Shown: one piece after another, positions 1 to 64,000 of the stretch | How positions within the stretch are numbered: the first letter of the stretch is position 1 | Layout: each line of letters opens with the position of its first letter | The notes under the pieces: generated by a model | Databases searched by the model: none | Seen by the model: the letters and a program-made list of their open reading frames with translations, nothing else | Told to the model about the DNA's origin: nothing | Position numbers and translations under genes: made by a program | From: Longimicrobiales bacterium | GTDB lineage: Bacteria > Gemmatimonadota > Gemmatimonadetes > Longimicrobiales > Gaopeijiaceae | Direction: 5' to 3' | Length of the DNA: 64,000 bases | Assembly (NCBI GenBank): GCA_965238005.1 | Contig: OZ250165.1 | Location: forward strand, 928,001-992,000

Positions 1-1344
1 GTGGGTGAGGCCAAGCTCGAAGTGTGGCGCGGCTTCGAGTACGAGCCCGTCTTCCCGACTGTCGAGGTGCAAGCCGGGGAGTGGACGACGGTCGAGGTCG
101 AGTTGAGCCGTTGGATCGACATGGCCGCGAACGGGTCGTACTCCGGCGACAACCACATCCATCCGAACTACGGTGGCCATTACTTCATCACGCCGATGGA
201 TCTGAGGAACAAAGCCCAGGCCGAGGATCTGAACGTGGCGAACGGAATGATCGCCAACTACTGGGGAAACAGCAGAGTAGAAGACCTGGAACACTTCCTT
301 GGACATCCACACCCGCACACGGGTCCGCGAACGGTCGTCTACTACAACGAAGAATACCGTCCGAGCTTTTTCGCCCATCTGTCCCTGCTCAACCTGACGA
401 AGCTCATCACTCCGTTCTACATCGGCTACGAGGGTACCGCGCATCACGAGCTCTATCCCGACAATGCAACGGTCCTCCGGCATGTCCACAGTCAGGGAGG
501 TATCGGCGGCTACGTCCATCCGTTCGGCCTCAGCCACCGCGATCCGGACACCGCAGGCGTCGGCTCGGCCCGCGAGCTTCCTGTGGACGCCATTCTGGGG
601 CTCGCGGACTTCGTCGATGTGGCCTGCATATGGAGCGACGAGCTCGGGACCGCCGAGGTGTGGTATCGGCTGCTGAATACGGGGTCCAGGATTCCTGCGA
701 CGGCTGGGACAGATGCGATGACGGACATCTGGCGGCATCCCGCCGTCGGGACGACGCGGTCGTACGTCTATACCGGGGAAGAGGAGCTGGACTACGACAG
801 TTGGGCCGACGCCATGGCGAAGGGCCGCGCGTTCGTGACCAGCGGACCGATCCTGTCCCTGGACGTCTCGGGCAAGGGAATGGGCGAGGAGTTGCGCGTA
901 TCGAAGGGCGATCTACTGGAGGTTACAGCTACGGCCCGTGCCATATTTGCCATGCACCGCCTGGAGATCATCCAGAACGGCGAGATCATTCACACGGTGG
1001 AGGCGACTGGTGCGAAGAAGACGATCGAGGCGGAGCTGCAGATTCCCGTCGAGTCCAGCGGCTGGATCGCTGTGCGGGTTCTCGGTCCGACCCAGCACGG
1101 GGTCATGGATAGCTACCTCTTCGCGCACACGAACCCCGTGTATGTGATCGCCGACGGTGAACCGATCCGTTCAAGGAAAGATGCCGCTTTCTTCGTCCGG
1201 TGGATCGACGAAGCCCTGGAAGATCTGAGGAGCATGGATCGCTGGGACGATCCGGCGCACAAGCAGGAAGTCATCTCCACCTTCGAACTGGGACGACGGC
1301 TGTATCAAGACCAGATCGAGGACCTGGGTACTCACGAACGGTAG
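1..1344 (+). CDS. CehA/McbA family (PHP-like) metallohydrolase, 5'-partial at window edge
   Basis: YSGDNHIH, NEEYR, GYVHP, ATAGTD and FAHTNPVY motifs; paralogous to the C-terminal part of 5698..8154. Confidence 0.8.
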   Translation: MGEAKLEVWRGFEYEPVFPTVEVQAGEWTTVEVELSRWIDMAANGSYSGDNHIHPNYGGHYFITPMDLRNKAQAEDLNVANGMIANYWGNSRVEDLEHFLGHPHPHTGPRTVVYYNEEYRPSFFAHLSLLNLTKLITPFYIGYEGTAHHELYPDNATVLRHVHSQGGIGGYVHPFGLSHRDPDTAGVGSARELPVDAILGLADFVDVACIWSDELGTAEVWYRLLNTGSRIPATAGTDAMTDIWRHPAVGTTRSYVYTGEEELDYDSWADAMAKGRAFVTSGPILSLDVSGKGMGEELRVSKGDLLEVTATARAIFAMHRLEIIQNGEIIHTVEATGAKKTIEAELQIPVESSGWIAVRVLGPTQHGVMDSYLFAHTNPVYVIADGEPIRSRKDAAFFVRWIDEALEDLRSMDRWDDPAHKQEVISTFELGRRLYQDQIEDLGTHER

Positions 1345-1584
1345 CCGTGCTGTGCTAACCACCGAGGGACAGGCCCGATCTCCGACGGCCGCACCGTGCT
1401 CCTCCTCTCTCCCCTCCAGCTGCTGGCTCCCGGCTTCCGGACTTGGCGGCCCGGTTTCCCTCGATAGCGTGCGGCGGGTACGGCTGCGCCGGGGTGCGCG
1501 CTGGCGATCGGCGGCTATCTTAACGCAGCATCGCGATAAGCGGCGATCGCCGCCCGACCTCGACCTCGCTGCCCGGGGGATATC

Positions 1585-2835
1585 ATGAACCGAATCGCTG
1601 TGATCGCAGCCGCCCTGGTGGTTGTTCCCGGGGGACTCCTGGCTCAGGACCCGCACCTCGAGCGCGCCCGAAGAATTCTCTCGGAGGTCCCACTCATCGA
1701 CGGACACAACGACCTTCCGGGCGCGATCCGCGACGCGGCCACGGGGGGCCTGGGGGATGTGGCCGCGTACGATCTCCGCTCGACCACCGAGGGCGACACC
1801 GATTTGGCACGGTTGCGCCGGGGAATGGTGGGCGCCCAGTTCTGGTCGGTGCACGTCAACGTCAACTCGACCAATCCCGCGCGACAACAACTCGAGCAGA
1901 TCGACATCGCGCTCCGCACCATCGAGCGATATCCGGACCTGCTGGAACTGGCCACCACAGCTTCGGACATCGAAGCGGCCTTCGGCCGGGGAAGGATCGC
2001 GTCCCTGTTGGGGATCGAGGGCGGCCACGTCATCGAGAATTCGCTGGGTGCCCTGCGGGGGTTCTTCCACTTGGGAGTACGCTACATGACGCTCGCCCAT
2101 TTCGAGAACACCGACTGGGCGGATTCGGCGACGGACGAGGTGGTGAACGACGGCCTCTCTTCCTTCGGCGAGGAGGTCGTGCGCGAGATGAACCGCATGG
2201 GCATGCTCGTGGACATCTCGCATGTGTCGCCGGCGACGATGAGTGACGCCCTCAACGTGGCTGAAGCGCCGGTCATCTTCTCGCACGCCGGCGCTCGGGC
2301 GTTGACCGACCATGTGCGCAATGTGCCCGACTCGATTCTGGCCCGCCTGCCGGAAAACGGCGGCCTGGTCATGCAAGTGTTTTATCCGCCCTACGTTTCC
2401 GAAGCGTACCGGCAGTACGATGAGCGCGCGCAGCGGGAGGTCCAGGTGAGTATCGGAGAGCGCTTCGGGAACGACCAGGAGCGTATCGAGCGCGAACTCG
2501 CGGCGTGGCGAGCGGCCAACCCACCGCCCAGCACGACGGTGGCCGACGTTGCGGATCACATCGAGCACATCCGCGACGTGGCCGGCATCGACCACGTCGG
2601 CATGGGCAGTGACTTCGATGGCATCCCGACCTACGTGGAGGGGCTCGAAGACGTGTCGACGTACCCGGTGCTCTTCGCCGAGCTGTCACGCCGAGGGTGG
2701 TCGGATGAGGACATGAAGAAACTGGCGGGCGAGAATCTGTTGCGGGTGATGCGGGAGGCCGAGGCGGCGGCGCGGAGGCTTCAGCGCGAACGCCAGCCGT
2801 CGACGCGTACGATGCAAGAGAATCGAATCCCGTAG
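1585..2835 (+). CDS. Membrane dipeptidase (peptidase M19), exported
   Basis: Signal peptide; IDGHNDLP, GIEGGH, VDISH, FSH and GMGSDFDG motifs. Confidence 0.93.
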   Translation: MNRIAVIAAALVVVPGGLLAQDPHLERARRILSEVPLIDGHNDLPGAIRDAATGGLGDVAAYDLRSTTEGDTDLARLRRGMVGAQFWSVHVNVNSTNPARQQLEQIDIALRTIERYPDLLELATTASDIEAAFGRGRIASLLGIEGGHVIENSLGALRGFFHLGVRYMTLAHFENTDWADSATDEVVNDGLSSFGEEVVREMNRMGMLVDISHVSPATMSDALNVAEAPVIFSHAGARALTDHVRNVPDSILARLPENGGLVMQVFYPPYVSEAYRQYDERAQREVQVSIGERFGNDQERIERELAAWRAANPPPSTTVADVADHIEHIRDVAGIDHVGMGSDFDGIPTYVEGLEDVSTYPVLFAELSRRGWSDEDMKKLAGENLLRVMREAEAAARRLQRERQPSTRTMQENRIP

Positions 2836-2993
2836 CTATCGAAGCTGCGTCCTGCCGGGTAAAGCGCTACGTGGTTGTTCCTACGTATACTCACGATGTA
2901 AAGATACGTCCACTCTCCGAAGAGCAACTCGGTGCGCCGCGACGTTCTCAGATGTCAGTGAAGGAGTATCGGAACCTCCGACCACGCCACAAT

Positions 2994-3350
2994 CTAGGTC
3001 GTGACCCCTCGCGCCAGGGATCGGCATTTTAAAGACGCTTTCCGAGTCGATATCGTCTCAAAGAGGTCCCCTACCGTGCGGCCCACCCACACCACTCTGA
3101 ACCTGCCGCCCGTGAAGTCGTTGATTCTGTGGCATGCCGCGCACACTTGCCGGAACCTCGTCTCGCCCCGAGAGGCTTGCCGCGCCGTGAATACTCCGTC
3201 CAATACTGAGCTGCCAGCAGGCGTAGCAGCCTCCGGCTGCCACGAATCGGGAGAAGGGGCAGTAGTCTCCGGCTGCTGGACCGAGCCGCATGCCGCCAGG
3301 ACCAGAGCCCAGACCAGCGCCGGCACGACCGCAGCTAGAGAACACCTCAA
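2994..3350 (-). pseudogene. Monoheme cytochrome c lipoprotein, C-terminally truncated or degraded
   Basis: Lipobox LAAC, GVFTARQASRG, CAACH; similarity stops at FETIST before the expected axial-Met (MP) segment; lies downstream of the PQQ dehydrogenase. Confidence 0.6.
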
Positions 3351-3482
3351 TTTCCACCAGCCACTGCAGGCCCTTCCGTATTCGAGACACGGGGATCGAT
3401 GAGGAACTCCCGGAGGAAATATGGGGGGAACCCTGTCCCGCGAACTGTCGCCGTCAGCACCCCCGCGACGAACTGCTTCCGA

Positions 3483-5600
3483 TCACGGGAGCCGCAATGC
3501 CACCAGTGCTCCGGGCGTCCTTCCACCGGTCTGCACCACGATGTACTGATCCCCTTGGTGCATGTACGTCATCATGCCGTATTGGCCTGCGGCGGGCAGA
3601 TCGATGGTCGCCAGGCGCTCACCGGTCAGCTTGTCCACCGCATGGAGACGCGGCTCACCACCCCCGCCTTCTGCAGTGACGAGCAGCGTCCTCGTGACCA
3701 TCGTGATGGCTTTCGAGGTCTGGCCGGTATTAGGCAGGTCCACCCCCTGAAGCGCCGGATGGTTCGTGATTCGCTCGGGCGTGTCCCCATTGGGGATCCA
3801 CCAGAGGTGCTCCCCCGTGTTCATGTCGATGGCCGTGATCCGTCCGTAGGGGGGCTTGTGGATCGGAAGGCCTTGAGGGCCCCCGAAGTCTCCACGATCG
3901 AGCACGGCATACTCGGAGTATGTAGTGCCCGTGGTCATGATGTCGTCGGGAGCGTCGATGTCTCGGCCAGGGACGAGCCTCTCGGATCTGCACCCCTTGT
4001 TGGACGACACATAGAGGATTCCGGTCTCCGGATCTGCGGACGTCGGACCCGTGATATTGGTCGCACCTGAAGGGCAACTGACAAACGAGCGTAGGCCGGA
4101 CGGATGGCCTACCTGGATCGGTGGGTTGAAGATGGGTCCGATCCGGTAGTTCTGAATGATTTCCAGTGCCTGTTGACGAAGCTCCGGCGTGAAATCGATC
4201 AGGTCGCTCTCAGTGAGCCCTTGCTCTTCGTACGCCAGAGGCCACGTGGGAAAGGGCTGGGTGAGAGACAATTGTTCGCCGGGCACCTCGGACCGAGGCA
4301 CCGAAAGTTCATCGATGGCCCAAATCGGCTCACCGGTTTCCCGGTTGAACGTGAATGCCCAGCCTTGCTTGGTGGTCTGAACCACGATCGGCGTCGGCTC
4401 TCCGTCCACTGTGACGTCCAGCAGGACAGGGGCCGTGGGATTGTCAAAATTCCAGATGTCGTGATGAACCGTCTGGAAATGCCACACCCGTTCTCCGGTC
4501 TGGACGTCGAGGGCGATGACACTCGTGCCGAAGAGGTTGTCTCCCGGGCGGAAGCCGCCATAAAAGTCTATCGTGGGCGGGTTGGTGGGAATATATACGA
4601 GGCCCCGCTCGGGGTCGGCCGACATGGGGGCCCACGACGAGACGTCCCCAGCGGTCAGCCATGAGCCGTTCTCCCAGGTGTCGTGGCCGAATTCGCCAGG
4701 CCTCGGGATGACATGGAATTTCCACAGGAACTCACCGGTTCGGGCATCGTAGCCCATGATGTCGCCGGGGACGTTCTCGACTCGTGTCTGGTAGTAACCC
4801 TGTTCGTGGGAATTGCCGACCACTATCACGTCGTTCACGACGATGGGCGGCGCCGAACTGGTGATCATCCCTATTTGGCGAGGAATTCCCGCATAATGGT
4901 CGAACGGCTGGCCGAGCTCCTCAAAGGGAAGCCAGTCCCTCACAAGATCTTCCAAGGGATCCACGACCCCGGTCTCGGGAAAGCCCTCTACCGGTACAGG
5001 CCTCCCGAATCCCTCCAACGGCTGGCCGGTCTTGGCGTCTAGCGCGTGGAGGAAGAAGCCGGGAGTCGTGATGTAGACCACCCCGCGGCCATCGACCTCG
5101 GCGTAAGTAACTCCCTTTCCATAGTTCTGCCGCATGGAGCGCTCAAACCGCAATGTGTTGGGCTCCCGGAAGATCCAAAGAGTTTCACCCGTAGCGGGAT
5201 CGATGGCGACCACCTGCCTCCGCTCGCTGGCCACCGTGTAAAGCATGCCGTCGACGAAGCTTGGCGTGGACTTGAATGCGTAGTCCACCGTGGGGCCAAA
5301 GTTGTCCGCCCGCCAGATCCATGCGACCTCCAGATCCTCGAAGTTGCTGGCGTCGATCTGGTCCAGGGGCGAATAACGCGTATGGGCCGCGTCCCCGCCC
5401 AGATAGCGCCACTCTCCGTTCTCAGTCCCGGGTCCACCCTGCGCGACGAGGGAAGCCGGTGCCACCATCAAGAGGCCGAACGCCAAGGTGAGAGACAAAC
5501 CCTTCGCACTCCGTCTGAGCCGCTGCGGGTTACCTCTGGACCTCTCCCTTTCGTTCCTCATCAGATCAGAAGGGACCATATGCTCAAGAGTTACTCTCAA
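3483..5600 (-). CDS. PQQ-dependent (quinoprotein glucose-type) dehydrogenase; true start may be ATG 5561
   Basis: EWRYLGGD, YSPLDQIDASNF, TSSAPP, WHFQTVHHDIWNFD, KPPYGRITAIDMNTGEHLW PQQ beta-propeller motifs. Confidence 0.9.
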   Translation of the reverse strand: MRVTLEHMVPSDLMRNERERSRGNPQRLRRSAKGLSLTLAFGLLMVAPASLVAQGGPGTENGEWRYLGGDAAHTRYSPLDQIDASNFEDLEVAWIWRADNFGPTVDYAFKSTPSFVDGMLYTVASERRQVVAIDPATGETLWIFREPNTLRFERSMRQNYGKGVTYAEVDGRGVVYITTPGFFLHALDAKTGQPLEGFGRPVPVEGFPETGVVDPLEDLVRDWLPFEELGQPFDHYAGIPRQIGMITSSAPPIVVNDVIVVGNSHEQGYYQTRVENVPGDIMGYDARTGEFLWKFHVIPRPGEFGHDTWENGSWLTAGDVSSWAPMSADPERGLVYIPTNPPTIDFYGGFRPGDNLFGTSVIALDVQTGERVWHFQTVHHDIWNFDNPTAPVLLDVTVDGEPTPIVVQTTKQGWAFTFNRETGEPIWAIDELSVPRSEVPGEQLSLTQPFPTWPLAYEEQGLTESDLIDFTPELRQQALEIIQNYRIGPIFNPPIQVGHPSGLRSFVSCPSGATNITGPTSADPETGILYVSSNKGCRSERLVPGRDIDAPDDIMTTGTTYSEYAVLDRGDFGGPQGLPIHKPPYGRITAIDMNTGEHLWWIPNGDTPERITNHPALQGVDLPNTGQTSKAITMVTRTLLVTAEGGGGEPRLHAVDKLTGERLATIDLPAAGQYGMMTYMHQGDQYIVVQTGGRTPGALVALRLP

Positions 5601-5697
5601 GTATTATCCTCAGGAAAATGACACGAGAAAGCCCTCAGAGCCCCTCAAAGCGGGGCGGTGAAAACAAGCAGGGCGCACATGGAATAGCCGCTCGCCC

Positions 5698-8154
5698 TCA
5701 GGGATGAGCGCCCGTCTCCGCCTCCCCGGCGATCCGCTCATAGATCGCCTGGGCTTCCTGGACGGCGGCCCGGAATCGCTCGCGTTCGGCGGGGGTGCGC
5801 CACTCGGCGCGTCCGTCGACCCGGCGCCACAGCGCCGCCACGCCGTCGGCCAGGAACCGCGCGTCCTCGGCCGACGTCCATTGACGGCCGTCTCGCCGGA
5901 CGTAAACCGGGCTGGTGTGCGCGAATGCATGGGTGTCCGTCACGTAACGTGAGGAGGGACCGAGCACGCGGGCCGCGATCCATCCGCCCCGGGGGACGCT
6001 GACCACCCCCTCGAACTCGACGCGCAACGGATCGGAGCCATTGACGCTCCGCACGACCTCTCCGTTGACGACGATCTCGAGGCGGTCCATGGGTGCGATG
6101 GACACTGCCTCGGCGCGTACGGACAGCTCCGGGACATCCGTGGAAGCCAGATCGATCTCGTCCCCGGGCTCGTGGCCCGCGACATCGAGGAAGAGAAGTG
6201 GGCCCGTGGATCCGAAGGTGTGCTGGGCCCGGATTCCCTCCATCCAGGTCTGCAGGCTGAGCGGGCCCTCGATGTGGACGTATGTGCGGTCCGTTCCTGG
6301 CGGTGGATCACGCCAGACGTCGGAGAAGTTGTCCGTGCCCCCGGTGGCCGCAATGCGGAGACCGGCGTTAAGCATGCGGTAATAGAGCTCCGTGGAGGCG
6401 ATCTCGTCCGAGGGCAACGCAGCCACGTCGTAGAAGTCCCCCTTGCCCAGCGCCACGTTGACCGGAATCAGCGAGCGGGCCAGATCTTCCGGTGCGGTGA
6501 CGTCGTTGCTGTAGGGATGGAGGAAGCCGGCGATCCCCCCCTGGGAGTGTGCGCCGTCGATGTAGGGAAGATCCAGCTCCGGCTGAGAGTAGGCGGTGCT
6601 TCCCGAGCCCGCCGTGAAGGGGAGCACATACTGCCCGATACCGATGAGGGCCACGTGACCCATGCCACCGCGATACTCCTCGCCGTACTGGAGGATGTGC
6701 AGCCCGGTGGAGAGGGGGTGCGGCTCGCCCGTCAGGTCTCCCCAACGGCCCATGAGACGAGTGCCGTCCATGTGAATCAGCGAGTTGGTGATGTGCAGGT
6801 CCTCGGCAACCAGCTGGCGATAGAACGCCTCGTGAGTCAGCCCGAACCTCCCCTGATGCCGGTCGTGGACGTGGGTGTCACCCGAGTACCAGCCACGGCC
6901 CGGCATGTCCACGAGTCGGGTCAGGCGGAGCGTGGCGGTCTCGACTCCACCTTCAGGCACATCGAGCGTGACTGCCGCGGGCTGATATTCGTGCCCCTTG
7001 AGCGCTTCGACCTTGGTGCGGCCGGCGGGCACCTCGACCTCGAACTCGCCGACCGTGTGGAAGTAATGGGTCTCGGTGGCGGCGATCACCCGGTGGAAGC
7101 CTCCGTCGGGGGTGTAGCCCCGCCCGTCGCTTCCCTCCAGGTAGATGCGGGCCGGGGTCGGGCTCCCGTCCGGGGCGAGAACCCGTATACGCACGCGGCC
7201 CGCGGGGTAGCGCGGGCTTCGTGTACGGATGGGCACCTGTCGCCAAGAGCTGGGCGGGCCTCCTCCCTTAGCGACGGTGTAGAGGATCGTAGGGCCTCCC
7301 GCATTCGAGACGAAGGCGAAGCGCTCGCCGTCGGGACTGGATGCAGGGGAATAGTGGTGATGGGGGTCGATGGTGAGGGCCATCGTGGTCCCCCCCGAAG
7401 CGGGGATGATCCGTACGTGGTTCACGCCTCCCTCCTCGGAGACGAACAGGAAAGCGCGGCCATCCGGCGTCCATTCCGGCTTCATGCGGTAGGCGGTCTC
7501 CTCGTGGTGGACCATCCTTGGAGGCCCATCGGGCAGGGCCTTCACCATGAGACCGCCGGTCCCCAATCGTCCGCGGACCGGCGCCACATAGGCGAGCTCG
7601 CGGCCGTCCGGTGAAACTGCCGGATTGATCCCGGCCACCACCTCGTCGTTGGCACCGCTGGCCAGATCGTGACGGAAGATGCGGAAGCCGCCCGCGCGCG
7701 CCGTAACGAAGTAGATCGCGTCTCCGTTCCTACCCCATACGGGCTGAACGTCCACGGCCGGATCGCTGGCGATCCGCTCCACGGGCCCGCCTTCGGCGCT
7801 CACCAGGCCCAGGTCCAGATTGCCGTCGGCGTCGAGGGAGAGCGCCAGCCGGGTCCCGTCCGGACTCCACGCAGGCTCGAAGTGGTATGCCGGTCCCCTG
7901 GTGAGAGCCACCGCCTCACCGCCGTCGGCCGGGACCTTCCAGATGTCACCCCTCATGGAGAAGGCGATCCAACGACCGTCGGGACTCCATGCCGGGTCGA
8001 GAGGGCCTGTGGACACGCCCGGGAGCATGTGTCGCTCCACGCGGTCGGAGTGACCATAACGGCTCGGACCGGCGTGGCCCACGGACACCACGAGCGCGAA
8101 AATGAGCAGTCCCAAGGCGGCCGCGATCAGACGAGCTCTCAGAGTCATTCTCAT
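5698..8154 (-). CDS. TolB-like (PD40) propeller fused to CehA/McbA metallohydrolase
   Basis: Repeated PAWSPDG motifs, then WYSGDTHVH, GEEYR, ATGGTD, FAHTSPVY. Confidence 0.85.
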   Translation of the reverse strand: MRMTLRARLIAAALGLLIFALVVSVGHAGPSRYGHSDRVERHMLPGVSTGPLDPAWSPDGRWIAFSMRGDIWKVPADGGEAVALTRGPAYHFEPAWSPDGTRLALSLDADGNLDLGLVSAEGGPVERIASDPAVDVQPVWGRNGDAIYFVTARAGGFRIFRHDLASGANDEVVAGINPAVSPDGRELAYVAPVRGRLGTGGLMVKALPDGPPRMVHHEETAYRMKPEWTPDGRAFLFVSEEGGVNHVRIIPASGGTTMALTIDPHHHYSPASSPDGERFAFVSNAGGPTILYTVAKGGGPPSSWRQVPIRTRSPRYPAGRVRIRVLAPDGSPTPARIYLEGSDGRGYTPDGGFHRVIAATETHYFHTVGEFEVEVPAGRTKVEALKGHEYQPAAVTLDVPEGGVETATLRLTRLVDMPGRGWYSGDTHVHDRHQGRFGLTHEAFYRQLVAEDLHITNSLIHMDGTRLMGRWGDLTGEPHPLSTGLHILQYGEEYRGGMGHVALIGIGQYVLPFTAGSGSTAYSQPELDLPYIDGAHSQGGIAGFLHPYSNDVTAPEDLARSLIPVNVALGKGDFYDVAALPSDEIASTELYYRMLNAGLRIAATGGTDNFSDVWRDPPPGTDRTYVHIEGPLSLQTWMEGIRAQHTFGSTGPLLFLDVAGHEPGDEIDLASTDVPELSVRAEAVSIAPMDRLEIVVNGEVVRSVNGSDPLRVEFEGVVSVPRGGWIAARVLGPSSRYVTDTHAFAHTSPVYVRRDGRQWTSAEDARFLADGVAALWRRVDGRAEWRTPAERERFRAAVQEAQAIYERIAGEAETGAHP

Positions 8155-8269
8155 AGCCTGCTCCGGGGCTGGGAGTTGCGGAAGGCTCGGGACACGGTAT
8201 CCCTTCCTCGTAGGAGTTTAGGCGTATACTCGCGTGGCGAGCCGCGCCGAACAAGCCTGAATCGCTGCG

Positions 8270-8421
8270 GGCTCCCCGCCGATCACCACGGTCGTGTTCG
8301 GGCGGGGCGGGGCGCCCGTTCCATCGATCACTGTGGCGCCGATCAGCGCGATAGTGTTTTGGGCCCCCGGCGCTTACCGGCGCGAGCGCCATGAGTGCAG
8401 TCAGAACGAGTGGAGTGACAT
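8270..8421 (-). pseudogene. N-terminal stub of an amidohydrolase
   Basis: Minus strand reads LMALAPVSAG / AQNTIALIGATVIDGTGA / PRPNTTVVIGGE across two frameshifts, then similarity ends; boundaries approximate. Confidence 0.6.
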
Positions 8422-8535
8422 TCCACCTTGTGCCCCAAAAAACTCCCCGGGCGTCATGAGAGGCGCGCTCACTGGCCGACGCACGGATCGGCCGGTACCT
8501 TCCCCAAAAATAACCCAGCGTCGAAGGAGACCAAG

Positions 8536-10134
8536 ATGCAGCGAGTCATGCAATTGGCCTTGATGGTAATGGTTGCTTTGATGGCCGTCCCCAAGGTGGC
8601 CACCACTCAGCAAGAGGAGGTGACGCCGGCCCCGGACCGAGCTGAGGGCGAAGGCCCGTTTGATCGGCTGGTGATCCGCGGGGCGATCGTCATCGATGGC
8701 ACGGGCGGGCCGCCCCGTGGACCGGTGGACATCGTCATCGAGAACAATCGCATCGCGCTCATCGTGGGCGTCGGGGCACCGGAAGTACCGATTGGCTCGA
8801 CGGGGCGACCGGAACCCGGCACGAAGGAGATCGACGCGGAGGGCATGTACGTACTGCCCGGTTTCGTGGATCTGCACCTCCACACCGGTGGGGTCCCGAA
8901 AGCGCCTGATGCCGAGTACGCCTACAAGCTGTGGATGGCCCATGGCGTAACGACTGGGCGCGGCGTGTCGTTTGGCGGGGTCGACTGGTCGCTCAAAGAG
9001 AAAGAGCGGAGCGCAGCGAACGCGATCACCGCCCCGCGGATGTGGGTATATCAGCGCCCTGGGCAGGGTTGGGACGGCGGTCCGATCAGAACCCCGGACG
9101 ACGCGCGAGCGTGGGTGCGATGGGCGGCCGACAAGGGCATCGACGGACTCAAGCTGGGCTCGCATCCCCCGGCGATCATGGCCGCCCTTCTCGACGAGGC
9201 GAAGAAGCATCAGTTGGGATCCACCGCCCACCTCGGGCAAACCGGTGTGGCCCAGATGAACGCAATCGATGCTGGGCGACTCGGGCTGGGTTCGGTCACG
9301 CACTACTACGGGCTCTTCGAGGCGCTCTACGACGACCACGACGTCCAACCGTGGCCTTCAGACATGAACTACGCGAACGAGCAACACCGCTTCGGCCAGG
9401 TGGCACGCCAGTGGAACATGATCCACCCGCCCGGCGGCGACGAGTGGCGCGCGTTGCTCGAGGAGCTGCTCGATCTGGACGTTACCCTCGACCCGACGAT
9501 GACCGCCTATATTGCCACCCGCGACGTGATGCGCGCGCGCACTGCCGATTGGCACGAGCAGTACACACTCCCATCGCTATGGGACTTTTATGAACCGAGC
9601 CGCACGAATCACGGCTCCTACTACTACCGCTGGACGTCCACCGATGAGGTGGCGTGGCGGAACTTCTATCGCGTTTGGATGCAGTTACTGGACGACTACA
9701 AGGACATGGGTGGTCGGGTGACCGTGAGCTCGGATGCCGGGTACACGTACAACCTGATGGGATTCTCAACGATCGAAGAGATGGAATTGCTAGAGGAAGC
9801 CGGATTTCATTCGTTGGAGGTCCTCCGCGGTGCGACCATGCATGGTGCAGAGACGCTGATGAAGCCCACCGGTAAGCCGATCGACTTCGGGATCGTCCGC
9901 GAAGGATTTCTTGCGGACCTCGTGTTGGTGGACGAGAATCCGATTGAGGACTTGAAGGTCCTTTACGGAACGGGAGTCGTGCGCCTCAACGACTCGACCG
10001 GTCAGGCCGAGCGCCGCGGCGGCATCATTTACACCATCAAGGACGGGATTGTCTACGACGCGAAGGCACTACTCGCGGACGTGGCTCGCATGGTGGAAAT
10101 GCAGAAACGCGAGAGGGGCATCGCCCTACCATAG
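8536..10134 (+). CDS. Exported amidohydrolase family protein
   Basis: AAGGAG RBS before ATG 8536; signal peptide; VIDGTGGP, PGFVDLHLH, TVSSDAG, ADLVLVDENP. Confidence 0.88.
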   Translation: MQRVMQLALMVMVALMAVPKVATTQQEEVTPAPDRAEGEGPFDRLVIRGAIVIDGTGGPPRGPVDIVIENNRIALIVGVGAPEVPIGSTGRPEPGTKEIDAEGMYVLPGFVDLHLHTGGVPKAPDAEYAYKLWMAHGVTTGRGVSFGGVDWSLKEKERSAANAITAPRMWVYQRPGQGWDGGPIRTPDDARAWVRWAADKGIDGLKLGSHPPAIMAALLDEAKKHQLGSTAHLGQTGVAQMNAIDAGRLGLGSVTHYYGLFEALYDDHDVQPWPSDMNYANEQHRFGQVARQWNMIHPPGGDEWRALLEELLDLDVTLDPTMTAYIATRDVMRARTADWHEQYTLPSLWDFYEPSRTNHGSYYYRWTSTDEVAWRNFYRVWMQLLDDYKDMGGRVTVSSDAGYTYNLMGFSTIEEMELLEEAGFHSLEVLRGATMHGAETLMKPTGKPIDFGIVREGFLADLVLVDENPIEDLKVLYGTGVVRLNDSTGQAERRGGIIYTIKDGIVYDAKALLADVARMVEMQKRERGIALP

Positions 10135-10229
10135 GCGGGCTGGTGGATATGCCTGACACGAGCGCCGTGAGTCGGAGTTGAGTGTTGGCATTCTTGCGGT
10201 TGAACAGAAACCCGACAGCAGGAACGCTC

Positions 10230-13200
10230 ATGAACCGATCGAGGAGCACAGGACTCATCCTCTTGGTCGCATATAGCGTTTGCTTTCACAGCGCTGCAAC
10301 CGCACAAGCACCCGACCGGGAGACGATCTCGAAGGCCGTGGCCGGCCTAGGGCTTCGGAGCATCGGGCCCGCGGTCATGGGCGGGCGCATCGCGGACATC
10401 GCCGTACACCCACGAAATCGCAGCACCTGGTACGTGGCCGCGGGATCGGGAGGACTGTGGAAGACGACGAATGCCGGCATCACCTGGACGCCGGTCTTCG
10501 ACGAACAGCCGTCATATTCGATCGGTGCGGTCACCGTCGATCCCAGCAACCCCGATGTCGTGTGGGTCGGAACCGGTGAGAACGTGAGCGGCCGCCATGT
10601 GGGTTGGGGAGACGGCGTGTATCGAAGCCGCGATGGAGGGCGTACCTGGCAGCGGATGGGGCTCGAGACATCGGAGCATATCGGAAAGATTCTGGTCGAC
10701 CCGCGCGATGGCGACGTGGTCTTCGTCGCGGCCGAGGGGCCGCTCTGGTCGGCAGGTGGTGAGCGCGGTCTCTACAAGACGACCGACGGAGGCGCTACGT
10801 GGACCGCAGTGGTCGAGATCGACGAGAACACCGGCGTTACTGATGTCGAGTTCGATCCCTCGAATCCCGACGTGTTGTACGCGGCCGCGTATCAACGGCG
10901 GCGTCACATATGGTCGCTCCTCGCCGGAGGCCCGGAGTCCGGCATCTACAAGTCCACCGATGGGGGCGAGAGTTGGCGGCGTATTGACGTGGGCCTACCG
11001 AAGGGCGACATGGGGAAGATCGGTCTCGCGGTGACCGCCGCGGACCCAGACGTGGTCTACGCCACCATCGAAGCAAACGACGAAGAGCGGGGCTTCTACC
11101 GATCTCTGGACAAGGGAGAGAGCTGGGAGCGTCGTAATTCCTACATCTCGGGTGGAACCGGTCCACACTACTACCAAGAGATCGAAGCCTCACCGCAAGA
11201 CCCCGGTCTCGTGTATCAGATGGATGTCTTTCTCCACGTCACGCGGGATGGAGGCGCGAGCTTCGACAACCTGGGCACGGGACGCGAAAAGCATAGCGAC
11301 AACCACGCGATGTGGATCGACCCGGACAACGGGAACCACCTCCTCGTGGGAACCGATGCCGGTCTCTCTGAGACGTTCGACGAGGGTACGAAATGGCGTC
11401 ATTTCCCGAACCTTCCCCTTTCCCAGTTCTACAAGCTCGCCCTCGATAACTCGGTACCGTTTTACAACGTGCTCGGTGGGGCGCAGGACGAGGGCACGCT
11501 GCTCGGACCAACGCGCACGATGAACGTGGAGGGGGTGCGCAACCGCGACTGGTACGCCCCCATGGGTGCTGACGGTTATGGCGTCGCCTTCGACCCGGAA
11601 GATCCGAACACGCTCTACCTGGAGACCCAGCAGGGGAACTTGTACCGGGTCGACCGGCGAAGCGAGGAGGCGCTGGACATTCAGCCCCAGCCCGCTCCCG
11701 GCGACCCGGCCGAGCGCTGGAATTGGGACGCACCGATCCTCGTGAGCCCGCACGCGGCGAGCCGGCTCTACTTCGGTTCGCAGCGGCTCTGGCGGAGCGA
11801 CGATCGGGGAAATTCGTGGACTCCGATCAGCGATGACCTCACGCGTAACCAAAACCGCTACGAGCTCGAGTTGATGGGACGCGTGTGGAGTGTGGACGCC
11901 CTCTACGACAACGGTGCGATGTCGAAGTACGCCACGATCACCGCCATCTCGGAATCGCCGGTCACCGAGGGTGTGCTCTATGTCGGCTCCGATGACGGAC
12001 TGATACACCTGAGCGAAGACGGAGGGCAGAGCTGGACCGCCGCCCAGAGTCTCCCCGCGGTTCCGGAGCTTTCCTTTATTAACGATGTCGAGGCCTCTCA
12101 GCACGAAGCCGGGACGGTCTTTGCCATCGCGGATGCGCACAAGACCGGCGACTTCAGCCCCTACGTCTTCGAGAGCGCTGACCGGGGTCGCACCTGGCGC
12201 TCGATCAGCGGCGATCTTCCCGCGGGCACCATCGTATGGGCCCTGCAGCAAGACCACGAGAACCCTGATCTGCTCTTCATCGCCGCGGAGTTCGGGCTCT
12301 ACTTCACACCGAATCGCAGAACGAACTGGTTCAAACTGAGCGGCGCCCCCACGATCGCGTTTCGTGACCTCGAGCTCCAACGGAGGGTTGGGGACCTGGT
12401 CGGCGCAACCTTCGGACGGGGGTTCTACGTTTTGGACGATTACTCGCCGCTCCGCGACATCGCGGCCGGAGCCCTAGCTGGGAGCTACCTCTTTCCCGTG
12501 CGCGATGTCTGGTGGTACGTCGCCAACGTTCCCATGCTAGCGCGAGGCAAGCCCACGCTCGGCAGCACCGACTATACGGCGCCCAATCCTCCGTTCGGAG
12601 CGACCTTCACGTACTACCTGAGTGAAGTCCCCTCGACAGAGCGTGAAGCACGTCGCACCACCGAGCGTGAGCGGCGCGAGCGGGGGGAAGACCTGTCGTT
12701 CCCCGGCTACGAGCGTCTCATGCGGGAGGCGATGGAGGGAAAGCCGCGCGTGCTCGTGATAGTGCGTGATGAGCAGGGAGAGCCCGTGCGCTGGGTCGAG
12801 GGACCAGCCGAAGTTGGATTACACCGTGTGAGTTGGGATCTCCGCGGGCCTCCCCCGGACCCGGTGGATCTGACTACGCCTGGGTTCGTGCCACCCTGGA
12901 TAGACGCACCGCAGGGCCCGCTCGTTGCGCCGGGGTCTTACGGAGCCGAGTTAACTCTCCTCACGAGTGCCGGCGTGCAGTCGCTCGGAACCCCTCGAGC
13001 GTTCGAGGTGAAACCCCTGCCCACTGCTCCTCCCGGCACGGACTTCAACATCGTGGTTGCGTTCCAACGCGAGGCCGGTGAGCTGATGCGACGCGTGGCC
13101 GGTGCCGGCGAAGAGATCGGACGGGTGCAGGACCAGCTCCGACACATGAGAGCGGCCTTGCTCGAGACGCCCCGCGCAGACCCGGCCCTCTTCGCTCGTC

Positions 13201-13505
13201 TCGACGCGCTCGGTGCGAGGTTGGACAACTTGCGCACCAGGCTCTCGGAAGACCGGGTTCGTGCGGGGCTCAACGAGACGAGCGTGCCCTCGATCAGCAA
13301 TCGCGTGGAGCGGGTCGTGAATGGGCATTGGAATACCCGGCAGACACCGACAGCGACGCACAGACGGAATCTCGAGATCGCCCGCGACGAGTTCGAGGAG
13401 CTACGCCGGGATCTGTCCGCCCTGATTGAAACTGACCTGTCGCAGCTGGAAGCGGAGCTCGAGGCGGCGGGGGCGCCGTGGACGCCGGGGCTGAGTCTTC
13501 AGTAG
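10230..13505 (+). CDS. VPS10/sortilin-like BNR-repeat glycosyl hydrolase-like protein
   Basis: RSIGPAVMGGRIADIAV, many SxDGGxTW Asp-box repeats, GAQDEG, GADG, ATFGRGFYVLDDYSPLR, C-terminal coiled coil. Confidence 0.88.
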   Translation: MNRSRSTGLILLVAYSVCFHSAATAQAPDRETISKAVAGLGLRSIGPAVMGGRIADIAVHPRNRSTWYVAAGSGGLWKTTNAGITWTPVFDEQPSYSIGAVTVDPSNPDVVWVGTGENVSGRHVGWGDGVYRSRDGGRTWQRMGLETSEHIGKILVDPRDGDVVFVAAEGPLWSAGGERGLYKTTDGGATWTAVVEIDENTGVTDVEFDPSNPDVLYAAAYQRRRHIWSLLAGGPESGIYKSTDGGESWRRIDVGLPKGDMGKIGLAVTAADPDVVYATIEANDEERGFYRSLDKGESWERRNSYISGGTGPHYYQEIEASPQDPGLVYQMDVFLHVTRDGGASFDNLGTGREKHSDNHAMWIDPDNGNHLLVGTDAGLSETFDEGTKWRHFPNLPLSQFYKLALDNSVPFYNVLGGAQDEGTLLGPTRTMNVEGVRNRDWYAPMGADGYGVAFDPEDPNTLYLETQQGNLYRVDRRSEEALDIQPQPAPGDPAERWNWDAPILVSPHAASRLYFGSQRLWRSDDRGNSWTPISDDLTRNQNRYELELMGRVWSVDALYDNGAMSKYATITAISESPVTEGVLYVGSDDGLIHLSEDGGQSWTAAQSLPAVPELSFINDVEASQHEAGTVFAIADAHKTGDFSPYVFESADRGRTWRSISGDLPAGTIVWALQQDHENPDLLFIAAEFGLYFTPNRRTNWFKLSGAPTIAFRDLELQRRVGDLVGATFGRGFYVLDDYSPLRDIAAGALAGSYLFPVRDVWWYVANVPMLARGKPTLGSTDYTAPNPPFGATFTYYLSEVPSTEREARRTTERERRERGEDLSFPGYERLMREAMEGKPRVLVIVRDEQGEPVRWVEGPAEVGLHRVSWDLRGPPPDPVDLTTPGFVPPWIDAPQGPLVAPGSYGAELTLLTSAGVQSLGTPRAFEVKPLPTAPPGTDFNIVVAFQREAGELMRRVAGAGEEIGRVQDQLRHMRAALLETPRADPALFARLDALGARLDNLRTRLSEDRVRAGLNETSVPSISNRVERVVNGHWNTRQTPTATHRRNLEIARDEFEELRRDLSALIETDLSQLEAELEAAGAPWTPGLSLQ

Positions 13506-13596
13506 GTGATCGAATCCGAGCTCGGTCTGGGGTGGGGCGCGGGTGGGGGTCAGGGGAGGAGGCCGGCTGGGAAGATCGAGTCTTTGACACCCGGCT

Positions 13597-13818
13597 TCAG
13601 GCATCTCCTTCGTGCACCCTCAAAGCCTGATCCAACAGCGCCTCGAGCTCCTCGTCGGTGAAGTTGTCCAGGTCCGTTTGGCGCTCCGCCAGCACGATAC
13701 GCTGTTCGGCGCCACAAGTGAAGACGAGAACGGACGAGCCCGCCTCCACCCGGGGTCCACGCCTCAGCACCCAGACCTTCCCATCCCTACGGTCGGTCCA
13801 ACTCCTGGTGCGTTCCAT
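13597..13818 (-). CDS. Small hypothetical protein (73 aa)
   Basis: Protein-like ORF MERTRSWTDRRDGKVW...FTDEELEALLDQAL; ATG directly after the upstream stop. Confidence 0.6.
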   Translation of the reverse strand: MERTRSWTDRRDGKVWVLRRGPRVEAGSSVLVFTCGAEQRIVLAERQTDLDNFTDEELEALLDQALRVHEGDA

Positions 13819-13822
13819 CTCA

Positions 13823-13936
13823 TCACTCCCGCGCCTCGTCCAGCAGCGCCTCGAGTTCGGTTTCGCTCAGTCCCTGCCTGACTGAGACGTTTGTGAGACC
13901 AACGACCTCCGAGTTGGCCAGATCCAGGATGTACAG
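13823..13936 (-). pseudogene. Remnant mini-ORF sharing the C-terminal motif of 13597..13818
   Basis: LYILDLANSEVVGLTNVSVRQGLSETELEALLDEARE*; nearest upstream ATG is out of frame. Confidence 0.4.
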
Positions 13937-13962
13937 TCACCCTCATTCCCTCTCCCTCTCGC

Positions 13963-16900
13963 TCAGGCCGATCCGGCGAAAGCAGGGGGATCGGCGCCCA
14001 CCTCAGTGAACTGCACGCGGGTCTTTTCCAGCTCCTTCGTGCACCCAAGCCATGCGAAGGTCGCATGGACTGTGCGGAGCTCTCGAAGCGCTCCCTCGTG
14101 GTCTCCGATTTCGGCAAGGCGCCCGGCGAATATTCGCCGAAGTCGCGTGGCGTCCCACCTCATCGGGATAGCGTCGAGCTCGTCTGCGGCGTGGCGGAGG
14201 AGAGCGGCACCCTGTTCGCTGTCGCCGTCCAGCCAGGCTATCAGGGCGTCGCAAGCATCCGCCCAGGCCAGCCCGAGTCGATGTCCCACCGGTGCCGACA
14301 GGGTTCGCAGCCGGTCTCTGATCTGCTTGGCCCGTCCCAGGTCGCGAGACTCTATGTAGGCCTCGCCGACGAGCGGGAGGAGCCGATGGATGCTCCACGT
14401 GCCATAGCCACTCCGATCAGCGATGGCCAAGCCAGCCTCCCCGACACGGATTGCCTTCTCCCATTCATCGACTGCGAGGTGATACGCCACCCGCCCTATG
14501 TGAGCCGGAACGACCGTGTGGACGTCCACGAACTGTCGTCGGCCTGCGGCCTTGCCCGCCTGCGACACCTCCCAAGCCTCATCGGTCAGCTCTTTGGCCC
14601 GCTCGATATCACCGCGGCCGATATAGATGAGGGAAAGCCATACCAGGAGTCGTGGCAGGAGCGTCCTCTGATGGAGAGAGCGAGCGAGATTTATTGCCGA
14701 CTCTCCATGCTTAATGCCGGCATCCCAATCTCCGAAGCAGTACGCGTGCTCGATGGCGAGCTCGGCCGTCCAAAGCCGTAGCACCGGTGAGCCGACCTTC
14801 TCGGCGATCACGCTCAATTCCTTTGTGCGATCTGCGATCTCCCGAGTGTTGCCTCTCATTCCCTCCATTACGCCTATCGCCCAGTGGCTCCAAAAGACAA
14901 CACCTGGATCGCCACACTCCTCCGCAAGGGGCAGTGCCTCGTCGCTGTGGTGCCTGACCTGGTCATAGGCCCCCTGCCACAGATGCAGGCGGGCCAATGA
15001 GCTGTGTGCGCGGGCGAGCAGGGGCACGTCGCCATGTTTCTTCGCGATCTGTAACGATTCCTCAGCGGCCTGACGTGCTTCGGATCCCTGTCCCGCCTGC
15101 TGGTAGCAGAGGCTCGATGCCAGGTCGATGCGAGCAATCATCAGCTCGGCGCCTGCCGATCGAGCCACCGCTAGCCCCTTCTGGAACGCCTCTTGCGCCT
15201 CCTCAAGCCGGTCAGCCCAGAAAAGGGATAGCCCCATCTGGCGATGGGTGCCGGCCACATTCGGCTTATCGCCCGTGGTCTCGGCGTCCGAAAGGGCCCG
15301 CCTCCAGAGCTTGATGCTCACTTCATAGTTCCCCAACCGTGTCTCGGCTCTGGCCAGGCTCCTGACGACGTCCGTCACGTGAACGCGCTCATCGATCTCC
15401 TCGCTAGTTGTTCCGGAGTGATGCTGGTCGATTCGGGAGAGAGCCTCCCACAGATGTTTTGCGGCCTCGCGGTTGGCGTGTCGCAATACGGCGTCTCGGC
15501 CGGCGAGGGCTAGATAGCGAACCGCCTTTGCGCCGGCGGAACCACCTCCGGCCCGTGCAAAGTGGTGGGCGAGCTCGGAGGCGTGACTATCCGCGCGACC
15601 CCCGTAGTGTCGCTCGAGCGCACTTGCCACATGGCCATGCGATGAGCGCCGTTTCGCCAGCGAGAGCTCGGAAAGAATCGTCTCTCTGATCAGCGGGTGA
15701 CTGAAGTCGTAAACAACGGACTGATCCACCTGGGCCTCAACCAAGATCTGGTGCTGCCGAAGATCGTCCAGAGCCTGCACGAGCTCGGCCTCCCCTAAAT
15801 CGCACACGGACCCTAGGACGTCGTGTGGAGCTCGGGTACCGAGTACCGATGCGTAGTCGGCTACTTCCCGGGCGCTCGGCGTCAGCCGCTCAACTCGGAG
15901 GAGCACGTCATCCCGCACTGTTCTCGGGAGCTGGAGTTGTTCAACGTCCCATCCACCCCACCGTTCGCCAGCCATGAACAGGTGCCCGTCCTCGATCAGG
16001 GTCCGGAGCGTGCCCTCGAGGAACAATGGGTTGCCGGCGGTCCAGGAAAAGAGCCTGGCGGCAAACTGGCGGACGGCCTGATCCTCCGTGTCGAAGGTTC
16101 CTCGGACGAGATCCTCCGTGTGTTGAGCGGTAAGGGGGCGGAGCTCCATCACCGTGGCCACATTGATTCTGACGAGCGACCGCTCTGCCGCTCGCAGGGA
16201 GCGGTGTCGCTCTGGCTGCGTATCGCTGTACTGACAGATGAGGAGGATCGAAGAGTCGGCCGTTTGGCGCGCGAGAAAGTGAAGACACTCGATCGACGTC
16301 TCGTCCGCCCACTGGAGATCCTCGAGGATGACAAGCAAAGGCTGATGCTCAGCGAGGCGCGAAAGAAGGGTAGCGAGGCGAGCAAAAAGTCGCGCCTCGA
16401 GTTCGGTCGGATCTGCGTACTGGAGGCTGGGATCCGAGGGGCGAGGTCCCAGGGTGGGAAAGAGGCTATAGAGGAGACTCTCATCCCCCATAAGTGTCGC
16501 TCGGAGTGAGGGGTCAATGCCACGAAGGATGGGGAGGAAGGCGTCTGAGAGTGGAGCGAATGAGATGGCTCGCTCCGCAGGGTACGCTCGACCGAGAGTA
16601 ATCAGCCAGCCCCTCTCGCGAGCGTGCTCCGCCACAGCCTCCGCGAGACGGGACTTGCCAACGCCGCGATCGCCGCTGATGAAGACCGCTCCGCCCCTTC
16701 CTGCCTCGACATCATCCAGGAGGGAGCGGAGCACTTCCATTTCCGCCTCGCGGCCTGTGAGAGGTAGTGGACGCGGGAGCACCCTGGCCTCTCGAACTCG
16801 GTGGACCGGTTGCTGTCGTATCCTGTCCAGATGGGCTTGCAGAGATCGTGGTAACGCGGGCTCCCTGACAGTGTCGGGCCCGGTGCCGTGCTCCGTCAGC

Positions 16901-17424
16901 TCAGTCGGTCGAGGGACTTCAATGCCCTCGGCGAGAATGGCGTAGATGTCGACGGCATCCGGGACGTTCTTCAACTCGTAGGAGCCCAGTCAAACGGCTG
17001 TCAGCTCCGGGTGGTTCCTGATCTCTTCGGCGATCTTCCCGGAGATCAGGATCCCACCAGGGATGGACAGGTCTTCGATTCGTGCAGCAATGTTGACTGC
17101 ATCGCCGTAGGCTCCCTGTTCGTCATAGGCGATATCACCCAGGTGAAGGCCGACACGAACAGGGAGCTTCGGGGGAGACTGGAGCTCACGTTGGATCTCG
17201 ATTGAAGCCGTTACGCCCTCAACTGCGCTCCGGAAGATGCTCAGGCTTCCGTCGCCGAAGTATTGGAGTAGCTCACCACCTAGCCTAGGAAGTGTCTTCT
17301 CCAGGACCTGGCGATGTCTTTTCCGTGCCGCCAAGCCAGCTTTCTCATCCTTCGCGATGAGTGCTGTGTAGCCGACCAAATCGGTGAACATTACGGCGGC
17401 GAGGTGCCGAGTGAGTTCCGTCAT
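13963..17424 (-). pseudogene. Class III adenylate/guanylate cyclase + STAND AAA ATPase + TPR-like protein, split by an in-frame TGA at 16990-16992
   Basis: FTDLVGYT, FGDG, YGDAVNIAARIE; Walker A GDRGVGKS, LEDLQWAD, GNPLFL; the two ORFs share one frame (HPELTAV*LGSYELKNV). Confidence 0.8.
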
Positions 17425-17976
17425 GAGTAGAAGAGGTCGTCGCTGGGCGAGACACTTTGATAACGGGACACTAGAACGCGAGCCCCGACCCGAAGTAGAG
17501 CGCCGAGCGTCCCTCGCTCCTCGCGATGGAGATCCGAAAGGTGGTCGAGCGGGTCACCGGGGCGATCCAGATCCCGCCCCCGAGGGAGTATGCCACTCGT
17601 CCGAAGGGAGACCGTCCGCGAACACGCGCCCTGCGTCCGCAAACCCCAAGATGCCGCATTCGGCGGGAAAGAAGAAGAAGAAATGCGCGAGGAAGAGCCT
17701 CAGCCCTGACCGCGAGCGTCGGGTTACCTCCGCTCGGCGACATTGGGTCTGATCCACCTCGTAGAAGCTGGACGATGCCGTTCGACTGGTTTCGTTTCCC
17801 AGCTCATAGAAGTCGGGACACTACGCCGGCGCTCAAGGGTGCGGCCTGGCGCTATCTCATGTTCAAGGTGAGGGCACCCCAGAACCCATGCAAGGGAATC
17901 CCCACCTCTGGCCCCCCCACCTTCGACGTTTGTAGCTTCCGATCGCTCTGAACAGGCTCGCGAATACGGAGAACCC

Positions 17977-19323
17977 ATGCGCTTGGTGATCGTAGTGGGC
18001 GGCGGTGAGGTCGGTTTCCACCTCGCCGAACGCCTGTCAGAAGAGACTCAGGACGTCGTGCTGATCGACTCCAGCGCCGAACGCGCCGAGGATGTCGGGA
18101 ATCGGCTCGACATCATGACGGTCGTCGGCAACGGGGCGTCCCTGTCCGCTCTCGAAGAGGCGGGGATAGGCAACGCCAAGATGCTCCTCGCGGTTACGAG
18201 CGTCGATGAAGTGAACCTCATCGCGAGCCTCGCCGCGCGGCGGCTCGGCGTCGAGTACATCGCCGCCCGCATCTCGAGCCCGGAGTACTATCAGCGCAGC
18301 GGTGTGCTCTCCGGCGACGCGCTCGGCATCGACCTCATGATCAACCCCGAGCGCGAGTGCGCCCGGGAGACAGTCGAGCTCATCAGCAGCGAGGTCGCGA
18401 CCGACGTCGCCTCCTTTGCGGGAGGGCGCGTGCGCTTGATCGGTCTCAAGGTCAGAGAGGGTGCGACCGTCGCGGGCAAGTCGTTGAAGCAGCTGGGCGC
18501 CGAGCTCCCTGACCATCATTACGTCACTGCCGCGATTCAGCGGGACAACCAGACCGTTATTCCAGGCGCCGATGATACGATCGAGGTGGGAGACCACATC
18601 TACCTGCTCTCCCCCGAGGGCGAGCTCGAGGACATTCCTAAGCTGGCCGGCTACGAGCCGTTCAAGCTCCAGCGAGCGATGATCGCCGGAGGCAGTCAGG
18701 AGGGCCTTCACATCGCGGAGTCGCTCGCGCAGAACGGCGTCGAGGCGACGATCATCGAGCGCGACCGCAAGCGTTGTCTCGAGCTCGCCGAGGCGCTGCC
18801 CAAGGCGCTCGTTCTGAACGGCGACGCCACCGACCTGGAGCTCCTGGAGATGGAGGGTGTGGCGGGCATGGATGCCTTCGTCGCGAGCACGGGCAACGAT
18901 GAGACGAATCTGCTGACCAGCCTGCTCGCCAAGACCGTTGGCGCCCGCAAGGTGGTGACGCTCATCGACGACTTTTCTTACCTGCAGCTGATTCCGCGCC
19001 TGGACATCGACGCATCGGTGTCACCGCGTCTATCCACCGTCAATGCGATCCTTCGGGACGTGCGCGGGGAGCGCATCACCAGCGTCGCGACGTTGAAGGG
19101 CATCGACGCCGAAGCGATCGAGTTCACTGTAGCGGCAGGATCGGAGATCGTCGGTACACAGTTGCGTGACGTCCACTTTCCGCACGGCAGCATCGTCGGA
19201 ATGCTGGTCCGTGGCGACCAGGTGATCGTGCCCCAGGGAGACACCGAATTCCGTGCTGGCGACATCGTGATCGTGCTCGCACTGCCGACCTGCATTCGCG
19301 ACATCGACAAGCTGTTTGCCTGA
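17977..19323 (+). CDS. trkA: Trk potassium uptake NAD-binding subunit
   Basis: VGGGEVG, two RCK_N/RCK_C pairs, DEVNL and DETNL; coupled to trkH. Confidence 0.95.
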   Translation: MRLVIVVGGGEVGFHLAERLSEETQDVVLIDSSAERAEDVGNRLDIMTVVGNGASLSALEEAGIGNAKMLLAVTSVDEVNLIASLAARRLGVEYIAARISSPEYYQRSGVLSGDALGIDLMINPERECARETVELISSEVATDVASFAGGRVRLIGLKVREGATVAGKSLKQLGAELPDHHYVTAAIQRDNQTVIPGADDTIEVGDHIYLLSPEGELEDIPKLAGYEPFKLQRAMIAGGSQEGLHIAESLAQNGVEATIIERDRKRCLELAEALPKALVLNGDATDLELLEMEGVAGMDAFVASTGNDETNLLTSLLAKTVGARKVVTLIDDFSYLQLIPRLDIDASVSPRLSTVNAILRDVRGERITSVATLKGIDAEAIEFTVAAGSEIVGTQLRDVHFPHGSIVGMLVRGDQVIVPQGDTEFRAGDIVIVLALPTCIRDIDKLFA

Positions 19324-20825
19324 TGTCCATCCGGCACCTCGTCAACATCGTCGGCCTGCTCCTCGTCTTCGTTTCGATATCGATGGTGGCCACCGGGCTG
19401 GGTGCCTTGTTCTACGAGGACGGAGCCGCCTTCGCGCTCTTCGCCTCCGCAGGCATCACGCTCGTGATAGGCTCCATCGCCTACAGCTTCACGAAGTTCG
19501 AGGGCGAGCTCACGGCCCGTGAGGGCTACGCGATCGTCACCTTCGCGTGGACTGCGATGGCGGTGTCCGGCGCTCTGCCCTACCTGATCTCCGGCACCGT
19601 TGACGGCATCGTGCCCGCGATCTTCGAAGCGATGTCCGGTTTCACGACGACCGGTGCCACCGTGTTCGCCGACGTGGAGGCGCTTCCGGAGGGCATCCTC
19701 TTGTGGCGCTCGGTCACGCACTGGCTGGGCGGCATGGGGATCATCGTGCTGGCCATCGCGATCCTGCCGTATATAGGCGTGGGTGGTATGCAGCTCTTTC
19801 GGGCCGAGGTGCCCGGACCCACCCCCGAGCGTCTACGACCCCGCATCACGCAAACCGCGAAGCTGCTCTGGGGTGTGTACGTGGGGCTCACGGGCGTGCA
19901 GATCGTGCTGTATCTGCTCGGCGGGATGTCACTGTTCGACGCCGTGAACCACGCGTTCGCGACCCTCGCTACCGGGGGCTTCTCGACCAAGAGCGCCTCG
20001 ATCGCCGGCTTCGATTCGGCCTACATCCACTACGTCACGATCATCTTCATGTACGTCGCCGGGGTGAACTTCGCGCTTCACTTCCGGGCCGCCGGAGGAC
20101 GCCTCGAGTACTTCAGGGATCAGGAGTGGCGGTTCTTCACCATGGTGATCGTGGGGGCCGGCCTCTTCCTCATGGTCAGCAACTTGATGGCCGGTACCTA
20201 CGAGCTCACCATGGGCGGGGTGGAGCGCGCGTTCCGTCACGGCATGTTCCAGTCGGTGGCGATAACGACCACGACCGGCTTCGTCTCCGCCGACTTCGAG
20301 ATGTGGGCCCCGGCGGCTCAGGGGCTGCTCGTCACGCTCATGTTCGTGGGCGGCATGGCCGGGTCGACGGGTGGTGGGATGAAGGCGGTCCGGGTGCTCG
20401 TGTTACTCAGGCACACGGCCAATGAGATCCGAAAGCATTTGCACCCGAGGGCGATCCTGATGGTCCGCGTCGGGAGACGCGCCGTGCGAGAGGACGTCCT
20501 GCTCAACATCCTCGGGTTCGTGAGCCTCTACGTGATCCTGGTGCTCTTCGGCGGCATGCTTCTGACCTTCTTCGGCATGGATATCCTCACCGCCGTGGGC
20601 GCCAGTGCCGCGTCGGTCGGAAACATCGGCCCTGGACTCGGTGCTGTGGGCGCGACGGACAACTACGGGTGGATCGCCGACCCGGGGCTGGCCGTGATCA
20701 CCTTCCTCATGCTGGTGGGTCGCCTGGAGATCTACACGGTGTTGCTGCTCTTCCACCCCGACACGTGGAAGCGACAGCACGCCCGGGGCCCGAGCGACGT
20801 ACAGGTCGTACGCCCCTGGAAGTAG
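19323..20825 (+). CDS. trkH: Trk potassium uptake membrane subunit
   Basis: [53 protein letters not shown]. Confidence 0.96.
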
Positions 20826-20918
20826 GTTATCCCTACCACTTGGGTACTCCGCCACGGAGCTCCGGCAGTGGAAGGTGGTGCGGCTCGAGAACGACTACAT
20901 CGAGGTCTTCGTGCTGCC

Positions 20919-22061
20919 CTAGAAGATGTTGGCCTCCACGGCTAGACCCTCTCCGAAGCGCCCGTGTCGGAACGCGCTCACGTCTACCGTATGGGCCTCT
21001 CCGTCGGCGATGAGCTCCGACACGGCCAAGCCCGTCGCTGGGGCGTGCATGATCCCATGGCCGGAGAAGCCACAGGCGTCGATCCAGGCCCAATCTCCGG
21101 GGTTGCGGCCGATGATCGGGCTGTTGTCGGGGGACACCGCGTAGTATCCCCACCAGCTCCCTTTCCGGTCCACCGCGAGCTCCTCCCACCAGGGATAGCG
21201 AGGCACCCCCGTGAGCAGAACGTGCTCCAACCAGTCCCAGTCCATTCCCTCCGTGAATCCGCACTCCTGATCCAGGTCGTCGAGGCCAAAGAGGACGCGG
21301 TTCCCCTCGCTTCGGAGGTACACGCCCGTGGTCAGGTCGATGGTCAGAGGATAGGTGCGCGGGTCCTCGATCGGAGGGCTCAGAAAGATCTGGATGCGCT
21401 TGGGTCCTACCGGCACCTCGAGGCCGGCGAGCGCGCCCATCTCAGCCGACCACGCTCCTGCGGCGTTGACGACATGCCCGCAGCGAAAGGCGCTATCGCC
21501 GCACCGGACTACCCAACCGGCCTCATCACGCTCGATCTCGGTGATGGGGGAGCTGAGCCGGTACTCCACACCCAGACCCTTTCCCATAGAGACCCACGCG
21601 TGCGTCGCCATGTGAGGATCGACGACGCCGTCCCATGGCCCGTAGGTGGCTCCCGCCAGGCCCTCGGTCTCGAAGCTCACGTAGCGCTGCGCCTCGATGG
21701 GATCGAGGACCTCTACCGGGGCGCCCATGCTCCTCTGCAGCTCGACGGACTCGAGGTGTCGCTCCCACTTCTCGTGGGGCACGAGAAGGAGGTATCCGAT
21801 GTCACGATACCCCACGTCGTGACCGTGCCGCTCAATGAACTCCCGGTAGACTGGGAGGGAGTACATGGACAGCCGGATGTTGGCCTCGGTGGTGAACTGC
21901 ACCCGCACACCGGCGGCGCTCCTCCCGGTGGAGCCCATGGCCGGAGCGACTTCCTTTTCGAGGACGATCACGCTCAGGCCCCGGGAGGCCAGGTGCCAGG
22001 CGGAGGAGGCCCCGACGATTCCGGCGCCGATGACGACGACGTCCGCTATCGTGTCGCTCAA
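20919..22061 (-). CDS. FAD-dependent oxidoreductase (DAO / sarcosine oxidase beta-like)
   Basis: VIGAGIVG, GSTGRSAAGVR, VNAAGAWS, GFSGHGIMHAP; TTG start. Confidence 0.9.
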   Translation of the reverse strand: MSDTIADVVVIGAGIVGASSAWHLASRGLSVIVLEKEVAPAMGSTGRSAAGVRVQFTTEANIRLSMYSLPVYREFIERHGHDVGYRDIGYLLLVPHEKWERHLESVELQRSMGAPVEVLDPIEAQRYVSFETEGLAGATYGPWDGVVDPHMATHAWVSMGKGLGVEYRLSSPITEIERDEAGWVVRCGDSAFRCGHVVNAAGAWSAEMGALAGLEVPVGPKRIQIFLSPPIEDPRTYPLTIDLTTGVYLRSEGNRVLFGLDDLDQECGFTEGMDWDWLEHVLLTGVPRYPWWEELAVDRKGSWWGYYAVSPDNSPIIGRNPGDWAWIDACGFSGHGIMHAPATGLAVSELIADGEAHTVDVSAFRHGRFGEGLAVEANIF

Positions 22062-22095
22062 CGGGTTCCGAGGAGCCTACTCCCCGCCCCCCCGA

Positions 22096-23193
22096 TTACC
22101 GGCCGTCGTTCCTCTCGTACCTCACGAGTTGCTGGGGTCCGACCTCCGCGCCATAGATGATGCCGTTGGCGTCGACCGCGACGCCCTCGGCCGCGCTCGT
22201 GGCCTGGGGCTCCGCTACGGGATCCGGAATGAAGTACAGAACCTGGCCCGTTATGGCGTTGCCGACCCGGATACCGCGCCGCCAACCGGGATTGCTGGTC
22301 GGGCTCGACTCGGAGTCGGCGCCGTAGAGGAGGTCGTTGTCATCGATGTAGATGCCGCTCAGGCGGCCGAACTGGTACCACTCGTCGATGAAGTGGCCTT
22401 CCTGGTCGAAGATCTGGATGCGCGCGTTCCCGCGATCGGCTACGAAGAGGCGTCCCCGGGAGTCGAAGGCCAGGCCGTGCGGCGTCCGGAAGTCGCCCGG
22501 CGCCGCGCCGATTCTGCCCCAGGACTCGAGGAAGTTGCCCTCCGAGTCGAACTTGGCGATCCGGGACGTGGTGTTCGCGTTCGCATTGGCGCTTTGACCA
22601 TCGTGTCCGTCGGCCACGTAGATGTCGCCGTTAGGCGCCGTGATGACGTCGCTCGGCTGATCGAGGAGGGCGCCCTTGCCGTCACCGGCGACGCCGGGCG
22701 TGCCCAGCGTCATGAGGAGCTCGCCTGTCGGGCTGAACTTCATGACGGTGTGTCCCTTGCCGGCCTCGCCCGGGTACTGCTCAAGCTCTTCGGCATTGGC
22801 CGCGCGGGCGTCCGTGATCCACACGTTGCCGTCGTCGTCCACATGGATCCCATGGGGCCAGAGGATCATCCCCCCGCCGAAGCTCGTGATGAGGTTTCCG
22901 TCGGTGTCGTACTTGAGGATGGGATCGGCGGTCGATCCGGCACAGCTGTTGGCCCCGCACCGATCCGCGACCCAGATCGAGGTGCCGTCCGGGTCGATGT
23001 CGACCGCGCTGGTCGAGCCCCACTCCCGTCCATCCGGCAGCACGAAGTAGTCGTTGATGGTGGTATACGGATTGGGGTGGTGGTTGGTGGGCTCGGTCAC
23101 GGGCTGCGCGGACGCAGGCACCACTCCTCCGAGCAGGACGATGGCCGCGAAGGTGGCGGTCGACGCGGGCTGGGCGAAACGTCGGTGCGACAT
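22096..23193 (-). CDS. NHL-repeat propeller, peptidyl-alpha-hydroxyglycine alpha-amidating lyase (PAL)-like, exported
   Basis: Signal peptide; WPHGIHVD, VADGHD, PHGLAFDSRGRLFVADRGNARIQIFD. Confidence 0.8.
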   Translation of the reverse strand: MSHRRFAQPASTATFAAIVLLGGVVPASAQPVTEPTNHHPNPYTTINDYFVLPDGREWGSTSAVDIDPDGTSIWVADRCGANSCAGSTADPILKYDTDGNLITSFGGGMILWPHGIHVDDDGNVWITDARAANAEELEQYPGEAGKGHTVMKFSPTGELLMTLGTPGVAGDGKGALLDQPSDVITAPNGDIYVADGHDGQSANANANTTSRIAKFDSEGNFLESWGRIGAAPGDFRTPHGLAFDSRGRLFVADRGNARIQIFDQEGHFIDEWYQFGRLSGIYIDDNDLLYGADSESSPTSNPGWRRGIRVGNAITGQVLYFIPDPVAEPQATSAAEGVAVDANGIIYGAEVGPQQLVRYERNDGR

Positions 23194-23376
23194 AGCTCTA
23201 CTCCCTGATTACCGGACCTAGGAAATCCATCACTAGCGGGGTCGACGTGGCCACCAAGATGCATCTCACTGGTACGGAGCCACAAGCATGGCACCACCCG
23301 GCCCGACTGACTACCATCTCCCTTCGACTGTGCAGGACACGGCACGTACGAGAACCACCCTAGTCAGGAGGTCCCC

Positions 23377-26043
23377 ATGCACCGGGCAGCAACCCCGCTC
23401 CTCAGTATCTGCGCGTTCGTCTTCTTCCTCGCCACTCCGACAACGGCATACGCCCAAGGGGGTCGGGACGGAGATGACGCTCCAAGTGGTCCGCCGCCGT
23501 CCATCGAGGACAAGACGGAGGGCATGCAGAAGATCGATGGCTTCATGCCGCTCTACTGGGAGGAGTCCGCCGGCAGGATCTGGATGGAGATCTCCCGGTG
23601 GGACACCGATCTGATGCACATGGCCGGGGTCGGCGCCGGGTTGGGCTCCAACGACCTCGGCATCGACCGGGGGTCAGGCGGCAACTCCCGCGCCGTGCGC
23701 TTCCACCGGGTGGGCCCCAAGGTCCTGATGGTTCAACCCAACTACCGCTTCCGTGCATTGTCGACCAACCCCAGCGAGGTGGAGGCCGTAGAGGATGCTT
23801 TTGCCCCCGCTACGCTCTATGGCTTCACGGTCGCCGCCGTGACGGGCGAGCGGGTCCTCGTGGATGCCACCGACTTCTTGATACGGGACGTCGACAACGT
23901 CGGGCGGAGGATGCGGCCCGGCACGTACCGGGTCGACCCCGGCCGGAGCGCCATCTACATACCCATGACCATGGGCTTCCCGGAGAACACCGAGATCGAG
24001 GTCTCGCTGACCTTCGCGCTGCAGCCGGGCGGGCCGAGTCGTGGCGGCGGATTCGGAGGAGGAGGCGACGCCGATGGCTTCCAAGGCGTGGGTGACGTCG
24101 CCGCCAGCGCCGAGGCGCCCACGATCCGTGTCCATCACTCTTTCATCAAGCTCCCGGAGCTCGGCACCTACCAGCCCCGCTTGTCCGATCCGCGGGCCGG
24201 GTTCGGCGGCTTGACCTACCAGGACTACTCGGCACCGCTGGGCGAGCCCATGACGAAGCGCTTCGTCCGCCGGCACCGCCTGCAGAAGCGGAATCCATCG
24301 CAGGCGGTGAGCGAGCCCGTGGAGCCCATCGTCTACTACCTCGACCCCGGGACGCCAGAGCCGATTCGCTCCGCGCTGCTGGAGGGAGCCGCTTGGTGGG
24401 ATCAAGCTTTCCAGGAGGCGGGCTTCCGCAACGGCTTCCGTGTGGAGCTCCGGCCTACGGGGATCAGCTCACACGACGTCCGCTACAACGTGATCAACTG
24501 GGTGCACCGGTCGACGCGGGGTTGGAGCTCGGGAGGGTCGGTCACGGACCCCCGCACGGGCGAGATCCTCAAAGGGAGGGTGACGCTCGGATCGCTCCGC
24601 ATCCGTCAGGACTACATGATCGCCGAGGGGCTGTTGGCCCCCTACGAGAATGGCGACGAGACGCCGCCCGAGCTCGCCGAGTGGGCTCTAGCCCGTATCA
24701 GTCAGCTCAGCGCCCACGAGGTGGGCCACACCCTGGGCCTCGGACACAACTACTACAACAGCGAGGCGGGCCGGATCTCTGTGATGGACTATCCCCATCC
24801 CCTCGTGACGCTGGAAGACGGGCGCCTCGACTACTCCGGCGTGTACGAAGCCGAGATCGGCGAGTGGGACAAGGTGGCAATCGCTTACGGATATTCGGTC
24901 TACGCGGACGAGGCCGAGGCACCCCAGGCGCTCCGGAAGATTCTGAACGACGCCTGGGCTCGTGACATCCGTTACCTCTCCAATCAGGACATGTCGGCGA
25001 ACGCGCGGGTCGATCAGTGGGCCAACGGTATGGATCCGAGCGCCGACCTCTACGGCATCATGGAGGTGCGCCGCTTCGCCCTCGATCGATTCGGTGAGCG
25101 CGCCATCAAGAAGGACAGGCCCATGGCCACCATGGAGGAGGTTCTGGTCCCGCTCTACATGCACCACCGCTACCAGGTGAGTTCGACGGCCTCTGCGGTG
25201 GGCGGCCTGCACTACATCTACGCCTTCCGCGGTGACGGACGTACTCCGGTGGAGCTCGTGCCCGCAACGGACCAGCGCGCGGCGATCCAGTCCCTGTTGG
25301 CGACCCTGGACCCGTCGGCTCTCGCCATCCCCCGGAGTGTGCTCGCCTCCTTGCCGCCCCGTCCGTCGGGCTACGGCCGCACCAGAGAGCTGTTCCCCCG
25401 ATACACGGGCGTCATGTTCGACGCGATCTCTCCGGCGGTCGTGGCGTCCGACCACACTATCTCTGAGCTCCTGCAGCCCGACCGGGCCGCGCGACTGGTG
25501 GAACAGCACGCCCTCGATCCGTCTCTGCCCGGTCTCGAGGACGTGATCACAGGGTTGCTCGGGACCACCGCGGCCGACGCCGGGGACTCTCCCTACGAGG
25601 CCGAGATACGGAGGGCCGTGCGCCGAGTTGCGATCGATCGACTGATGGCCCTCGCGGGTGGGGCTTCCATGCCCCAGGTCAGAGCTCTCGCGAACGCTTA
25701 TTTGGAGCGGGCGCGCTATCGGATCGATGAGCGGAGCGAAGGGGTGGCGAGCGGTAGCGGCCCTGTCGACCCCCAGCTCGCGAGTGATCGTCTGATCGCC
25801 CTCGACATCGGCCGGTTCCTCGATCGACCCGGAGAGTCCTACGGCTTGCAGTCGGCTCCGGGCGCGCCGCCGGGGGCCCCGATCGGAATGCCGGCGATGG
25901 ACTTCCTCGGTAGCTCAGCGTCGGCCGGTTGGGGTCTGACTCGGCCAGGGCGAACCTGGCAGGCCAGCGGTCCGAGCGGCCTCCCGTTCGGGGTGGGTTG
26001 GCTCGACCAGGTGGAGCCGTACTGTTCGCATGAAGGATGGTAG
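23377..26043 (+). CDS. Zinc-dependent metalloprotease (DUF5117/DUF4953 metzincin)
   Basis: HEVGHTLGLGHN plus Met-turn SVMDYP; PIVYYLDPGTPEP; signal peptide. Confidence 0.9.
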   Translation: MHRAATPLLSICAFVFFLATPTTAYAQGGRDGDDAPSGPPPSIEDKTEGMQKIDGFMPLYWEESAGRIWMEISRWDTDLMHMAGVGAGLGSNDLGIDRGSGGNSRAVRFHRVGPKVLMVQPNYRFRALSTNPSEVEAVEDAFAPATLYGFTVAAVTGERVLVDATDFLIRDVDNVGRRMRPGTYRVDPGRSAIYIPMTMGFPENTEIEVSLTFALQPGGPSRGGGFGGGGDADGFQGVGDVAASAEAPTIRVHHSFIKLPELGTYQPRLSDPRAGFGGLTYQDYSAPLGEPMTKRFVRRHRLQKRNPSQAVSEPVEPIVYYLDPGTPEPIRSALLEGAAWWDQAFQEAGFRNGFRVELRPTGISSHDVRYNVINWVHRSTRGWSSGGSVTDPRTGEILKGRVTLGSLRIRQDYMIAEGLLAPYENGDETPPELAEWALARISQLSAHEVGHTLGLGHNYYNSEAGRISVMDYPHPLVTLEDGRLDYSGVYEAEIGEWDKVAIAYGYSVYADEAEAPQALRKILNDAWARDIRYLSNQDMSANARVDQWANGMDPSADLYGIMEVRRFALDRFGERAIKKDRPMATMEEVLVPLYMHHRYQVSSTASAVGGLHYIYAFRGDGRTPVELVPATDQRAAIQSLLATLDPSALAIPRSVLASLPPRPSGYGRTRELFPRYTGVMFDAISPAVVASDHTISELLQPDRAARLVEQHALDPSLPGLEDVITGLLGTTAADAGDSPYEAEIRRAVRRVAIDRLMALAGGASMPQVRALANAYLERARYRIDERSEGVASGSGPVDPQLASDRLIALDIGRFLDRPGESYGLQSAPGAPPGAPIGMPAMDFLGSSASAGWGLTRPGRTWQASGPSGLPFGVGWLDQVEPYCSHEGW

Positions 26044-26078
26044 ACAGTGCGCGTGCCTCTCGACCTGAAAGACCCGTA

Positions 26079-26171
26079 ATGACCGAGAATCAAGCAAAGA
26101 AGCTTTCCGCATTGACGGTGCTGCTCGTGGTAGGCTGCACGAGCTACAAATGGCCGGGGCCCGAGCCGTGA
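26079..26171 (+). pseudogene. Lipoprotein signal-peptide stub
   Basis: MTENQAKKLSALTVLLVVGCTSYKWPGPEP*; lipobox followed by an early stop. Confidence 0.35.
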
Positions 26172-26243
26172 CCCTCGAGCAGTTCTCTTCGGATGTTCCG
26201 AAGGAGGGGTTGGGTCTAACCCCCCTGACGTCGTCCTGACCAG

Positions 26244-26760
26244 TTGCACCTCCCCATCCGGAGACGGCTCATCCTCACCGACGATCAGACTCCCGGACCG
26301 CCCGAGATTCGCGTCGACGGGCTCGCGCTCCGCTTCGGGGGAGTGACGGCTCTCGACGACGTCACCCTGACGCTTCGTCGTGGCCCCCTTCAGGCGCTGA
26401 TCGGTCCCAACGGTGCGGGCAAGACAAGCCTCCTCAACTGTCTGTGTGGGCTGTACCGACCCCAGGAGGGCACGATCACGCTCACGGACGGTCAGGGCCG
26501 GGCGCATCGTATCGACCGCCTCGCACCGCACCGGATCGCCAGGCTGGGGATCGCCCGTACGTTCCAAAACATCGAGCTATTCAAGCACATGACGGTGCTG
26601 GAGAACCTGATGCTCGGCCGGCACGTCCACATGGGAGGCAGCGTCCTGAGTTGCGGTCTCTACTGGGGGCGCCAGCAGGCGCGGGAGATCGAGCATCGGG
26701 AGGAGGTGGAGCGGATCATCGACTTTCTGGAGCTCCAGTCCATGAGGCGAAGCCGTGTGG
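26244..26760 (+). pseudogene. Branched-chain amino acid ABC ATPase (LivG-like), truncated
   Basis: FGGVTAL, GPNGAGKTS, GIARTFQNIELF, TVLENL; ends before the ABC signature and Walker B; no permease nearby. Confidence 0.8.
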
Positions 26761-26849
26761 GCAAGGGCGATGTTGGCGACCACCCACAAACTAGACGTAG
26801 AAGCCGATCTGAGTGGACAGGCAGAACGTGGCGATGGAGCCCGACACTA

Positions 26850-26967
26850 TGAGCGACGCGACGGCACATTCTTGATCGAGAACGGCCGGATCAGTCGCCC
26901 GGTGACCAACTTCCGCTTCAGCCGATCCATGGTGTTAGAGTGCGTGCCGGAGTCCCGGCGGTCGTGA
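26850..26967 (+). pseudogene. C-terminal fragment of a TldD/PmbA family protein
   Basis: RDGTFLIENGRISRPVTNFRF. Confidence 0.65.
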
Positions 26968-27004
26968 CAGACCGGTCGGGGTTTAACGTTTAGATTCCTC
27001 CGCC

Positions 27005-28957
27005 ATGATCTCCGTCTCAAATCTCGAGAAGTCGTTCGGCGACCGGACGCTGTTCACCCGTGCGTCCTTTCAGCTCAACCCGGGGGAGCGTCATGGTCTC
27101 GTGGGCGCCAACGGCTCCGGCAAGACCACGCTCCTCAACATCCTGAGCGGCGACCTGGAGGCCAGTGACGGCACGGTCTCGATCCCCAAGCGCCTGCGAA
27201 TGGGGGTCCTCCGCCAGGACCAGTTCCTCTACGAGGATCAGGAGATTCTCGAGGTCACCCTCATGGGTAACCCGGAGCTGTGGGATGCCATGGTGGAGAG
27301 GGAGGCCTTGTTGGCCAAGGCCGAGGAGCACTTCGACGCGGACCGGTTCTCAGAGCTGGAGGAGACCGTACAAAGGCACGACGGATACACTGCCGAGGCG
27401 CGGGCCGCCACGATTCTGGAGGGCCTGGGCCTACCGGCGAACGTCCATCGCGCCCGGCTTTCTACGCTGTCCGGCGGGTTCAAGCTTCGGGTCCTCCTCG
27501 CTCAGGTACTGGCAAGCTCCCCCGACGTGCTTCTTCTCGACGAGCCGACCAACCACCTCGACATCATCTCCATTCGCTGGCTCGAGACGTTCCTGCGCGA
27601 CTTCGCCGGGCCGGCGGTGGTCATCTCGCACGATCACCGATTCCTGGACAACGTAACGACGCACATCCTGGATGTGGACTACGAGACGGTGCTGCTCTAT
27701 CACGGGAACTACAGCGCCTTTCTGGAGGCGAAGCAGTCGGAGCGGGTGCGCAGGGAGAAGGATATCGTGGCCCGGGAGCGGGAGATCGCTCATCACCAGA
27801 AGTTCGTGGACCGGTTTCGGGCGAAGGCGAGCAAGGCTCGGCAGGCACAGAGCAAGGTCCGCATGATTGAGAAGAAAGCGGAGGCCCTCGAGGAGCTGCC
27901 GCAGAGCTCGCGGCGCTACCCCATCTTCCGATTCGAGCAGACGCGCGACAGCGGAAAGGAAGTCCTCAAGCTCAAGGACATCCACAAGGCGTTCGGGGAT
28001 AACGCGGTGCTCCACGGCGTGGACCTCCTCGTGAACCGGGGCGACCGGCTGGCCATAATGGGCCCTAACGGCATCGGCAAATCCACCCTCCTGAAGATCG
28101 TCATGGGCGAGCTGGCGCCCGATGACGGGGAGGTCGTATGGGGGTACGAGACCCATCCGGGCTACTTCGCCCAGGACCACCACGAGCAGTTTGAGTCCCC
28201 GACGCGCACGGCGGAGGAGTGGGTCTGGGATTTCTGCCCGGACAAGGATATCGGCTATGTACGGGGTCGGATGGGGCTGATGCTCTTCTCGGGCGACGAC
28301 GGGAAGAAGCGGCTGAGTGCGCTCTCCGGAGGGGAGGCCGCGCGCCTGGTTTTCAGCAAGTTGGCCATCGAGCGGCCGAACGTCCTGGTGTTGGACGAGC
28401 CGACCAATCACCTGGATCTCGAGTCCATCGAAGCGCTCGTCGAGGGACTCCGCGCCTTCCCGGGAACGCTCCTGCTGGTCTCGCACGATCGCTGGTTCGT
28501 GAGCCAGCTGGCCACCCGCGTCGTGGAGATCAAGCCCGACGACATCGTCGACTATCTGGGCACGTACGAGGAGTATGTGCACTTCTGCGGCGACGACCAT
28601 CTGGACGCCGACCGGGTGATTCTCAAGGCCAAGCGTGAGAAGCGGAAGATGGCAAAGGCGGACGCGGCCGACGCTTCGATCAACGGGAGCGGTGGCCGGA
28701 AGTCGAAGACGGAGAAGAGCCGGATCCAGAAGAGCCGGATCCAGAAGAGCCTCGACGCCCTGATAGCTCGCATCGAGACAGCCGAAGCCCGTGTCCAGGA
28801 AATCGACGAGCTCTTTTGCCGCCCCGACTACTACGAGCAGACTCCGCCTGACGACGTGAGGGCGCTGGAAGACGAGCGGTCCCGCCTGCAGGGTGACGTG
28901 GCCGATCTCTTAGCCGAGTGGGAGAGGACCGAGGGGGAGATGGGCACGCTGGAGTAG
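27005..28957 (+). CDS. ABC-F family ATP-binding protein
   Basis: Two NBDs (GANGSGKT/LSGG/LLLDEPTNHLD and GPNGIGKS/LSGGE/VLDEPTNHLD), linker RFRAKASKARQAQS, C-terminal coiled coil, no TM segments. Confidence 0.95.
   Translation: MISVSNLEKSFGDRTLFTRASFQLNPGERHGLVGANGSGKTTLLNILSGDLEASDGTVSIPKRLRMGVLRQDQFLYEDQEILEVTLMGNPELWDAMVEREALLAKAEEHFDADRFSELEETVQRHDGYTAEARAATILEGLGLPANVHRARLSTLSGGFKLRVLLAQVLASSPDVLLLDEPTNHLDIISIRWLETFLRDFAGPAVVISHDHRFLDNVTTHILDVDYETVLLYHGNYSAFLEAKQSERVRREKDIVAREREIAHHQKFVDRFRAKASKARQAQSKVRMIEKKAEALEELPQSSRRYPIFRFEQTRDSGKEVLKLKDIHKAFGDNAVLHGVDLLVNRGDRLAIMGPNGIGKSTLLKIVMGELAPDDGEVVWGYETHPGYFAQDHHEQFESPTRTAEEWVWDFCPDKDIGYVRGRMGLMLFSGDDGKKRLSALSGGEAARLVFSKLAIERPNVLVLDEPTNHLDLESIEALVEGLRAFPGTLLLVSHDRWFVSQLATRVVEIKPDDIVDYLGTYEEYVHFCGDDHLDADRVILKAKREKRKMAKADAADASINGSGGRKSKTEKSRIQKSRIQKSLDALIARIETAEARVQEIDELFCRPDYYEQTPPDDVRALEDERSRLQGDVADLLAEWERTEGEMGTLE
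28713..28751 (+). repeat. 15-bp tandem repeat, 2.6 copies of AGAAGAGCCGGATCC (KSRIQ)
   Basis: Perfect copies at 28713 and 28728, partial at 28743. Confidence 0.9.
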
Positions 28958-29196
28958 GCCGGCGGATCAGCCGGTGCCGACTCCGAGCGCAGCGGTCGGA
29001 CTCGGCGGACACCGAGAGGGAACTAGGGCCGTGGGATTGTGTTTTCTCACATCCGGCCCCCTATTTGCCGGTGGTTCGGCAGCCCCTTCTGAGGAGAGAC
29101 GAGCGTGATGAGGCGAGGACGCCTGACATGGCTTTCGGCGCCGGTGGTTGTATCCGGGCCGGTCACCGTCAACGCTCCTCCCGATCCGGTCGGAAG

Positions 29197-29751
29197 TTGA
29201 TCCGAGAGACTTGGCCGTGGTGGGTCGGTGGTCCGCTGATCGGTCTGGTGGTTCCGGTGGTCTACCTGTACGGAGGGAGGAAGTGGGGCGTCTCGTCGAC
29301 CCTCCGCCATCTGTGTGCTGCCACCGTTCCCGCCGGACTCGAGTACTTCCGCTACGACTGGAGGTCCCGGGGCGGATGGCAGCTCCTCATGGCCCTGGGC
29401 ACGGTACTCGGCGCAGCGATTGCCAGCGCCTTCCTCGCGTCGCCCGATCCCGTCCTGCCCATCTCGGAGCGTACCTGGGCCGCACTCTCGGAGCTGGGGC
29501 TTCAGGACCGGAAGGGCTTGGTGCCCCTGTCGCTCTTTTCGTGGGGCGGCCTCACCACCCGAGCGGGATTCCTCCTGATCGTCGTCGGCGGATTCCTGGT
29601 GGGCTTCGGCACCCGCTACGCGAACGGCTGCACCTCCGGCCACGCGATCTCGGGACTTTCGAACCTCCAGCGCTCGTCTCTGGCGGCTGTGGTCGGATTC
29701 TTCGTGGGCGGTCTCATCGTCACGCATTTTCTTCTTCCGCTGATCCTCTGA
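29197..29751 (+). CDS. YeeE/YedE sulfur-compound transporter subunit (start uncertain)
   Basis: WPWWVGGPLIG, WGVSSTLRHLCA, GFGTRYANGCTSGHAISG. Confidence 0.88.
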   Translation: MIRETWPWWVGGPLIGLVVPVVYLYGGRKWGVSSTLRHLCAATVPAGLEYFRYDWRSRGGWQLLMALGTVLGAAIASAFLASPDPVLPISERTWAALSELGLQDRKGLVPLSLFSWGGLTTRAGFLLIVVGGFLVGFGTRYANGCTSGHAISGLSNLQRSSLAAVVGFFVGGLIVTHFLLPLIL

Positions 29752-29754
29752 CCG

Positions 29755-30204
29755 ATGACCGAGCAGACGCTGAACCGACACGAGCCCGGGTGGCCGTACC
29801 TCCTGCTGGGCGTCTACCTGGGAGTGGTCTTTCTCAAGACCGAGGCGGTCTCCTGGTTCAGGATCCAGGAGATGTTCCGCTTTCACGCCTTCCACATGTA
29901 TGGGATCATCGGTGGGGCGGTGTCGGTCGGGGCCCTGGGTGTCTTCCTGATCAAGCGGGCCGGTGCCCGGACCCTGACGGGACGGCCCATCGTCTTCCCG
30001 ACCCCCGAGGACACCCGACCTGGGCCACAGCACTGGATCGGTGGTACGATCTTCGGTCTCGGGTGGGGCCTGCTGGGCGCCTGTCCCGGTCCGATCTACG
30101 CACTCATCGGTGCCGGCGTCTGGGTGATGGTAGTGGGGCTGCTAGCGGCGATGGCGGGTGCCTGGGTATACGGGTTCCTACGACCCCGACTTCCCCACAG
30201 CTGA
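29755..30204 (+). CDS. YeeE/YedE family partner subunit
   Basis: SWFRIQEMFRF, IFGLGWGLLGACPGP. Confidence 0.88.
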   Translation: MTEQTLNRHEPGWPYLLLGVYLGVVFLKTEAVSWFRIQEMFRFHAFHMYGIIGGAVSVGALGVFLIKRAGARTLTGRPIVFPTPEDTRPGPQHWIGGTIFGLGWGLLGACPGPIYALIGAGVWVMVVGLLAAMAGAWVYGFLRPRLPHS

Positions 30205-30206
30205 CT

Positions 30207-31604
30207 TCACCGGCTCCCGCCGCCCGCCCCTACCGACCTCGGGAGCCGCACCAGCGCCATGCCGTCACTCTCCTCTACGGTGGTCCCGAATTCGGCCGAC
30301 CGCTCGATTAGGTCCCGAACGATCTTGCGGCCCAGCTCTCCGGTGGCCGGCAGTGGCCTGCCTCGGACCGAGGGCGGCTCGCCGAAGCCGAGCGTGACCG
30401 GTAGCAGACGTAGCTCGACGAGCTCTCCGCGCCGGAAGGACGGCATGGCGATAGCCCCCTCCCAAATCTCGGGATCGGCCGGGAAGCTGCGGGTGTCGCC
30501 CTGGTACCGCTCGTAGTTGAACGCGGCCACGCCGGCTGTGGGATTCAGGTCGTACCGGGCGTAGTTCTCGGCCGGGAGACGCAGCAGCGTCTCGTTCTGG
30601 AAGATGAAGTCCCCGAGGCTGTAGAGAATCGGCTTCCCGTTGTAGATCTCCACGCCCCGCAGAACGTGGGGACCATGGCCCACCATGACGTCCGCACCGG
30701 CGTCGATCACGGCGTGGGCGAACTCGATGACGAAGTCCGCGGGGATTGTCCGGTCCACGCCGCCCTCGTGGGCGTGGATCGACACTACGACGTAGTCGGC
30801 CAGTGCCTTGGCATTCCGGACGACCTCCGTGATCGCCGCGACGTCGTCAGGATCGGGTGCCGTGTGGGTGCCGGCCTCGCTCCCCACCTCGAACCGGTTC
30901 CCGAAGACCGTGAACCCGTCGCCGCTCTCTGGCACGCGGACCCCGGCATTGTTGAGCCCCTCTCGCAGTCCCTCCAGCTGGTCCCGCGTCACAACGCGCC
31001 AGCGCTCGTGCCTCAGGGGGTTCAGTCCTGGACGCCCCACGGTAGCCGCCCCCGGCAGCCCCGCCACGGAGTGCGCCGTGAAGGTCGAGGCGAGGGAGAT
31101 CAGGGCGACCCGACCGTCGGCCGTCTCCAAGAACTTCGCTTCGCGGGCTTCGTTGAGATCTTCGCCGGACCCGGCACCCACGAGACCGGCGGCTCGGGCG
31201 TACTGCCGCGTGAGGCGCGCCCCAAGGGGCCCGTAATCCCCGGTGTGGTTGTTCGCGTACGATACCATGTCGAAGCCGGCCCACACGAGCTCCTTCGCCA
31301 TCTCGGGAGCGGCGCGCATCCACGTGCCTCCACTCTGGTAGGCCGGGTACGGCTCGTAGTCGTGGAGAAGCACCTCCAGGTTTGTAAAGGCAAAGTCGCC
31401 GCTTCGCAGGAGCTCGATCATCTCCAGATAGCCCGGTTCCACGTACGGGGAGAGGGAGCGGGTGATGATGGCGTCGCCGGTGAGCGCCATGGTCATGATC
31501 CCGTCGCCGGGAGCAGGCGGGTAGGGAATGGGGGACTGTCCAGAAACTCCAGAAAGTGCCAACAGGGCGAGGGAGATGGCGAACAGTGCTGATCGAGCGC
31601 GCAT
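30207..31604 (-). CDS. CapA / PGA_cap family metallophosphatase-fold protein, exported
   Basis: ALTGD, FTNLE, ANNHTGDYG, SIHAHE, GHGPHVLRGVEIY, YSLGDF; ATG 31604 with signal peptide. Confidence 0.9.
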   Translation of the reverse strand: MRARSALFAISLALLALSGVSGQSPIPYPPAPGDGIMTMALTGDAIITRSLSPYVEPGYLEMIELLRSGDFAFTNLEVLLHDYEPYPAYQSGGTWMRAAPEMAKELVWAGFDMVSYANNHTGDYGPLGARLTRQYARAAGLVGAGSGEDLNEAREAKFLETADGRVALISLASTFTAHSVAGLPGAATVGRPGLNPLRHERWRVVTRDQLEGLREGLNNAGVRVPESGDGFTVFGNRFEVGSEAGTHTAPDPDDVAAITEVVRNAKALADYVVVSIHAHEGGVDRTIPADFVIEFAHAVIDAGADVMVGHGPHVLRGVEIYNGKPILYSLGDFIFQNETLLRLPAENYARYDLNPTAGVAAFNYERYQGDTRSFPADPEIWEGAIAMPSFRRGELVELRLLPVTLGFGEPPSVRGRPLPATGELGRKIVRDLIERSAEFGTTVEESDGMALVRLPRSVGAGGGSR

Positions 31605-31864
31605 GGTAACCTCGGGGCTAGTGTGGTGTCCCAGAAGTGTCTCGGCCATTGACCTCGCTGCGCTCGATCGTCTCGCGGTCAACTCGGCGCTCACGACGAG
31701 CATAAAGGTCGCTCGGCTCGAGCACCGATGCATCCGGCCCTGCGGCGTTCCTCCTCCTCCAAATTCCGTGACGTCCGCGTCCGCGAGCGAGGCCTGTGGA
31801 GCGTAGAATAGGGTCTTGGTGGGGCCTGAGCGAACGGACTGGGCAGCGGGAGGCTGAGCGACCC

Positions 31865-33142
31865 TCAATGGCCGGTCACGATTCGGATCCCCTCCGCCGT
31901 CGTGGTATAACCGAACCGATCCCGGACCTGTCCCGTGGGATCCACGAGGACGACGGTATCTCCGCCGTTGTTGAGGTTCAGCGGCAGGCCGCGCCGCAGG
32001 GTCGTGCCGCTGCTTCCGGCGGCGAGGGTGCCGAGATCGGCAAGGGGCCACCGGCGTAGCGCCAGGTCCTGCAGGTACCATTCCTTCAGGTCGACCGTGC
32101 CCGGGCCCTCGTTCCGGACGGTAACCTCCTCTAGCTCCCGGTCGGGACCGACGGGGTTGGGAAGCAGGCTCTCGATGACGATGCTGGTCTCGGAAGGCGT
32201 CCGGTTCTTGATGTCGAATGTATGCTGATTGGTGCTGTAGCGGACGCTGTACTGACCGCCGGACCCATCCACCGTGACCCGTATCGTCCCCTCCGGCCCG
32301 CTCGGATCTTGATCGGCGATGAAGTCGTCGGCGACGTTGCCGCCCAGTCCGCCCTTCGTTTAGCGGTTCGTCTGGAACACCGCCGGTGGCTCCGGAAGGG
32401 CGGCTAAGGCCTCCAAGGTGACTTGCCGGGGGTGGCGATAGTCGGCCCGGTCTCCGTTGGAGATAATCACGACGCTGGGTGAGAGGTCCCGGATGAAGGC
32501 CGCCGAGGTGCTTGAGTGGGAGCCGTGGTGGTTGGCCTGATGGACGTCCACGTCCGTTGCTGCGTCGAGCGTGGCGATCTTCTCTTCGGTGAACGACTCG
32601 ATGTCGCCCCCGACGAAGAGTCTGAAGCCTTGCCACTCGATGAGGAGCGCGACGCTCATGTCGTTTTCATCGTGGCCGGGCTCGGGATTCTGCTCGCCCA
32701 TGACGACTCCGCCGGAAGCGATGCAGGTCACCGTGACGGCCCCCAGCATGAAAGCTTCGCCGCGTTGTAGGTGCTGGGCGCGATGTCCCACGGCGGTGTC
32801 ATACTCGACATAACGCGCTCCCGTGCTCCTGCTAACAGGTAGGGATGCCTTGTCGCCACGGTCGTACACGTTGATGATCGGGATGGCTGGACTGACCGTG
32901 AGCTCGTCGATCCCCCCATAGTGGTCCGTGTGGTAGTGCGTGGTCACGAAGTGGTCGATCCTCTCGACGCCCGCGTTCTGAAGCACCTGACGGATTCTAC
33001 GGCCCTGGCCGTTGTCCCCTGAGTCGATGAGCAAGCTCTCGCCCGTGGGCGGGACGACGAGGGTCGCGTCCCCCTGATCCACGTCGATGTGGTAGATTTC
33101 CAACTGCTGGGCGGACAGAGATGTGCTCGCGAGGGCCGCCAT
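31865..33142 (-). pseudogene. ComEC/Rec2-like MBL-fold hydrolase with C-terminal lamin-tail domain, split by an in-frame TAA at 32360-32362
   Basis: DVDQGDATL, THYHTDHYGG, NDMS, GGD, NHHGS, YRHP; same frame continues QTNR*TKGGLGGNV...PNPVGPDRELEEVTVRN...LNNGGDTVVL. Confidence 0.8.
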
Positions 33143-33284
33143 CAGGGGAAGTATGGCAAGACGCGTTTCGGTCTCCGCGGAAGGAGCTACGGGGGGCGCC
33201 CGTCCACGTTAGACCGGGCTCGAGACACCGGCAAGCAGGCCGGGGGCGGTCCAGGAAGTCTCGCTCGGCAACGGCTTGGCGCTC

Positions 33285-34841
33285 TCACAGCGCGGGGAAA
33301 CCGGCCGGGGGCCGTCTGTGGTGCGTCCCCTGCTCGTACGCGTAGGCCAGCCGGAAGAGCAGGAGCTCGTCGTAGGGGCGCGCCAGGATCTGGAGGCCCG
33401 CCGGAAGCGTAGCGTACGTGAACCCCATGGGGACCGTGATGGCGGGCATGCCGGTCGCTGGCGCCACGAGCTGGCTGTTGTCCCCAAGGTACTCTTCTCG
33501 GGCCCGATCCAGGTGCGCCGGAGGATTCCGCCACGTGGGGTAGATGACGCCGTCCACCTCGGCGGCGTCCATGGCCGCAACCAGGTCGGATAGATACGCC
33601 TGCCTCCCCTGGTGCTCCAGGTAGTCGGGGCAGGGCGTCTCCCAGTCGCGGGGGTGCACGTCCATGGGGATCTCCTCATAGCGACGGAGCGACTGCTCGG
33701 CATAGTCGGCGTACTGGCCCGTCTCCAGCACCTCGAGAACGTCGCGGATGGGCGCTCTCTCGCCTAGGGACGACAGGTATTGGTACATGTCGTAGCGGAA
33801 GCGCCTGCAGAACATGCCCTCCCGATCGAGCTCCGCCTGGAGGTCGAACTCGAGGGGATCCACAATCGTGGCGCCGAGGCGGGCCAGGTCGGCAACGGCC
33901 TCCTCGAAGACCCTGATTACCGCCGTGTCGGCGTCCTCGGCGTCAACCAATGGGCGGAGCACCGCGAGACGTGCTCCCTCCAGGCCGTTCGGGTCCAGGC
34001 CGGCCGTATAGTCGGCCTCCTTGTGGCTGCGCCCAGCCTCGGTGTACGGGTCGGCCGGGTCGTATCCGGCGACCACATTGAAGATCCTCGCCGCGTCTTC
34101 GACGCTGCGGGCCATGGGCCCCGCGATGTCCCGGTCGAAGGAGAGGGGGATCACACCGTCCCGGCTCGTGAGGCCGATGGTGGAGCGGATCCCCACGAGA
34201 GCGAGGTGCGAAGAGGGGCCTCGGATGGAATTCCCCGTGTCGCTGCCCAGCCCTGCCACCCCGAAGCTGGCCGCGACGCCCGAGGCGGTCCCCCCGCTGG
34301 ATCCCGCCGGTACTCGGTCGAAAGCATAGGCGTTCGAGGTCGTGTCGTAGGACGAGCTCACCGTCTGGCGGGCGCTGAAGGCCCACTCCGCCATGTTGGT
34401 CTTCGCGACCACCACCGCGCCTGCCTCGCGGATACGACGTACCATGAAGGCGTCGTCAGGGGGAAGGCTCCCCATCAGGGCGATGGAGCCTCCTGTGGTG
34501 GGCAGGTCGTGGGTGTCAAAGTTGTCCTTCACGAGCATGGGCGCGCAGAAGAGCCGCGGAGGCTCGAGACCCGCCGCTAGCAGTGCGTCGAGATCGTCGG
34601 CCCTGGACAGCGCATTGGGGTTCACCACCGTAATGGCGTTGACCGTGGACTCGTCGTACGCCTCGATCCGATCGAGGTAGCCCTGCACCACCATCCGGCA
34701 CGTCGTCCGTCCGGACACGATCGCTTCCTGGATGTCGGCGATGGACGCCTCGACCACTTCGATGGGCCCCGGCGGTGGCTCACAGGCCAGCGAGACGAAG
34801 GTGATCGCGGCGAGGACCAGACGGGCTCCGGTGGAGTGCAT
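33285..34841 (-). CDS. Amidase signature family protein, probable lipoprotein
   Basis: VKDN, GSSGGT, GSDTGNSIRGP (Ser-Ser-Lys triad); SLAC lipobox. Confidence 0.92.
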   Translation of the reverse strand: MHSTGARLVLAAITFVSLACEPPPGPIEVVEASIADIQEAIVSGRTTCRMVVQGYLDRIEAYDESTVNAITVVNPNALSRADDLDALLAAGLEPPRLFCAPMLVKDNFDTHDLPTTGGSIALMGSLPPDDAFMVRRIREAGAVVVAKTNMAEWAFSARQTVSSSYDTTSNAYAFDRVPAGSSGGTASGVAASFGVAGLGSDTGNSIRGPSSHLALVGIRSTIGLTSRDGVIPLSFDRDIAGPMARSVEDAARIFNVVAGYDPADPYTEAGRSHKEADYTAGLDPNGLEGARLAVLRPLVDAEDADTAVIRVFEEAVADLARLGATIVDPLEFDLQAELDREGMFCRRFRYDMYQYLSSLGERAPIRDVLEVLETGQYADYAEQSLRRYEEIPMDVHPRDWETPCPDYLEHQGRQAYLSDLVAAMDAAEVDGVIYPTWRNPPAHLDRAREEYLGDNSQLVAPATGMPAITVPMGFTYATLPAGLQILARPYDELLLFRLAYAYEQGTHHRRPPAGFPAL

Positions 34842-34949
34842 AGTGATCTCCTTGCGTGGTTGTTTCCCGGATCGAAAGCCCCACCAAGATCGGGTGTGGC
34901 GACATGGTTGTCGAACCCTCCCCACGAGGGACCTCACGGGGCAACCGGC

Positions 34950-35190
34950 CGCCGAGCACGGTGACCGCCCTCGACGTGCACACGGGACGCCGAATCTGGA
35001 CCTGGTCTCCGTCTCTGCCTCCGGGGGTCCTGGCCATCGACGGGAAGGTCGTCATCGGCGTGAGCGGGGCGGAAGCCGGCGTCCGCGGCTTCGTGGACGC
35101 GTATGACGCCGCCACCGGAGAGCGTGTCTGGCGCCTCTACACGGTGCCGGTGCTGCTGTCACCTCCGTGGGCCGGCGTCATGTCCACGGA
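34950..35190 (+). pseudogene. Internally deleted remnant of a PQQ alcohol dehydrogenase
   Basis: TVTALDVHTGRRIWTW joined directly to LAIDGKVVIGVSGAEAGVRGFVDAYDAATGERVWRLYTVP; boundaries approximate. Confidence 0.75.
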
Positions 35191-35267
35191 TGTTCGTCAT
35201 CGGGCTGCCGTGAGGCCGGTTATGGCCTGAGGAACGAGCCCAAACCCGACGGGAACGCCGTGATCCA

Positions 35268-38185
35268 TTAGCGCTGGCCCATCCAGATGTCCTCCAGCAC
35301 GGTGACGGTGTTGGAGAGCTCCCGACCGTTCACCGAGAGCGTTACGCCGTAGACGCCCGGCTCGGCCAGGGGGCCCTGGTTTTCGTTGCCGAACCCTCCG
35401 CGGCCGCCGCCTCTGCCACCTCCGCCCTGGCCCGGCTGGCGCTCGGGGCGCTCGCCACGAAGGTCCCACTGCGCGCGGTTCAGCCCGGCCATGGCGGGCC
35501 CCTCGAGGCTTCTGAACACCTCACCGGTGAGCAGGTCGGTGATGGTTACCCTGACGTCACCCCGTGGGGCGCTCTTCAGGTGGTAGGTGATGGCCGTTCC
35601 GGCAGGTGCGTTCCGTCCCTGCCAGTTCTTGTTCCCGGTCACGGCTCGCGACAGAGTGCGATCCTGTTTCCACTGTACGGCGGCGCGCGGCTGGAAGAGG
35701 TGCGCGTCCGCATCCAGGGCCTCCTGCGTCAGATCCTGAAGCGCTGTGATGTCGTCTATGATCAGCACGCTTCGCCCGTGCGTGGCGAGCACCAGGTCGT
35801 TGTCCCTGGGGTGCACGAGAACGTCGTCGATCCGAGTCGTCGGTAGGTCGTTCATGAACCGATGCCACTCCCCGCCCTCGTTCAGTGAGACGAAGAACGC
35901 GAACTCGGTGCCCACATAGAGGAGGTCCTTGTTCCGCGGGTCCTGTCGGATCGTGTTCACGTTGCCATACTCCGGCAGGTTTGTGCTGATGGACTCCCAG
36001 CCCTCGCCGTAGTTGCGGGTGACGAAGACGTAAGGCCGAAGGTCGTCGCTCTTGTGACCGTCCAGTGAGATGTAGGCGGTCCCCGCGTCGAAGTGGGAGG
36101 CCTCCACACGGGAGACGTAGTACTCCATGGTGCCTCCGGGGACGTTCTGCCCTACCTCGGTCCAGGTGGTCCCTCCGTCACGGCTCACCTGAACGTTGCC
36201 GTCGTCGGTCCCCACCCACAGGAGGCCGGGGACCAGCCTGGACTCCGCTACCGATACCATGGTGCTGTAGCTGCGCACACCGTCGTTTCGCGACAGAATG
36301 CACTCTTGGCCCCGGTTCAGGGCTTCACATCGGGGGAGGCCGTTGTACTGGTCCATGATCTCCACTTCGTCCCGATCGATGTTCTTGGTCAGATCCGGGC
36401 TCATTGTCCACGTGTCGCCCTGGTCTGAGACCTGAACAGCCGGTTGCCGCCCGCGTAGACGACGCGTGGGTTGTGAGGAGACAGGATGAACGGGGTGTTC
36501 CAGTTCCAGCGGATCTCCGTTCCCACCGGAGGGGCCGGAACGATGTTGGTGTTGGCGCTGTCCTCTGTGGGCGGTTGCGGGTGGATGCTCTGCTGCTCGC
36601 CGGTGGTCAGGCTCACTCGCCGGATTCTTCCGTTCTGGGATTCCGCGTAGACCGTGTTGAAATCGGTGGGATCCACCGCCGAGTAGAATCCATCGCCGCC
36701 GCCGACCCGGTACCAATCCTGGCTGAGGATGCCATCCGTCCGCACCGAGCTGGGTCCGCACCAGGTGCCGTTGTCCTGTAGTCCAGTGCAGACGTAGTAG
36801 GGGCGGCGCATGTCCACGGAGGCGTGATAGGGCTGGCCGACCGCCCACGTCCGAAGCGACTCCCAGGCCTCTCCCTGGTCGTAGCTCACGTCCACCGAGC
36901 CGTCGTTGCCGATCATGAGGTGATCGCCGTCCTTGGGGTTGATCCAGAAGGCGTGTTGGTCGACATGGCCGTATCCTTCCAGCCGCTCGAACGTCTGACC
37001 GCCGTCCTTGGACTTGTAGACTCGCTGGTCCACGACGTACACGGTCTCCGGGTCCGTCGGGTCCACGCGCATCTGGCTGAAGTACATGGGCCGCCCGTTC
37101 TCATTGCTGCGGAACTCCCAAGTTCGCCCCTTGTCGGTGGACCTCCAGATGCCGTTGTACTGAGGGTCCGGTGGCAAGGAGTCCACTTCCGACAGGCGCT
37201 CCCACTCCTCCCGCCCTTCGTCCGAGAGCGGCTCCTCCCGATCGGCGGCCACCTCGATCTGAGCGTACACCACTTCGGCATCCGCCGTGGTCATGGCGAG
37301 GGCGATACGGCCCATGGTCCCGTTGGGAAGACCGTTGCCCGTGAGGCGAGTCCAGCTCTCGCCCCCGTCGTCGGACCGCCAGATTCCGCTTCCAGGGCCT
37401 CCTCCCACGAAGCAGCACGCCGTCCGGCGCCGCTGGTAGGTGGCGGCGAACAGAGTGTTCGGGTTGGACGGGTCCATGACCAGGTCCGTGGCGCCCGTGT
37501 TTTCATCCACGTAGAGCACCTGGTCCCAAGACGTGCCGCCATCCGTCGTCTTGAAGACACCACGCTCCTCGTTGGGCCCGAAGAGGTGTCCGTTGGCGGC
37601 CACCCAGACCACGTCGGGGTCGCTGGGATGTACCAGGACGCGGGAGATGGACTGGGTCTCGGTGAGCCCCACGTGGGTGAACGTCTCACCGGCGTCCGCG
37701 GACCTGTAGACGCCCGCGCCCAAGGACGAGCTCTGGCGGTTGTTCGACTCCCCTGTGCCCATCCACACAATGTCCGGGTCGGACGGAGCGATGGAGATGT
37801 CACCCACCGACGCCGTGGCGTAGGTGTCGAAGACGGGACGGAACGTCACACCGTGGTTTGTCGTCTTCCAGAGGCCGCCGGTGGCGAAGCCGACGAAGAA
37901 GGTGCGGACGTCCGCGGGTGAGACCGCGATGTCGTCGACACGCCCGCCCTGCCCGATGGGCCCGATGGAGCGCCAGCGGAACGGCCTGAGCAGGGGATGG
38001 TCCGACTGGTTGAGCACCTCCGCTTCGTCCCCACGGGGCGTCTGGCCAGGCAGGGGCAGCGACCAGCAGAGCGCGATGAGAGCGATGGCGGGACACCGGA
38101 GCCAACGAAGACAAGACATGGAGCCACTCCTACCAACGAGGTGAAACGGCATGGGCTGCCCTCCCCGGCGAGAGGGGAGGGACAA
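35268..38185 (-). pseudogene. VPS10/BNR-repeat protein with a single frameshift near 36430
   Basis: WRSIGPIGQGGRVDD...GLQDNG...GGNRLFRS then SDQGDTW...ATHGRS in another frame; one base missing at TCT CA GAC. Confidence 0.82.
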
Positions 38186-38363
38186 TGTCGAGACCCCGAC
38201 GGTTCCCTGTCAACGAAGGGAGCGGGGCTCGGGAGGGTGCCGGCCTCGCATAGTCGAGTCGGCGGTCCGAGGCCATGCCCTGCGGGGTGCCTGTGAGGCA
38301 GAGCTGCGAAGTGTCCGAGGCGGCCCTGCAGGGGGTCTTGGAGGAGGTGCAGCAGTGGCTCCG

Positions 38364-38924
38364 TCAGAAGTCGTAGTAGGGCGCCATCATGACGTAGACC
38401 AGGACGCCTGTGACGGCAACGTACATCCAGACGGGCAGCGTCCACCGGGCCAGCCGACGGTGCTTTACCAGCTCTCCACGCACCGCTCTAGACAGGGTGA
38501 ACAAGACGAGCGGAACCAGGATGGGCGCCAGCGAGATATGCGTGATGAAGATGAAGAAGTAGGCGGGACGCACCCAGCCAACACCGCCGAAGTGGCTCTG
38601 TGGTGCCTGTGAGTGATACGTCACGTACGAGGTCAGGAAGAGGCACGACAGCCCAAAGCTCATGGACATCAGGTGGAGGTGCGTCTTCCGCCGTCCACTC
38701 CGGATCGCCAGATATCCGGCCGTAAGGAGCACCGCGGTGGTGCCGTTCATGAATGCGTGCAGGCGTGGGAGCCTGGACACGTCGAGCCCGTCCAACCGCA
38801 GCGCTTGCGGAAATGCGGCCAGGGCGGCCACAAGCCCGCCGACGAGGAGCGTCAGCGTGAAGATACCGACCCAGAGCGTGAGCTCGCTCGGGCCGCCCAG
38901 CGGAGGGTCGGTGCCTTCAGTCAT
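38364..38924 (-). CDS. DUF420 membrane protein (CtaM-like)
   Basis: HAFMNG, FLTSYVTYH, YFFIFITHI, HRRLARWTLPVWMYVAVTGVLVY. Confidence 0.9.
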   Translation of the reverse strand: MTEGTDPPLGGPSELTLWVGIFTLTLLVGGLVAALAAFPQALRLDGLDVSRLPRLHAFMNGTTAVLLTAGYLAIRSGRRKTHLHLMSMSFGLSCLFLTSYVTYHSQAPQSHFGGVGWVRPAYFFIFITHISLAPILVPLVLFTLSRAVRGELVKHRRLARWTLPVWMYVAVTGVLVYVMMAPYYDF

Positions 38925-38979
38925 GTCCTGATCGAACGGTGTGTCCGGTGTGATGGCCCGGAGCGGACTAGTCCAGCGG

Positions 38980-41664
38980 CTAGTCGCGGCGCCCCATGAT
39001 GTCGTCGCTGATCGTCTGCTTTTCAGTGTCGGGGCTCCTCAGGTGCACATCGAGCCACGCCGCCCAGCGCCCCCAGAGGTCCAGGAGCGTCTCCTTCGTC
39101 GCGGGCCCGTGGTCCTCGAAGGGATACAGGTACATGGCGGCTTCCTTCCCCAGTCCGTTCAGCGCGTGGAACAGCCTGGGCGAGTGATCCGGGTCGGTCC
39201 CCTGATTCTGGTCGTGGAGGCCGTGATACAAGAGGAGTGCTCCCGTGAGGTTGTTTGCGTACAGGAAAGGCGACATCCCCAGGTAGACGTCCTTGGCGTC
39301 CCACAGGAAGCGGCGCTCGGTCTGGAAGCTGAGCGGCGTGAAGGTGCGGTTGTAGTTCCCGTCACCGGCGATGCCGGCCTTGAAGAAGGGTGTGTGCACC
39401 ATGGCGTTCACAGTGGAGAAAGCACCATAAGAGTGTCCCCCAAGCCCAAGTCTGCGCCGGTCGATGATCTCTCGGCGGTCGAGCTCGTCGATCACCGCGG
39501 CCAGGTTGTTCCTCAGGTCGTGCTTGTAGTTGTTGTTCATCTGACCCGGCTTGCCCACGATGGGGGCGTCGGGCTCGACGACCGCGTAGCCGAGACGGAT
39601 CAGGTACTCGATGGAGCGCACCCCGAAGTTGGGGAAGGCGTTCCTGTTGTAGGTGCGTCCCCGCTCGTCATAGCTCTCCTGGTCCTCGTACTCCCTGGGA
39701 TAGAACCAGAACATGGCCGGAAGCCGTGTGCCCGGCCGGTACCCGGTCGGCAGCGTGACGTTGACCAGGAACCGGAAGCCGTCGGGGCGATCGACGGTGA
39801 AGCGCTCTCTGGGAGCCGCAGTCAGGTCAGGCGTGTAGTCCACGTTGTTCGTGATCTGAAGCCGTCTCTCTCCCTGCACGAGATACGACTGGGCGACCTC
39901 GGTCGGCGACTCTCGCGACACGATGAAGCGTCCAGTGTCGATGTCGAGGATGGAGGTAGGGTGCTCCCACACGCCCTCGATTTCGCTTTCGAAAACCCGC
40001 TCCTTCTCTCCGGTTCGGATGTTAACCCGGTCCAGGAATGTCACGGGCGACACCTCCAGAGGGTCCTCGTTGTACCGGGTCCCATAGAAGAAGACATACC
40101 CGCCGTCGGCCGAGAGCTGCACGGACCGATCGCCGACGTCGACCCTGCCGCGTCTGAAACGACCGCCAGTGGCAGGAAGAGCGCCACCCGTCATGACGAG
40201 GTTTCCGGGCGTCGAGTAAAAGTCCTCCGAGTCGTATGCGACCAGCGTGTGTGCCGCGGTCTCCGGATCGTCGAGGAACACGGCGTACTCAAGCACCTTC
40301 TCGCTTCTGCGCTCGGTGACGAAGAGGATCGCCATGTCCGCGGAGAAGCGGTGGGCAGACATGCGGTTGTCACTCTCGTAGACCACCGAGAGGGTGGTGC
40401 TGTCGAAGGGCGGGAGCCACTGCATGACCCGGTCCTTGCGACGATCGGGCCGATCGTCCCCCAACGGCTCATCCTCGGGCTCCGCCTCGTCGTCCCCGTC
40501 CTCGCCCGGCTCCTGCTCCAGGAACGTCAGGCCGCGCCCGTCCACGCGCCACCTAATCTGACGGCGCCCTTGCTCGTCGTCCTCTGCGAACCGCTGCGAC
40601 CCCGGCTGAGGCTGGTTCGGATCGGGGTCCGCACCCAGAAGGCCGGTATTCATCGGTGTCCTGTCCAACTCCGCCAAGACGTTCCCCTCGAGATCCCAGA
40701 CCTCCTCGACGCGGCCGAAGTTGTCGACCGGGATGATGTAGCTGAAGGGATGCTCTATCCGTGTCACGCGAGCGTACCGCCCGTCGGCGGAGAAGTCGAA
40801 GCTTCGCACGAGGGTCGGCTCACCGATGAGCTCCGTGTCCCGGCTGTCTACGTCCACCAGGGCGAGCTGCCCCGTGGCGTGCCAGGCCAAAAGCGCCTCA
40901 TCGTATGGGGTGGCCATGAGGCTCGCGAAGGTCCGCAAGCGGTTCTCGCCCTCTTCCGTCATCTTGACCCGTGGGCCCGTGGGCACGGCGGACTCCACGG
41001 GCATGGGCGGGCGGTTCTCCGGGATCAGGACCGTCGCGATCTCGTCTCCGCCGGCCGTCCACTCGTACGAGGTGACGAGGGTGGCAAGTACGGCCCGCCG
41101 GGTGACCCTCCGAGACCCGCCGGTGGCGGGGTCGGCGACGTAGACGTGCGTGCCGTCGTCGAAGTGAGCGAAGAAGGCCAATCTCGACCCGTCGGGCGAC
41201 CAGGAGGCGTTGGAGACGCGGGCACCCCGGGGAACTTCGATCTGCACCTTCGATCCGTCCGTCGCCGAGATCACCTCGATGCCGACGTTGTTCCGCGTGG
41301 TCAGCCGGCGGCTGCGGTTCGCCGCATAGTCGATGAACTGGCCGCCGAGCTCGTGAAAGGGCTTGGAGAAGACGTCCATGGTGACCGGGCCATCCCCCAC
41401 CTCGCGCAGGAACCACTTCTTGTCGGGGCTCACGTCCGAGAGCGTCACATTCAGGTAGCGCGGTGCCAACACGGCCTCTGTGACGACGTCGGGCGGCGAC
41501 ACGAACTGCTTTTCCTCGAGAACCTGGCGGGCGTCCCAGGCTGCATTCTGGTCCTGGCCCCGGCTCGGCGAGGGAAGCAGCAGCAGAAGGGAGTAGACCA
41601 ACAGGACCGGTAGGACCGGGGAGAGCCAGCTAGGTAGAGAGATCGGATGGGTGCGATCAGTCAT
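38980..41664 (-). CDS. Peptidase S9 (prolyl oligopeptidase-like), exported
   Basis: WFYPREY, GHSYG nucleophile, DQNQGT, YPFEDHG; N-terminal propeller. Confidence 0.9.
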   Translation of the reverse strand: MTDRTHPISLPSWLSPVLPVLLVYSLLLLLPSPSRGQDQNAAWDARQVLEEKQFVSPPDVVTEAVLAPRYLNVTLSDVSPDKKWFLREVGDGPVTMDVFSKPFHELGGQFIDYAANRSRRLTTRNNVGIEVISATDGSKVQIEVPRGARVSNASWSPDGSRLAFFAHFDDGTHVYVADPATGGSRRVTRRAVLATLVTSYEWTAGGDEIATVLIPENRPPMPVESAVPTGPRVKMTEEGENRLRTFASLMATPYDEALLAWHATGQLALVDVDSRDTELIGEPTLVRSFDFSADGRYARVTRIEHPFSYIIPVDNFGRVEEVWDLEGNVLAELDRTPMNTGLLGADPDPNQPQPGSQRFAEDDEQGRRQIRWRVDGRGLTFLEQEPGEDGDDEAEPEDEPLGDDRPDRRKDRVMQWLPPFDSTTLSVVYESDNRMSAHRFSADMAILFVTERRSEKVLEYAVFLDDPETAAHTLVAYDSEDFYSTPGNLVMTGGALPATGGRFRRGRVDVGDRSVQLSADGGYVFFYGTRYNEDPLEVSPVTFLDRVNIRTGEKERVFESEIEGVWEHPTSILDIDTGRFIVSRESPTEVAQSYLVQGERRLQITNNVDYTPDLTAAPRERFTVDRPDGFRFLVNVTLPTGYRPGTRLPAMFWFYPREYEDQESYDERGRTYNRNAFPNFGVRSIEYLIRLGYAVVEPDAPIVGKPGQMNNNYKHDLRNNLAAVIDELDRREIIDRRRLGLGGHSYGAFSTVNAMVHTPFFKAGIAGDGNYNRTFTPLSFQTERRFLWDAKDVYLGMSPFLYANNLTGALLLYHGLHDQNQGTDPDHSPRLFHALNGLGKEAAMYLYPFEDHGPATKETLLDLWGRWAAWLDVHLRSPDTEKQTISDDIMGRRD

Positions 41665-41790
41665 TTCCGCCTCCAGGAATCCTCATGAGTGGGTCGCCGG
41701 GACGCACCGACTGACGGGCCGGTCTTGTCTTACCTCAGGGGATGGAGCCCCCGAGGGCGTCCTCAAATGCTTTTTCGGGCTACTATTAAG

Positions 41791-43209
41791 TTAGTAGCCT
41801 CGGTCTTCCATGGTGGCCCGGCGCTGGACGCCGTCGGGCCCGTTATCCCAATCCTGCGCGCTCGAGATGTTGGGCATGTTCCAGTCATGGCCGTTCCAGC
41901 TCGGGAAGCCGTCCATCTTGAACGTGTATAGCCCGCTCACCATATCGCTGACGACGATCAGGCCATCGGCGTTCCGAACGTCCACACCCCACGCGCCCAG
42001 GTTGACGTTACCGTGGCCGCGGGCCATGTGCGGTCCCGGATACGTGTCGTAGTAAGCGATGGTCCTGGGGTTGAACGGGTCGAACATACTGAACACCTGT
42101 AGGCCATCTTCGTAGGCGGAGACGAACACGAAGGGCCAGCGCACTTCATGGTTGTGAGAGAGATTCTGGTAATCCGCGGTCCAAGCGCTGATGGCCCGGC
42201 TGACCACAGGATTTCCGCCTTCGGACCAGGCGTCCCGGAGGTCGAAGAGCCGCAGCGGCTGCCACTGGCTCTCCACCTCGGCCACGGCGAAGAGACCGTC
42301 GGGGGACGGGGTGAAGGTGTGGCCGTGCGCGATCCCGGGAACGTTGGTGATGGACACCAGCAGCTCGGGGTTAGACGTGTCCGTGACGTCGAACACGAAG
42401 TATCCGCCCGTGCCGCCTGCCCACAGCCGATCCTGCTGCGTGGCCGGGTCGAAGCCGACGTAATAGTCGTGCCAGCTGGCCCGTCCGCCGCGCAGGGCCC
42501 AGTACGGGGACTCGGGCACGGGCACCTGGCCCGTGAGCCCGTAGTCGGGATCCCCGTCCAGGAACCGGCTCAGGTCGTAGATGTTGGCGTGGGGCCCGCC
42601 GGTCGTCGCGAAGAGCAGTGGGCGGCCGTCGGAGTGCTTGTACGTGAAGATGTTGTGGAACCCGCCCGGCGTCTCAGGGGCTTTGATCCTTCCCACTTCA
42701 CGTACGGTCGACGGATCCGGTAGGCCGGTAACGTCAAAGACCACGGCTCCCAGGTCGTTGTCGGGGCCACCCGCCCCGAACTGCGTGGACTGCACGATGT
42801 AGTATCGCCCGTCGTGCTTGAAATACCTGCCGTCGAGAGCCCCCGAGCCCTGGTGGAGCTCGGCGTTCTCGATGCGCCACGAGTAGATCAGCTTGGGGTT
42901 CGCCGGGTCCTCGAGGCTGACGATGTCCATGCCCGACGGACTGAACCGCTTGGATACGTAGGCGTAAGGCCGATCCAACTCTTGCTCGACCTCGACATCC
43001 GCCACATGGAGGAAGCCACCGAGGGGGATGCTCCCCAGGTAATGGATGTTGGGGGTACCCCTCTCTCCCGGAGGGAGGGCATCACCCGGATTCCCGTAGT
43101 TGTAGGGATGGGGTGATTCCTGAGCCGGGGAGGAGGTCGGCAGTACCGAGGCGGCGACCCAGAGGGTGCCGAGAACAAGCAGAGCGTTGGACAAGGTTGA
43201 CCGTCTCAT
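41791..43209 (-). CDS. Exported LVIVD-repeat beta-propeller protein
   Basis: Repeats such as IVSLEDPANP, VFDVTDTSNP, MFDPFNP; His motifs GFHNI, WHD, HGHT, SHNH. Confidence 0.75.
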   Translation of the reverse strand: MRRSTLSNALLVLGTLWVAASVLPTSSPAQESPHPYNYGNPGDALPPGERGTPNIHYLGSIPLGGFLHVADVEVEQELDRPYAYVSKRFSPSGMDIVSLEDPANPKLIYSWRIENAELHQGSGALDGRYFKHDGRYYIVQSTQFGAGGPDNDLGAVVFDVTGLPDPSTVREVGRIKAPETPGGFHNIFTYKHSDGRPLLFATTGGPHANIYDLSRFLDGDPDYGLTGQVPVPESPYWALRGGRASWHDYYVGFDPATQQDRLWAGGTGGYFVFDVTDTSNPELLVSITNVPGIAHGHTFTPSPDGLFAVAEVESQWQPLRLFDLRDAWSEGGNPVVSRAISAWTADYQNLSHNHEVRWPFVFVSAYEDGLQVFSMFDPFNPRTIAYYDTYPGPHMARGHGNVNLGAWGVDVRNADGLIVVSDMVSGLYTFKMDGFPSWNGHDWNMPNISSAQDWDNGPDGVQRRATMEDRGY

Positions 43210-43636
43210 GAACTGCTTCTCCTTATCGTCCGGCTCCGATCCCGTGGTGCGGCATCAGGGCCAACTCGGTCTACCGCGGACGTGCGCGGGTGCACATGGC
43301 GGGCTTGTACATGCTTGTCCCCTCCCGGCGCGATCGAGCCGCGAGGACCTCAAACATAAGGCGCGGCTCTTCTCCCGTCTAACACGTCTTGAATGGGCAT
43401 ACCCTTCGACACTTTATAGATCGATTGTGTAGCTTCATGCACTCTCACCCGTTCTCCACTCCGATGCGGCGGAGGGGGTGGCCGACGCCGGGCGCGGGGT
43501 CGGACGGAGTCATCCGAATCGCTGAAACCAACGGTGGAGCGACCTCGGGGAGGACAGCGGTGTAGGAGGGAGCCAATGTCGTGCCCCGCGCAGGCCAACA
43601 CTCTGTTGTGAGGCGTATCCAAGTCACCAATGAAGT

Positions 43637-44356
43637 ATGTCACCAGGAGACCCAAGAGTACCCATGTCCACCACCCTGACTCGTCCCGGAACGTTCGTGC
43701 TCACCGCGGGCCTGATCGCCCCACTTCTATGGCCGGCCCTCGGCCCCGACTCGGCAGTTGACCAGCCGGCCACAGGGATCGTTCAAGGACGGGTGATCTT
43801 CGAGACCATACCCGATGACGAGTTCTTCGAGATCTCGGACGCCGTGATCTATCTGTCCGGCGAGGGGCTGACGACGGAGACCCCGCCAACGGAACGGGCG
43901 CCAGAGCAACTTCTTCTCGATCAGATCGACTATACGTTCGTCCCAAGGGTGATGCCCGTCCTGGCGGGTGACGAGGTGTCGTTCCACAACAGCGACGACG
44001 AGCTCCACAACATCCATACGTACGCCAAGGGAAGGCGCCGGAACCGCAACTTCAACCGCGGCCAGCGCCCCGGCTCGACGTTCTCCGGCGTTTTCGCGAG
44101 GCCCGACAGCATCCTGGTGATGTGTGACATCCACTCCCAGATGATCGCGCACATCCTGGTTCTGGAGAACGGGTTCTTCACGAAGGCCAACGACGACGGC
44201 ACCTATTCGATCACCGATGTCCCGCCGGGGCAGTACGAGCTGACCGCGTGGCACGAGTGGTTCGGGGAGGTCAAGACCACGGTCGAGGTCGGAGACGGGC
44301 AGACCGTCGAAGCCGAGGTGACCTTTTCGAGCACGTCCGAGGCGCCTCAACCGTAA
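43637..44356 (+). CDS. Cupredoxin-like protein with carboxypeptidase-regulatory-like domain (start 43637 or 43664)
   Basis: Signal peptide; HNIH...CDIHSQM type-1 Cu ligands; VPPGQYELTAWHE. Confidence 0.8.
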   Translation: MSPGDPRVPMSTTLTRPGTFVLTAGLIAPLLWPALGPDSAVDQPATGIVQGRVIFETIPDDEFFEISDAVIYLSGEGLTTETPPTERAPEQLLLDQIDYTFVPRVMPVLAGDEVSFHNSDDELHNIHTYAKGRRRNRNFNRGQRPGSTFSGVFARPDSILVMCDIHSQMIAHILVLENGFFTKANDDGTYSITDVPPGQYELTAWHEWFGEVKTTVEVGDGQTVEAEVTFSSTSEAPQP

Positions 44357-44386
44357 GTCCCACCCCGCCCGGAGCGTAGGTTCTGA

Positions 44387-44415
44387 GAGCCGCTCGCTGC
44401 CTGAGCGGGCGGCTG
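44387..44415 (+). other. Strong intercistronic RNA hairpin
   Basis: AGCCGCTCGCT-GCCTG-AGCGGGCGGCT (one G-U pair), no U-tract. Confidence 0.5.
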
Positions 44416-44702
44416 GCCACATATGCAGGAGACCCGATGCTGCCCATCCTGTAACGTCCAGGTCGTCGTGTCCGCTTCCCGTCGGAACAGCCGGTCCATG
44501 CTTTAACCTCCGATCGGCTGAGGTCGCCGGCACACGGTCGAGGCGGGTCGGGCGACACTGAACTGTTACCGCCTCCGCCACCTCCCACAAGCGCCGGTGC
44601 CCGCCCTTGGCGAGCGCCTCGGGGGTTCTTGACCAGGGGCCAACGGGCCGCAAATTGAACCTCCGTGTAGCCCGTAGACGGCTGAGCCCACGGGAGGCTC
44701 TG

Positions 44703-45554
44703 ATGAGATTCTGGAACCAACCCCGCCGCGGCCGGTTTGGCCGCTCGGCGGTATGCATAGACAGCACCATTTACGCGTTGCTGGTCTTCGGACTGGCGGC
44801 ATGCGGTGGAGACGGCGGTAGCCGTGGGGGTGCCGAGCAGACTCCCGCCTCCGCGGAGCAGTCGGCGGTGGAGGCCCCGGGCAGCGGAGGCTCCGGCTAC
44901 AGTGTGATCACCGTGGAGAACGGAGGCTCGATCAGCGGCACGATCACATTGTCCGGGACGGTCCCGGCGCCACGCACCATTGCCATCACCGACGATGTGG
45001 AAGCCTGTGGAGCGTCCGTCGAGGTGCAGGATCTGGCTGTGGGCGCCGGCGGAGGGTTGGCTAACGTCGTTGTGTCCTTGACGGACATCACCAGCGGGGC
45101 TTCCCTGGAGGTGTCCGCCTCACCTCCCACCTTGGACCAGAATCGTTGCAGGTTCACGCCCCACGTGGTACTCGTGGCCGTCGATGAGGTGCTCGAGATC
45201 GTGAACAGCGACGATGTCTCTCACAACGTCCACACCATGGCATTCGACAACCGCTCGTTCAACCGGACCCAACCCCCCGCGCTCGAGAAGGTCGAAGCGA
45301 CCTTCAGCATCGCCGAGAAGGTAGGGGTCAAGTGCGATATCCACGGTTGGATGAACGGCTGGATCGTCGTCATCGACCACCCGTACCATGCCGTCACAGG
45401 CGGTGACGGGGGCTTCGTCATCGAAAACGTCCCCCCCGGCACGTACACGCTGGAGGTCTGGCACGAGGCCCTGGGGGCGACTACGCAGACCGTGACGGTA
45501 GCGGCCGGCCAGACCAGCGACGCTAGTGTGGAGTTGACGCAGAGTTCCCAGTGA
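44703..45554 (+). CDS. Cupredoxin-like lipoprotein with carboxypeptidase-regulatory-like domain
   Basis: GGAGG RBS; lipobox LAAC; HNVH...CDIHGWM; VPPGTYTLEVWHE. Confidence 0.82.
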   Translation: MRFWNQPRRGRFGRSAVCIDSTIYALLVFGLAACGGDGGSRGGAEQTPASAEQSAVEAPGSGGSGYSVITVENGGSISGTITLSGTVPAPRTIAITDDVEACGASVEVQDLAVGAGGGLANVVVSLTDITSGASLEVSASPPTLDQNRCRFTPHVVLVAVDEVLEIVNSDDVSHNVHTMAFDNRSFNRTQPPALEKVEATFSIAEKVGVKCDIHGWMNGWIVVIDHPYHAVTGGDGGFVIENVPPGTYTLEVWHEALGATTQTVTVAAGQTSDASVELTQSSQ

Positions 45555-47593
45555 CCGTGAAGCTCCGCCGGTCCTCGTTCCTGGGAACGAGCACGTTGGC
45601 GCGTCTAGCCCTGTCTCCGGGAGTCGTCGCCGGATTGCTCCTTCTCGTCCTCCTGCCCGAGGTCCTCTGGGCAGCCCAGGGGGAGGCGCCGACGGCGCAC
45701 AGCGGCGTCCGAACGTTCTTCGGGCTGAGCCCCCGGGCCACCATCTGGGCGGTCGCCCAGCTCCACCTCTTGTTCGCGGCCTTCGTACTCGGGGTACCGA
45801 TCTTCGCGGTCATCGTCGAGTTCATCGGTTGGCGTACCGGTGATCAGCGCTACGATCGCCTGGCCCAGGAATTCGTCAGACTTCTGACTGTCGCCTTCGC
45901 CACCACCGCGGCCCTCGGGGGGCTCCTCGCCTTTACCCTTTTCGGGCTGTATCCGACGTTCTCCAACTACTTCATCAGCATCTTCGCCCCGTCCCTCTAC
46001 GTCTACGCGGTGTTCTTCTTCGTCGAGACAGGGATCCTGTACAGCTACTACTACTCGTGGGGTCGCCTGGCGAATCGTAAAGGCGTCCACATCACGCTAG
46101 GCGTTCTGCTCAACGTGGCGGGTACGATCCTCGTCTTCATCGGCAACGCGTGGGCCTCGTACATGATGAGCCCCGTCGGCGTGGATGAGACGGGAACGTT
46201 CGTCGGGACCACCATGGAGGCGGTCGCCAACCCACTGTGGATGCCCCTGAATATCCACCGCGTCCTGGGGAACGTGGCGTTCGGGGGGTTCGTGGTAGGC
46301 GCCTATGCCGCCGTGAAGTTCTTGGCCGCCCGTACCGAGGCGAGGCGGGCCCACTACGACTGGATGGGGTATGTGGGGAACTTCATCGGCCTGGCGGCGC
46401 TGATCCCGCTACCCTTCGCGGGTTACTACCTGGGTCGGGAGATCTACAGCGCCAGCGCGGTCATGGGGAATAACATGATGGGGGGAGCGTTCTCTTGGAC
46501 GTTCATCCTCCAGGGCTTGCTCGTCGGCTTGCTGTTCATGATCGGCAACTACTACCTGTGGTCCGGGATGAACCGCATCCCTGGGGCCGAGCGGTATCAG
46601 AGGTTCGTCAAGTACTTCAACGTCATCCTGATCGTCTGCGTCGCTATCTGGCTCACGCCACGGAACCTGCCGTTGAGCGCCGAGGAGCAGCTCGCCCTCG
46701 GCGGACAGGTCCATCCGGTGCTGGGCTACTTCGGTCTCATGGCCGCGAAGAACGCCGTCATCAATCTCATCATCCTGACGACCTTCGCCAGCTTCCTGCT
46801 CTATCGGCGGGCCAACAAGACCGACTTGGTGCCGGTGTCCGAGCAGGGTGGCGGGGCCACGATGGTCATGGTGCTCTCCGGGGGGCTGTGTCTGCTGCTC
46901 TTGGGGTGGTACGCGAGAGTCCTTTTCACCCTGCCCCCCGAGTCTCTAGGCCTGGGGCAGGAAAGGGCTGTCTACATTCGGATTCCGGCGCTCCTGCTCG
47001 TCGCGACCATGCTAGCTGTGGTGCTTGGCGTAGTGTTGGCGCTGCGCGACCGGGGTCACCTCGCCCAGATGATCTACATGGCCGTGGTGGCTCTGGGGTC
47101 GGTCGGCTTCCTCGGCGTGTACGGCTTCATCGTCATGGCTCAGGCCAACCCGCTCCTGCGGCAGGTCGCGGCAGCCCAATGGCTCATACTCATGTCCGGG
47201 TTGATCCTCGTCACGGCCATCGATGTTCTCCTGTTCCGGGGCGCCCGAAGCCTCGGGGCCATCCGCTGGGGCGAAGTCACGGCCCGCTCCCAGTACGCAT
47301 TGATCGCTCTCTGCGTGACCATAGTCTTGACCATGGGACTCATGGGGTTCGTTCGCTCGGGCCTCAGGGAGGACTGGCACATCTACGGTGTGATGCGCGA
47401 TACGTCTCAGTGGGGGTTCACCCCGACGACTGCCGTGATGACACAGATGGTGGGAGCGATCACCCTCGTGTTCCTGGCGGCCGTGGCGTTCCTCTTCTGG
47501 CTCTCGGGCCTGAGCGACAAGGAGGACGTGCTCACGGGACCCGGTGACCCGCTCCCGCGCTGGCCGGTGCTCGAACCCGCAGGATCGGACTAG
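45551..47593 (+). CDS. Cytochrome bd subunit I-like ('bd-like') oxidase, 680 aa
   Basis: AQLHLLFAAFVLGVP, FFVETG..SWGRL, SYMMSP, NIHRVLGN, MGFVRSGLREDWHIYGVMRD; many TM helices. Confidence 0.85.
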   Translation: MTVKLRRSSFLGTSTLARLALSPGVVAGLLLLVLLPEVLWAAQGEAPTAHSGVRTFFGLSPRATIWAVAQLHLLFAAFVLGVPIFAVIVEFIGWRTGDQRYDRLAQEFVRLLTVAFATTAALGGLLAFTLFGLYPTFSNYFISIFAPSLYVYAVFFFVETGILYSYYYSWGRLANRKGVHITLGVLLNVAGTILVFIGNAWASYMMSPVGVDETGTFVGTTMEAVANPLWMPLNIHRVLGNVAFGGFVVGAYAAVKFLAARTEARRAHYDWMGYVGNFIGLAALIPLPFAGYYLGREIYSASAVMGNNMMGGAFSWTFILQGLLVGLLFMIGNYYLWSGMNRIPGAERYQRFVKYFNVILIVCVAIWLTPRNLPLSAEEQLALGGQVHPVLGYFGLMAAKNAVINLIILTTFASFLLYRRANKTDLVPVSEQGGGATMVMVLSGGLCLLLLGWYARVLFTLPPESLGLGQERAVYIRIPALLLVATMLAVVLGVVLALRDRGHLAQMIYMAVVALGSVGFLGVYGFIVMAQANPLLRQVAAAQWLILMSGLILVTAIDVLLFRGARSLGAIRWGEVTARSQYALIALCVTIVLTMGLMGFVRSGLREDWHIYGVMRDTSQWGFTPTTAVMTQMVGAITLVFLAAVAFLFWLSGLSDKEDVLTGPGDPLPRWPVLEPAGSD

Positions 47594-47596
47594 CCC

Positions 47597-48571
47597 ATGG
47601 CCGCGTTAAAGGTCTCCCTGTTCACGGTGGTCCTCATCGGGCTCTTCATCTGGTCTGGAAACGAGATCACCCGCGTCTCCGGCGAGGGTTCTCAGGCGGT
47701 GTTGGGAGAGGGTGTCAGCGTGGAGAACGGAGAGCAGATCTTCTGGGGCCCGGGAAAGTGCAGCACCTGTCATTCCATCGGCAGCCGTGGGAGCTCGGTG
47801 AGGGGTCCCAGCCTCGGTCAGTCGGATGTGGGACCGGAAATCGCCATCCGAGCCGTAGAGCGAGGTCGTGCGCGGTTGGCCGAGTTGGGGCGGGAGCTGA
47901 CGGCCACCGAGTACCTCATCGAGTCCGTCACCCGTCCAAGCGCCTTCGTCGTCGATGGCTTCAAGGACGAGATGCCTACGGTCTATGAGCCACCCATCAG
48001 CCTGGGTCTCGATCAGATCGGCTCCGTCATCCTCTACCTGCAGACGCTGGGCGGGGCACCCGACCCCGCCTCTATAGTGCTACCTCCCGACGTGCGGGCG
48101 GCGGCCGGCCGGGCGGCGGAGGTCGAAGCCTGGGCCCCGTACATGGATGGAGATTCCGTGGCGGGCCGGGAGCTGTTCTTCGACCTCGAGGGACCGACTC
48201 CGTGCGCGAAGTGCCACACGGTCGACGGCGTGGGTGGCGATATCGGTCCCGATCTCTCGGCGGTCGCAGGGACGAGAACCGCCCACTTCATCGTCGAGTC
48301 GATGCTCCAGCCGAGCGCTTCGATCGCCGGCGGATACGAGTCCGTCCTCATACAGACGTCTGACGGGCGCATCCTGGATGGAGTGATTCGGCGGGAGACG
48401 GCCGACTCGATATGGCTGGTGACGGCGGATGAGGTGGAGTACGCCCTTGCCGCTGAGAGCATCGCCCGGCGGCGCGTGCAAGAGCTCTCCCTCATGCCGG
48501 GTGACTTCGCCGAGCTGATCTCTGTGGTCGAGTTTCATGATCTCCTCGCCTACCTGCGAACGCTGCAGTAG
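47597..48571 (+). CDS. Membrane-anchored diheme cytochrome c
   Basis: N-terminal TM; CSTCH and CAKCH; GPDLS...SLMP heme-binding C-terminal domain. Confidence 0.88.
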   Translation: MAALKVSLFTVVLIGLFIWSGNEITRVSGEGSQAVLGEGVSVENGEQIFWGPGKCSTCHSIGSRGSSVRGPSLGQSDVGPEIAIRAVERGRARLAELGRELTATEYLIESVTRPSAFVVDGFKDEMPTVYEPPISLGLDQIGSVILYLQTLGGAPDPASIVLPPDVRAAAGRAAEVEAWAPYMDGDSVAGRELFFDLEGPTPCAKCHTVDGVGGDIGPDLSAVAGTRTAHFIVESMLQPSASIAGGYESVLIQTSDGRILDGVIRRETADSIWLVTADEVEYALAAESIARRRVQELSLMPGDFAELISVVEFHDLLAYLRTLQ

Positions 48572-48630
48572 GAGAGTGGCCGCGTGGATGGGGCGGGAAG
48601 GATGGTCGCCGAGAACGAAGGAGGAAGGAC

Positions 48631-49422
48631 TTGAGCAGAGATAGCGAGCCTGCCCGCGGAGGAGGAGTCCTTTCGGCGGCGGTGATCATGTTCGTCGCCA
48701 TCTATCTCGGGCTCCGATTCGGAGTGCCGTGGCTGTCGGTGCTCTTGGGGCTGAGTCAAACACCGGCGCCGGTCCCCGGATTCGCATTGGGCACCTATAT
48801 GGCGTGCGTCGTGGTGGGCACCTTGATCTACATGAGCGCCGAAGAGGAGCGTTGGCATCTCTTCCTCGGTCCGATGGTTCGGGTCTTCAGCATCCCGGCC
48901 GAAGGCCCGCGGCGCTCCCAGCTACTGATCCTTGGGCTCCTCCCGCTCCTGGCCGGGTGGGCGGCCTGGCGCCGGGTGATGCCCAATCCCCGGACGCCGG
49001 CCGTGATACGCGTCCAACACCCGGCCCTCCCCGACCAGTTTGCTGGCATGGAGAACCCCTACGCCGAGGCCTCGCCCGAGGAGCGCGACGCGCTCGAGCG
49101 CGAGGGGCTGGTTCTCTATCAGAAGAACTGCAGGCCCTGCCACGGGACCCGGGCCGACGGCGCGGGTCCGCTGGCGCGCGGTCAGCGGCTCCGGCCCGTC
49201 GACTTCACCGACCCCGGGACCATCGCCACGGTGGTGGAGCCGCATCCCTTCTGGAGGATCCAGGAGGGCTCACTGGGGCTGCCGGCCATCGCAACGCCCT
49301 GGAATTCGGCCATGCCTGCGTGGGGCGACGAGCTCAGCGCCGAGGAGGTCTGGAAGATCATCATGGCCGAGTACCGCCTCTCGGGCACCGAGCCGCGTGA
49401 GCCCGAGGAGCGAGGCCGATGA
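48631..49422 (+). CDS. Membrane-bound monoheme cytochrome c
   Basis: About three N-terminal TM helices; CRPCH; SAMPAW. Confidence 0.85.
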   Translation: MSRDSEPARGGGVLSAAVIMFVAIYLGLRFGVPWLSVLLGLSQTPAPVPGFALGTYMACVVVGTLIYMSAEEERWHLFLGPMVRVFSIPAEGPRRSQLLILGLLPLLAGWAAWRRVMPNPRTPAVIRVQHPALPDQFAGMENPYAEASPEERDALEREGLVLYQKNCRPCHGTRADGAGPLARGQRLRPVDFTDPGTIATVVEPHPFWRIQEGSLGLPAIATPWNSAMPAWGDELSAEEVWKIIMAEYRLSGTEPREPEERGR

Positions 49423-51122
49423 CCGCACGCTTCGCTCCGTTGTTGGTGGCGTGCCTGGTGGCGTTGGCGCTGTCGGGAGTCCGGTCCGGTGTCAGCGCGG
49501 CGCAGTGGATCGAGCTGAGCGTGCCTCCTAGGCCGGATCCGGCCACGGTGGACGTCGAAGCCGGCAGGGCGGTCTACGAAGAGCGTTGTTGGTTCTGTCA
49601 CGGGGAGGAGGGCGATGGGGAGGGTCCCGTGGCACCCTATCTCTGGCCGAAGCCGCGCGACTTCACCATGGGCAGCTACAAGCTGCGCACGACCCAGAGC
49701 GGCGAGCTTCCGCTGGACGAGGATCTCTTCCGCACGATCAGTCTCGGCCTCCCCGGTACTTCGATGCCTGCGTGGCAGTCGGTGCTGCCTGGGGAGGAGC
49801 GGTGGCAGGTGATCGCCTACATCAAGAGCTTCGCCGCCGATCTGTTCGAGGACGAGTTCTTCGATCCGTACCAGGCGATCGCCGAGCTCGGGGAACGACC
49901 GGGTGGCTCCGCGGAGGAGTTGATCGCCGAGGGAGAGATCGTCTACGAAGAGAACCAGTGCTGGGAGTGCCACGGCGTGCTGGGACGGGGGAACGGAGAG
50001 CGCGTGCCCGAGCTCACGGACGATTTGGGCTATCCGATCTGGCCGGCGAACCTGCACGAGCAGTGGAAGCTCAAGGGCGGGCAGACGGTCGAGGAGATTT
50101 ATCTGCGGTTCACGACCGGCCTCGACGGAACGCCCATGCCGTCGTTCGAGGCCACCGTGACGAATGGGGAGCGATGGCAGCTGGCGTACTACATCGAATC
50201 GCTCATTCCCGACGACGGGAGCGAGTCGGCGGCCAGCGGAATCATCCGGGGACGACGGGTCGAGGGCCCGCTTCCCGACGGGCCCGACGCCTCCGAATGG
50301 GAATCAGCGAGCGAGGTCAGGGTGCCAATGACGGGGCAGGCCACCTTCGCACCGCGCTGGCAGATTCCCGCGGTGACGGACGTGGACGTGCGGGCCCTGT
50401 TCAACGACCAGGAGATCGCCTTGCGGCTGGCGTGGTACGACCGCTTCGCCGATACCGCGTCGGTCGATTCGCTTCTGGCCCTCGCCGAAGGCTACAGCGC
50501 CGACGACACCTATCCCGTCCTGTTTCCCGATGGCGAGCGTGTGCGCGGTAGGTACGCCGATGCGGCCGAGGTCATGTTCCCGGTTCGTCACCAGGACAAT
50601 CCGGTTCTTCCCCACTTCGTTTACGGCAATGCCGGTCAGCCGGTCGATCTGTGGCGTTGGCAGGCCGAGCGCCAGTACGGATCCGGAGGGTCTGCGGTGG
50701 TCGAGCTTCGGGCGGCCGGCGCCGGTGAGCCTCCGGAGGTCCACGGTCCGGAGAGCCAGCACGCGACCGGTAGCGGGACATGGACGGACGGACGCTGGTC
50801 CGTCGTGATCCGGAGGCCCCTCCGCACCGAGGTCACCACCGGGGAAGTGCAGCTCGCTGCGGGCGAGCTCGTACCGGTGGCGTTCCACATCTGGGATGGT
50901 GCCAACGGCGAGACCGGGCTCCGGATGTCGCTGTCATCCTGGATCTACCTCGACCTCAGTGAGCCCGCTTCGGCGGCCGGCTACCTTACGGTGCTCCTGA
51001 CTGTCTTGGCGGCCGCGCTCCTCGAGTGGGCCATCGTCAAATGGGTTCGGCGAGGCGCGGACCGGGAACGCTTGGCGCACTTCGGCGTGGGAGAGATGCA
51101 GGTCGGGACCGAGTCGCCATGA
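49419..51122 (+). CDS. Diheme cytochrome c fused to ethylbenzene dehydrogenase gamma-like (EB_dh) domain, C-terminal TM anchor
   Basis: CWFCH (PRDFT, GTSMP), CWECH (GTPMP); then VRALFNDQEIALRLAW, WSVVIRRPL, VAFHIWDG, SLSSW. Confidence 0.85.
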   Translation: MTARFAPLLVACLVALALSGVRSGVSAAQWIELSVPPRPDPATVDVEAGRAVYEERCWFCHGEEGDGEGPVAPYLWPKPRDFTMGSYKLRTTQSGELPLDEDLFRTISLGLPGTSMPAWQSVLPGEERWQVIAYIKSFAADLFEDEFFDPYQAIAELGERPGGSAEELIAEGEIVYEENQCWECHGVLGRGNGERVPELTDDLGYPIWPANLHEQWKLKGGQTVEEIYLRFTTGLDGTPMPSFEATVTNGERWQLAYYIESLIPDDGSESAASGIIRGRRVEGPLPDGPDASEWESASEVRVPMTGQATFAPRWQIPAVTDVDVRALFNDQEIALRLAWYDRFADTASVDSLLALAEGYSADDTYPVLFPDGERVRGRYADAAEVMFPVRHQDNPVLPHFVYGNAGQPVDLWRWQAERQYGSGGSAVVELRAAGAGEPPEVHGPESQHATGSGTWTDGRWSVVIRRPLRTEVTTGEVQLAAGELVPVAFHIWDGANGETGLRMSLSSWIYLDLSEPASAAGYLTVLLTVLAAALLEWAIVKWVRRGADRERLAHFGVGEMQVGTESP

Positions 51123-51670
51123 CCTCGCGGAGCGACCGGTTCACCGACCTCGAGATCAGCGCCGATGGACGATCCGACCCTCCACGATGGTCGCCACGAT
51201 CTCGCCGTCGAGGATCCGACCCGGGTCCTCGGACTCCAGTGAGAAGGGGTCGATGTCCATCACGGTGAGGTCTGCCCAGCGCCCGGCCTCGATGATGCCG
51301 GTGTCGTCTTCATTGAAGGACACGAACGCAGCCCACTGGCTGTAGGCGCGAACGGTCTCTTCCGCCGTGAGGGTCTGCGTGGAGTACCAGCCGCGGGCGG
51401 GCTCCCGGGCCTTGTTCCGCCGGGTCATGGCCGCGTGCATACCGTAGAAGACGTTCCAGTCCGACCCGGGCAGGTCGGAGTTGAACGTCAGGTCCGTTCC
51501 CACCCTCCGGAGCGTCCTCCAGGCGTACGCGCCCCGGATCCGGTCGGGTCCGACGCGGTCCTCGGCCCACACCATGTCCTCCACCGCGTGGGCGGGCTCC
51601 ATGGAGGCTTTAGCCACGGTTTCTCTGGACAGTAGATTGGCAAAGAGAGCGGGTCCAGAGAGAAAGGGAC

Positions 51671-52033
51671 GTGATGGCCCAGAAGCCGAGGGAAAAGAAG
51701 GCGACCGAAGGTCGTGAGAAGGTACCCGAGCGGTGGAGCGCACAGCATAAGACGGAGGTGGTGCTGCGCCTGCTGCGGGGGGAGGATCTGGTGGAGGTCA
51801 GCCGCGAGGTGCAGGTCTCACCACCGGAGTTGGAGGAATGGCGGCGGGTGTTTCTGGAGACCGGTCAGCAGGGGCTGAGGCGCCGGGGCCGGGACCCTGG
51901 AGAACGAGAGCTGACCCGGACCCAGGCGAAGCTGGGAGAGTTGACGATGCGACTGGAGCTTGCGAGAGAGCTCCTGGAAAAAAGGGGGTACGGGGACGAG
52001 CTACGGACGCTCTTGAAGCGTGGACGCGAGTGA
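51671..52033 (+). CDS. Transposase OrfA (HTH)
   Basis: RWSAQHKTEVVLRLLRGE; AAAAAAG slippery run near 51978. Confidence 0.85.
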   Translation: MMAQKPREKKATEGREKVPERWSAQHKTEVVLRLLRGEDLVEVSREVQVSPPELEEWRRVFLETGQQGLRRRGRDPGERELTRTQAKLGELTMRLELARELLEKRGYGDELRTLLKRGRE

Positions 52034-52914
52034 GTCCGGGGACCGGGCGGCCCTACCCTCTGACGATGATCTGCGAGGCCTGGCGGGTGGGGCGCTCGAC
52101 GGTCTATGCGGCCCGGGATCGAGAAGAGAGCGAGGGGCCGGCAGAGCCGAAGAAACGAGGACCGAAGACGAAGCTGAGCGACGAGGAGTTGGTAGAGGAG
52201 ATCCGACAGGTGCTGAAGCAGAGCGACTTCCTGGGCGAGGGTCATCGAAAGGTGAGGGCGCGCCTGAGGCCGAAGGGGATCCATGTGGGCAAGAACCGCG
52301 TGCTCAGGCTGATGCGGGAGAATGGGCTGCTGGCCCCTGTACGACGCGGGAAGCATCCGCATGGGGACCGGAGCCACAGTGGCCGGATCACGACGGACGT
52401 GCCGAACGAGCTGTGGGGCACGGACGCGACGCGGTTCTACACGAAGGAGGATGGGTGGTGCTGGTTTTTCGTGGCGGTGGATCACTGCGTCACGGACGTG
52501 GTGGGCTGGCACGTGGCGAAGAAGGGCGATCGGTGGGCAGCGCTCGAGCCGATCCGCCAGGGCGTACGGACCCACATGGACGACTACGCGCCCAAGATCG
52601 CTCTGGGGCTCGGCCTACGGCACGACTGGGGACCGCAGTACACGGCGCATCAGTTCCAGGGGGAGCTGGCCTGGCTCGGGATCCGCTCGACGGCCTCGTA
52701 CGTGGGAGAGCCGGAGTGCAACGGCGTCGCAGAGCGCTTCATGCGGACGCTGAAGGAGGAGTGCTTGTACCTCCACGACTTCAAGAGTCTCGAGGAGGCC
52801 AGACAGGAGATCGACGCGTTTATCGAACGCTACAACCGCGGGTGGCTCCTAGAGCGGCATGGGTATCGGACCCCGGCCCAGGTCCGTCAGGAGCTCACCC
52901 TGAAGGCGGCTTGA
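52030..52914 (+). CDS. Transposase OrfB (rve DDE integrase core)
   Basis: WGTD, RHDWGPQY, NGVAERFMRTLKE; GTG overlaps the orfA stop. Confidence 0.9.
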   Translation: MSPGTGRPYPLTMICEAWRVGRSTVYAARDREESEGPAEPKKRGPKTKLSDEELVEEIRQVLKQSDFLGEGHRKVRARLRPKGIHVGKNRVLRLMRENGLLAPVRRGKHPHGDRSHSGRITTDVPNELWGTDATRFYTKEDGWCWFFVAVDHCVTDVVGWHVAKKGDRWAALEPIRQGVRTHMDDYAPKIALGLGLRHDWGPQYTAHQFQGELAWLGIRSTASYVGEPECNGVAERFMRTLKEECLYLHDFKSLEEARQEIDAFIERYNRGWLLERHGYRTPAQVRQELTLKAA

Positions 52915-54499
52915 TTAGGCTTTAGCCACGGCGTCGAGCCCCGCGAACCGTGGGAGGTCGTCGGGGTGGACGACCTGCGCGTGCTCGATCCGGTTCCGGT
53001 TGCCGCGGGCCCTGGGGACTTCTTCGTACACCGACTCGATGAAGTCGAGGCTCTCCCGGTTTCCGGCGTCCCCGATGGCGTGGATCGACATCTGAAAGCC
53101 CGCAGCCATCATGCGCCGCATCCACTCTGCGTCGAAGCCGTATTCCTCACCCCCCAGGCCTCTGTGTCCGGGCGTGTCCGAGTAGTCCTCGAGCAGGCGT
53201 GCTCCCCGCGAACCCAAGGCGCCATCGTAGAAGGCCTTCACCGACCGGGTGCGGAGCATCGACGCATCGTCGAGATCGGGGCCCCGTCTCTCCCAGCGGG
53301 CGAGCAGCGCCGTGTCCCGGGCCGAGAGCATGGCATAGACCCGGAGCGGTAGTCGTCCGTCGGCCTCGAGAGCCTCGAAGGCCGCCATGGCCTCCGTGGC
53401 CGCTCCGGCCTCGTGGACGGCGACGAAGCCAGATCGGGCCATCTCCTCCAGGCCGTCCAGGACCCGCTCCTTGAGCTGCTCGTGGGTCACGGCGGGGATG
53501 GCCTCTTCCAGGAGTGGGACCGCCCGGTTCAGCAGCAGACCGGTAGGTTGCCCCTGAGCGTCCTTCCGGATCTCCCCTCCCACCGGTGCCTCGGTCTCTC
53601 CCGTGATCCCCGCCAACTCGAAGGCCATGCGGTTGCCCCACCCGGCGAAGCTGTGGAGGCTTCGCATGTACACCGGGTGGTTCGGGACTCGCTCGGTGAG
53701 TAGCTCCATGTCCGGGTAGCGGTCGGCCCACGCCCCCTCGTCCCATCCGGCTCCCACGATCCAGGTGCCTTCCGGGACCTGGCTGGCGCGCTCGGCGACC
53801 AGAGCCACGGCCTCCTCCTCGGTGGCCACGTCCACGAGGTCGACGCGGGCCATCGAGGCACCTAGCTCCGCGACATGGGTGTGTGAGTCCACCAGACCCG
53901 GGAGGACCGTGGCGCCGTCGAGGTCGAGGACCTCCGTGTTCGCTCCCCGGTAGGCCTCGGCGTCTTCGGCGGTCCCCACGAATAGGATCTTTCCATTCCG
54001 GATAGCAACCGCTTCGGCGTCGGGATGCCATCCGTTCGCGGCCGCGTACGGGGCGTCCAAGGCAGGCGCCCCGTCGGGGCCGGGCTGCTCCCAGGCCAGG
54101 GTGTAGACCCGGGCGTTGGTCAGGAGAAGATCGGCGGACTGGGTACCGCAGGCACCCAGGACCGTGGGCAGGAGGGCCAGCAGGGGCGGTGCAGGGCGGT
54201 TCACGAATCGCTCCCGGGATCTGGCGTGTGACGAGCCCGGCTGACCGGACTCGAGGCCGCGTGGGTCTGACTCGCCGAGGATACTGCGGGACGACTCGCG
54301 GGACCAGTTCAGGCCGCATGGCACGCAGGTCGAGGGGCCGTCGCGCGGCCGCACCCCAGTACTCGGTCAGGCTTCTAGCGGCTCCGGGCACCCCGCTACT
54401 AAGTTCACCGCTCCACTCATCTGAAGGGAGCGCGGATGGATCGACGCCATCTCCTACGCATTCTCGATGTCACCGCGGCCACGGCCGGCCCTTGTCCGG

Positions 54500-54601
54500 G
54501 CCAGCTCGCCGCGAACCAGAACCCGAGCATCACCTAGTATGATGCTCACCGCACGGGCCGTCGATCATGCCGTCGACCTGATGAACCGCGGAGAGCTGTG
54601 A
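54500..54601 (+). pseudogene. C-terminal remnant of a GMC oxidoreductase
   Basis: NQNPSIT(Y) / MMLTARAVDHAVDLMNRGEL*, frameshifted; stop overlaps the next ATG. Confidence 0.7.
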
Positions 54602-55446
54602 TGGTGACGCGCCGGGAGGCGTTGCGAAGACTGGGGCTCATGGCCGCGGGCACCGTGGGTATCGGTGAGCTGGCGTGCGGGCAGACGGACGTCGTGACTG
54701 GACCTCTGGGCCCGCTCGGCGTGCAGCTCTACACCCTCCGGCGAGAGATGGCAAAGGGTGTCGACGCGACGCTGGCTAGGGTCGCCGAGATCGGCTACAG
54801 CGAAGTGGAGTTCGCTGGATACTTCGGCCGTAGCCCGGCCGAGATCAGGAGCGGCCTCGCGGCGGCCGGATTGAGCTCGCCCGCGGCTCACGTGGACATC
54901 AACGCCGTGATCGCCGACTGGCCGAACACATTGGACCTCGCGACCACCATCGGTCATCAGTACCTGGTCGTGGCCTTCGTCCCGAACGAGATGCGCGTCA
55001 CCCTCGATCACTGGCGTGCCCTCGCCGACATCTTCAACCGTGCTGCCGATGAGGCTCGGCGCGCCGGGATCCAGTTCGCCTACCACAATCACGACTTCGA
55101 GTTCGCGCCCATCGACGGTCAGATACCCTTCGACCTCCTCTGCGAGCAGACCGATCTGGCGCTGGTGCAGATCGAGCTCGATCTCTTCTGGATCATCCAC
55201 GGAGGCGGCGACCCCATGGCCTTCTTCGAGCGTTGGCCGGGCCGCGTGCCCATGGTGCATGTGAAGGACCGCACCGAGGAGGGGGTCATGACGGAGGTTG
55301 GTGCCGGCGACATCGATTGGCCCACCATCTTCGGTGCCCGGGCCCTGGCTGGGATGCGTCACTACTTCGTCGAACACGATCAACCCGCAGAGGGGTTCGC
55401 GTCGGTAGCGGCCAGCTACGACTTTCTGAGCCGTCTGGGCACTTGA
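54601..55446 (+). CDS. Tat-exported sugar phosphate isomerase/epimerase (TIM barrel)
   Basis: TRREAL Tat motif; GVQLYTLR, YHNHDFEF, ELDLFW, HVKD, YFVEHD. Confidence 0.9.
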   Translation: MVTRREALRRLGLMAAGTVGIGELACGQTDVVTGPLGPLGVQLYTLRREMAKGVDATLARVAEIGYSEVEFAGYFGRSPAEIRSGLAAAGLSSPAAHVDINAVIADWPNTLDLATTIGHQYLVVAFVPNEMRVTLDHWRALADIFNRAADEARRAGIQFAYHNHDFEFAPIDGQIPFDLLCEQTDLALVQIELDLFWIIHGGGDPMAFFERWPGRVPMVHVKDRTEEGVMTEVGAGDIDWPTIFGARALAGMRHYFVEHDQPAEGFASVAASYDFLSRLGT

Positions 55447-55517
55447 TGAAGCGGCGAGCCTTCGTGGCGGGGGCCGCGAGCGCCCTCGCGGGACTGGGTG
55501 TGAGGCGGAGGCAGTAG
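55446..55517 (+). pseudogene. Tat signal-peptide stub
   Basis: MKRRAFVAGAASALAGLGVRRRQ*; TGATG coupling to the upstream gene. Confidence 0.55.
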
Positions 55518-55521
55518 TGCC

Positions 55522-56052
55522 ATGATCACCATATCAGACTACAACCCAGCCTGGCCGGCCGGATTCGATGAGGTCAGGGCTTGCCTTCTCGAAGAGCTGC
55601 CCGAAGAGAGCGGCGTCGTGGAGGTGGAGCATGTGGGAAGCACCGCCGTTCCGGAGCTGGCAGCGAAGCCGATCATCGACATCCATGTGGTGATCGCAGA
55701 GGACTCTCACCTGGGTCGGACGATCATGCAGCTCGCCCACCTGGGCTACATCTACGAGGGAGACCGTGGGGTCATGGGCCAGGAGGCGTTTCGTCGGAGG
55801 GGACCCGATGTCCCGCTGCGCAATCCCAAGAGGGACTGGGCGCCCCATCATCTCTACGTGTCAGTAGAGGGAGGCCGAGAGCTGGATCGGCACCTCGCCC
55901 TGCGAGATCACCTTCGCGAGGACGAGGCGGACCGGGAGGCTTATGCGGCCCTCAAGCGTGATCTCGCCGCCCGAGAGGATGTGGACTTGGAGGCATACAC
56001 GGCGGGCAAGACGGAATTCATCGAAGCGATCCTGGCCAAGGCCGGCCGATGA
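55522..56052 (+). CDS. GrpB family protein
   Basis: YNPAWP, EHVGSTAVPELAAKPIIDI, RDHLR, YAALK, YTAGK. Confidence 0.92.
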   Translation: MITISDYNPAWPAGFDEVRACLLEELPEESGVVEVEHVGSTAVPELAAKPIIDIHVVIAEDSHLGRTIMQLAHLGYIYEGDRGVMGQEAFRRRGPDVPLRNPKRDWAPHHLYVSVEGGRELDRHLALRDHLREDEADREAYAALKRDLAAREDVDLEAYTAGKTEFIEAILAKAGR

Positions 56053-56080
56053 GACCCCAGCGCCGGTCCGCGTCAGGCTC

Positions 56081-56773
56081 CTAGAGAATCTCCTGGAGCT
56101 CGACCTCGAAGATCAGCGTGGAGTTCGGCCCGATGATGCTTCCGGTGGCCTGCTGCCCATACCCGATATCGGCAGGGATGAAGAGTCGGTAGTGGCTGCC
56201 CACGGGCATCAGCTGGAGACCCTCGCCAAATCCGGGGATCACCCCGTTGACGCCGAACTCGGTAGCGTCGCCACGCTCGTACGAGCTGTCGAACTCGGTT
56301 CCGTCGATGAGCGTGCCGCGGTAGTGTACTTTCACCCGCGAGTCGGCATCGGGCCGCGGGCCGTCCCCTTGGGTCAGGATCTCGTACTGTAGCCCACTGT
56401 CCGTGGTAATGATCCCTTCCTTGGTGGCGTTCTCGGTGAGGAAGGCTTCCCCCTCGGCGAGATTCTTGTCCAGGAGCTCCTGCTGAGCCGTGATCTGGGT
56501 CTGCTGAACCTGCTGACCCACGCGCCGCCTCGCCACCTGGAGCGAATCGGCGGGGAGGGCCAGCTCACGCTCGGCCAGGGCGTCTTCGATGCCTCGCATC
56601 AACGCATCGAGATCGAAGTAGTCCTGCGTCGGACGGAAGTTCGTGCCGATCTCAATACCGATGGCGTAGCTCGCCTTCTGAACGTCTGTATCCAGAGAAG
56701 CCGCCCCGCCGGCCTGGCAGCCGGCTGTGATGATCGAGGCGAGAGCCGCCACCGACTGTAACCGAAATCGCAT
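56081..56773 (-). CDS. FKBP-type peptidyl-prolyl isomerase (FkpA/Mip-like), probable lipoprotein
   Basis: TAGC lipobox; SYAIG, SGLQY, HYRGTLIDGTEFDSS, VIPGF, STLIFEVEL. Confidence 0.93.
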   Translation of the reverse strand: MRFRLQSVAALASIITAGCQAGGAASLDTDVQKASYAIGIEIGTNFRPTQDYFDLDALMRGIEDALAERELALPADSLQVARRRVGQQVQQTQITAQQELLDKNLAEGEAFLTENATKEGIITTDSGLQYEILTQGDGPRPDADSRVKVHYRGTLIDGTEFDSSYERGDATEFGVNGVIPGFGEGLQLMPVGSHYRLFIPADIGYGQQATGSIIGPNSTLIFEVELQEIL

Positions 56774-57915
56774 GAGCATTCCTTTTTGAGGGAGCACAAA
56801 TCTATCGCAGATGCCACACCGGGCGCCAACGGTTTCGACGCAGGACAAAGGGGTCACGCGGGAGACCCGTAGACGAGGCCGCCGCGCCTGGAGTTCATGG
56901 CACGCCAACGGTTGGATGCCCCAGGGGGCTAGTCCGGGCCGATGGCTGCCCCTGCCTTCCGGAGGTAGGGGTCACGGGTTCGGGTTCGGTCGGGCGTACT
57001 GAGAAAGACTAAGCGCCGCAAGACTTTTCGGCCCTGCGGCGCTTTCTCGTTTCCGGGACTGTGTCCCAACTGTGTCTCGTCAGGCGCTGTTTTCGACCAC
57101 TCGAAGGACTGTGGCGGCGTCGGACTGGACGTAGCTGTCGAGCATGGCTCGAGGAGGGTGTGCTCGACTGGATATCTTGCAGGCGTTCGGGGTTCACCGC
57201 GAGGACTGCGCCGGTGTGTCCGATCCAGTTATCCGCCTGAACGCAGCCCTTGAAGGCCGCTACACCATCGAGTGTGAGCTGGGCGAGGGTGGCATGGCCA
57301 CGGTCTACCTGACCGAGGACCTGAAGCACCACCGCAAGGTCGCCCTTAAAGTCTTGAAGCCCGAGCTGGCTGCCGTCGTCGGTGCAGAGCGGTTCCTCGC
57401 CGAGATCAAGGTCACGGCCAACCTGAACCACCCGCACATCCTGCCTCTCCACGACTCGGGCGAGGCGGACGGGTTCGTGTTCTACGTCATGCCCTATCTG
57501 GAAGGCGAGAGCCTTCGAGACCGGATCGACCGCGAGAAGCAGCTCCCAGTGGACGAGGCCGTTCGGATCGCTACCGCCGTTGCCAACGCATTGGACCACG
57601 CCCACCGCCACAAGGTCATCCACCGCGACATCAAGCCCGGCAACATCTTGCTCCAAGACGGTGAGCCGGTGGTGGCCGACTTCGGGATCGCGTTAGCTGT
57701 CGGAGCAGGAGGAGGCGACCGACTCACCGAGACCGGACTCAGCATGGGGACGCCCTGACTACATGAGTCCGGAACAGGCGACGGGCGATCAGCCGGTGGG
57801 TGCTTCGACGGCCACCTATGCGCTGGGGTCCGTGCTGTACGAGATGCTGGTGGGTGCGCCTCCTTATCCGGGGACGACGACACAAGCCGTGTTGGGCAAG
57901 ATCATCGCGGGCAAG

Positions 57916-59173
57916 GAAGCTGTCCCAACCGTAGTTGAAGGTTCCTGATAGGGGAGAAAGAAAAGTGGTGGCTCCGGGGGTCCCGGGCCGATAGGCTCGG
58001 GTAGGCAAAAACCCCAACACGGAGCCACCACGATGAAGAGAACGTACGAGGTAAGGGATCGGGCGGACAAGCGCGCGATCAGGGAGTTCCTGAAGCGGGA
58101 GGGGCAGTTTCTGCTTCCGATGCTTGAGCTCGTGGAGCAGACGGAGGTCGCGATCGACGAAGTCATCCAGGTGATGGGACGAGCGACGATCGAAGCGGTG
58201 CTGGAGATGAGCGCCGAGGGTGTGGCAGGCGTGAAGCAGGCAGGTCGGTCACGAGCGGAAGACGACACGGTGTGGTATGGCCGGCAGGGTGGTGTGGTTT
58301 ACCTGTCGGACCGGAAGGTGCGTGTGGAGCGGCCACGGCTCAGGCGCCGGGGCGCCGGGGAGGGTGGCGAGGTCGAGGTGCCGGCGTACGCAGCGATGCG
58401 GAGACCGGGCGCCGTGGCGGATCGGATGCTCGAGGTCCTGATGGCGGGGGTGAGCACGCGGAAGTACGGCCGTGTGATCGGTGAGATGGCCGACACGGTC
58501 GGGGTGAGCAAGTCGGCGGTGAGCCGTGAGACGGTCGAGGCCTCGGAGCGCGTGCTGAAGGAGCTGATGGAGCGCCGGCTGGATGCGTGGGACCTCCTGG
58601 TGATCTACCTGGACGGGATCCAGATGGGCTCGCACCACGTGCTTGCTGCGGTAGGCGTGGACTCAGACGGAAAGAAGCACGTGCTGGGCGTGAGGGAAGG
58701 AGCGAGTGAGAACGCCGAGGTGACCAGCGCGCTCCTAGAGGATCTGGTCGAGCGCGGCCTGGACCCGGGCAGGCGGCGGCTGTTCGTGATCGATGGCTCG
58801 AGCGCGACCACCCCTCGGCCTCGGCCAGCCTACGCGAAGGCCTCAGCGAGATGTTCACGATCAACCGGCTCGGCCTCCCGCCGCGGCTGAGGAAGTGCCT
58901 GGGCTCGACCAACCTGATCGACAGCACCCACTCGGGCGTAAGACAGAAGACCCGCAGGGTGACCAACTGGAAGAACGGAGCGATGGCCTTGCGCTGGGCT
59001 GCGGCCTCGTTCGTGGAGACCGAGAAGAGCTACCGGAGGATCATCGGCTACGACCAGCTCTGGATGCTCAGGGCCCACCTCGACGACCATGAACCGGTTG
59101 CCGAAATGAGAAAGGCAGGCTAACAAGGAGACTCTCCGGAGCCACCACCTTCAACTGTCAGCGGGACACCATC
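57916..59173 (+). mobile_element. IS256-family element with internally deleted transposase
   Basis: Imperfect IRs GAAGCTGTCCC..AGTTGAAGG / CCTTCAACT..GGGACACCATC; 8-bp TSD CGGGCAAG at 57908-57915 and 59174-59181. Confidence 0.9.
58033..59123 (+). pseudogene. IS256 (Mutator-like) transposase, deleted and frameshifted near 58800
   Basis: GVSTRKY, VSKSAVSR, IYLDG, GASEN, FVIDGS joined out of frame to LERDHPSASASLREGL, STNLIDS. Confidence 0.85.
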
Positions 59174-59307
59174 CGGGCAAGCCCGTGTCGGCCACAGATG
59201 AGCGTCCGTCGATTCCGGCCAACGTTGACGCTGCGGTTCGGAAGGCACTGGAGAAGCTCCCGGCGGATCGGTTCACGTCGGCCCAGGACTTCGCGAAGGC
59301 GCTGGGG

Positions 59308-59377
59308 GATGAAATTGGCTCTTGTCGGCCTGCGCCTTGGCTCGGGTGTTCCAATGTTCCATCGTATTTTCACTCAT
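59308..59377 (-). pseudogene. N-terminal stub of an unidentified gene
   Basis: AAGGAGG RBS + MSENTMEHWNTRAKAQADKSQFH, then runs into the antisense strand of the kinase remnant. Confidence 0.45.
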
Positions 59378-59485
59378 GGCGTTACCTCCTTGGGGCTGGC
59401 ACCCTCGGGGGTGCGTGAGTGAGGCTATTCTGACCGGGTCCCCTGACAAGTTTGGTGAGGCACCAACTTCCCTGAGCAGTGCTCC

Positions 59486-60786
59486 TTATTTGTGTGTGAA
59501 ACGCCAGACTCCATCCCAGTCATGGGATGGGGGGTTCTGCTTCATATAGTCCACTCTTTCGAGAAAGACCTGAGAAGGGTTGTCCTCCGGATCCAACTCC
59601 AGGCAAGACCCGAATTGTCGGGCTGATGCCTCCCAGTCACGCGCGCGATAGGCCTTCATTCCCTGCCCGAAGTGGTCTCTTAGCTCCTGCTGTCGCTCTT
59701 CGAGTTCTCCCCTTCTTGCTAACAGTTCAAACACCCGCACCGGCTCAGATTTACCCACCACCTGGATGAGGTCAATTTCACGGGTCTCCACGTCCTGACT
59801 GGCCATTTGTTGAGTGGTCTCGTTGATCAGAAAGCGGGTTCCATAATGCTTGTTGGCACCCTCGAGACGTGAGGCCAGATTCACGGTGTCTCCCATGACG
59901 GTATAGCTCTTGGACAACTCTGAACCGATGTTGCCCACGACCACTTCGCCAGTGGCGATTCCAATCCGAAAATCAATATCCGGCAACCCTTTTCGGATTC
60001 CCATCAAGTCAGGTAGTCGGCGGCGAAACTCCTCCAGTTGTCGCCGTTGGTCCAGAGCCGCAAGACAGGCTAGACCGGCATGCTCTTCTTCTTCAGTGAA
60101 GGGAGGCCCCCAAAAGGCCATGACGGAATCACCGATGAATTTGTCGATGATGCCCTTGTTCTGCTGAATCGGGATGGCCTGGTGGGTAAAGTATTCGTTA
60201 ATCAATCTCACCAGAGCGTCTGGCATCAGGGATTCTCCGATCGATGTGAATCCCGCGATGTCGGAGAAGAACATGGTCATGATCCGCTTTTCGCCTACGG
60301 TATCAATAACACCTTCGGGTGAGTCGATCAGGGTCATGACCACCCTGGGATCCAGGTACTTCCCAAACGTATCCTTGATTTTCTCCTTGAGGCGCAATTC
60401 TCTCACCATATGGTTAAAAGAATTGGCAAGGGTCCCGATCTCGTCCCGAGTTGTGATCTGTACTTGAGCATTCAGCTGGCCCTGCTCGACCTTCCGCGTT
60501 GCGGACACCAATTCCTTAAGCGGTTTGATGAGTCCAGCCGTCACGATTCCGGCCAAACCGAGCCCCAGTAGGGCCGTTAAGGAGGAGAGCATGAGACTCA
60601 GAGAGCCGACCCTCCCCTCGTCGTCTCGAGCACGACGAGCGGCGTTGAGTGTGAACTGGTGAAGTTCCTCACGGATTCGGCCGATCTGACGGTCGTACTC
60701 CTCTTCCTCACGAACACTTAGTGACGAGAGACTGGAAGTTCACTGTCACCCTGTTGCAGGGCTTCGAGCAGTTGCAAGCTTAGGTC
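59486..60786 (-). pseudogene. HAMP + class III adenylate/guanylate cyclase, 5'-truncated at the IS3 end
   Basis: RDEIGTLANSFN, FSDIAGFT, DKFIGDSVMAFW, YTVMGDTVNLASRLE; coding-like sequence continues upstream of ATG 60592 across a frameshift up to the IS. Confidence 0.8.
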
Positions 60787-60844
60787 TGGAGTTGACCCGC
60801 TTTGGTGGACACCTCAGTAGTGAGGGAGACAGGAGGAGTCCACG

Positions 60845-61159
60845 ATGCCAAGAACACATGCGCCGTACCCGCCGGAGTTTCGGCGGCAGATGGTCGAGTT
60901 GGTCAGGTCGGGCCGCTCCGTGGAGGAGCTGGCCCGGGAGTTCGAGCCCTCAAACGGGGCGATACGGAACTGGGTCAAACAAGCTGACTTGGATGAAGGC
61001 CGTCGCAGTGACGGGCTGACGACGGAGGAGCGTGGGGAACTCAGGCAGCTTCGGCGTGACAACAAGCGTCTGCGCATGGAGCAGGAGATTCTAAAAAAAG
61101 CCGCCGCCTGGTTTGCTCGGGAGAGCAACTCGATCCCGGAACGGGGTTCGAGTTCATGA
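60845..61159 (+). CDS. IS3 transposase OrfA
   Basis: YPPEFRRQMVELV HTH, EILKKAAAWFA. Confidence 0.92.
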   Translation: MPRTHAPYPPEFRRQMVELVRSGRSVEELAREFEPSNGAIRNWVKQADLDEGRRSDGLTTEERGELRQLRRDNKRLRMEQEILKKAAAWFARESNSIPERGSSS

Positions 61160-62007
61160 AGACGAATCAGGCCGACTTCCCTGTGCGGGCGATGTGCCGT
61201 GTGCTGGATCTCTCCCCCAGCGGCTACTACGCCTGGTTGGATCGCGAGCCTTCGGCTCGGGCGAAGCGAGATGAGGAGCTCACAGAGCGGATCGAGACGG
61301 TCTGGCGCGAGAACCGAAGGGTCTATGGCCGGCCCCGCATCTACGCGGACCTCAAGGAAGCTGGCGAGCGGGTCGGTGAGAAGCGGGTGGGCCGGCTCAT
61401 GAAGCAGGCCGAGATTGTGGGAGCTAGCCGGAGGCGGCGCGGCCCGAAGACGACCAGGCGCAACGAGGACGCCCGTCCCGCGCCGGATCTCATCGAGCGG
61501 GACTTCAGCGCAGACGGGCCAGACCAGTTGTGGGTGGCCGACATCACCTACATCCCGACCTGGGCGGGGTTCTTGTACCTCGCGGTTGTGCTCGACGTCT
61601 GGAGCAGGCGGGTGGTCGGGTGGTCGATGGCTACGCACCTGCGCACCGAGCTCGTCCTGGACGCGCTGAACATGGCGACCTGGCAGCGCCGGCCCGAATG
61701 CGTCATCCATCACAGTGGTCAGGGAACCCAGTACACCTCGATCGCCTTCGGCCTACGCTGCAACGATGTCGGTGTGCGGCCCTCGATGGGCTCCGTGGGC
61801 GACGCCTACGACAACGCGATGTGCGAGAGCTTCTTCGCGACGCTCGAGTGCGAGCTACTCGACCGGCAGCGCTTCCGGACCCAGGCCGAGGCGAAGATGG
61901 CCGTGTTCGACTTCATCGAGGGCTTCTACAACCCCCGGAGGCGACACTCGGCACTGGGTCAGCTGTCGCCCATCAACTTCGAGCGTCGCCACGGAGCGGC
62001 AGCATGA
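61156..62007 (+). CDS. IS3 transposase OrfB, second catalytic Asp substituted
   Basis: WVADITY, HHSGQGTQY (consensus HSDQG), DNAMCESFF. Confidence 0.9.
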   Translation: MKTNQADFPVRAMCRVLDLSPSGYYAWLDREPSARAKRDEELTERIETVWRENRRVYGRPRIYADLKEAGERVGEKRVGRLMKQAEIVGASRRRRGPKTTRRNEDARPAPDLIERDFSADGPDQLWVADITYIPTWAGFLYLAVVLDVWSRRVVGWSMATHLRTELVLDALNMATWQRRPECVIHHSGQGTQYTSIAFGLRCNDVGVRPSMGSVGDAYDNAMCESFFATLECELLDRQRFRTQAEAKMAVFDFIEGFYNPRRRHSALGQLSPINFERRHGAAA

Positions 62008-62224
62008 GAAACCTGCGTGGCCAAGTTGCCCTTTACTCCCCCGCTGCGCGGGGGAAGCTTTCCTCTCCCCAGCGAGGGGGACAGACTATAAACCTCAGTG
62101 TTCACCCGTCCACTGAAACGGGACAGCTCCACAAATATCAGGGATTTCCCCACTGGCGCGACTTGAGCGCAAAAGTGCATCTTAGGCGGATGCCAGCCCG
62201 TTGGCACGCTGGAGGAGAGTCGTC

Positions 62225-63958
62225 ATGCGCCTAGCTCAGTCCCGCTTCGTCCTCATCCTCATTTGCTCGGGGTGTGTCAAGGCGACAGTCGCGTCTCAGT
62301 TTAGCTCTCCTGAGCCGATTCCGATCTACTCCCGTGTGATGGTGTGGGCCTCCTCCGCCAATGATCTCGGATCACAGCGTTCGCTGGAGAGCCAGATAGC
62401 CGCCAGTCTCAGAGAGAGCCTTGCAGCTGATCGTGGCACGTTGGGGAAATGCGAGACCAGAGATCGGGGATCTCTCAACCCCTCAGTTCAGAGTCGAATT
62501 TGCCAGGAGGGAAATCGGGAGAACTATGACCTGCCCACGCTGGTTCAGGCCAACTCGGTTGTCTTCCGTGGAAAGCAGTATGAGCCGAAGGAGCTTGCTG
62601 CTTTACTGCAGAGCCGCCGCATCGAAGCCGTGCTCTACTTCTCGCTGGCCGGTCAGTTCTCGCTGGACGGTCAGCAGCGCAGCACTCGTCGCGCATATGT
62701 GGCACGATTGTTCGACGTGAGAACAGCAGAATTCAGATGGTATGCCGAGTTCGATCTTGAGGGGGGTTTTGGATCACCGACTACCCAGCAGAAGCAGTTT
62801 CTGAAGAAGTTCACAGACGAGTTGAGCAAGCGCGCCGTGGAAGATGGTGCGGTTCAGCTTGTGCCGAAGGATTACTCACCGAGTTACACAGCAGAGGAAG
62901 ATGTGCTCTTGCCGTCTGTCTCAGCCGCGACCTCCGCCTCTCTTGAGCCAATGCGCATCAACCGCACCGAACTCAACCCCAGTGCAGACGAGAATCCAAT
63001 CTCGAAGGCCAGAGCAGGAGTGATCGGTATACGTGGCAGATCGGGCTCAGGCTCCGGAATTGTAATCTCTTCGAGGGGATTGGCGCTCACCAACTTCCAT
63101 GTCATCGAGGGGGAGTTAGAGGGACAGGTTGAGGCTGTTCTGCCAGATGGTGGCTCGTTCCCGGTGACTGTCATGCGGTACGACGAAGCTGCAGATATCG
63201 CGTTAGTCCGCATCTCTTGCCCTTCAGATTGCACCACGGTTGATCTCAGCGCAGAAGATCCTGAGATCGGCTCCGAGGTCTATGTGATTGGCACTCCCGT
63301 TTCGGCTGCACTCAGTCAAAGTGTAACGCGAGGAATCGTGAGCGGCATAAGAGAGGCAGGAGAACTCACCTACCTCCAGACTGACGCCGCCGCAAACCCT
63401 GGCAACTCTGGTGGTCCGATTGTCGATGCTACCACGGGTATGGTCATCGGCGTCCTCACGCTGAAAATTGTCGCCGAAAACATCGAGGGGATTTCCTTTG
63501 GGCTGTCGATTCATGACGCCCTGGAGCGACTCAAGATCGAATATCCGAGTCTAACCAGTGAGCCTCCATCAGTCACAAGCGCACCAGTGGCCAACCTGGA
63601 CGGCGCTTGGCAGTTCAGTGAGATCCTGAAGAGCGACACTCATGAGATTGGATGCAATACCTCGGGCAGCGTGACACTCACTCAGGCGGGTGCGTCGTTC
63701 AGTGGAACGACCCAGGTCCAGAGTACATGCTTCGGTCCAGAAGGCTCCTTTGACAACTCAGGTGAGCGGGCTATCACTGGTGGCCAGATCAATGGCGACA
63801 CGGTGACTTTCCAGATTCCGTTTTGCTCTTATCGGGGGAGAATCATCGGTTCACCTGCTGTGCGGATCACCGGAACTGGAACCTGCACTGTTCAGATGGC
63901 TGGACAACCCGTGGAGTTCCAAGCTGAGTGGCAGGCGGGAAAGCAGATCGGCGGCTGA
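62225..63958 (+). CDS. Trypsin-like (S1C) serine protease, multidomain probable lipoprotein, no PDZ
   Basis: ICSGC lipobox-like; GSGSG, TNFHV, ADIAL, QTDAAANPGNSGGP; Cys-rich beta C-terminal domain. Confidence 0.85.
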   Translation: MRLAQSRFVLILICSGCVKATVASQFSSPEPIPIYSRVMVWASSANDLGSQRSLESQIAASLRESLAADRGTLGKCETRDRGSLNPSVQSRICQEGNRENYDLPTLVQANSVVFRGKQYEPKELAALLQSRRIEAVLYFSLAGQFSLDGQQRSTRRAYVARLFDVRTAEFRWYAEFDLEGGFGSPTTQQKQFLKKFTDELSKRAVEDGAVQLVPKDYSPSYTAEEDVLLPSVSAATSASLEPMRINRTELNPSADENPISKARAGVIGIRGRSGSGSGIVISSRGLALTNFHVIEGELEGQVEAVLPDGGSFPVTVMRYDEAADIALVRISCPSDCTTVDLSAEDPEIGSEVYVIGTPVSAALSQSVTRGIVSGIREAGELTYLQTDAAANPGNSGGPIVDATTGMVIGVLTLKIVAENIEGISFGLSIHDALERLKIEYPSLTSEPPSVTSAPVANLDGAWQFSEILKSDTHEIGCNTSGSVTLTQAGASFSGTTQVQSTCFGPEGSFDNSGERAITGGQINGDTVTFQIPFCSYRGRIIGSPAVRITGTGTCTVQMAGQPVEFQAEWQAGKQIGG

Positions 63959-64000
63959 TCCTCGGCATTCCTCTCGGACTCATTTCGCTTGATCAGCAAG

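Follow-up and report, generated by a model that had tools for sequence, protein, structure and literature searches.

An intact bd-like OR-N respiratory module in a Gemmatimonadota genome without NXR

Introduction

OR-N proteins are bd-like membrane subunits that are presumed to act as terminal oxidase in Nitrospira and Nitrospina and as the membrane link of the anammox NXR. An oxygen-reductase role has been proposed for them (Murali 2021; Kop 2024/2025), and no purified bd-like OR-N protein or biochemistry of one was found in the literature searched. The closest described locus is kustd1713–kustd1709 in the nxr cluster of Kuenenia stuttgartiensis (Hu 2019, PMC6423088; Chicano 2021, PMC8387239), in which kustd1712 drops 5.2-fold together with NXR when NO substitutes for nitrite. 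Similar modules include bd-like_2/3/4 of Nitrospira, which occur with alt_NxrC (Mundinger 2019, PMC6606698), and TO_1 of Manganitrophus (Yu 2021, bioRxiv 10.1101/2021.11.15.468770). Here, we describe a further module of this kind in a host which, unlike those of the Nitrospira and Manganitrophus modules, has no lithotrophic molybdoenzyme.

Results

Architecture of the locus

The analyzed stretch of DNA (the window; 64,000 nt) contains six intact plus-strand open reading frames at positions 43637..51122 (Table 1). Genes 2–6 are tightly packed, as the initial annotation had described, genes 2 and 3 and genes 5 and 6 overlapping by 4 bp each, with 3 bp between genes 3 and 4 and 59 bp between genes 4 and 5; 346 bp separate gene 1 from gene 2. 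Five CxxCH motifs (2 + 1 + 2) are encoded over the cluster. A scan for sigma-70 promoters yielded no site, compared with 0.8 expected, and terminators occurred at chance level.

Table 1. Genes of the module, with positions in the window.
Gene	Product	Position	Strand	Features
1	Secreted amicyanin-type cupredoxin	43664..44356	+	Alternative start 43637; H/C/H/M invariant
2	Cupredoxin lipoprotein, kustd1713 equivalent	44703..45554	+	Lipobox LAAC; Cu ligands H174, C211, H214, M217
3	bd-like OR-N (probable N2-type) membrane haem-b subunit, kustd1712 equivalent	45551..47593	+	PF01654, tree, fold
4	Membrane-anchored dihaem cytochrome c, kustd1711 equivalent	47597..48571	+	TIGR02603 domain
5	Membrane-anchored monohaem cytochrome c, kustd1710 equivalent	48631..49422	+	C167, C170, H171, M228
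6	Dihaem cytochrome c–EB_dh fusion ("alt_NxrC"), kustd1709 equivalent	49419..51122	+	C-terminal TM anchor

Genes 2–6 correspond to the five Kuenenia genes in the same order, with identities of 39, 55, 39, 40 and 35%, respectively; gene 3 is also 56% identical to the Brocadia bd-like subunit and lies on the same side of the family tree as the anammox unit. The expectation that the gene order recurs in other genomes was borne out by the synteny comparison. The window differs from the anammox unit in having an extra cupredoxin and in lacking the downstream tetrahaem, UspA and NxrABC genes, NXR being absent from the genome altogether. The best explanation is that the products of the cluster form a membrane complex, in which a bd-like subunit of probable OR-N2 type is joined by three anchored c-type cytochromes and the cupredoxin lipoprotein. 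The cluster is an intact new copy of an already described respiratory unit, which anammox and nitrite-oxidizing bacteria encode next to NXR.

Cupredoxins

The two proposed type-1 copper sites were confirmed, from the predicted fold for gene 2 and from the alignment only for gene 1. The His/Cys/His/Met set is invariant in 65/65 aligned cupredoxin homologues. Modelled with AF2 (pLDDT 96.9), gene 2 resembles both plastocyanin and amicyanin (Z 12.2, rmsd 1.8, 85 residues aligned; Z 11.4, rmsd 2.4, 87 aligned). A Pfam search of genes 1 and 2 did not detect the cupredoxin domain, and a sequence search of the PDB gave only weak amicyanin matches (E 0.12). In 25 of 34 loci of the window subtype, the gene immediately before the bd-like gene encodes a member of the cupredoxin family. 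Gene 1, whose cupredoxin is inserted within a carboxypeptidase-regulatory-like (transthyretin-fold) domain, is loosely attached to the module: related strains have it linked to gene 2, other Gemmatimonadota loci of the same subtype have no close counterpart (best 26–35%), and its family has three further members elsewhere in the host genome.

The bd-like subunit

Gene 3 matches PF01654 (E 7e-26) over profile positions 5–238 of 418 only, and its model contains about 15 long TM helices, preceded by a signal-like helix at the N-terminus. It shares the two four-helix-bundle fold of E. coli CydAB (Z 34–37, about 350 residues aligned) and retains the equivalents of H19, E107, H126 and H186 as H72, E159, H180 and H236, which are invariant in 103/103 homologues. 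Differences from the E. coli enzyme include the absence of CydB and of the Q-loop, about six added helices and the dedicated cytochromes c. The E445 position, which we take to be a haem ligand in canonical cytochrome bd, is Ser or Ala in all 103 homologues (Ser in gene 3), the W441 position is Gly in gene 3 and in 101 of them, and the E99 position is Tyr throughout (Tyr152 in gene 3). Six residues lie between Y152 and E159, and Y164, Y166 and Y167 are conserved nearby. A six-coordinate haem of the His72/Tyr152 type might fail to bind O2. The quinol residues K252 and E257 are replaced by M305 and M310. Candidate equivalents of Met393 are M397, M310 and M598, in a region where the profile alignment is unreliable, and the complex prediction listed no haem contacts.

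In phylogenetic trees, gene 3 groups with bd-like proteins, apart from quinol-oxidizing CydA, which agrees with its initial description as bd-like rather than canonical. A quick tree placed it beside the syntenic equivalents of Nitrospira bd-like_2/3/4, with the putative bd-like_1 as a long branch within the same clade. The profile search of cluster representatives found 391 family proteins at E≤1e-30, and seven Gemmatimonadota copies form one supported clade. The window subtype carries an extra helix pair (about 434–498) compared with the common paralogue. With N2-type OR-N proteins (Murali, Gennis, Hemp 2021, bioRxiv 10.1101/2021.01.16.426971) gene 3 shares His19, the missing quinol site, the six-residue E99–E107 spacing and about 14–15 TM helices, and its module shares with them the lack of CydB, and two c cytochromes and an EB_dh subunit alongside. 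Unlike OR-C subunit I, it has no CxxCH motif. By sequence, gene 3 belongs to the OR-N family and probably to its N2 type, the N1/N2 label being taken from synteny and the tree rather than from the Murali HMMs.

A likeness between the membrane-subunit folds of bd and the alternative complex III (ACIII) was noted previously (Duarte 2018, PMC6303296). Consistent with this, the gene 3 model matches ActF/ActC of the NrfD family (Z 23.0, rmsd 3.4, 320 residues aligned; further matches Z 20.6 and 20.1, next unrelated 9.8), although identity is only 8–10% and NrfD proteins lack haem.

Predicted cytochrome docking and the EB_dh domain

The monohaem cytochrome c of gene 5 is predicted to bind the bd-like subunit directly (three runs, ipSAE 0.70; best control 0.00), and the runs share at least 84% of contacts with partner pLDDT of at least 76. 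Of 157 solved complexes, 116 attained the docking mark, as did 2 of 215 mismatched pairs; these rates are only approximate for the gene 3–gene 5 pair. The predicted site comprises bd-like helices 330–369 and the loop 372–391, in place of the quinol-binding Q-loop; on the side of the cytochrome it involves residues 46–72 and 121–128.

Gene 6 matches EB_dh (E 5e-23). Its Tyr402 and Met503 align to EbdC positions 108 and 201, where EbdC has the Met/Lys pair that we assume to provide the axial ligands of its haem b; the pair is kept in the anammox proteins, whereas the window has Tyr/Met. His399 lies near Tyr402, and His399 occurs together with Met at the Lys position in 14/23 versus 8/71 rows. 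From these alignments, a switch of haem-b ligation to His/Met in gene 6 is possible.

Host genome and paralogous module

The host genome is a single contig (95.9% complete) whose housekeeping genes are 75–83% identical to Gemmatimonadales UBA2989, in line with the phylum initially assigned. The lack of CydB and molybdoenzyme partners, first noticed in the cluster, extends to the whole genome: there are no PF02322 matches, no orthologues of NxrA, NxrB, NarG or AioA/IdrA were found, and the best NxrA match (E 5e-9) is only a formate dehydrogenase. A partner molybdoenzyme encoded elsewhere in the host was accordingly rejected, as queries with NxrA, NxrB, AioA/IdrA-like proteins and NarG gave none. 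CydAB, cbb3 and qNor have no match in the genome and the caa3 coxA is broken, so that no other high-affinity oxidase is evident. The host has a complete ACIII.

The sole other CydA-like gene of the host heads its own paralogous module, which adjoins an intact haem-copper oxidase with a CoxB that contains CuA and no fused cytochrome c. The only USP-domain, radical-SAM, Mrp and small PCP_red genes of the host also sit at this locus. They accompany the module elsewhere and are likely its maturation genes. The window module had been called self-contained, which the position of these genes contradicts.

Distribution and genomic neighbourhoods

The paralogue type is present in 71 of 250 sampled genomes of the phylum (host excluded), and the family also occurs in many Acidobacteriota and Rhodothermota, so the earlier view that it is found mainly in lithotrophs does not hold; only the window subtype is rare in the phylum (3/250). 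All four near-complete phylum genomes tested carry this subtype without NXR or Aio/Idr. narGHJI with its own NarI is present in two of the three other carriers in the phylum and absent in one. The subtype is conserved in 12 loci of anammox bacteria, which are obligate anaerobes. In 4 of 36 loci (L010, L015, L023, L041) it adjoins idrABP1P2-type terminal-reductase clusters, which have no quinone oxidoreductase of their own; such adjacency is partial in L013, L018, L019 and L037.

In all 17 Gemmatimonadota loci fetched, the paralogue is followed directly by an intact A-type haem-copper oxidase. Nitrospirota paralogues lie downstream of a bc-type cytochrome b, and 23 of 42 loci have the paralogue behind the ACIII genes ActB and ActE. 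Among the 26 genomes with the latter order, all contain NrfD-family genes and nine have an orphan ActC 20–51 kb away on the same contig, while many of the other 17 are fragmented. A split ACIII is therefore preferred over a hybrid ACIII in which the bd-like subunit replaces ActC/ActF, and the hybrid, for which the gene order and the ActF/ActC-like fold had seemed to speak, was rejected. We also rejected the module as a substitute for a missing complex III, since 240 of the 251 phylum genomes, host included, encode ActC. CydB, found in 87 of these 251 genomes, is rarer with OR-N2 (16/71 vs 71/179; Fisher P 0.012, with kin not independent), and about 55 of the 250 genomes have an OR-N2 protein without CydB.

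Signatures of selection

About eight broken or split genes lie in the ~45 kb of coding DNA of the window, and a 7-kb stretch would remain unbroken by chance with a probability of about 0.29. Intactness alone, which had been read as a sign of selection, thus does not show it. The strain variants do point to purifying selection: 13 of 27 are synonymous (25% expected, P 0.009), 14 of 27 listed being non-synonymous, and the bd-like gene has pN 0.11–0.16 versus pS 0.51–0.85. Gap-free kilobase pieces of the module are kept in related strains (four runs), and gene 3 retains all family-invariant residues.

Discussion

The initial annotation proposed an oxidase or electron conduit fed by cytochrome c and cupredoxin; apart from its self-contained nature, this idea gained from the cytochrome c predicted on the membrane subunit. 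In our judgement, the chances are even that the module is a terminal oxygen reductase or oxygen scavenger fed in this way. Quinol would be oxidized by the host's ACIII, for which the genes are present, and electrons would pass via the cupredoxin and dihaem cytochromes to the monohaem cytochrome c docked at its predicted site. They would then enter a b558-like haem (His236, probably Met397) and a His72 haem, both presumed from conserved ligands, where O2, possibly NO or H2O2, would be reduced with protons delivered by the conserved Glu159/His180 route. Speculatively, the invariant Tyr152 may act as redox partner in place of the lost Glu445 haem. The window copy would be the second, rarer copy in the host, which would no longer have its NXR/Idr neighbours and probably depends on the maturation genes of the paralogous operon. 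Oxygen reduction is favoured by the invariant H72, E159, H180 and H236, the replaced quinol residues and the cytochrome c modelled at the Q-loop position; by paralogues located where oxidases are usually encoded, behind bc-type cytochrome b or ActB/ActE; by the absence of another evident high-affinity oxidase and the lower frequency of CydB in OR-N2 genomes; and by persistence without NXR or Aio/Idr in the four genomes, with a synonymous excess. It is disfavoured by the aligned changes at E445, W441 and E99, the missing CydB-like partner, conservation in anammox bacteria, the fall of kustd1712 with NXR and the idrABP1P2 adjacency. Moreover, with an intact haem-copper oxidase behind every fetched Gemmatimonadota paralogue, there would seem to be little need for another oxidase in that operon.

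Several of these observations would fit a quinone-coupled, complex-III-like conduit between menaquinone and periplasmic cytochrome c or cupredoxin, as proposed by Lucker 2013 and Mundinger 2019 (PMC6606698), that serves the periplasmic molybdoenzymes NXR and Idr or a haem-copper oxidase; we hold this as a serious but doubtful possibility. Cytoplasmic protons would reach a periplasm-side quinone site via Glu159/His180, as in Qrc/ACIII. The co-regulation with NXR in anammox, the neighbouring Idr-type clusters, the changed O2-site residues E445 and E99, the ActF/ActC-like fold and the co-operonic intact oxidase all speak for such a conduit. However, no quinone-binding residues were identified in gene 3, cytochrome c is predicted at the Q-loop position, ACIII is already widespread in the phylum, what seems to be a replacement of ActC in Acidobacteriota resembles an ACIII operon that has split, and the host has neither NXR nor Idr to serve. 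Bolder, and a shade more doubtful, is the idea that the anammox-type OR-N2 module is no oxidase and instead couples quinone to cytochrome c as a portable complex with haem, adding a third type to the known forms of complex III; it would be the missing dedicated quinone oxidoreductase of iodate reductase (idrABP1P2) and periplasmic NXR and would have been recruited here by a heterotroph without such an enzyme. Improbable in our view is a haem-b/haem-c relay hub without O2 or quinone chemistry, with periplasmic dehydrogenases or molybdoenzymes as electron donors and a haem-copper oxidase or peroxidase as acceptor: the CuA-containing CoxB beside the paralogue and the alteration of both O2-site and quinol-site residues would suit it, but it leaves the invariant proton route (E159, H180) and the cytoplasm-side residues unexplained, and no oxidase is encoded near the window copy. 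We give even less credence to the idea that the window copy was left behind by a lost NXR/Idr island and is drifting towards loss. Its rarity, the absence of NXR/Idr partners, of maturation genes and of the upstream two-component regulator found at other loci, the non-synonymous strain differences and the chance expectation for intactness could be read in this way; the retained family-invariant residues, the gap-free pieces in related strains, the synonymous excess, the low pN relative to pS and the single supported Gemmatimonadota clade argue against it.

"Cytochrome bd" was reported in 53% of Gemmatimonadota (PMC9426454). Given the genomes that have an OR-N2 protein but no CydB, such surveys may over-count canonical bd in this phylum. 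Genes 2–6 define a minimal five-gene construct, and the predicted cytochrome c dock together with the E445 and E99 changes points to specific residues. A copy without NXR, in a genome that also encodes the oxidase-linked paralogue, shows that bacteria can retain the unit in the absence of nitrite oxidation.

Gene content and family identity

The cluster comprises six unbroken genes on the plus strand (table). The last five overlap or lie at most 59 bp apart, as described in the initial annotation, with gene 1 set 346 bp apart from them. Its assignments were likewise borne out: the cluster holds five CxxCH motifs, the CydA-like gene 3 matches Pfam Cyt_bd_oxida_I in its N-terminal half only, gene 6 matches EB_dh, and the four ligands of the two type-1 copper proteins are invariant in 65/65 homologues. 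Pfam does not recognise genes 1 and 2 as cupredoxins; the predicted model of gene 2 has a plastocyanin/amicyanin-like domain within a transthyretin-fold domain. Homologues of a DUF420 gene located near the cluster also occur near paralogue modules at three loci (L049, L052, and L069).

In a FastTree phylogeny of 103 full-length proteins, two clades with 100% support were recovered: the subtype of gene 3 (38 rows, with all 12 anammox rows among them; here the window subtype) and a second, common subtype that includes a paralogue in the source genome (65 rows). Both are far from canonical CydA, used as outgroup, and group with syntenic equivalents of Nitrospira bd-like proteins; a quick CydA-rooted tree leaves the window subtype unresolved as a separate clade. 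A scan of species genomes returned at least 595 related stretches, with 78 loci among the matches listed. Genes 2–6 match a Kuenenia locus (L027) in order, with identities of 39, 55, 39, 40, and 35%, and this order equals that published for kustd1713 to kustd1709 (Hu 2019, PMC6423088). The same gene set with two cupredoxin-like proteins was described in Nitrospina, Nitrospira, and Kuenenia (Lucker 2013), and the module corresponds to bd-like_3/alt_NxrC_2 (Mundinger 2019, PMC6606698) and TO_1 (Yu 2021, bioRxiv 10.1101/2021.11.15.468770) of a family named OR-N, which is widespread in Bacteria (Murali 2021, bioRxiv 10.1101/2021.01.16.426971). Kop 2024 and Kop 2025 regard the function of bd-like proteins as unconfirmed. 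Among the matches listed, 27 window-subtype loci have at least 4 kb downstream; within five genes, 26 of these contain a dihaem c, 26 an EB_dh protein, and 24 a separate monohaem c, which in the other three is fused to the EB_dh protein.

Coordinates of the cluster and related features (G000, source genome; C1, its contig; G058 and G125, other Gemmatimonadota genomes; L numbers, loci compared)
Feature	Location	Description
Gene 1	window 43664..44356	cupredoxin
Gene 2	window 44703..45554	cupredoxin lipoprotein
Gene 3	window 45551..47593	bd-like
Gene 4	window 47597..48571	dihaem c
Gene 5	window 48631..49422	monohaem c
Gene 6	window 49419-51122	dihaem c-EB_dh
DUF420 gene	window 38364-38924	4.7 kb upstream of cluster, opposite strand
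Fragments/split genes	window 16990-17424, 26244-26852, 34961-38185, 57177-59123	cyclase-like, PQQ-like, ABC ATPase, sortilin-like protein, kinase, Mutator transposase
IS3-family element	window 51607-52924	splits amidohydrolase next to cluster
Paralogous bd-like module	C1:599602-605768	bd-like, dihaem c, monohaem c, dihaem c-EB_dh, cupredoxin
Whole paralogous operon	G000:C1:593941-609285 (L006/L007)	ferredoxin through coxBACD
caa3 operon	G000:C1:617963-621839	coxA with frameshift and one in-frame TAG
Lone cytochrome b (PF00033)	G000:C1:3973808-3974812	no Rieske or c1 gene among called neighbours
Molybdopterin enzyme	G000:C1:1701450-1702658	in-frame TGA
Molybdopterin enzyme	G000:C1:3490165-3491772	in-frame TGA; formate dehydrogenase-N-like operon
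Respiratory island	G058:C8:24000-70000 (L137, L138, L117)	~45 kb; haem-copper oxidase, narGHJI, narK, two-component system, several cupredoxins and cytochromes, then window-subtype module
Molybdopterin oxidoreductase fused to NifS-like cysteine desulfurase	L138:1593-4991	in G058
Protein similar to this fusion	L139:9156-12500	in G125

Structural and sequence features

The AF2 model of the bd-like subunit (pLDDT 90) matches CydA structures with Z 34–37 and ActF/ActC of alternative complex III (ACIII) with Z 20–23, a likeness between the two folds that is already published (Duarte 2018, PMC6303296). With E. coli CydA as reference, the equivalents of H19, E107, H126, and H186 are invariant in 103/103 homologues, the E99 position is Tyr and the E445 position Ser or Ala in all 103, and the W441 position is Gly in 101/103. 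We take E445 to be a haem ligand in E. coli CydA, and H186, M393, and W441 to be functional positions. The quinol motif is lost, its K252 and E257 aligning to M305 and M310.

A complex prediction with bd-like residues 56–658, the monohaem cytochrome c, and three haems gave an ipSAE of 0.70 (best control 0.00); the ipSAE mark is reached by 116/157 solved complexes and 2/215 mismatched pairs, a benchmark only roughly applicable here because the prediction included a ligand and relied on our own alignments. Runs share at least 84% of contacts, with a partner pLDDT of at least 76. The predicted interface involves cytochrome residues 32–72 and 121–128 and, on the bd side, residues 330–369 and 372–391, where an insertion with the invariant residues E379 and H388 takes the place of the Q-loop. 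As a prediction, this lends support to binding of the monohaem cytochrome c to the bd-like subunit; PDB searches with the latter returned no solved complex of the pair.

Gene 6 was aligned with 94 homologues at the Met/Lys positions, presumably the axial haem-b pair of EbdC-type domains. Anammox rows keep this pair, whereas gene 6 has Tyr/Met. Most of the window subtype has His(-3)/Met and a few members Met/Met, while Acidobacteriota forms have no ligand pair (Phe/Arg). His399 accompanies Met at the Lys position (14/23 vs 8/71 homologues, kin not being independent).

Respiratory genes of the host

The source genome is a single 4.84-Mb contig (95.9% complete), and its suspected Gemmatimonadota origin is supported by housekeeping genes 75–83% identical to those flanking the nearest homologue, which is found in Gemmatimonadales bacterium UBA2989. 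As in the cluster, CydB is absent from the genome, and no orthologues of NxrA, NxrB, NarG, or AioA/IdrA were found in it. Besides a complete ACIII, it encodes a single intact haem-copper oxidase, of the A type; the coxA of its caa3 operon is broken, which reflects decay or assembly error. Apart from the bd-like module, a putative one, no high-affinity oxidase was found. The in-frame TGA codons of two molybdopterin enzymes probably encode selenocysteine.

The paralogous module is directly followed by coxBACD and preceded by genes for ferredoxin, Mrp, a small PCP_red protein, a USP-PCP_red protein, and an AhbD/NirJ2-like radical SAM protein. Since the USP gene is single-copy in the source genome, sits at this locus, and accompanies 18/36 window-subtype loci elsewhere among the matches listed, the window cluster, initially considered self-contained, probably is not.

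Distribution and genomic neighbours

An OR-N-type gene is present in 71/250 other phylum genomes (E<1e-100), and the window subtype in only three (G058, G084, and G125), each of which also carries the paralogue. The seven window-subtype sequences from Gemmatimonadota group together in a single clade, and those with flanking sequence have no molybdoenzyme within ~10 kb. In 17/17 Gemmatimonadota loci examined, of the 71, a cupredoxin gene and coxBACD come after the paralogue. CydB is under-represented in carriers (16/71 vs 71/179 other genomes); as 55/71 carriers lack it, automatic "cytochrome bd" counts for the phylum may be inflated. Cytochrome bd was reported in 53% of Gemmatimonadota genomes in a study whose accessible text yielded no mention of bd-like proteins (Zheng 2022, PMC9426454), and our literature search returned no publication that treats them in Gemmatimonadota. 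The OR-N, ActC/ACIII, and CydB tallies include one unpublished genome (G155), on which no claim rests alone.

Outside the phylum, among the matches listed, NxrA or NxrB of nitrite oxidoreductase (NXR) occurs within the stretch examined in 9/36 window-subtype loci. Four of the 36 (L010, L015, L023, and L041), from several unrelated lineages, contain an AioA-like protein, a Rieske subunit, and cytochrome c peroxidases; four others hold partial sets (L013, L018, L019, and L037; AioA-like alone in one, the peroxidase pair alone in three). By the published criterion, the four full sets are idrABP1P2-type iodate reductase (Idr) clusters, which lack a quinone oxidoreductase of their own (Reyes-Umana 2021). 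This linkage did not come up in a literature search of narrow scope. In Acidobacteriota and others (L043–L084; genomes G257–G281), ActA-ActB-ActE precede the paralogue subtype. A split ACIII operon is the better reading of this apparent bd-like/ACIII hybrid, with an orphan ActC 20–51 kb away in 9/26 such genomes.

Selection on the cluster

The intactness of the cluster among decaying neighbours had been taken to suggest selection. This argument is weak, because ~8 breaks in ~45 kb of coding DNA leave a 7-kb stretch whole with P ~0.29. Strain data are better evidence. Parts of the stretch occur in 20 sequencing runs from 10 studies, related strains keep gap-free kilobase pieces (four runs compared), pN falls well short of pS in comparisons with relatives, and 13/27 coding differences, a non-random subset of ~1550, are synonymous (25% expected, P 0.009). 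In 4/4 runs, a contig skips the IS3-family insertion, and the resulting insertion-free junction shows that disruption of the amidohydrolase is recent.

Possible function

In the mechanism that we propose, cytochrome c would dock at the former quinol entry side, as predicted, and electrons would move between it and the b558-like haem and then to the His72 haem, beside a conserved proton route. That O2 is reduced at this haem is a proposition to which we give even chances; it is favoured because the module persists in the absence of a molybdoenzyme, the source genome shows no other high-affinity oxidase, paralogues are located behind genes for complex III, and carriers are depleted in CydB. A role as a quinone-coupled conduit, which we regard as possible though rather doubtful, would fit the conservation of the module in anammox bacteria and its co-regulation with NXR, the linkage to Idr, the changes at E99 and E445, and the co-operonic oxidases, but nearly all phylum genomes have ACIII (240/251) and the split-operon reading removes the apparent hybrid.

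The OR-N family and its five-gene unit are already published, as are both functional hypotheses. The window extends these with a copy of the anammox subtype that is rare and free of NXR, together with a predicted docking mode, tests at residue level, and the linkage to Idr.
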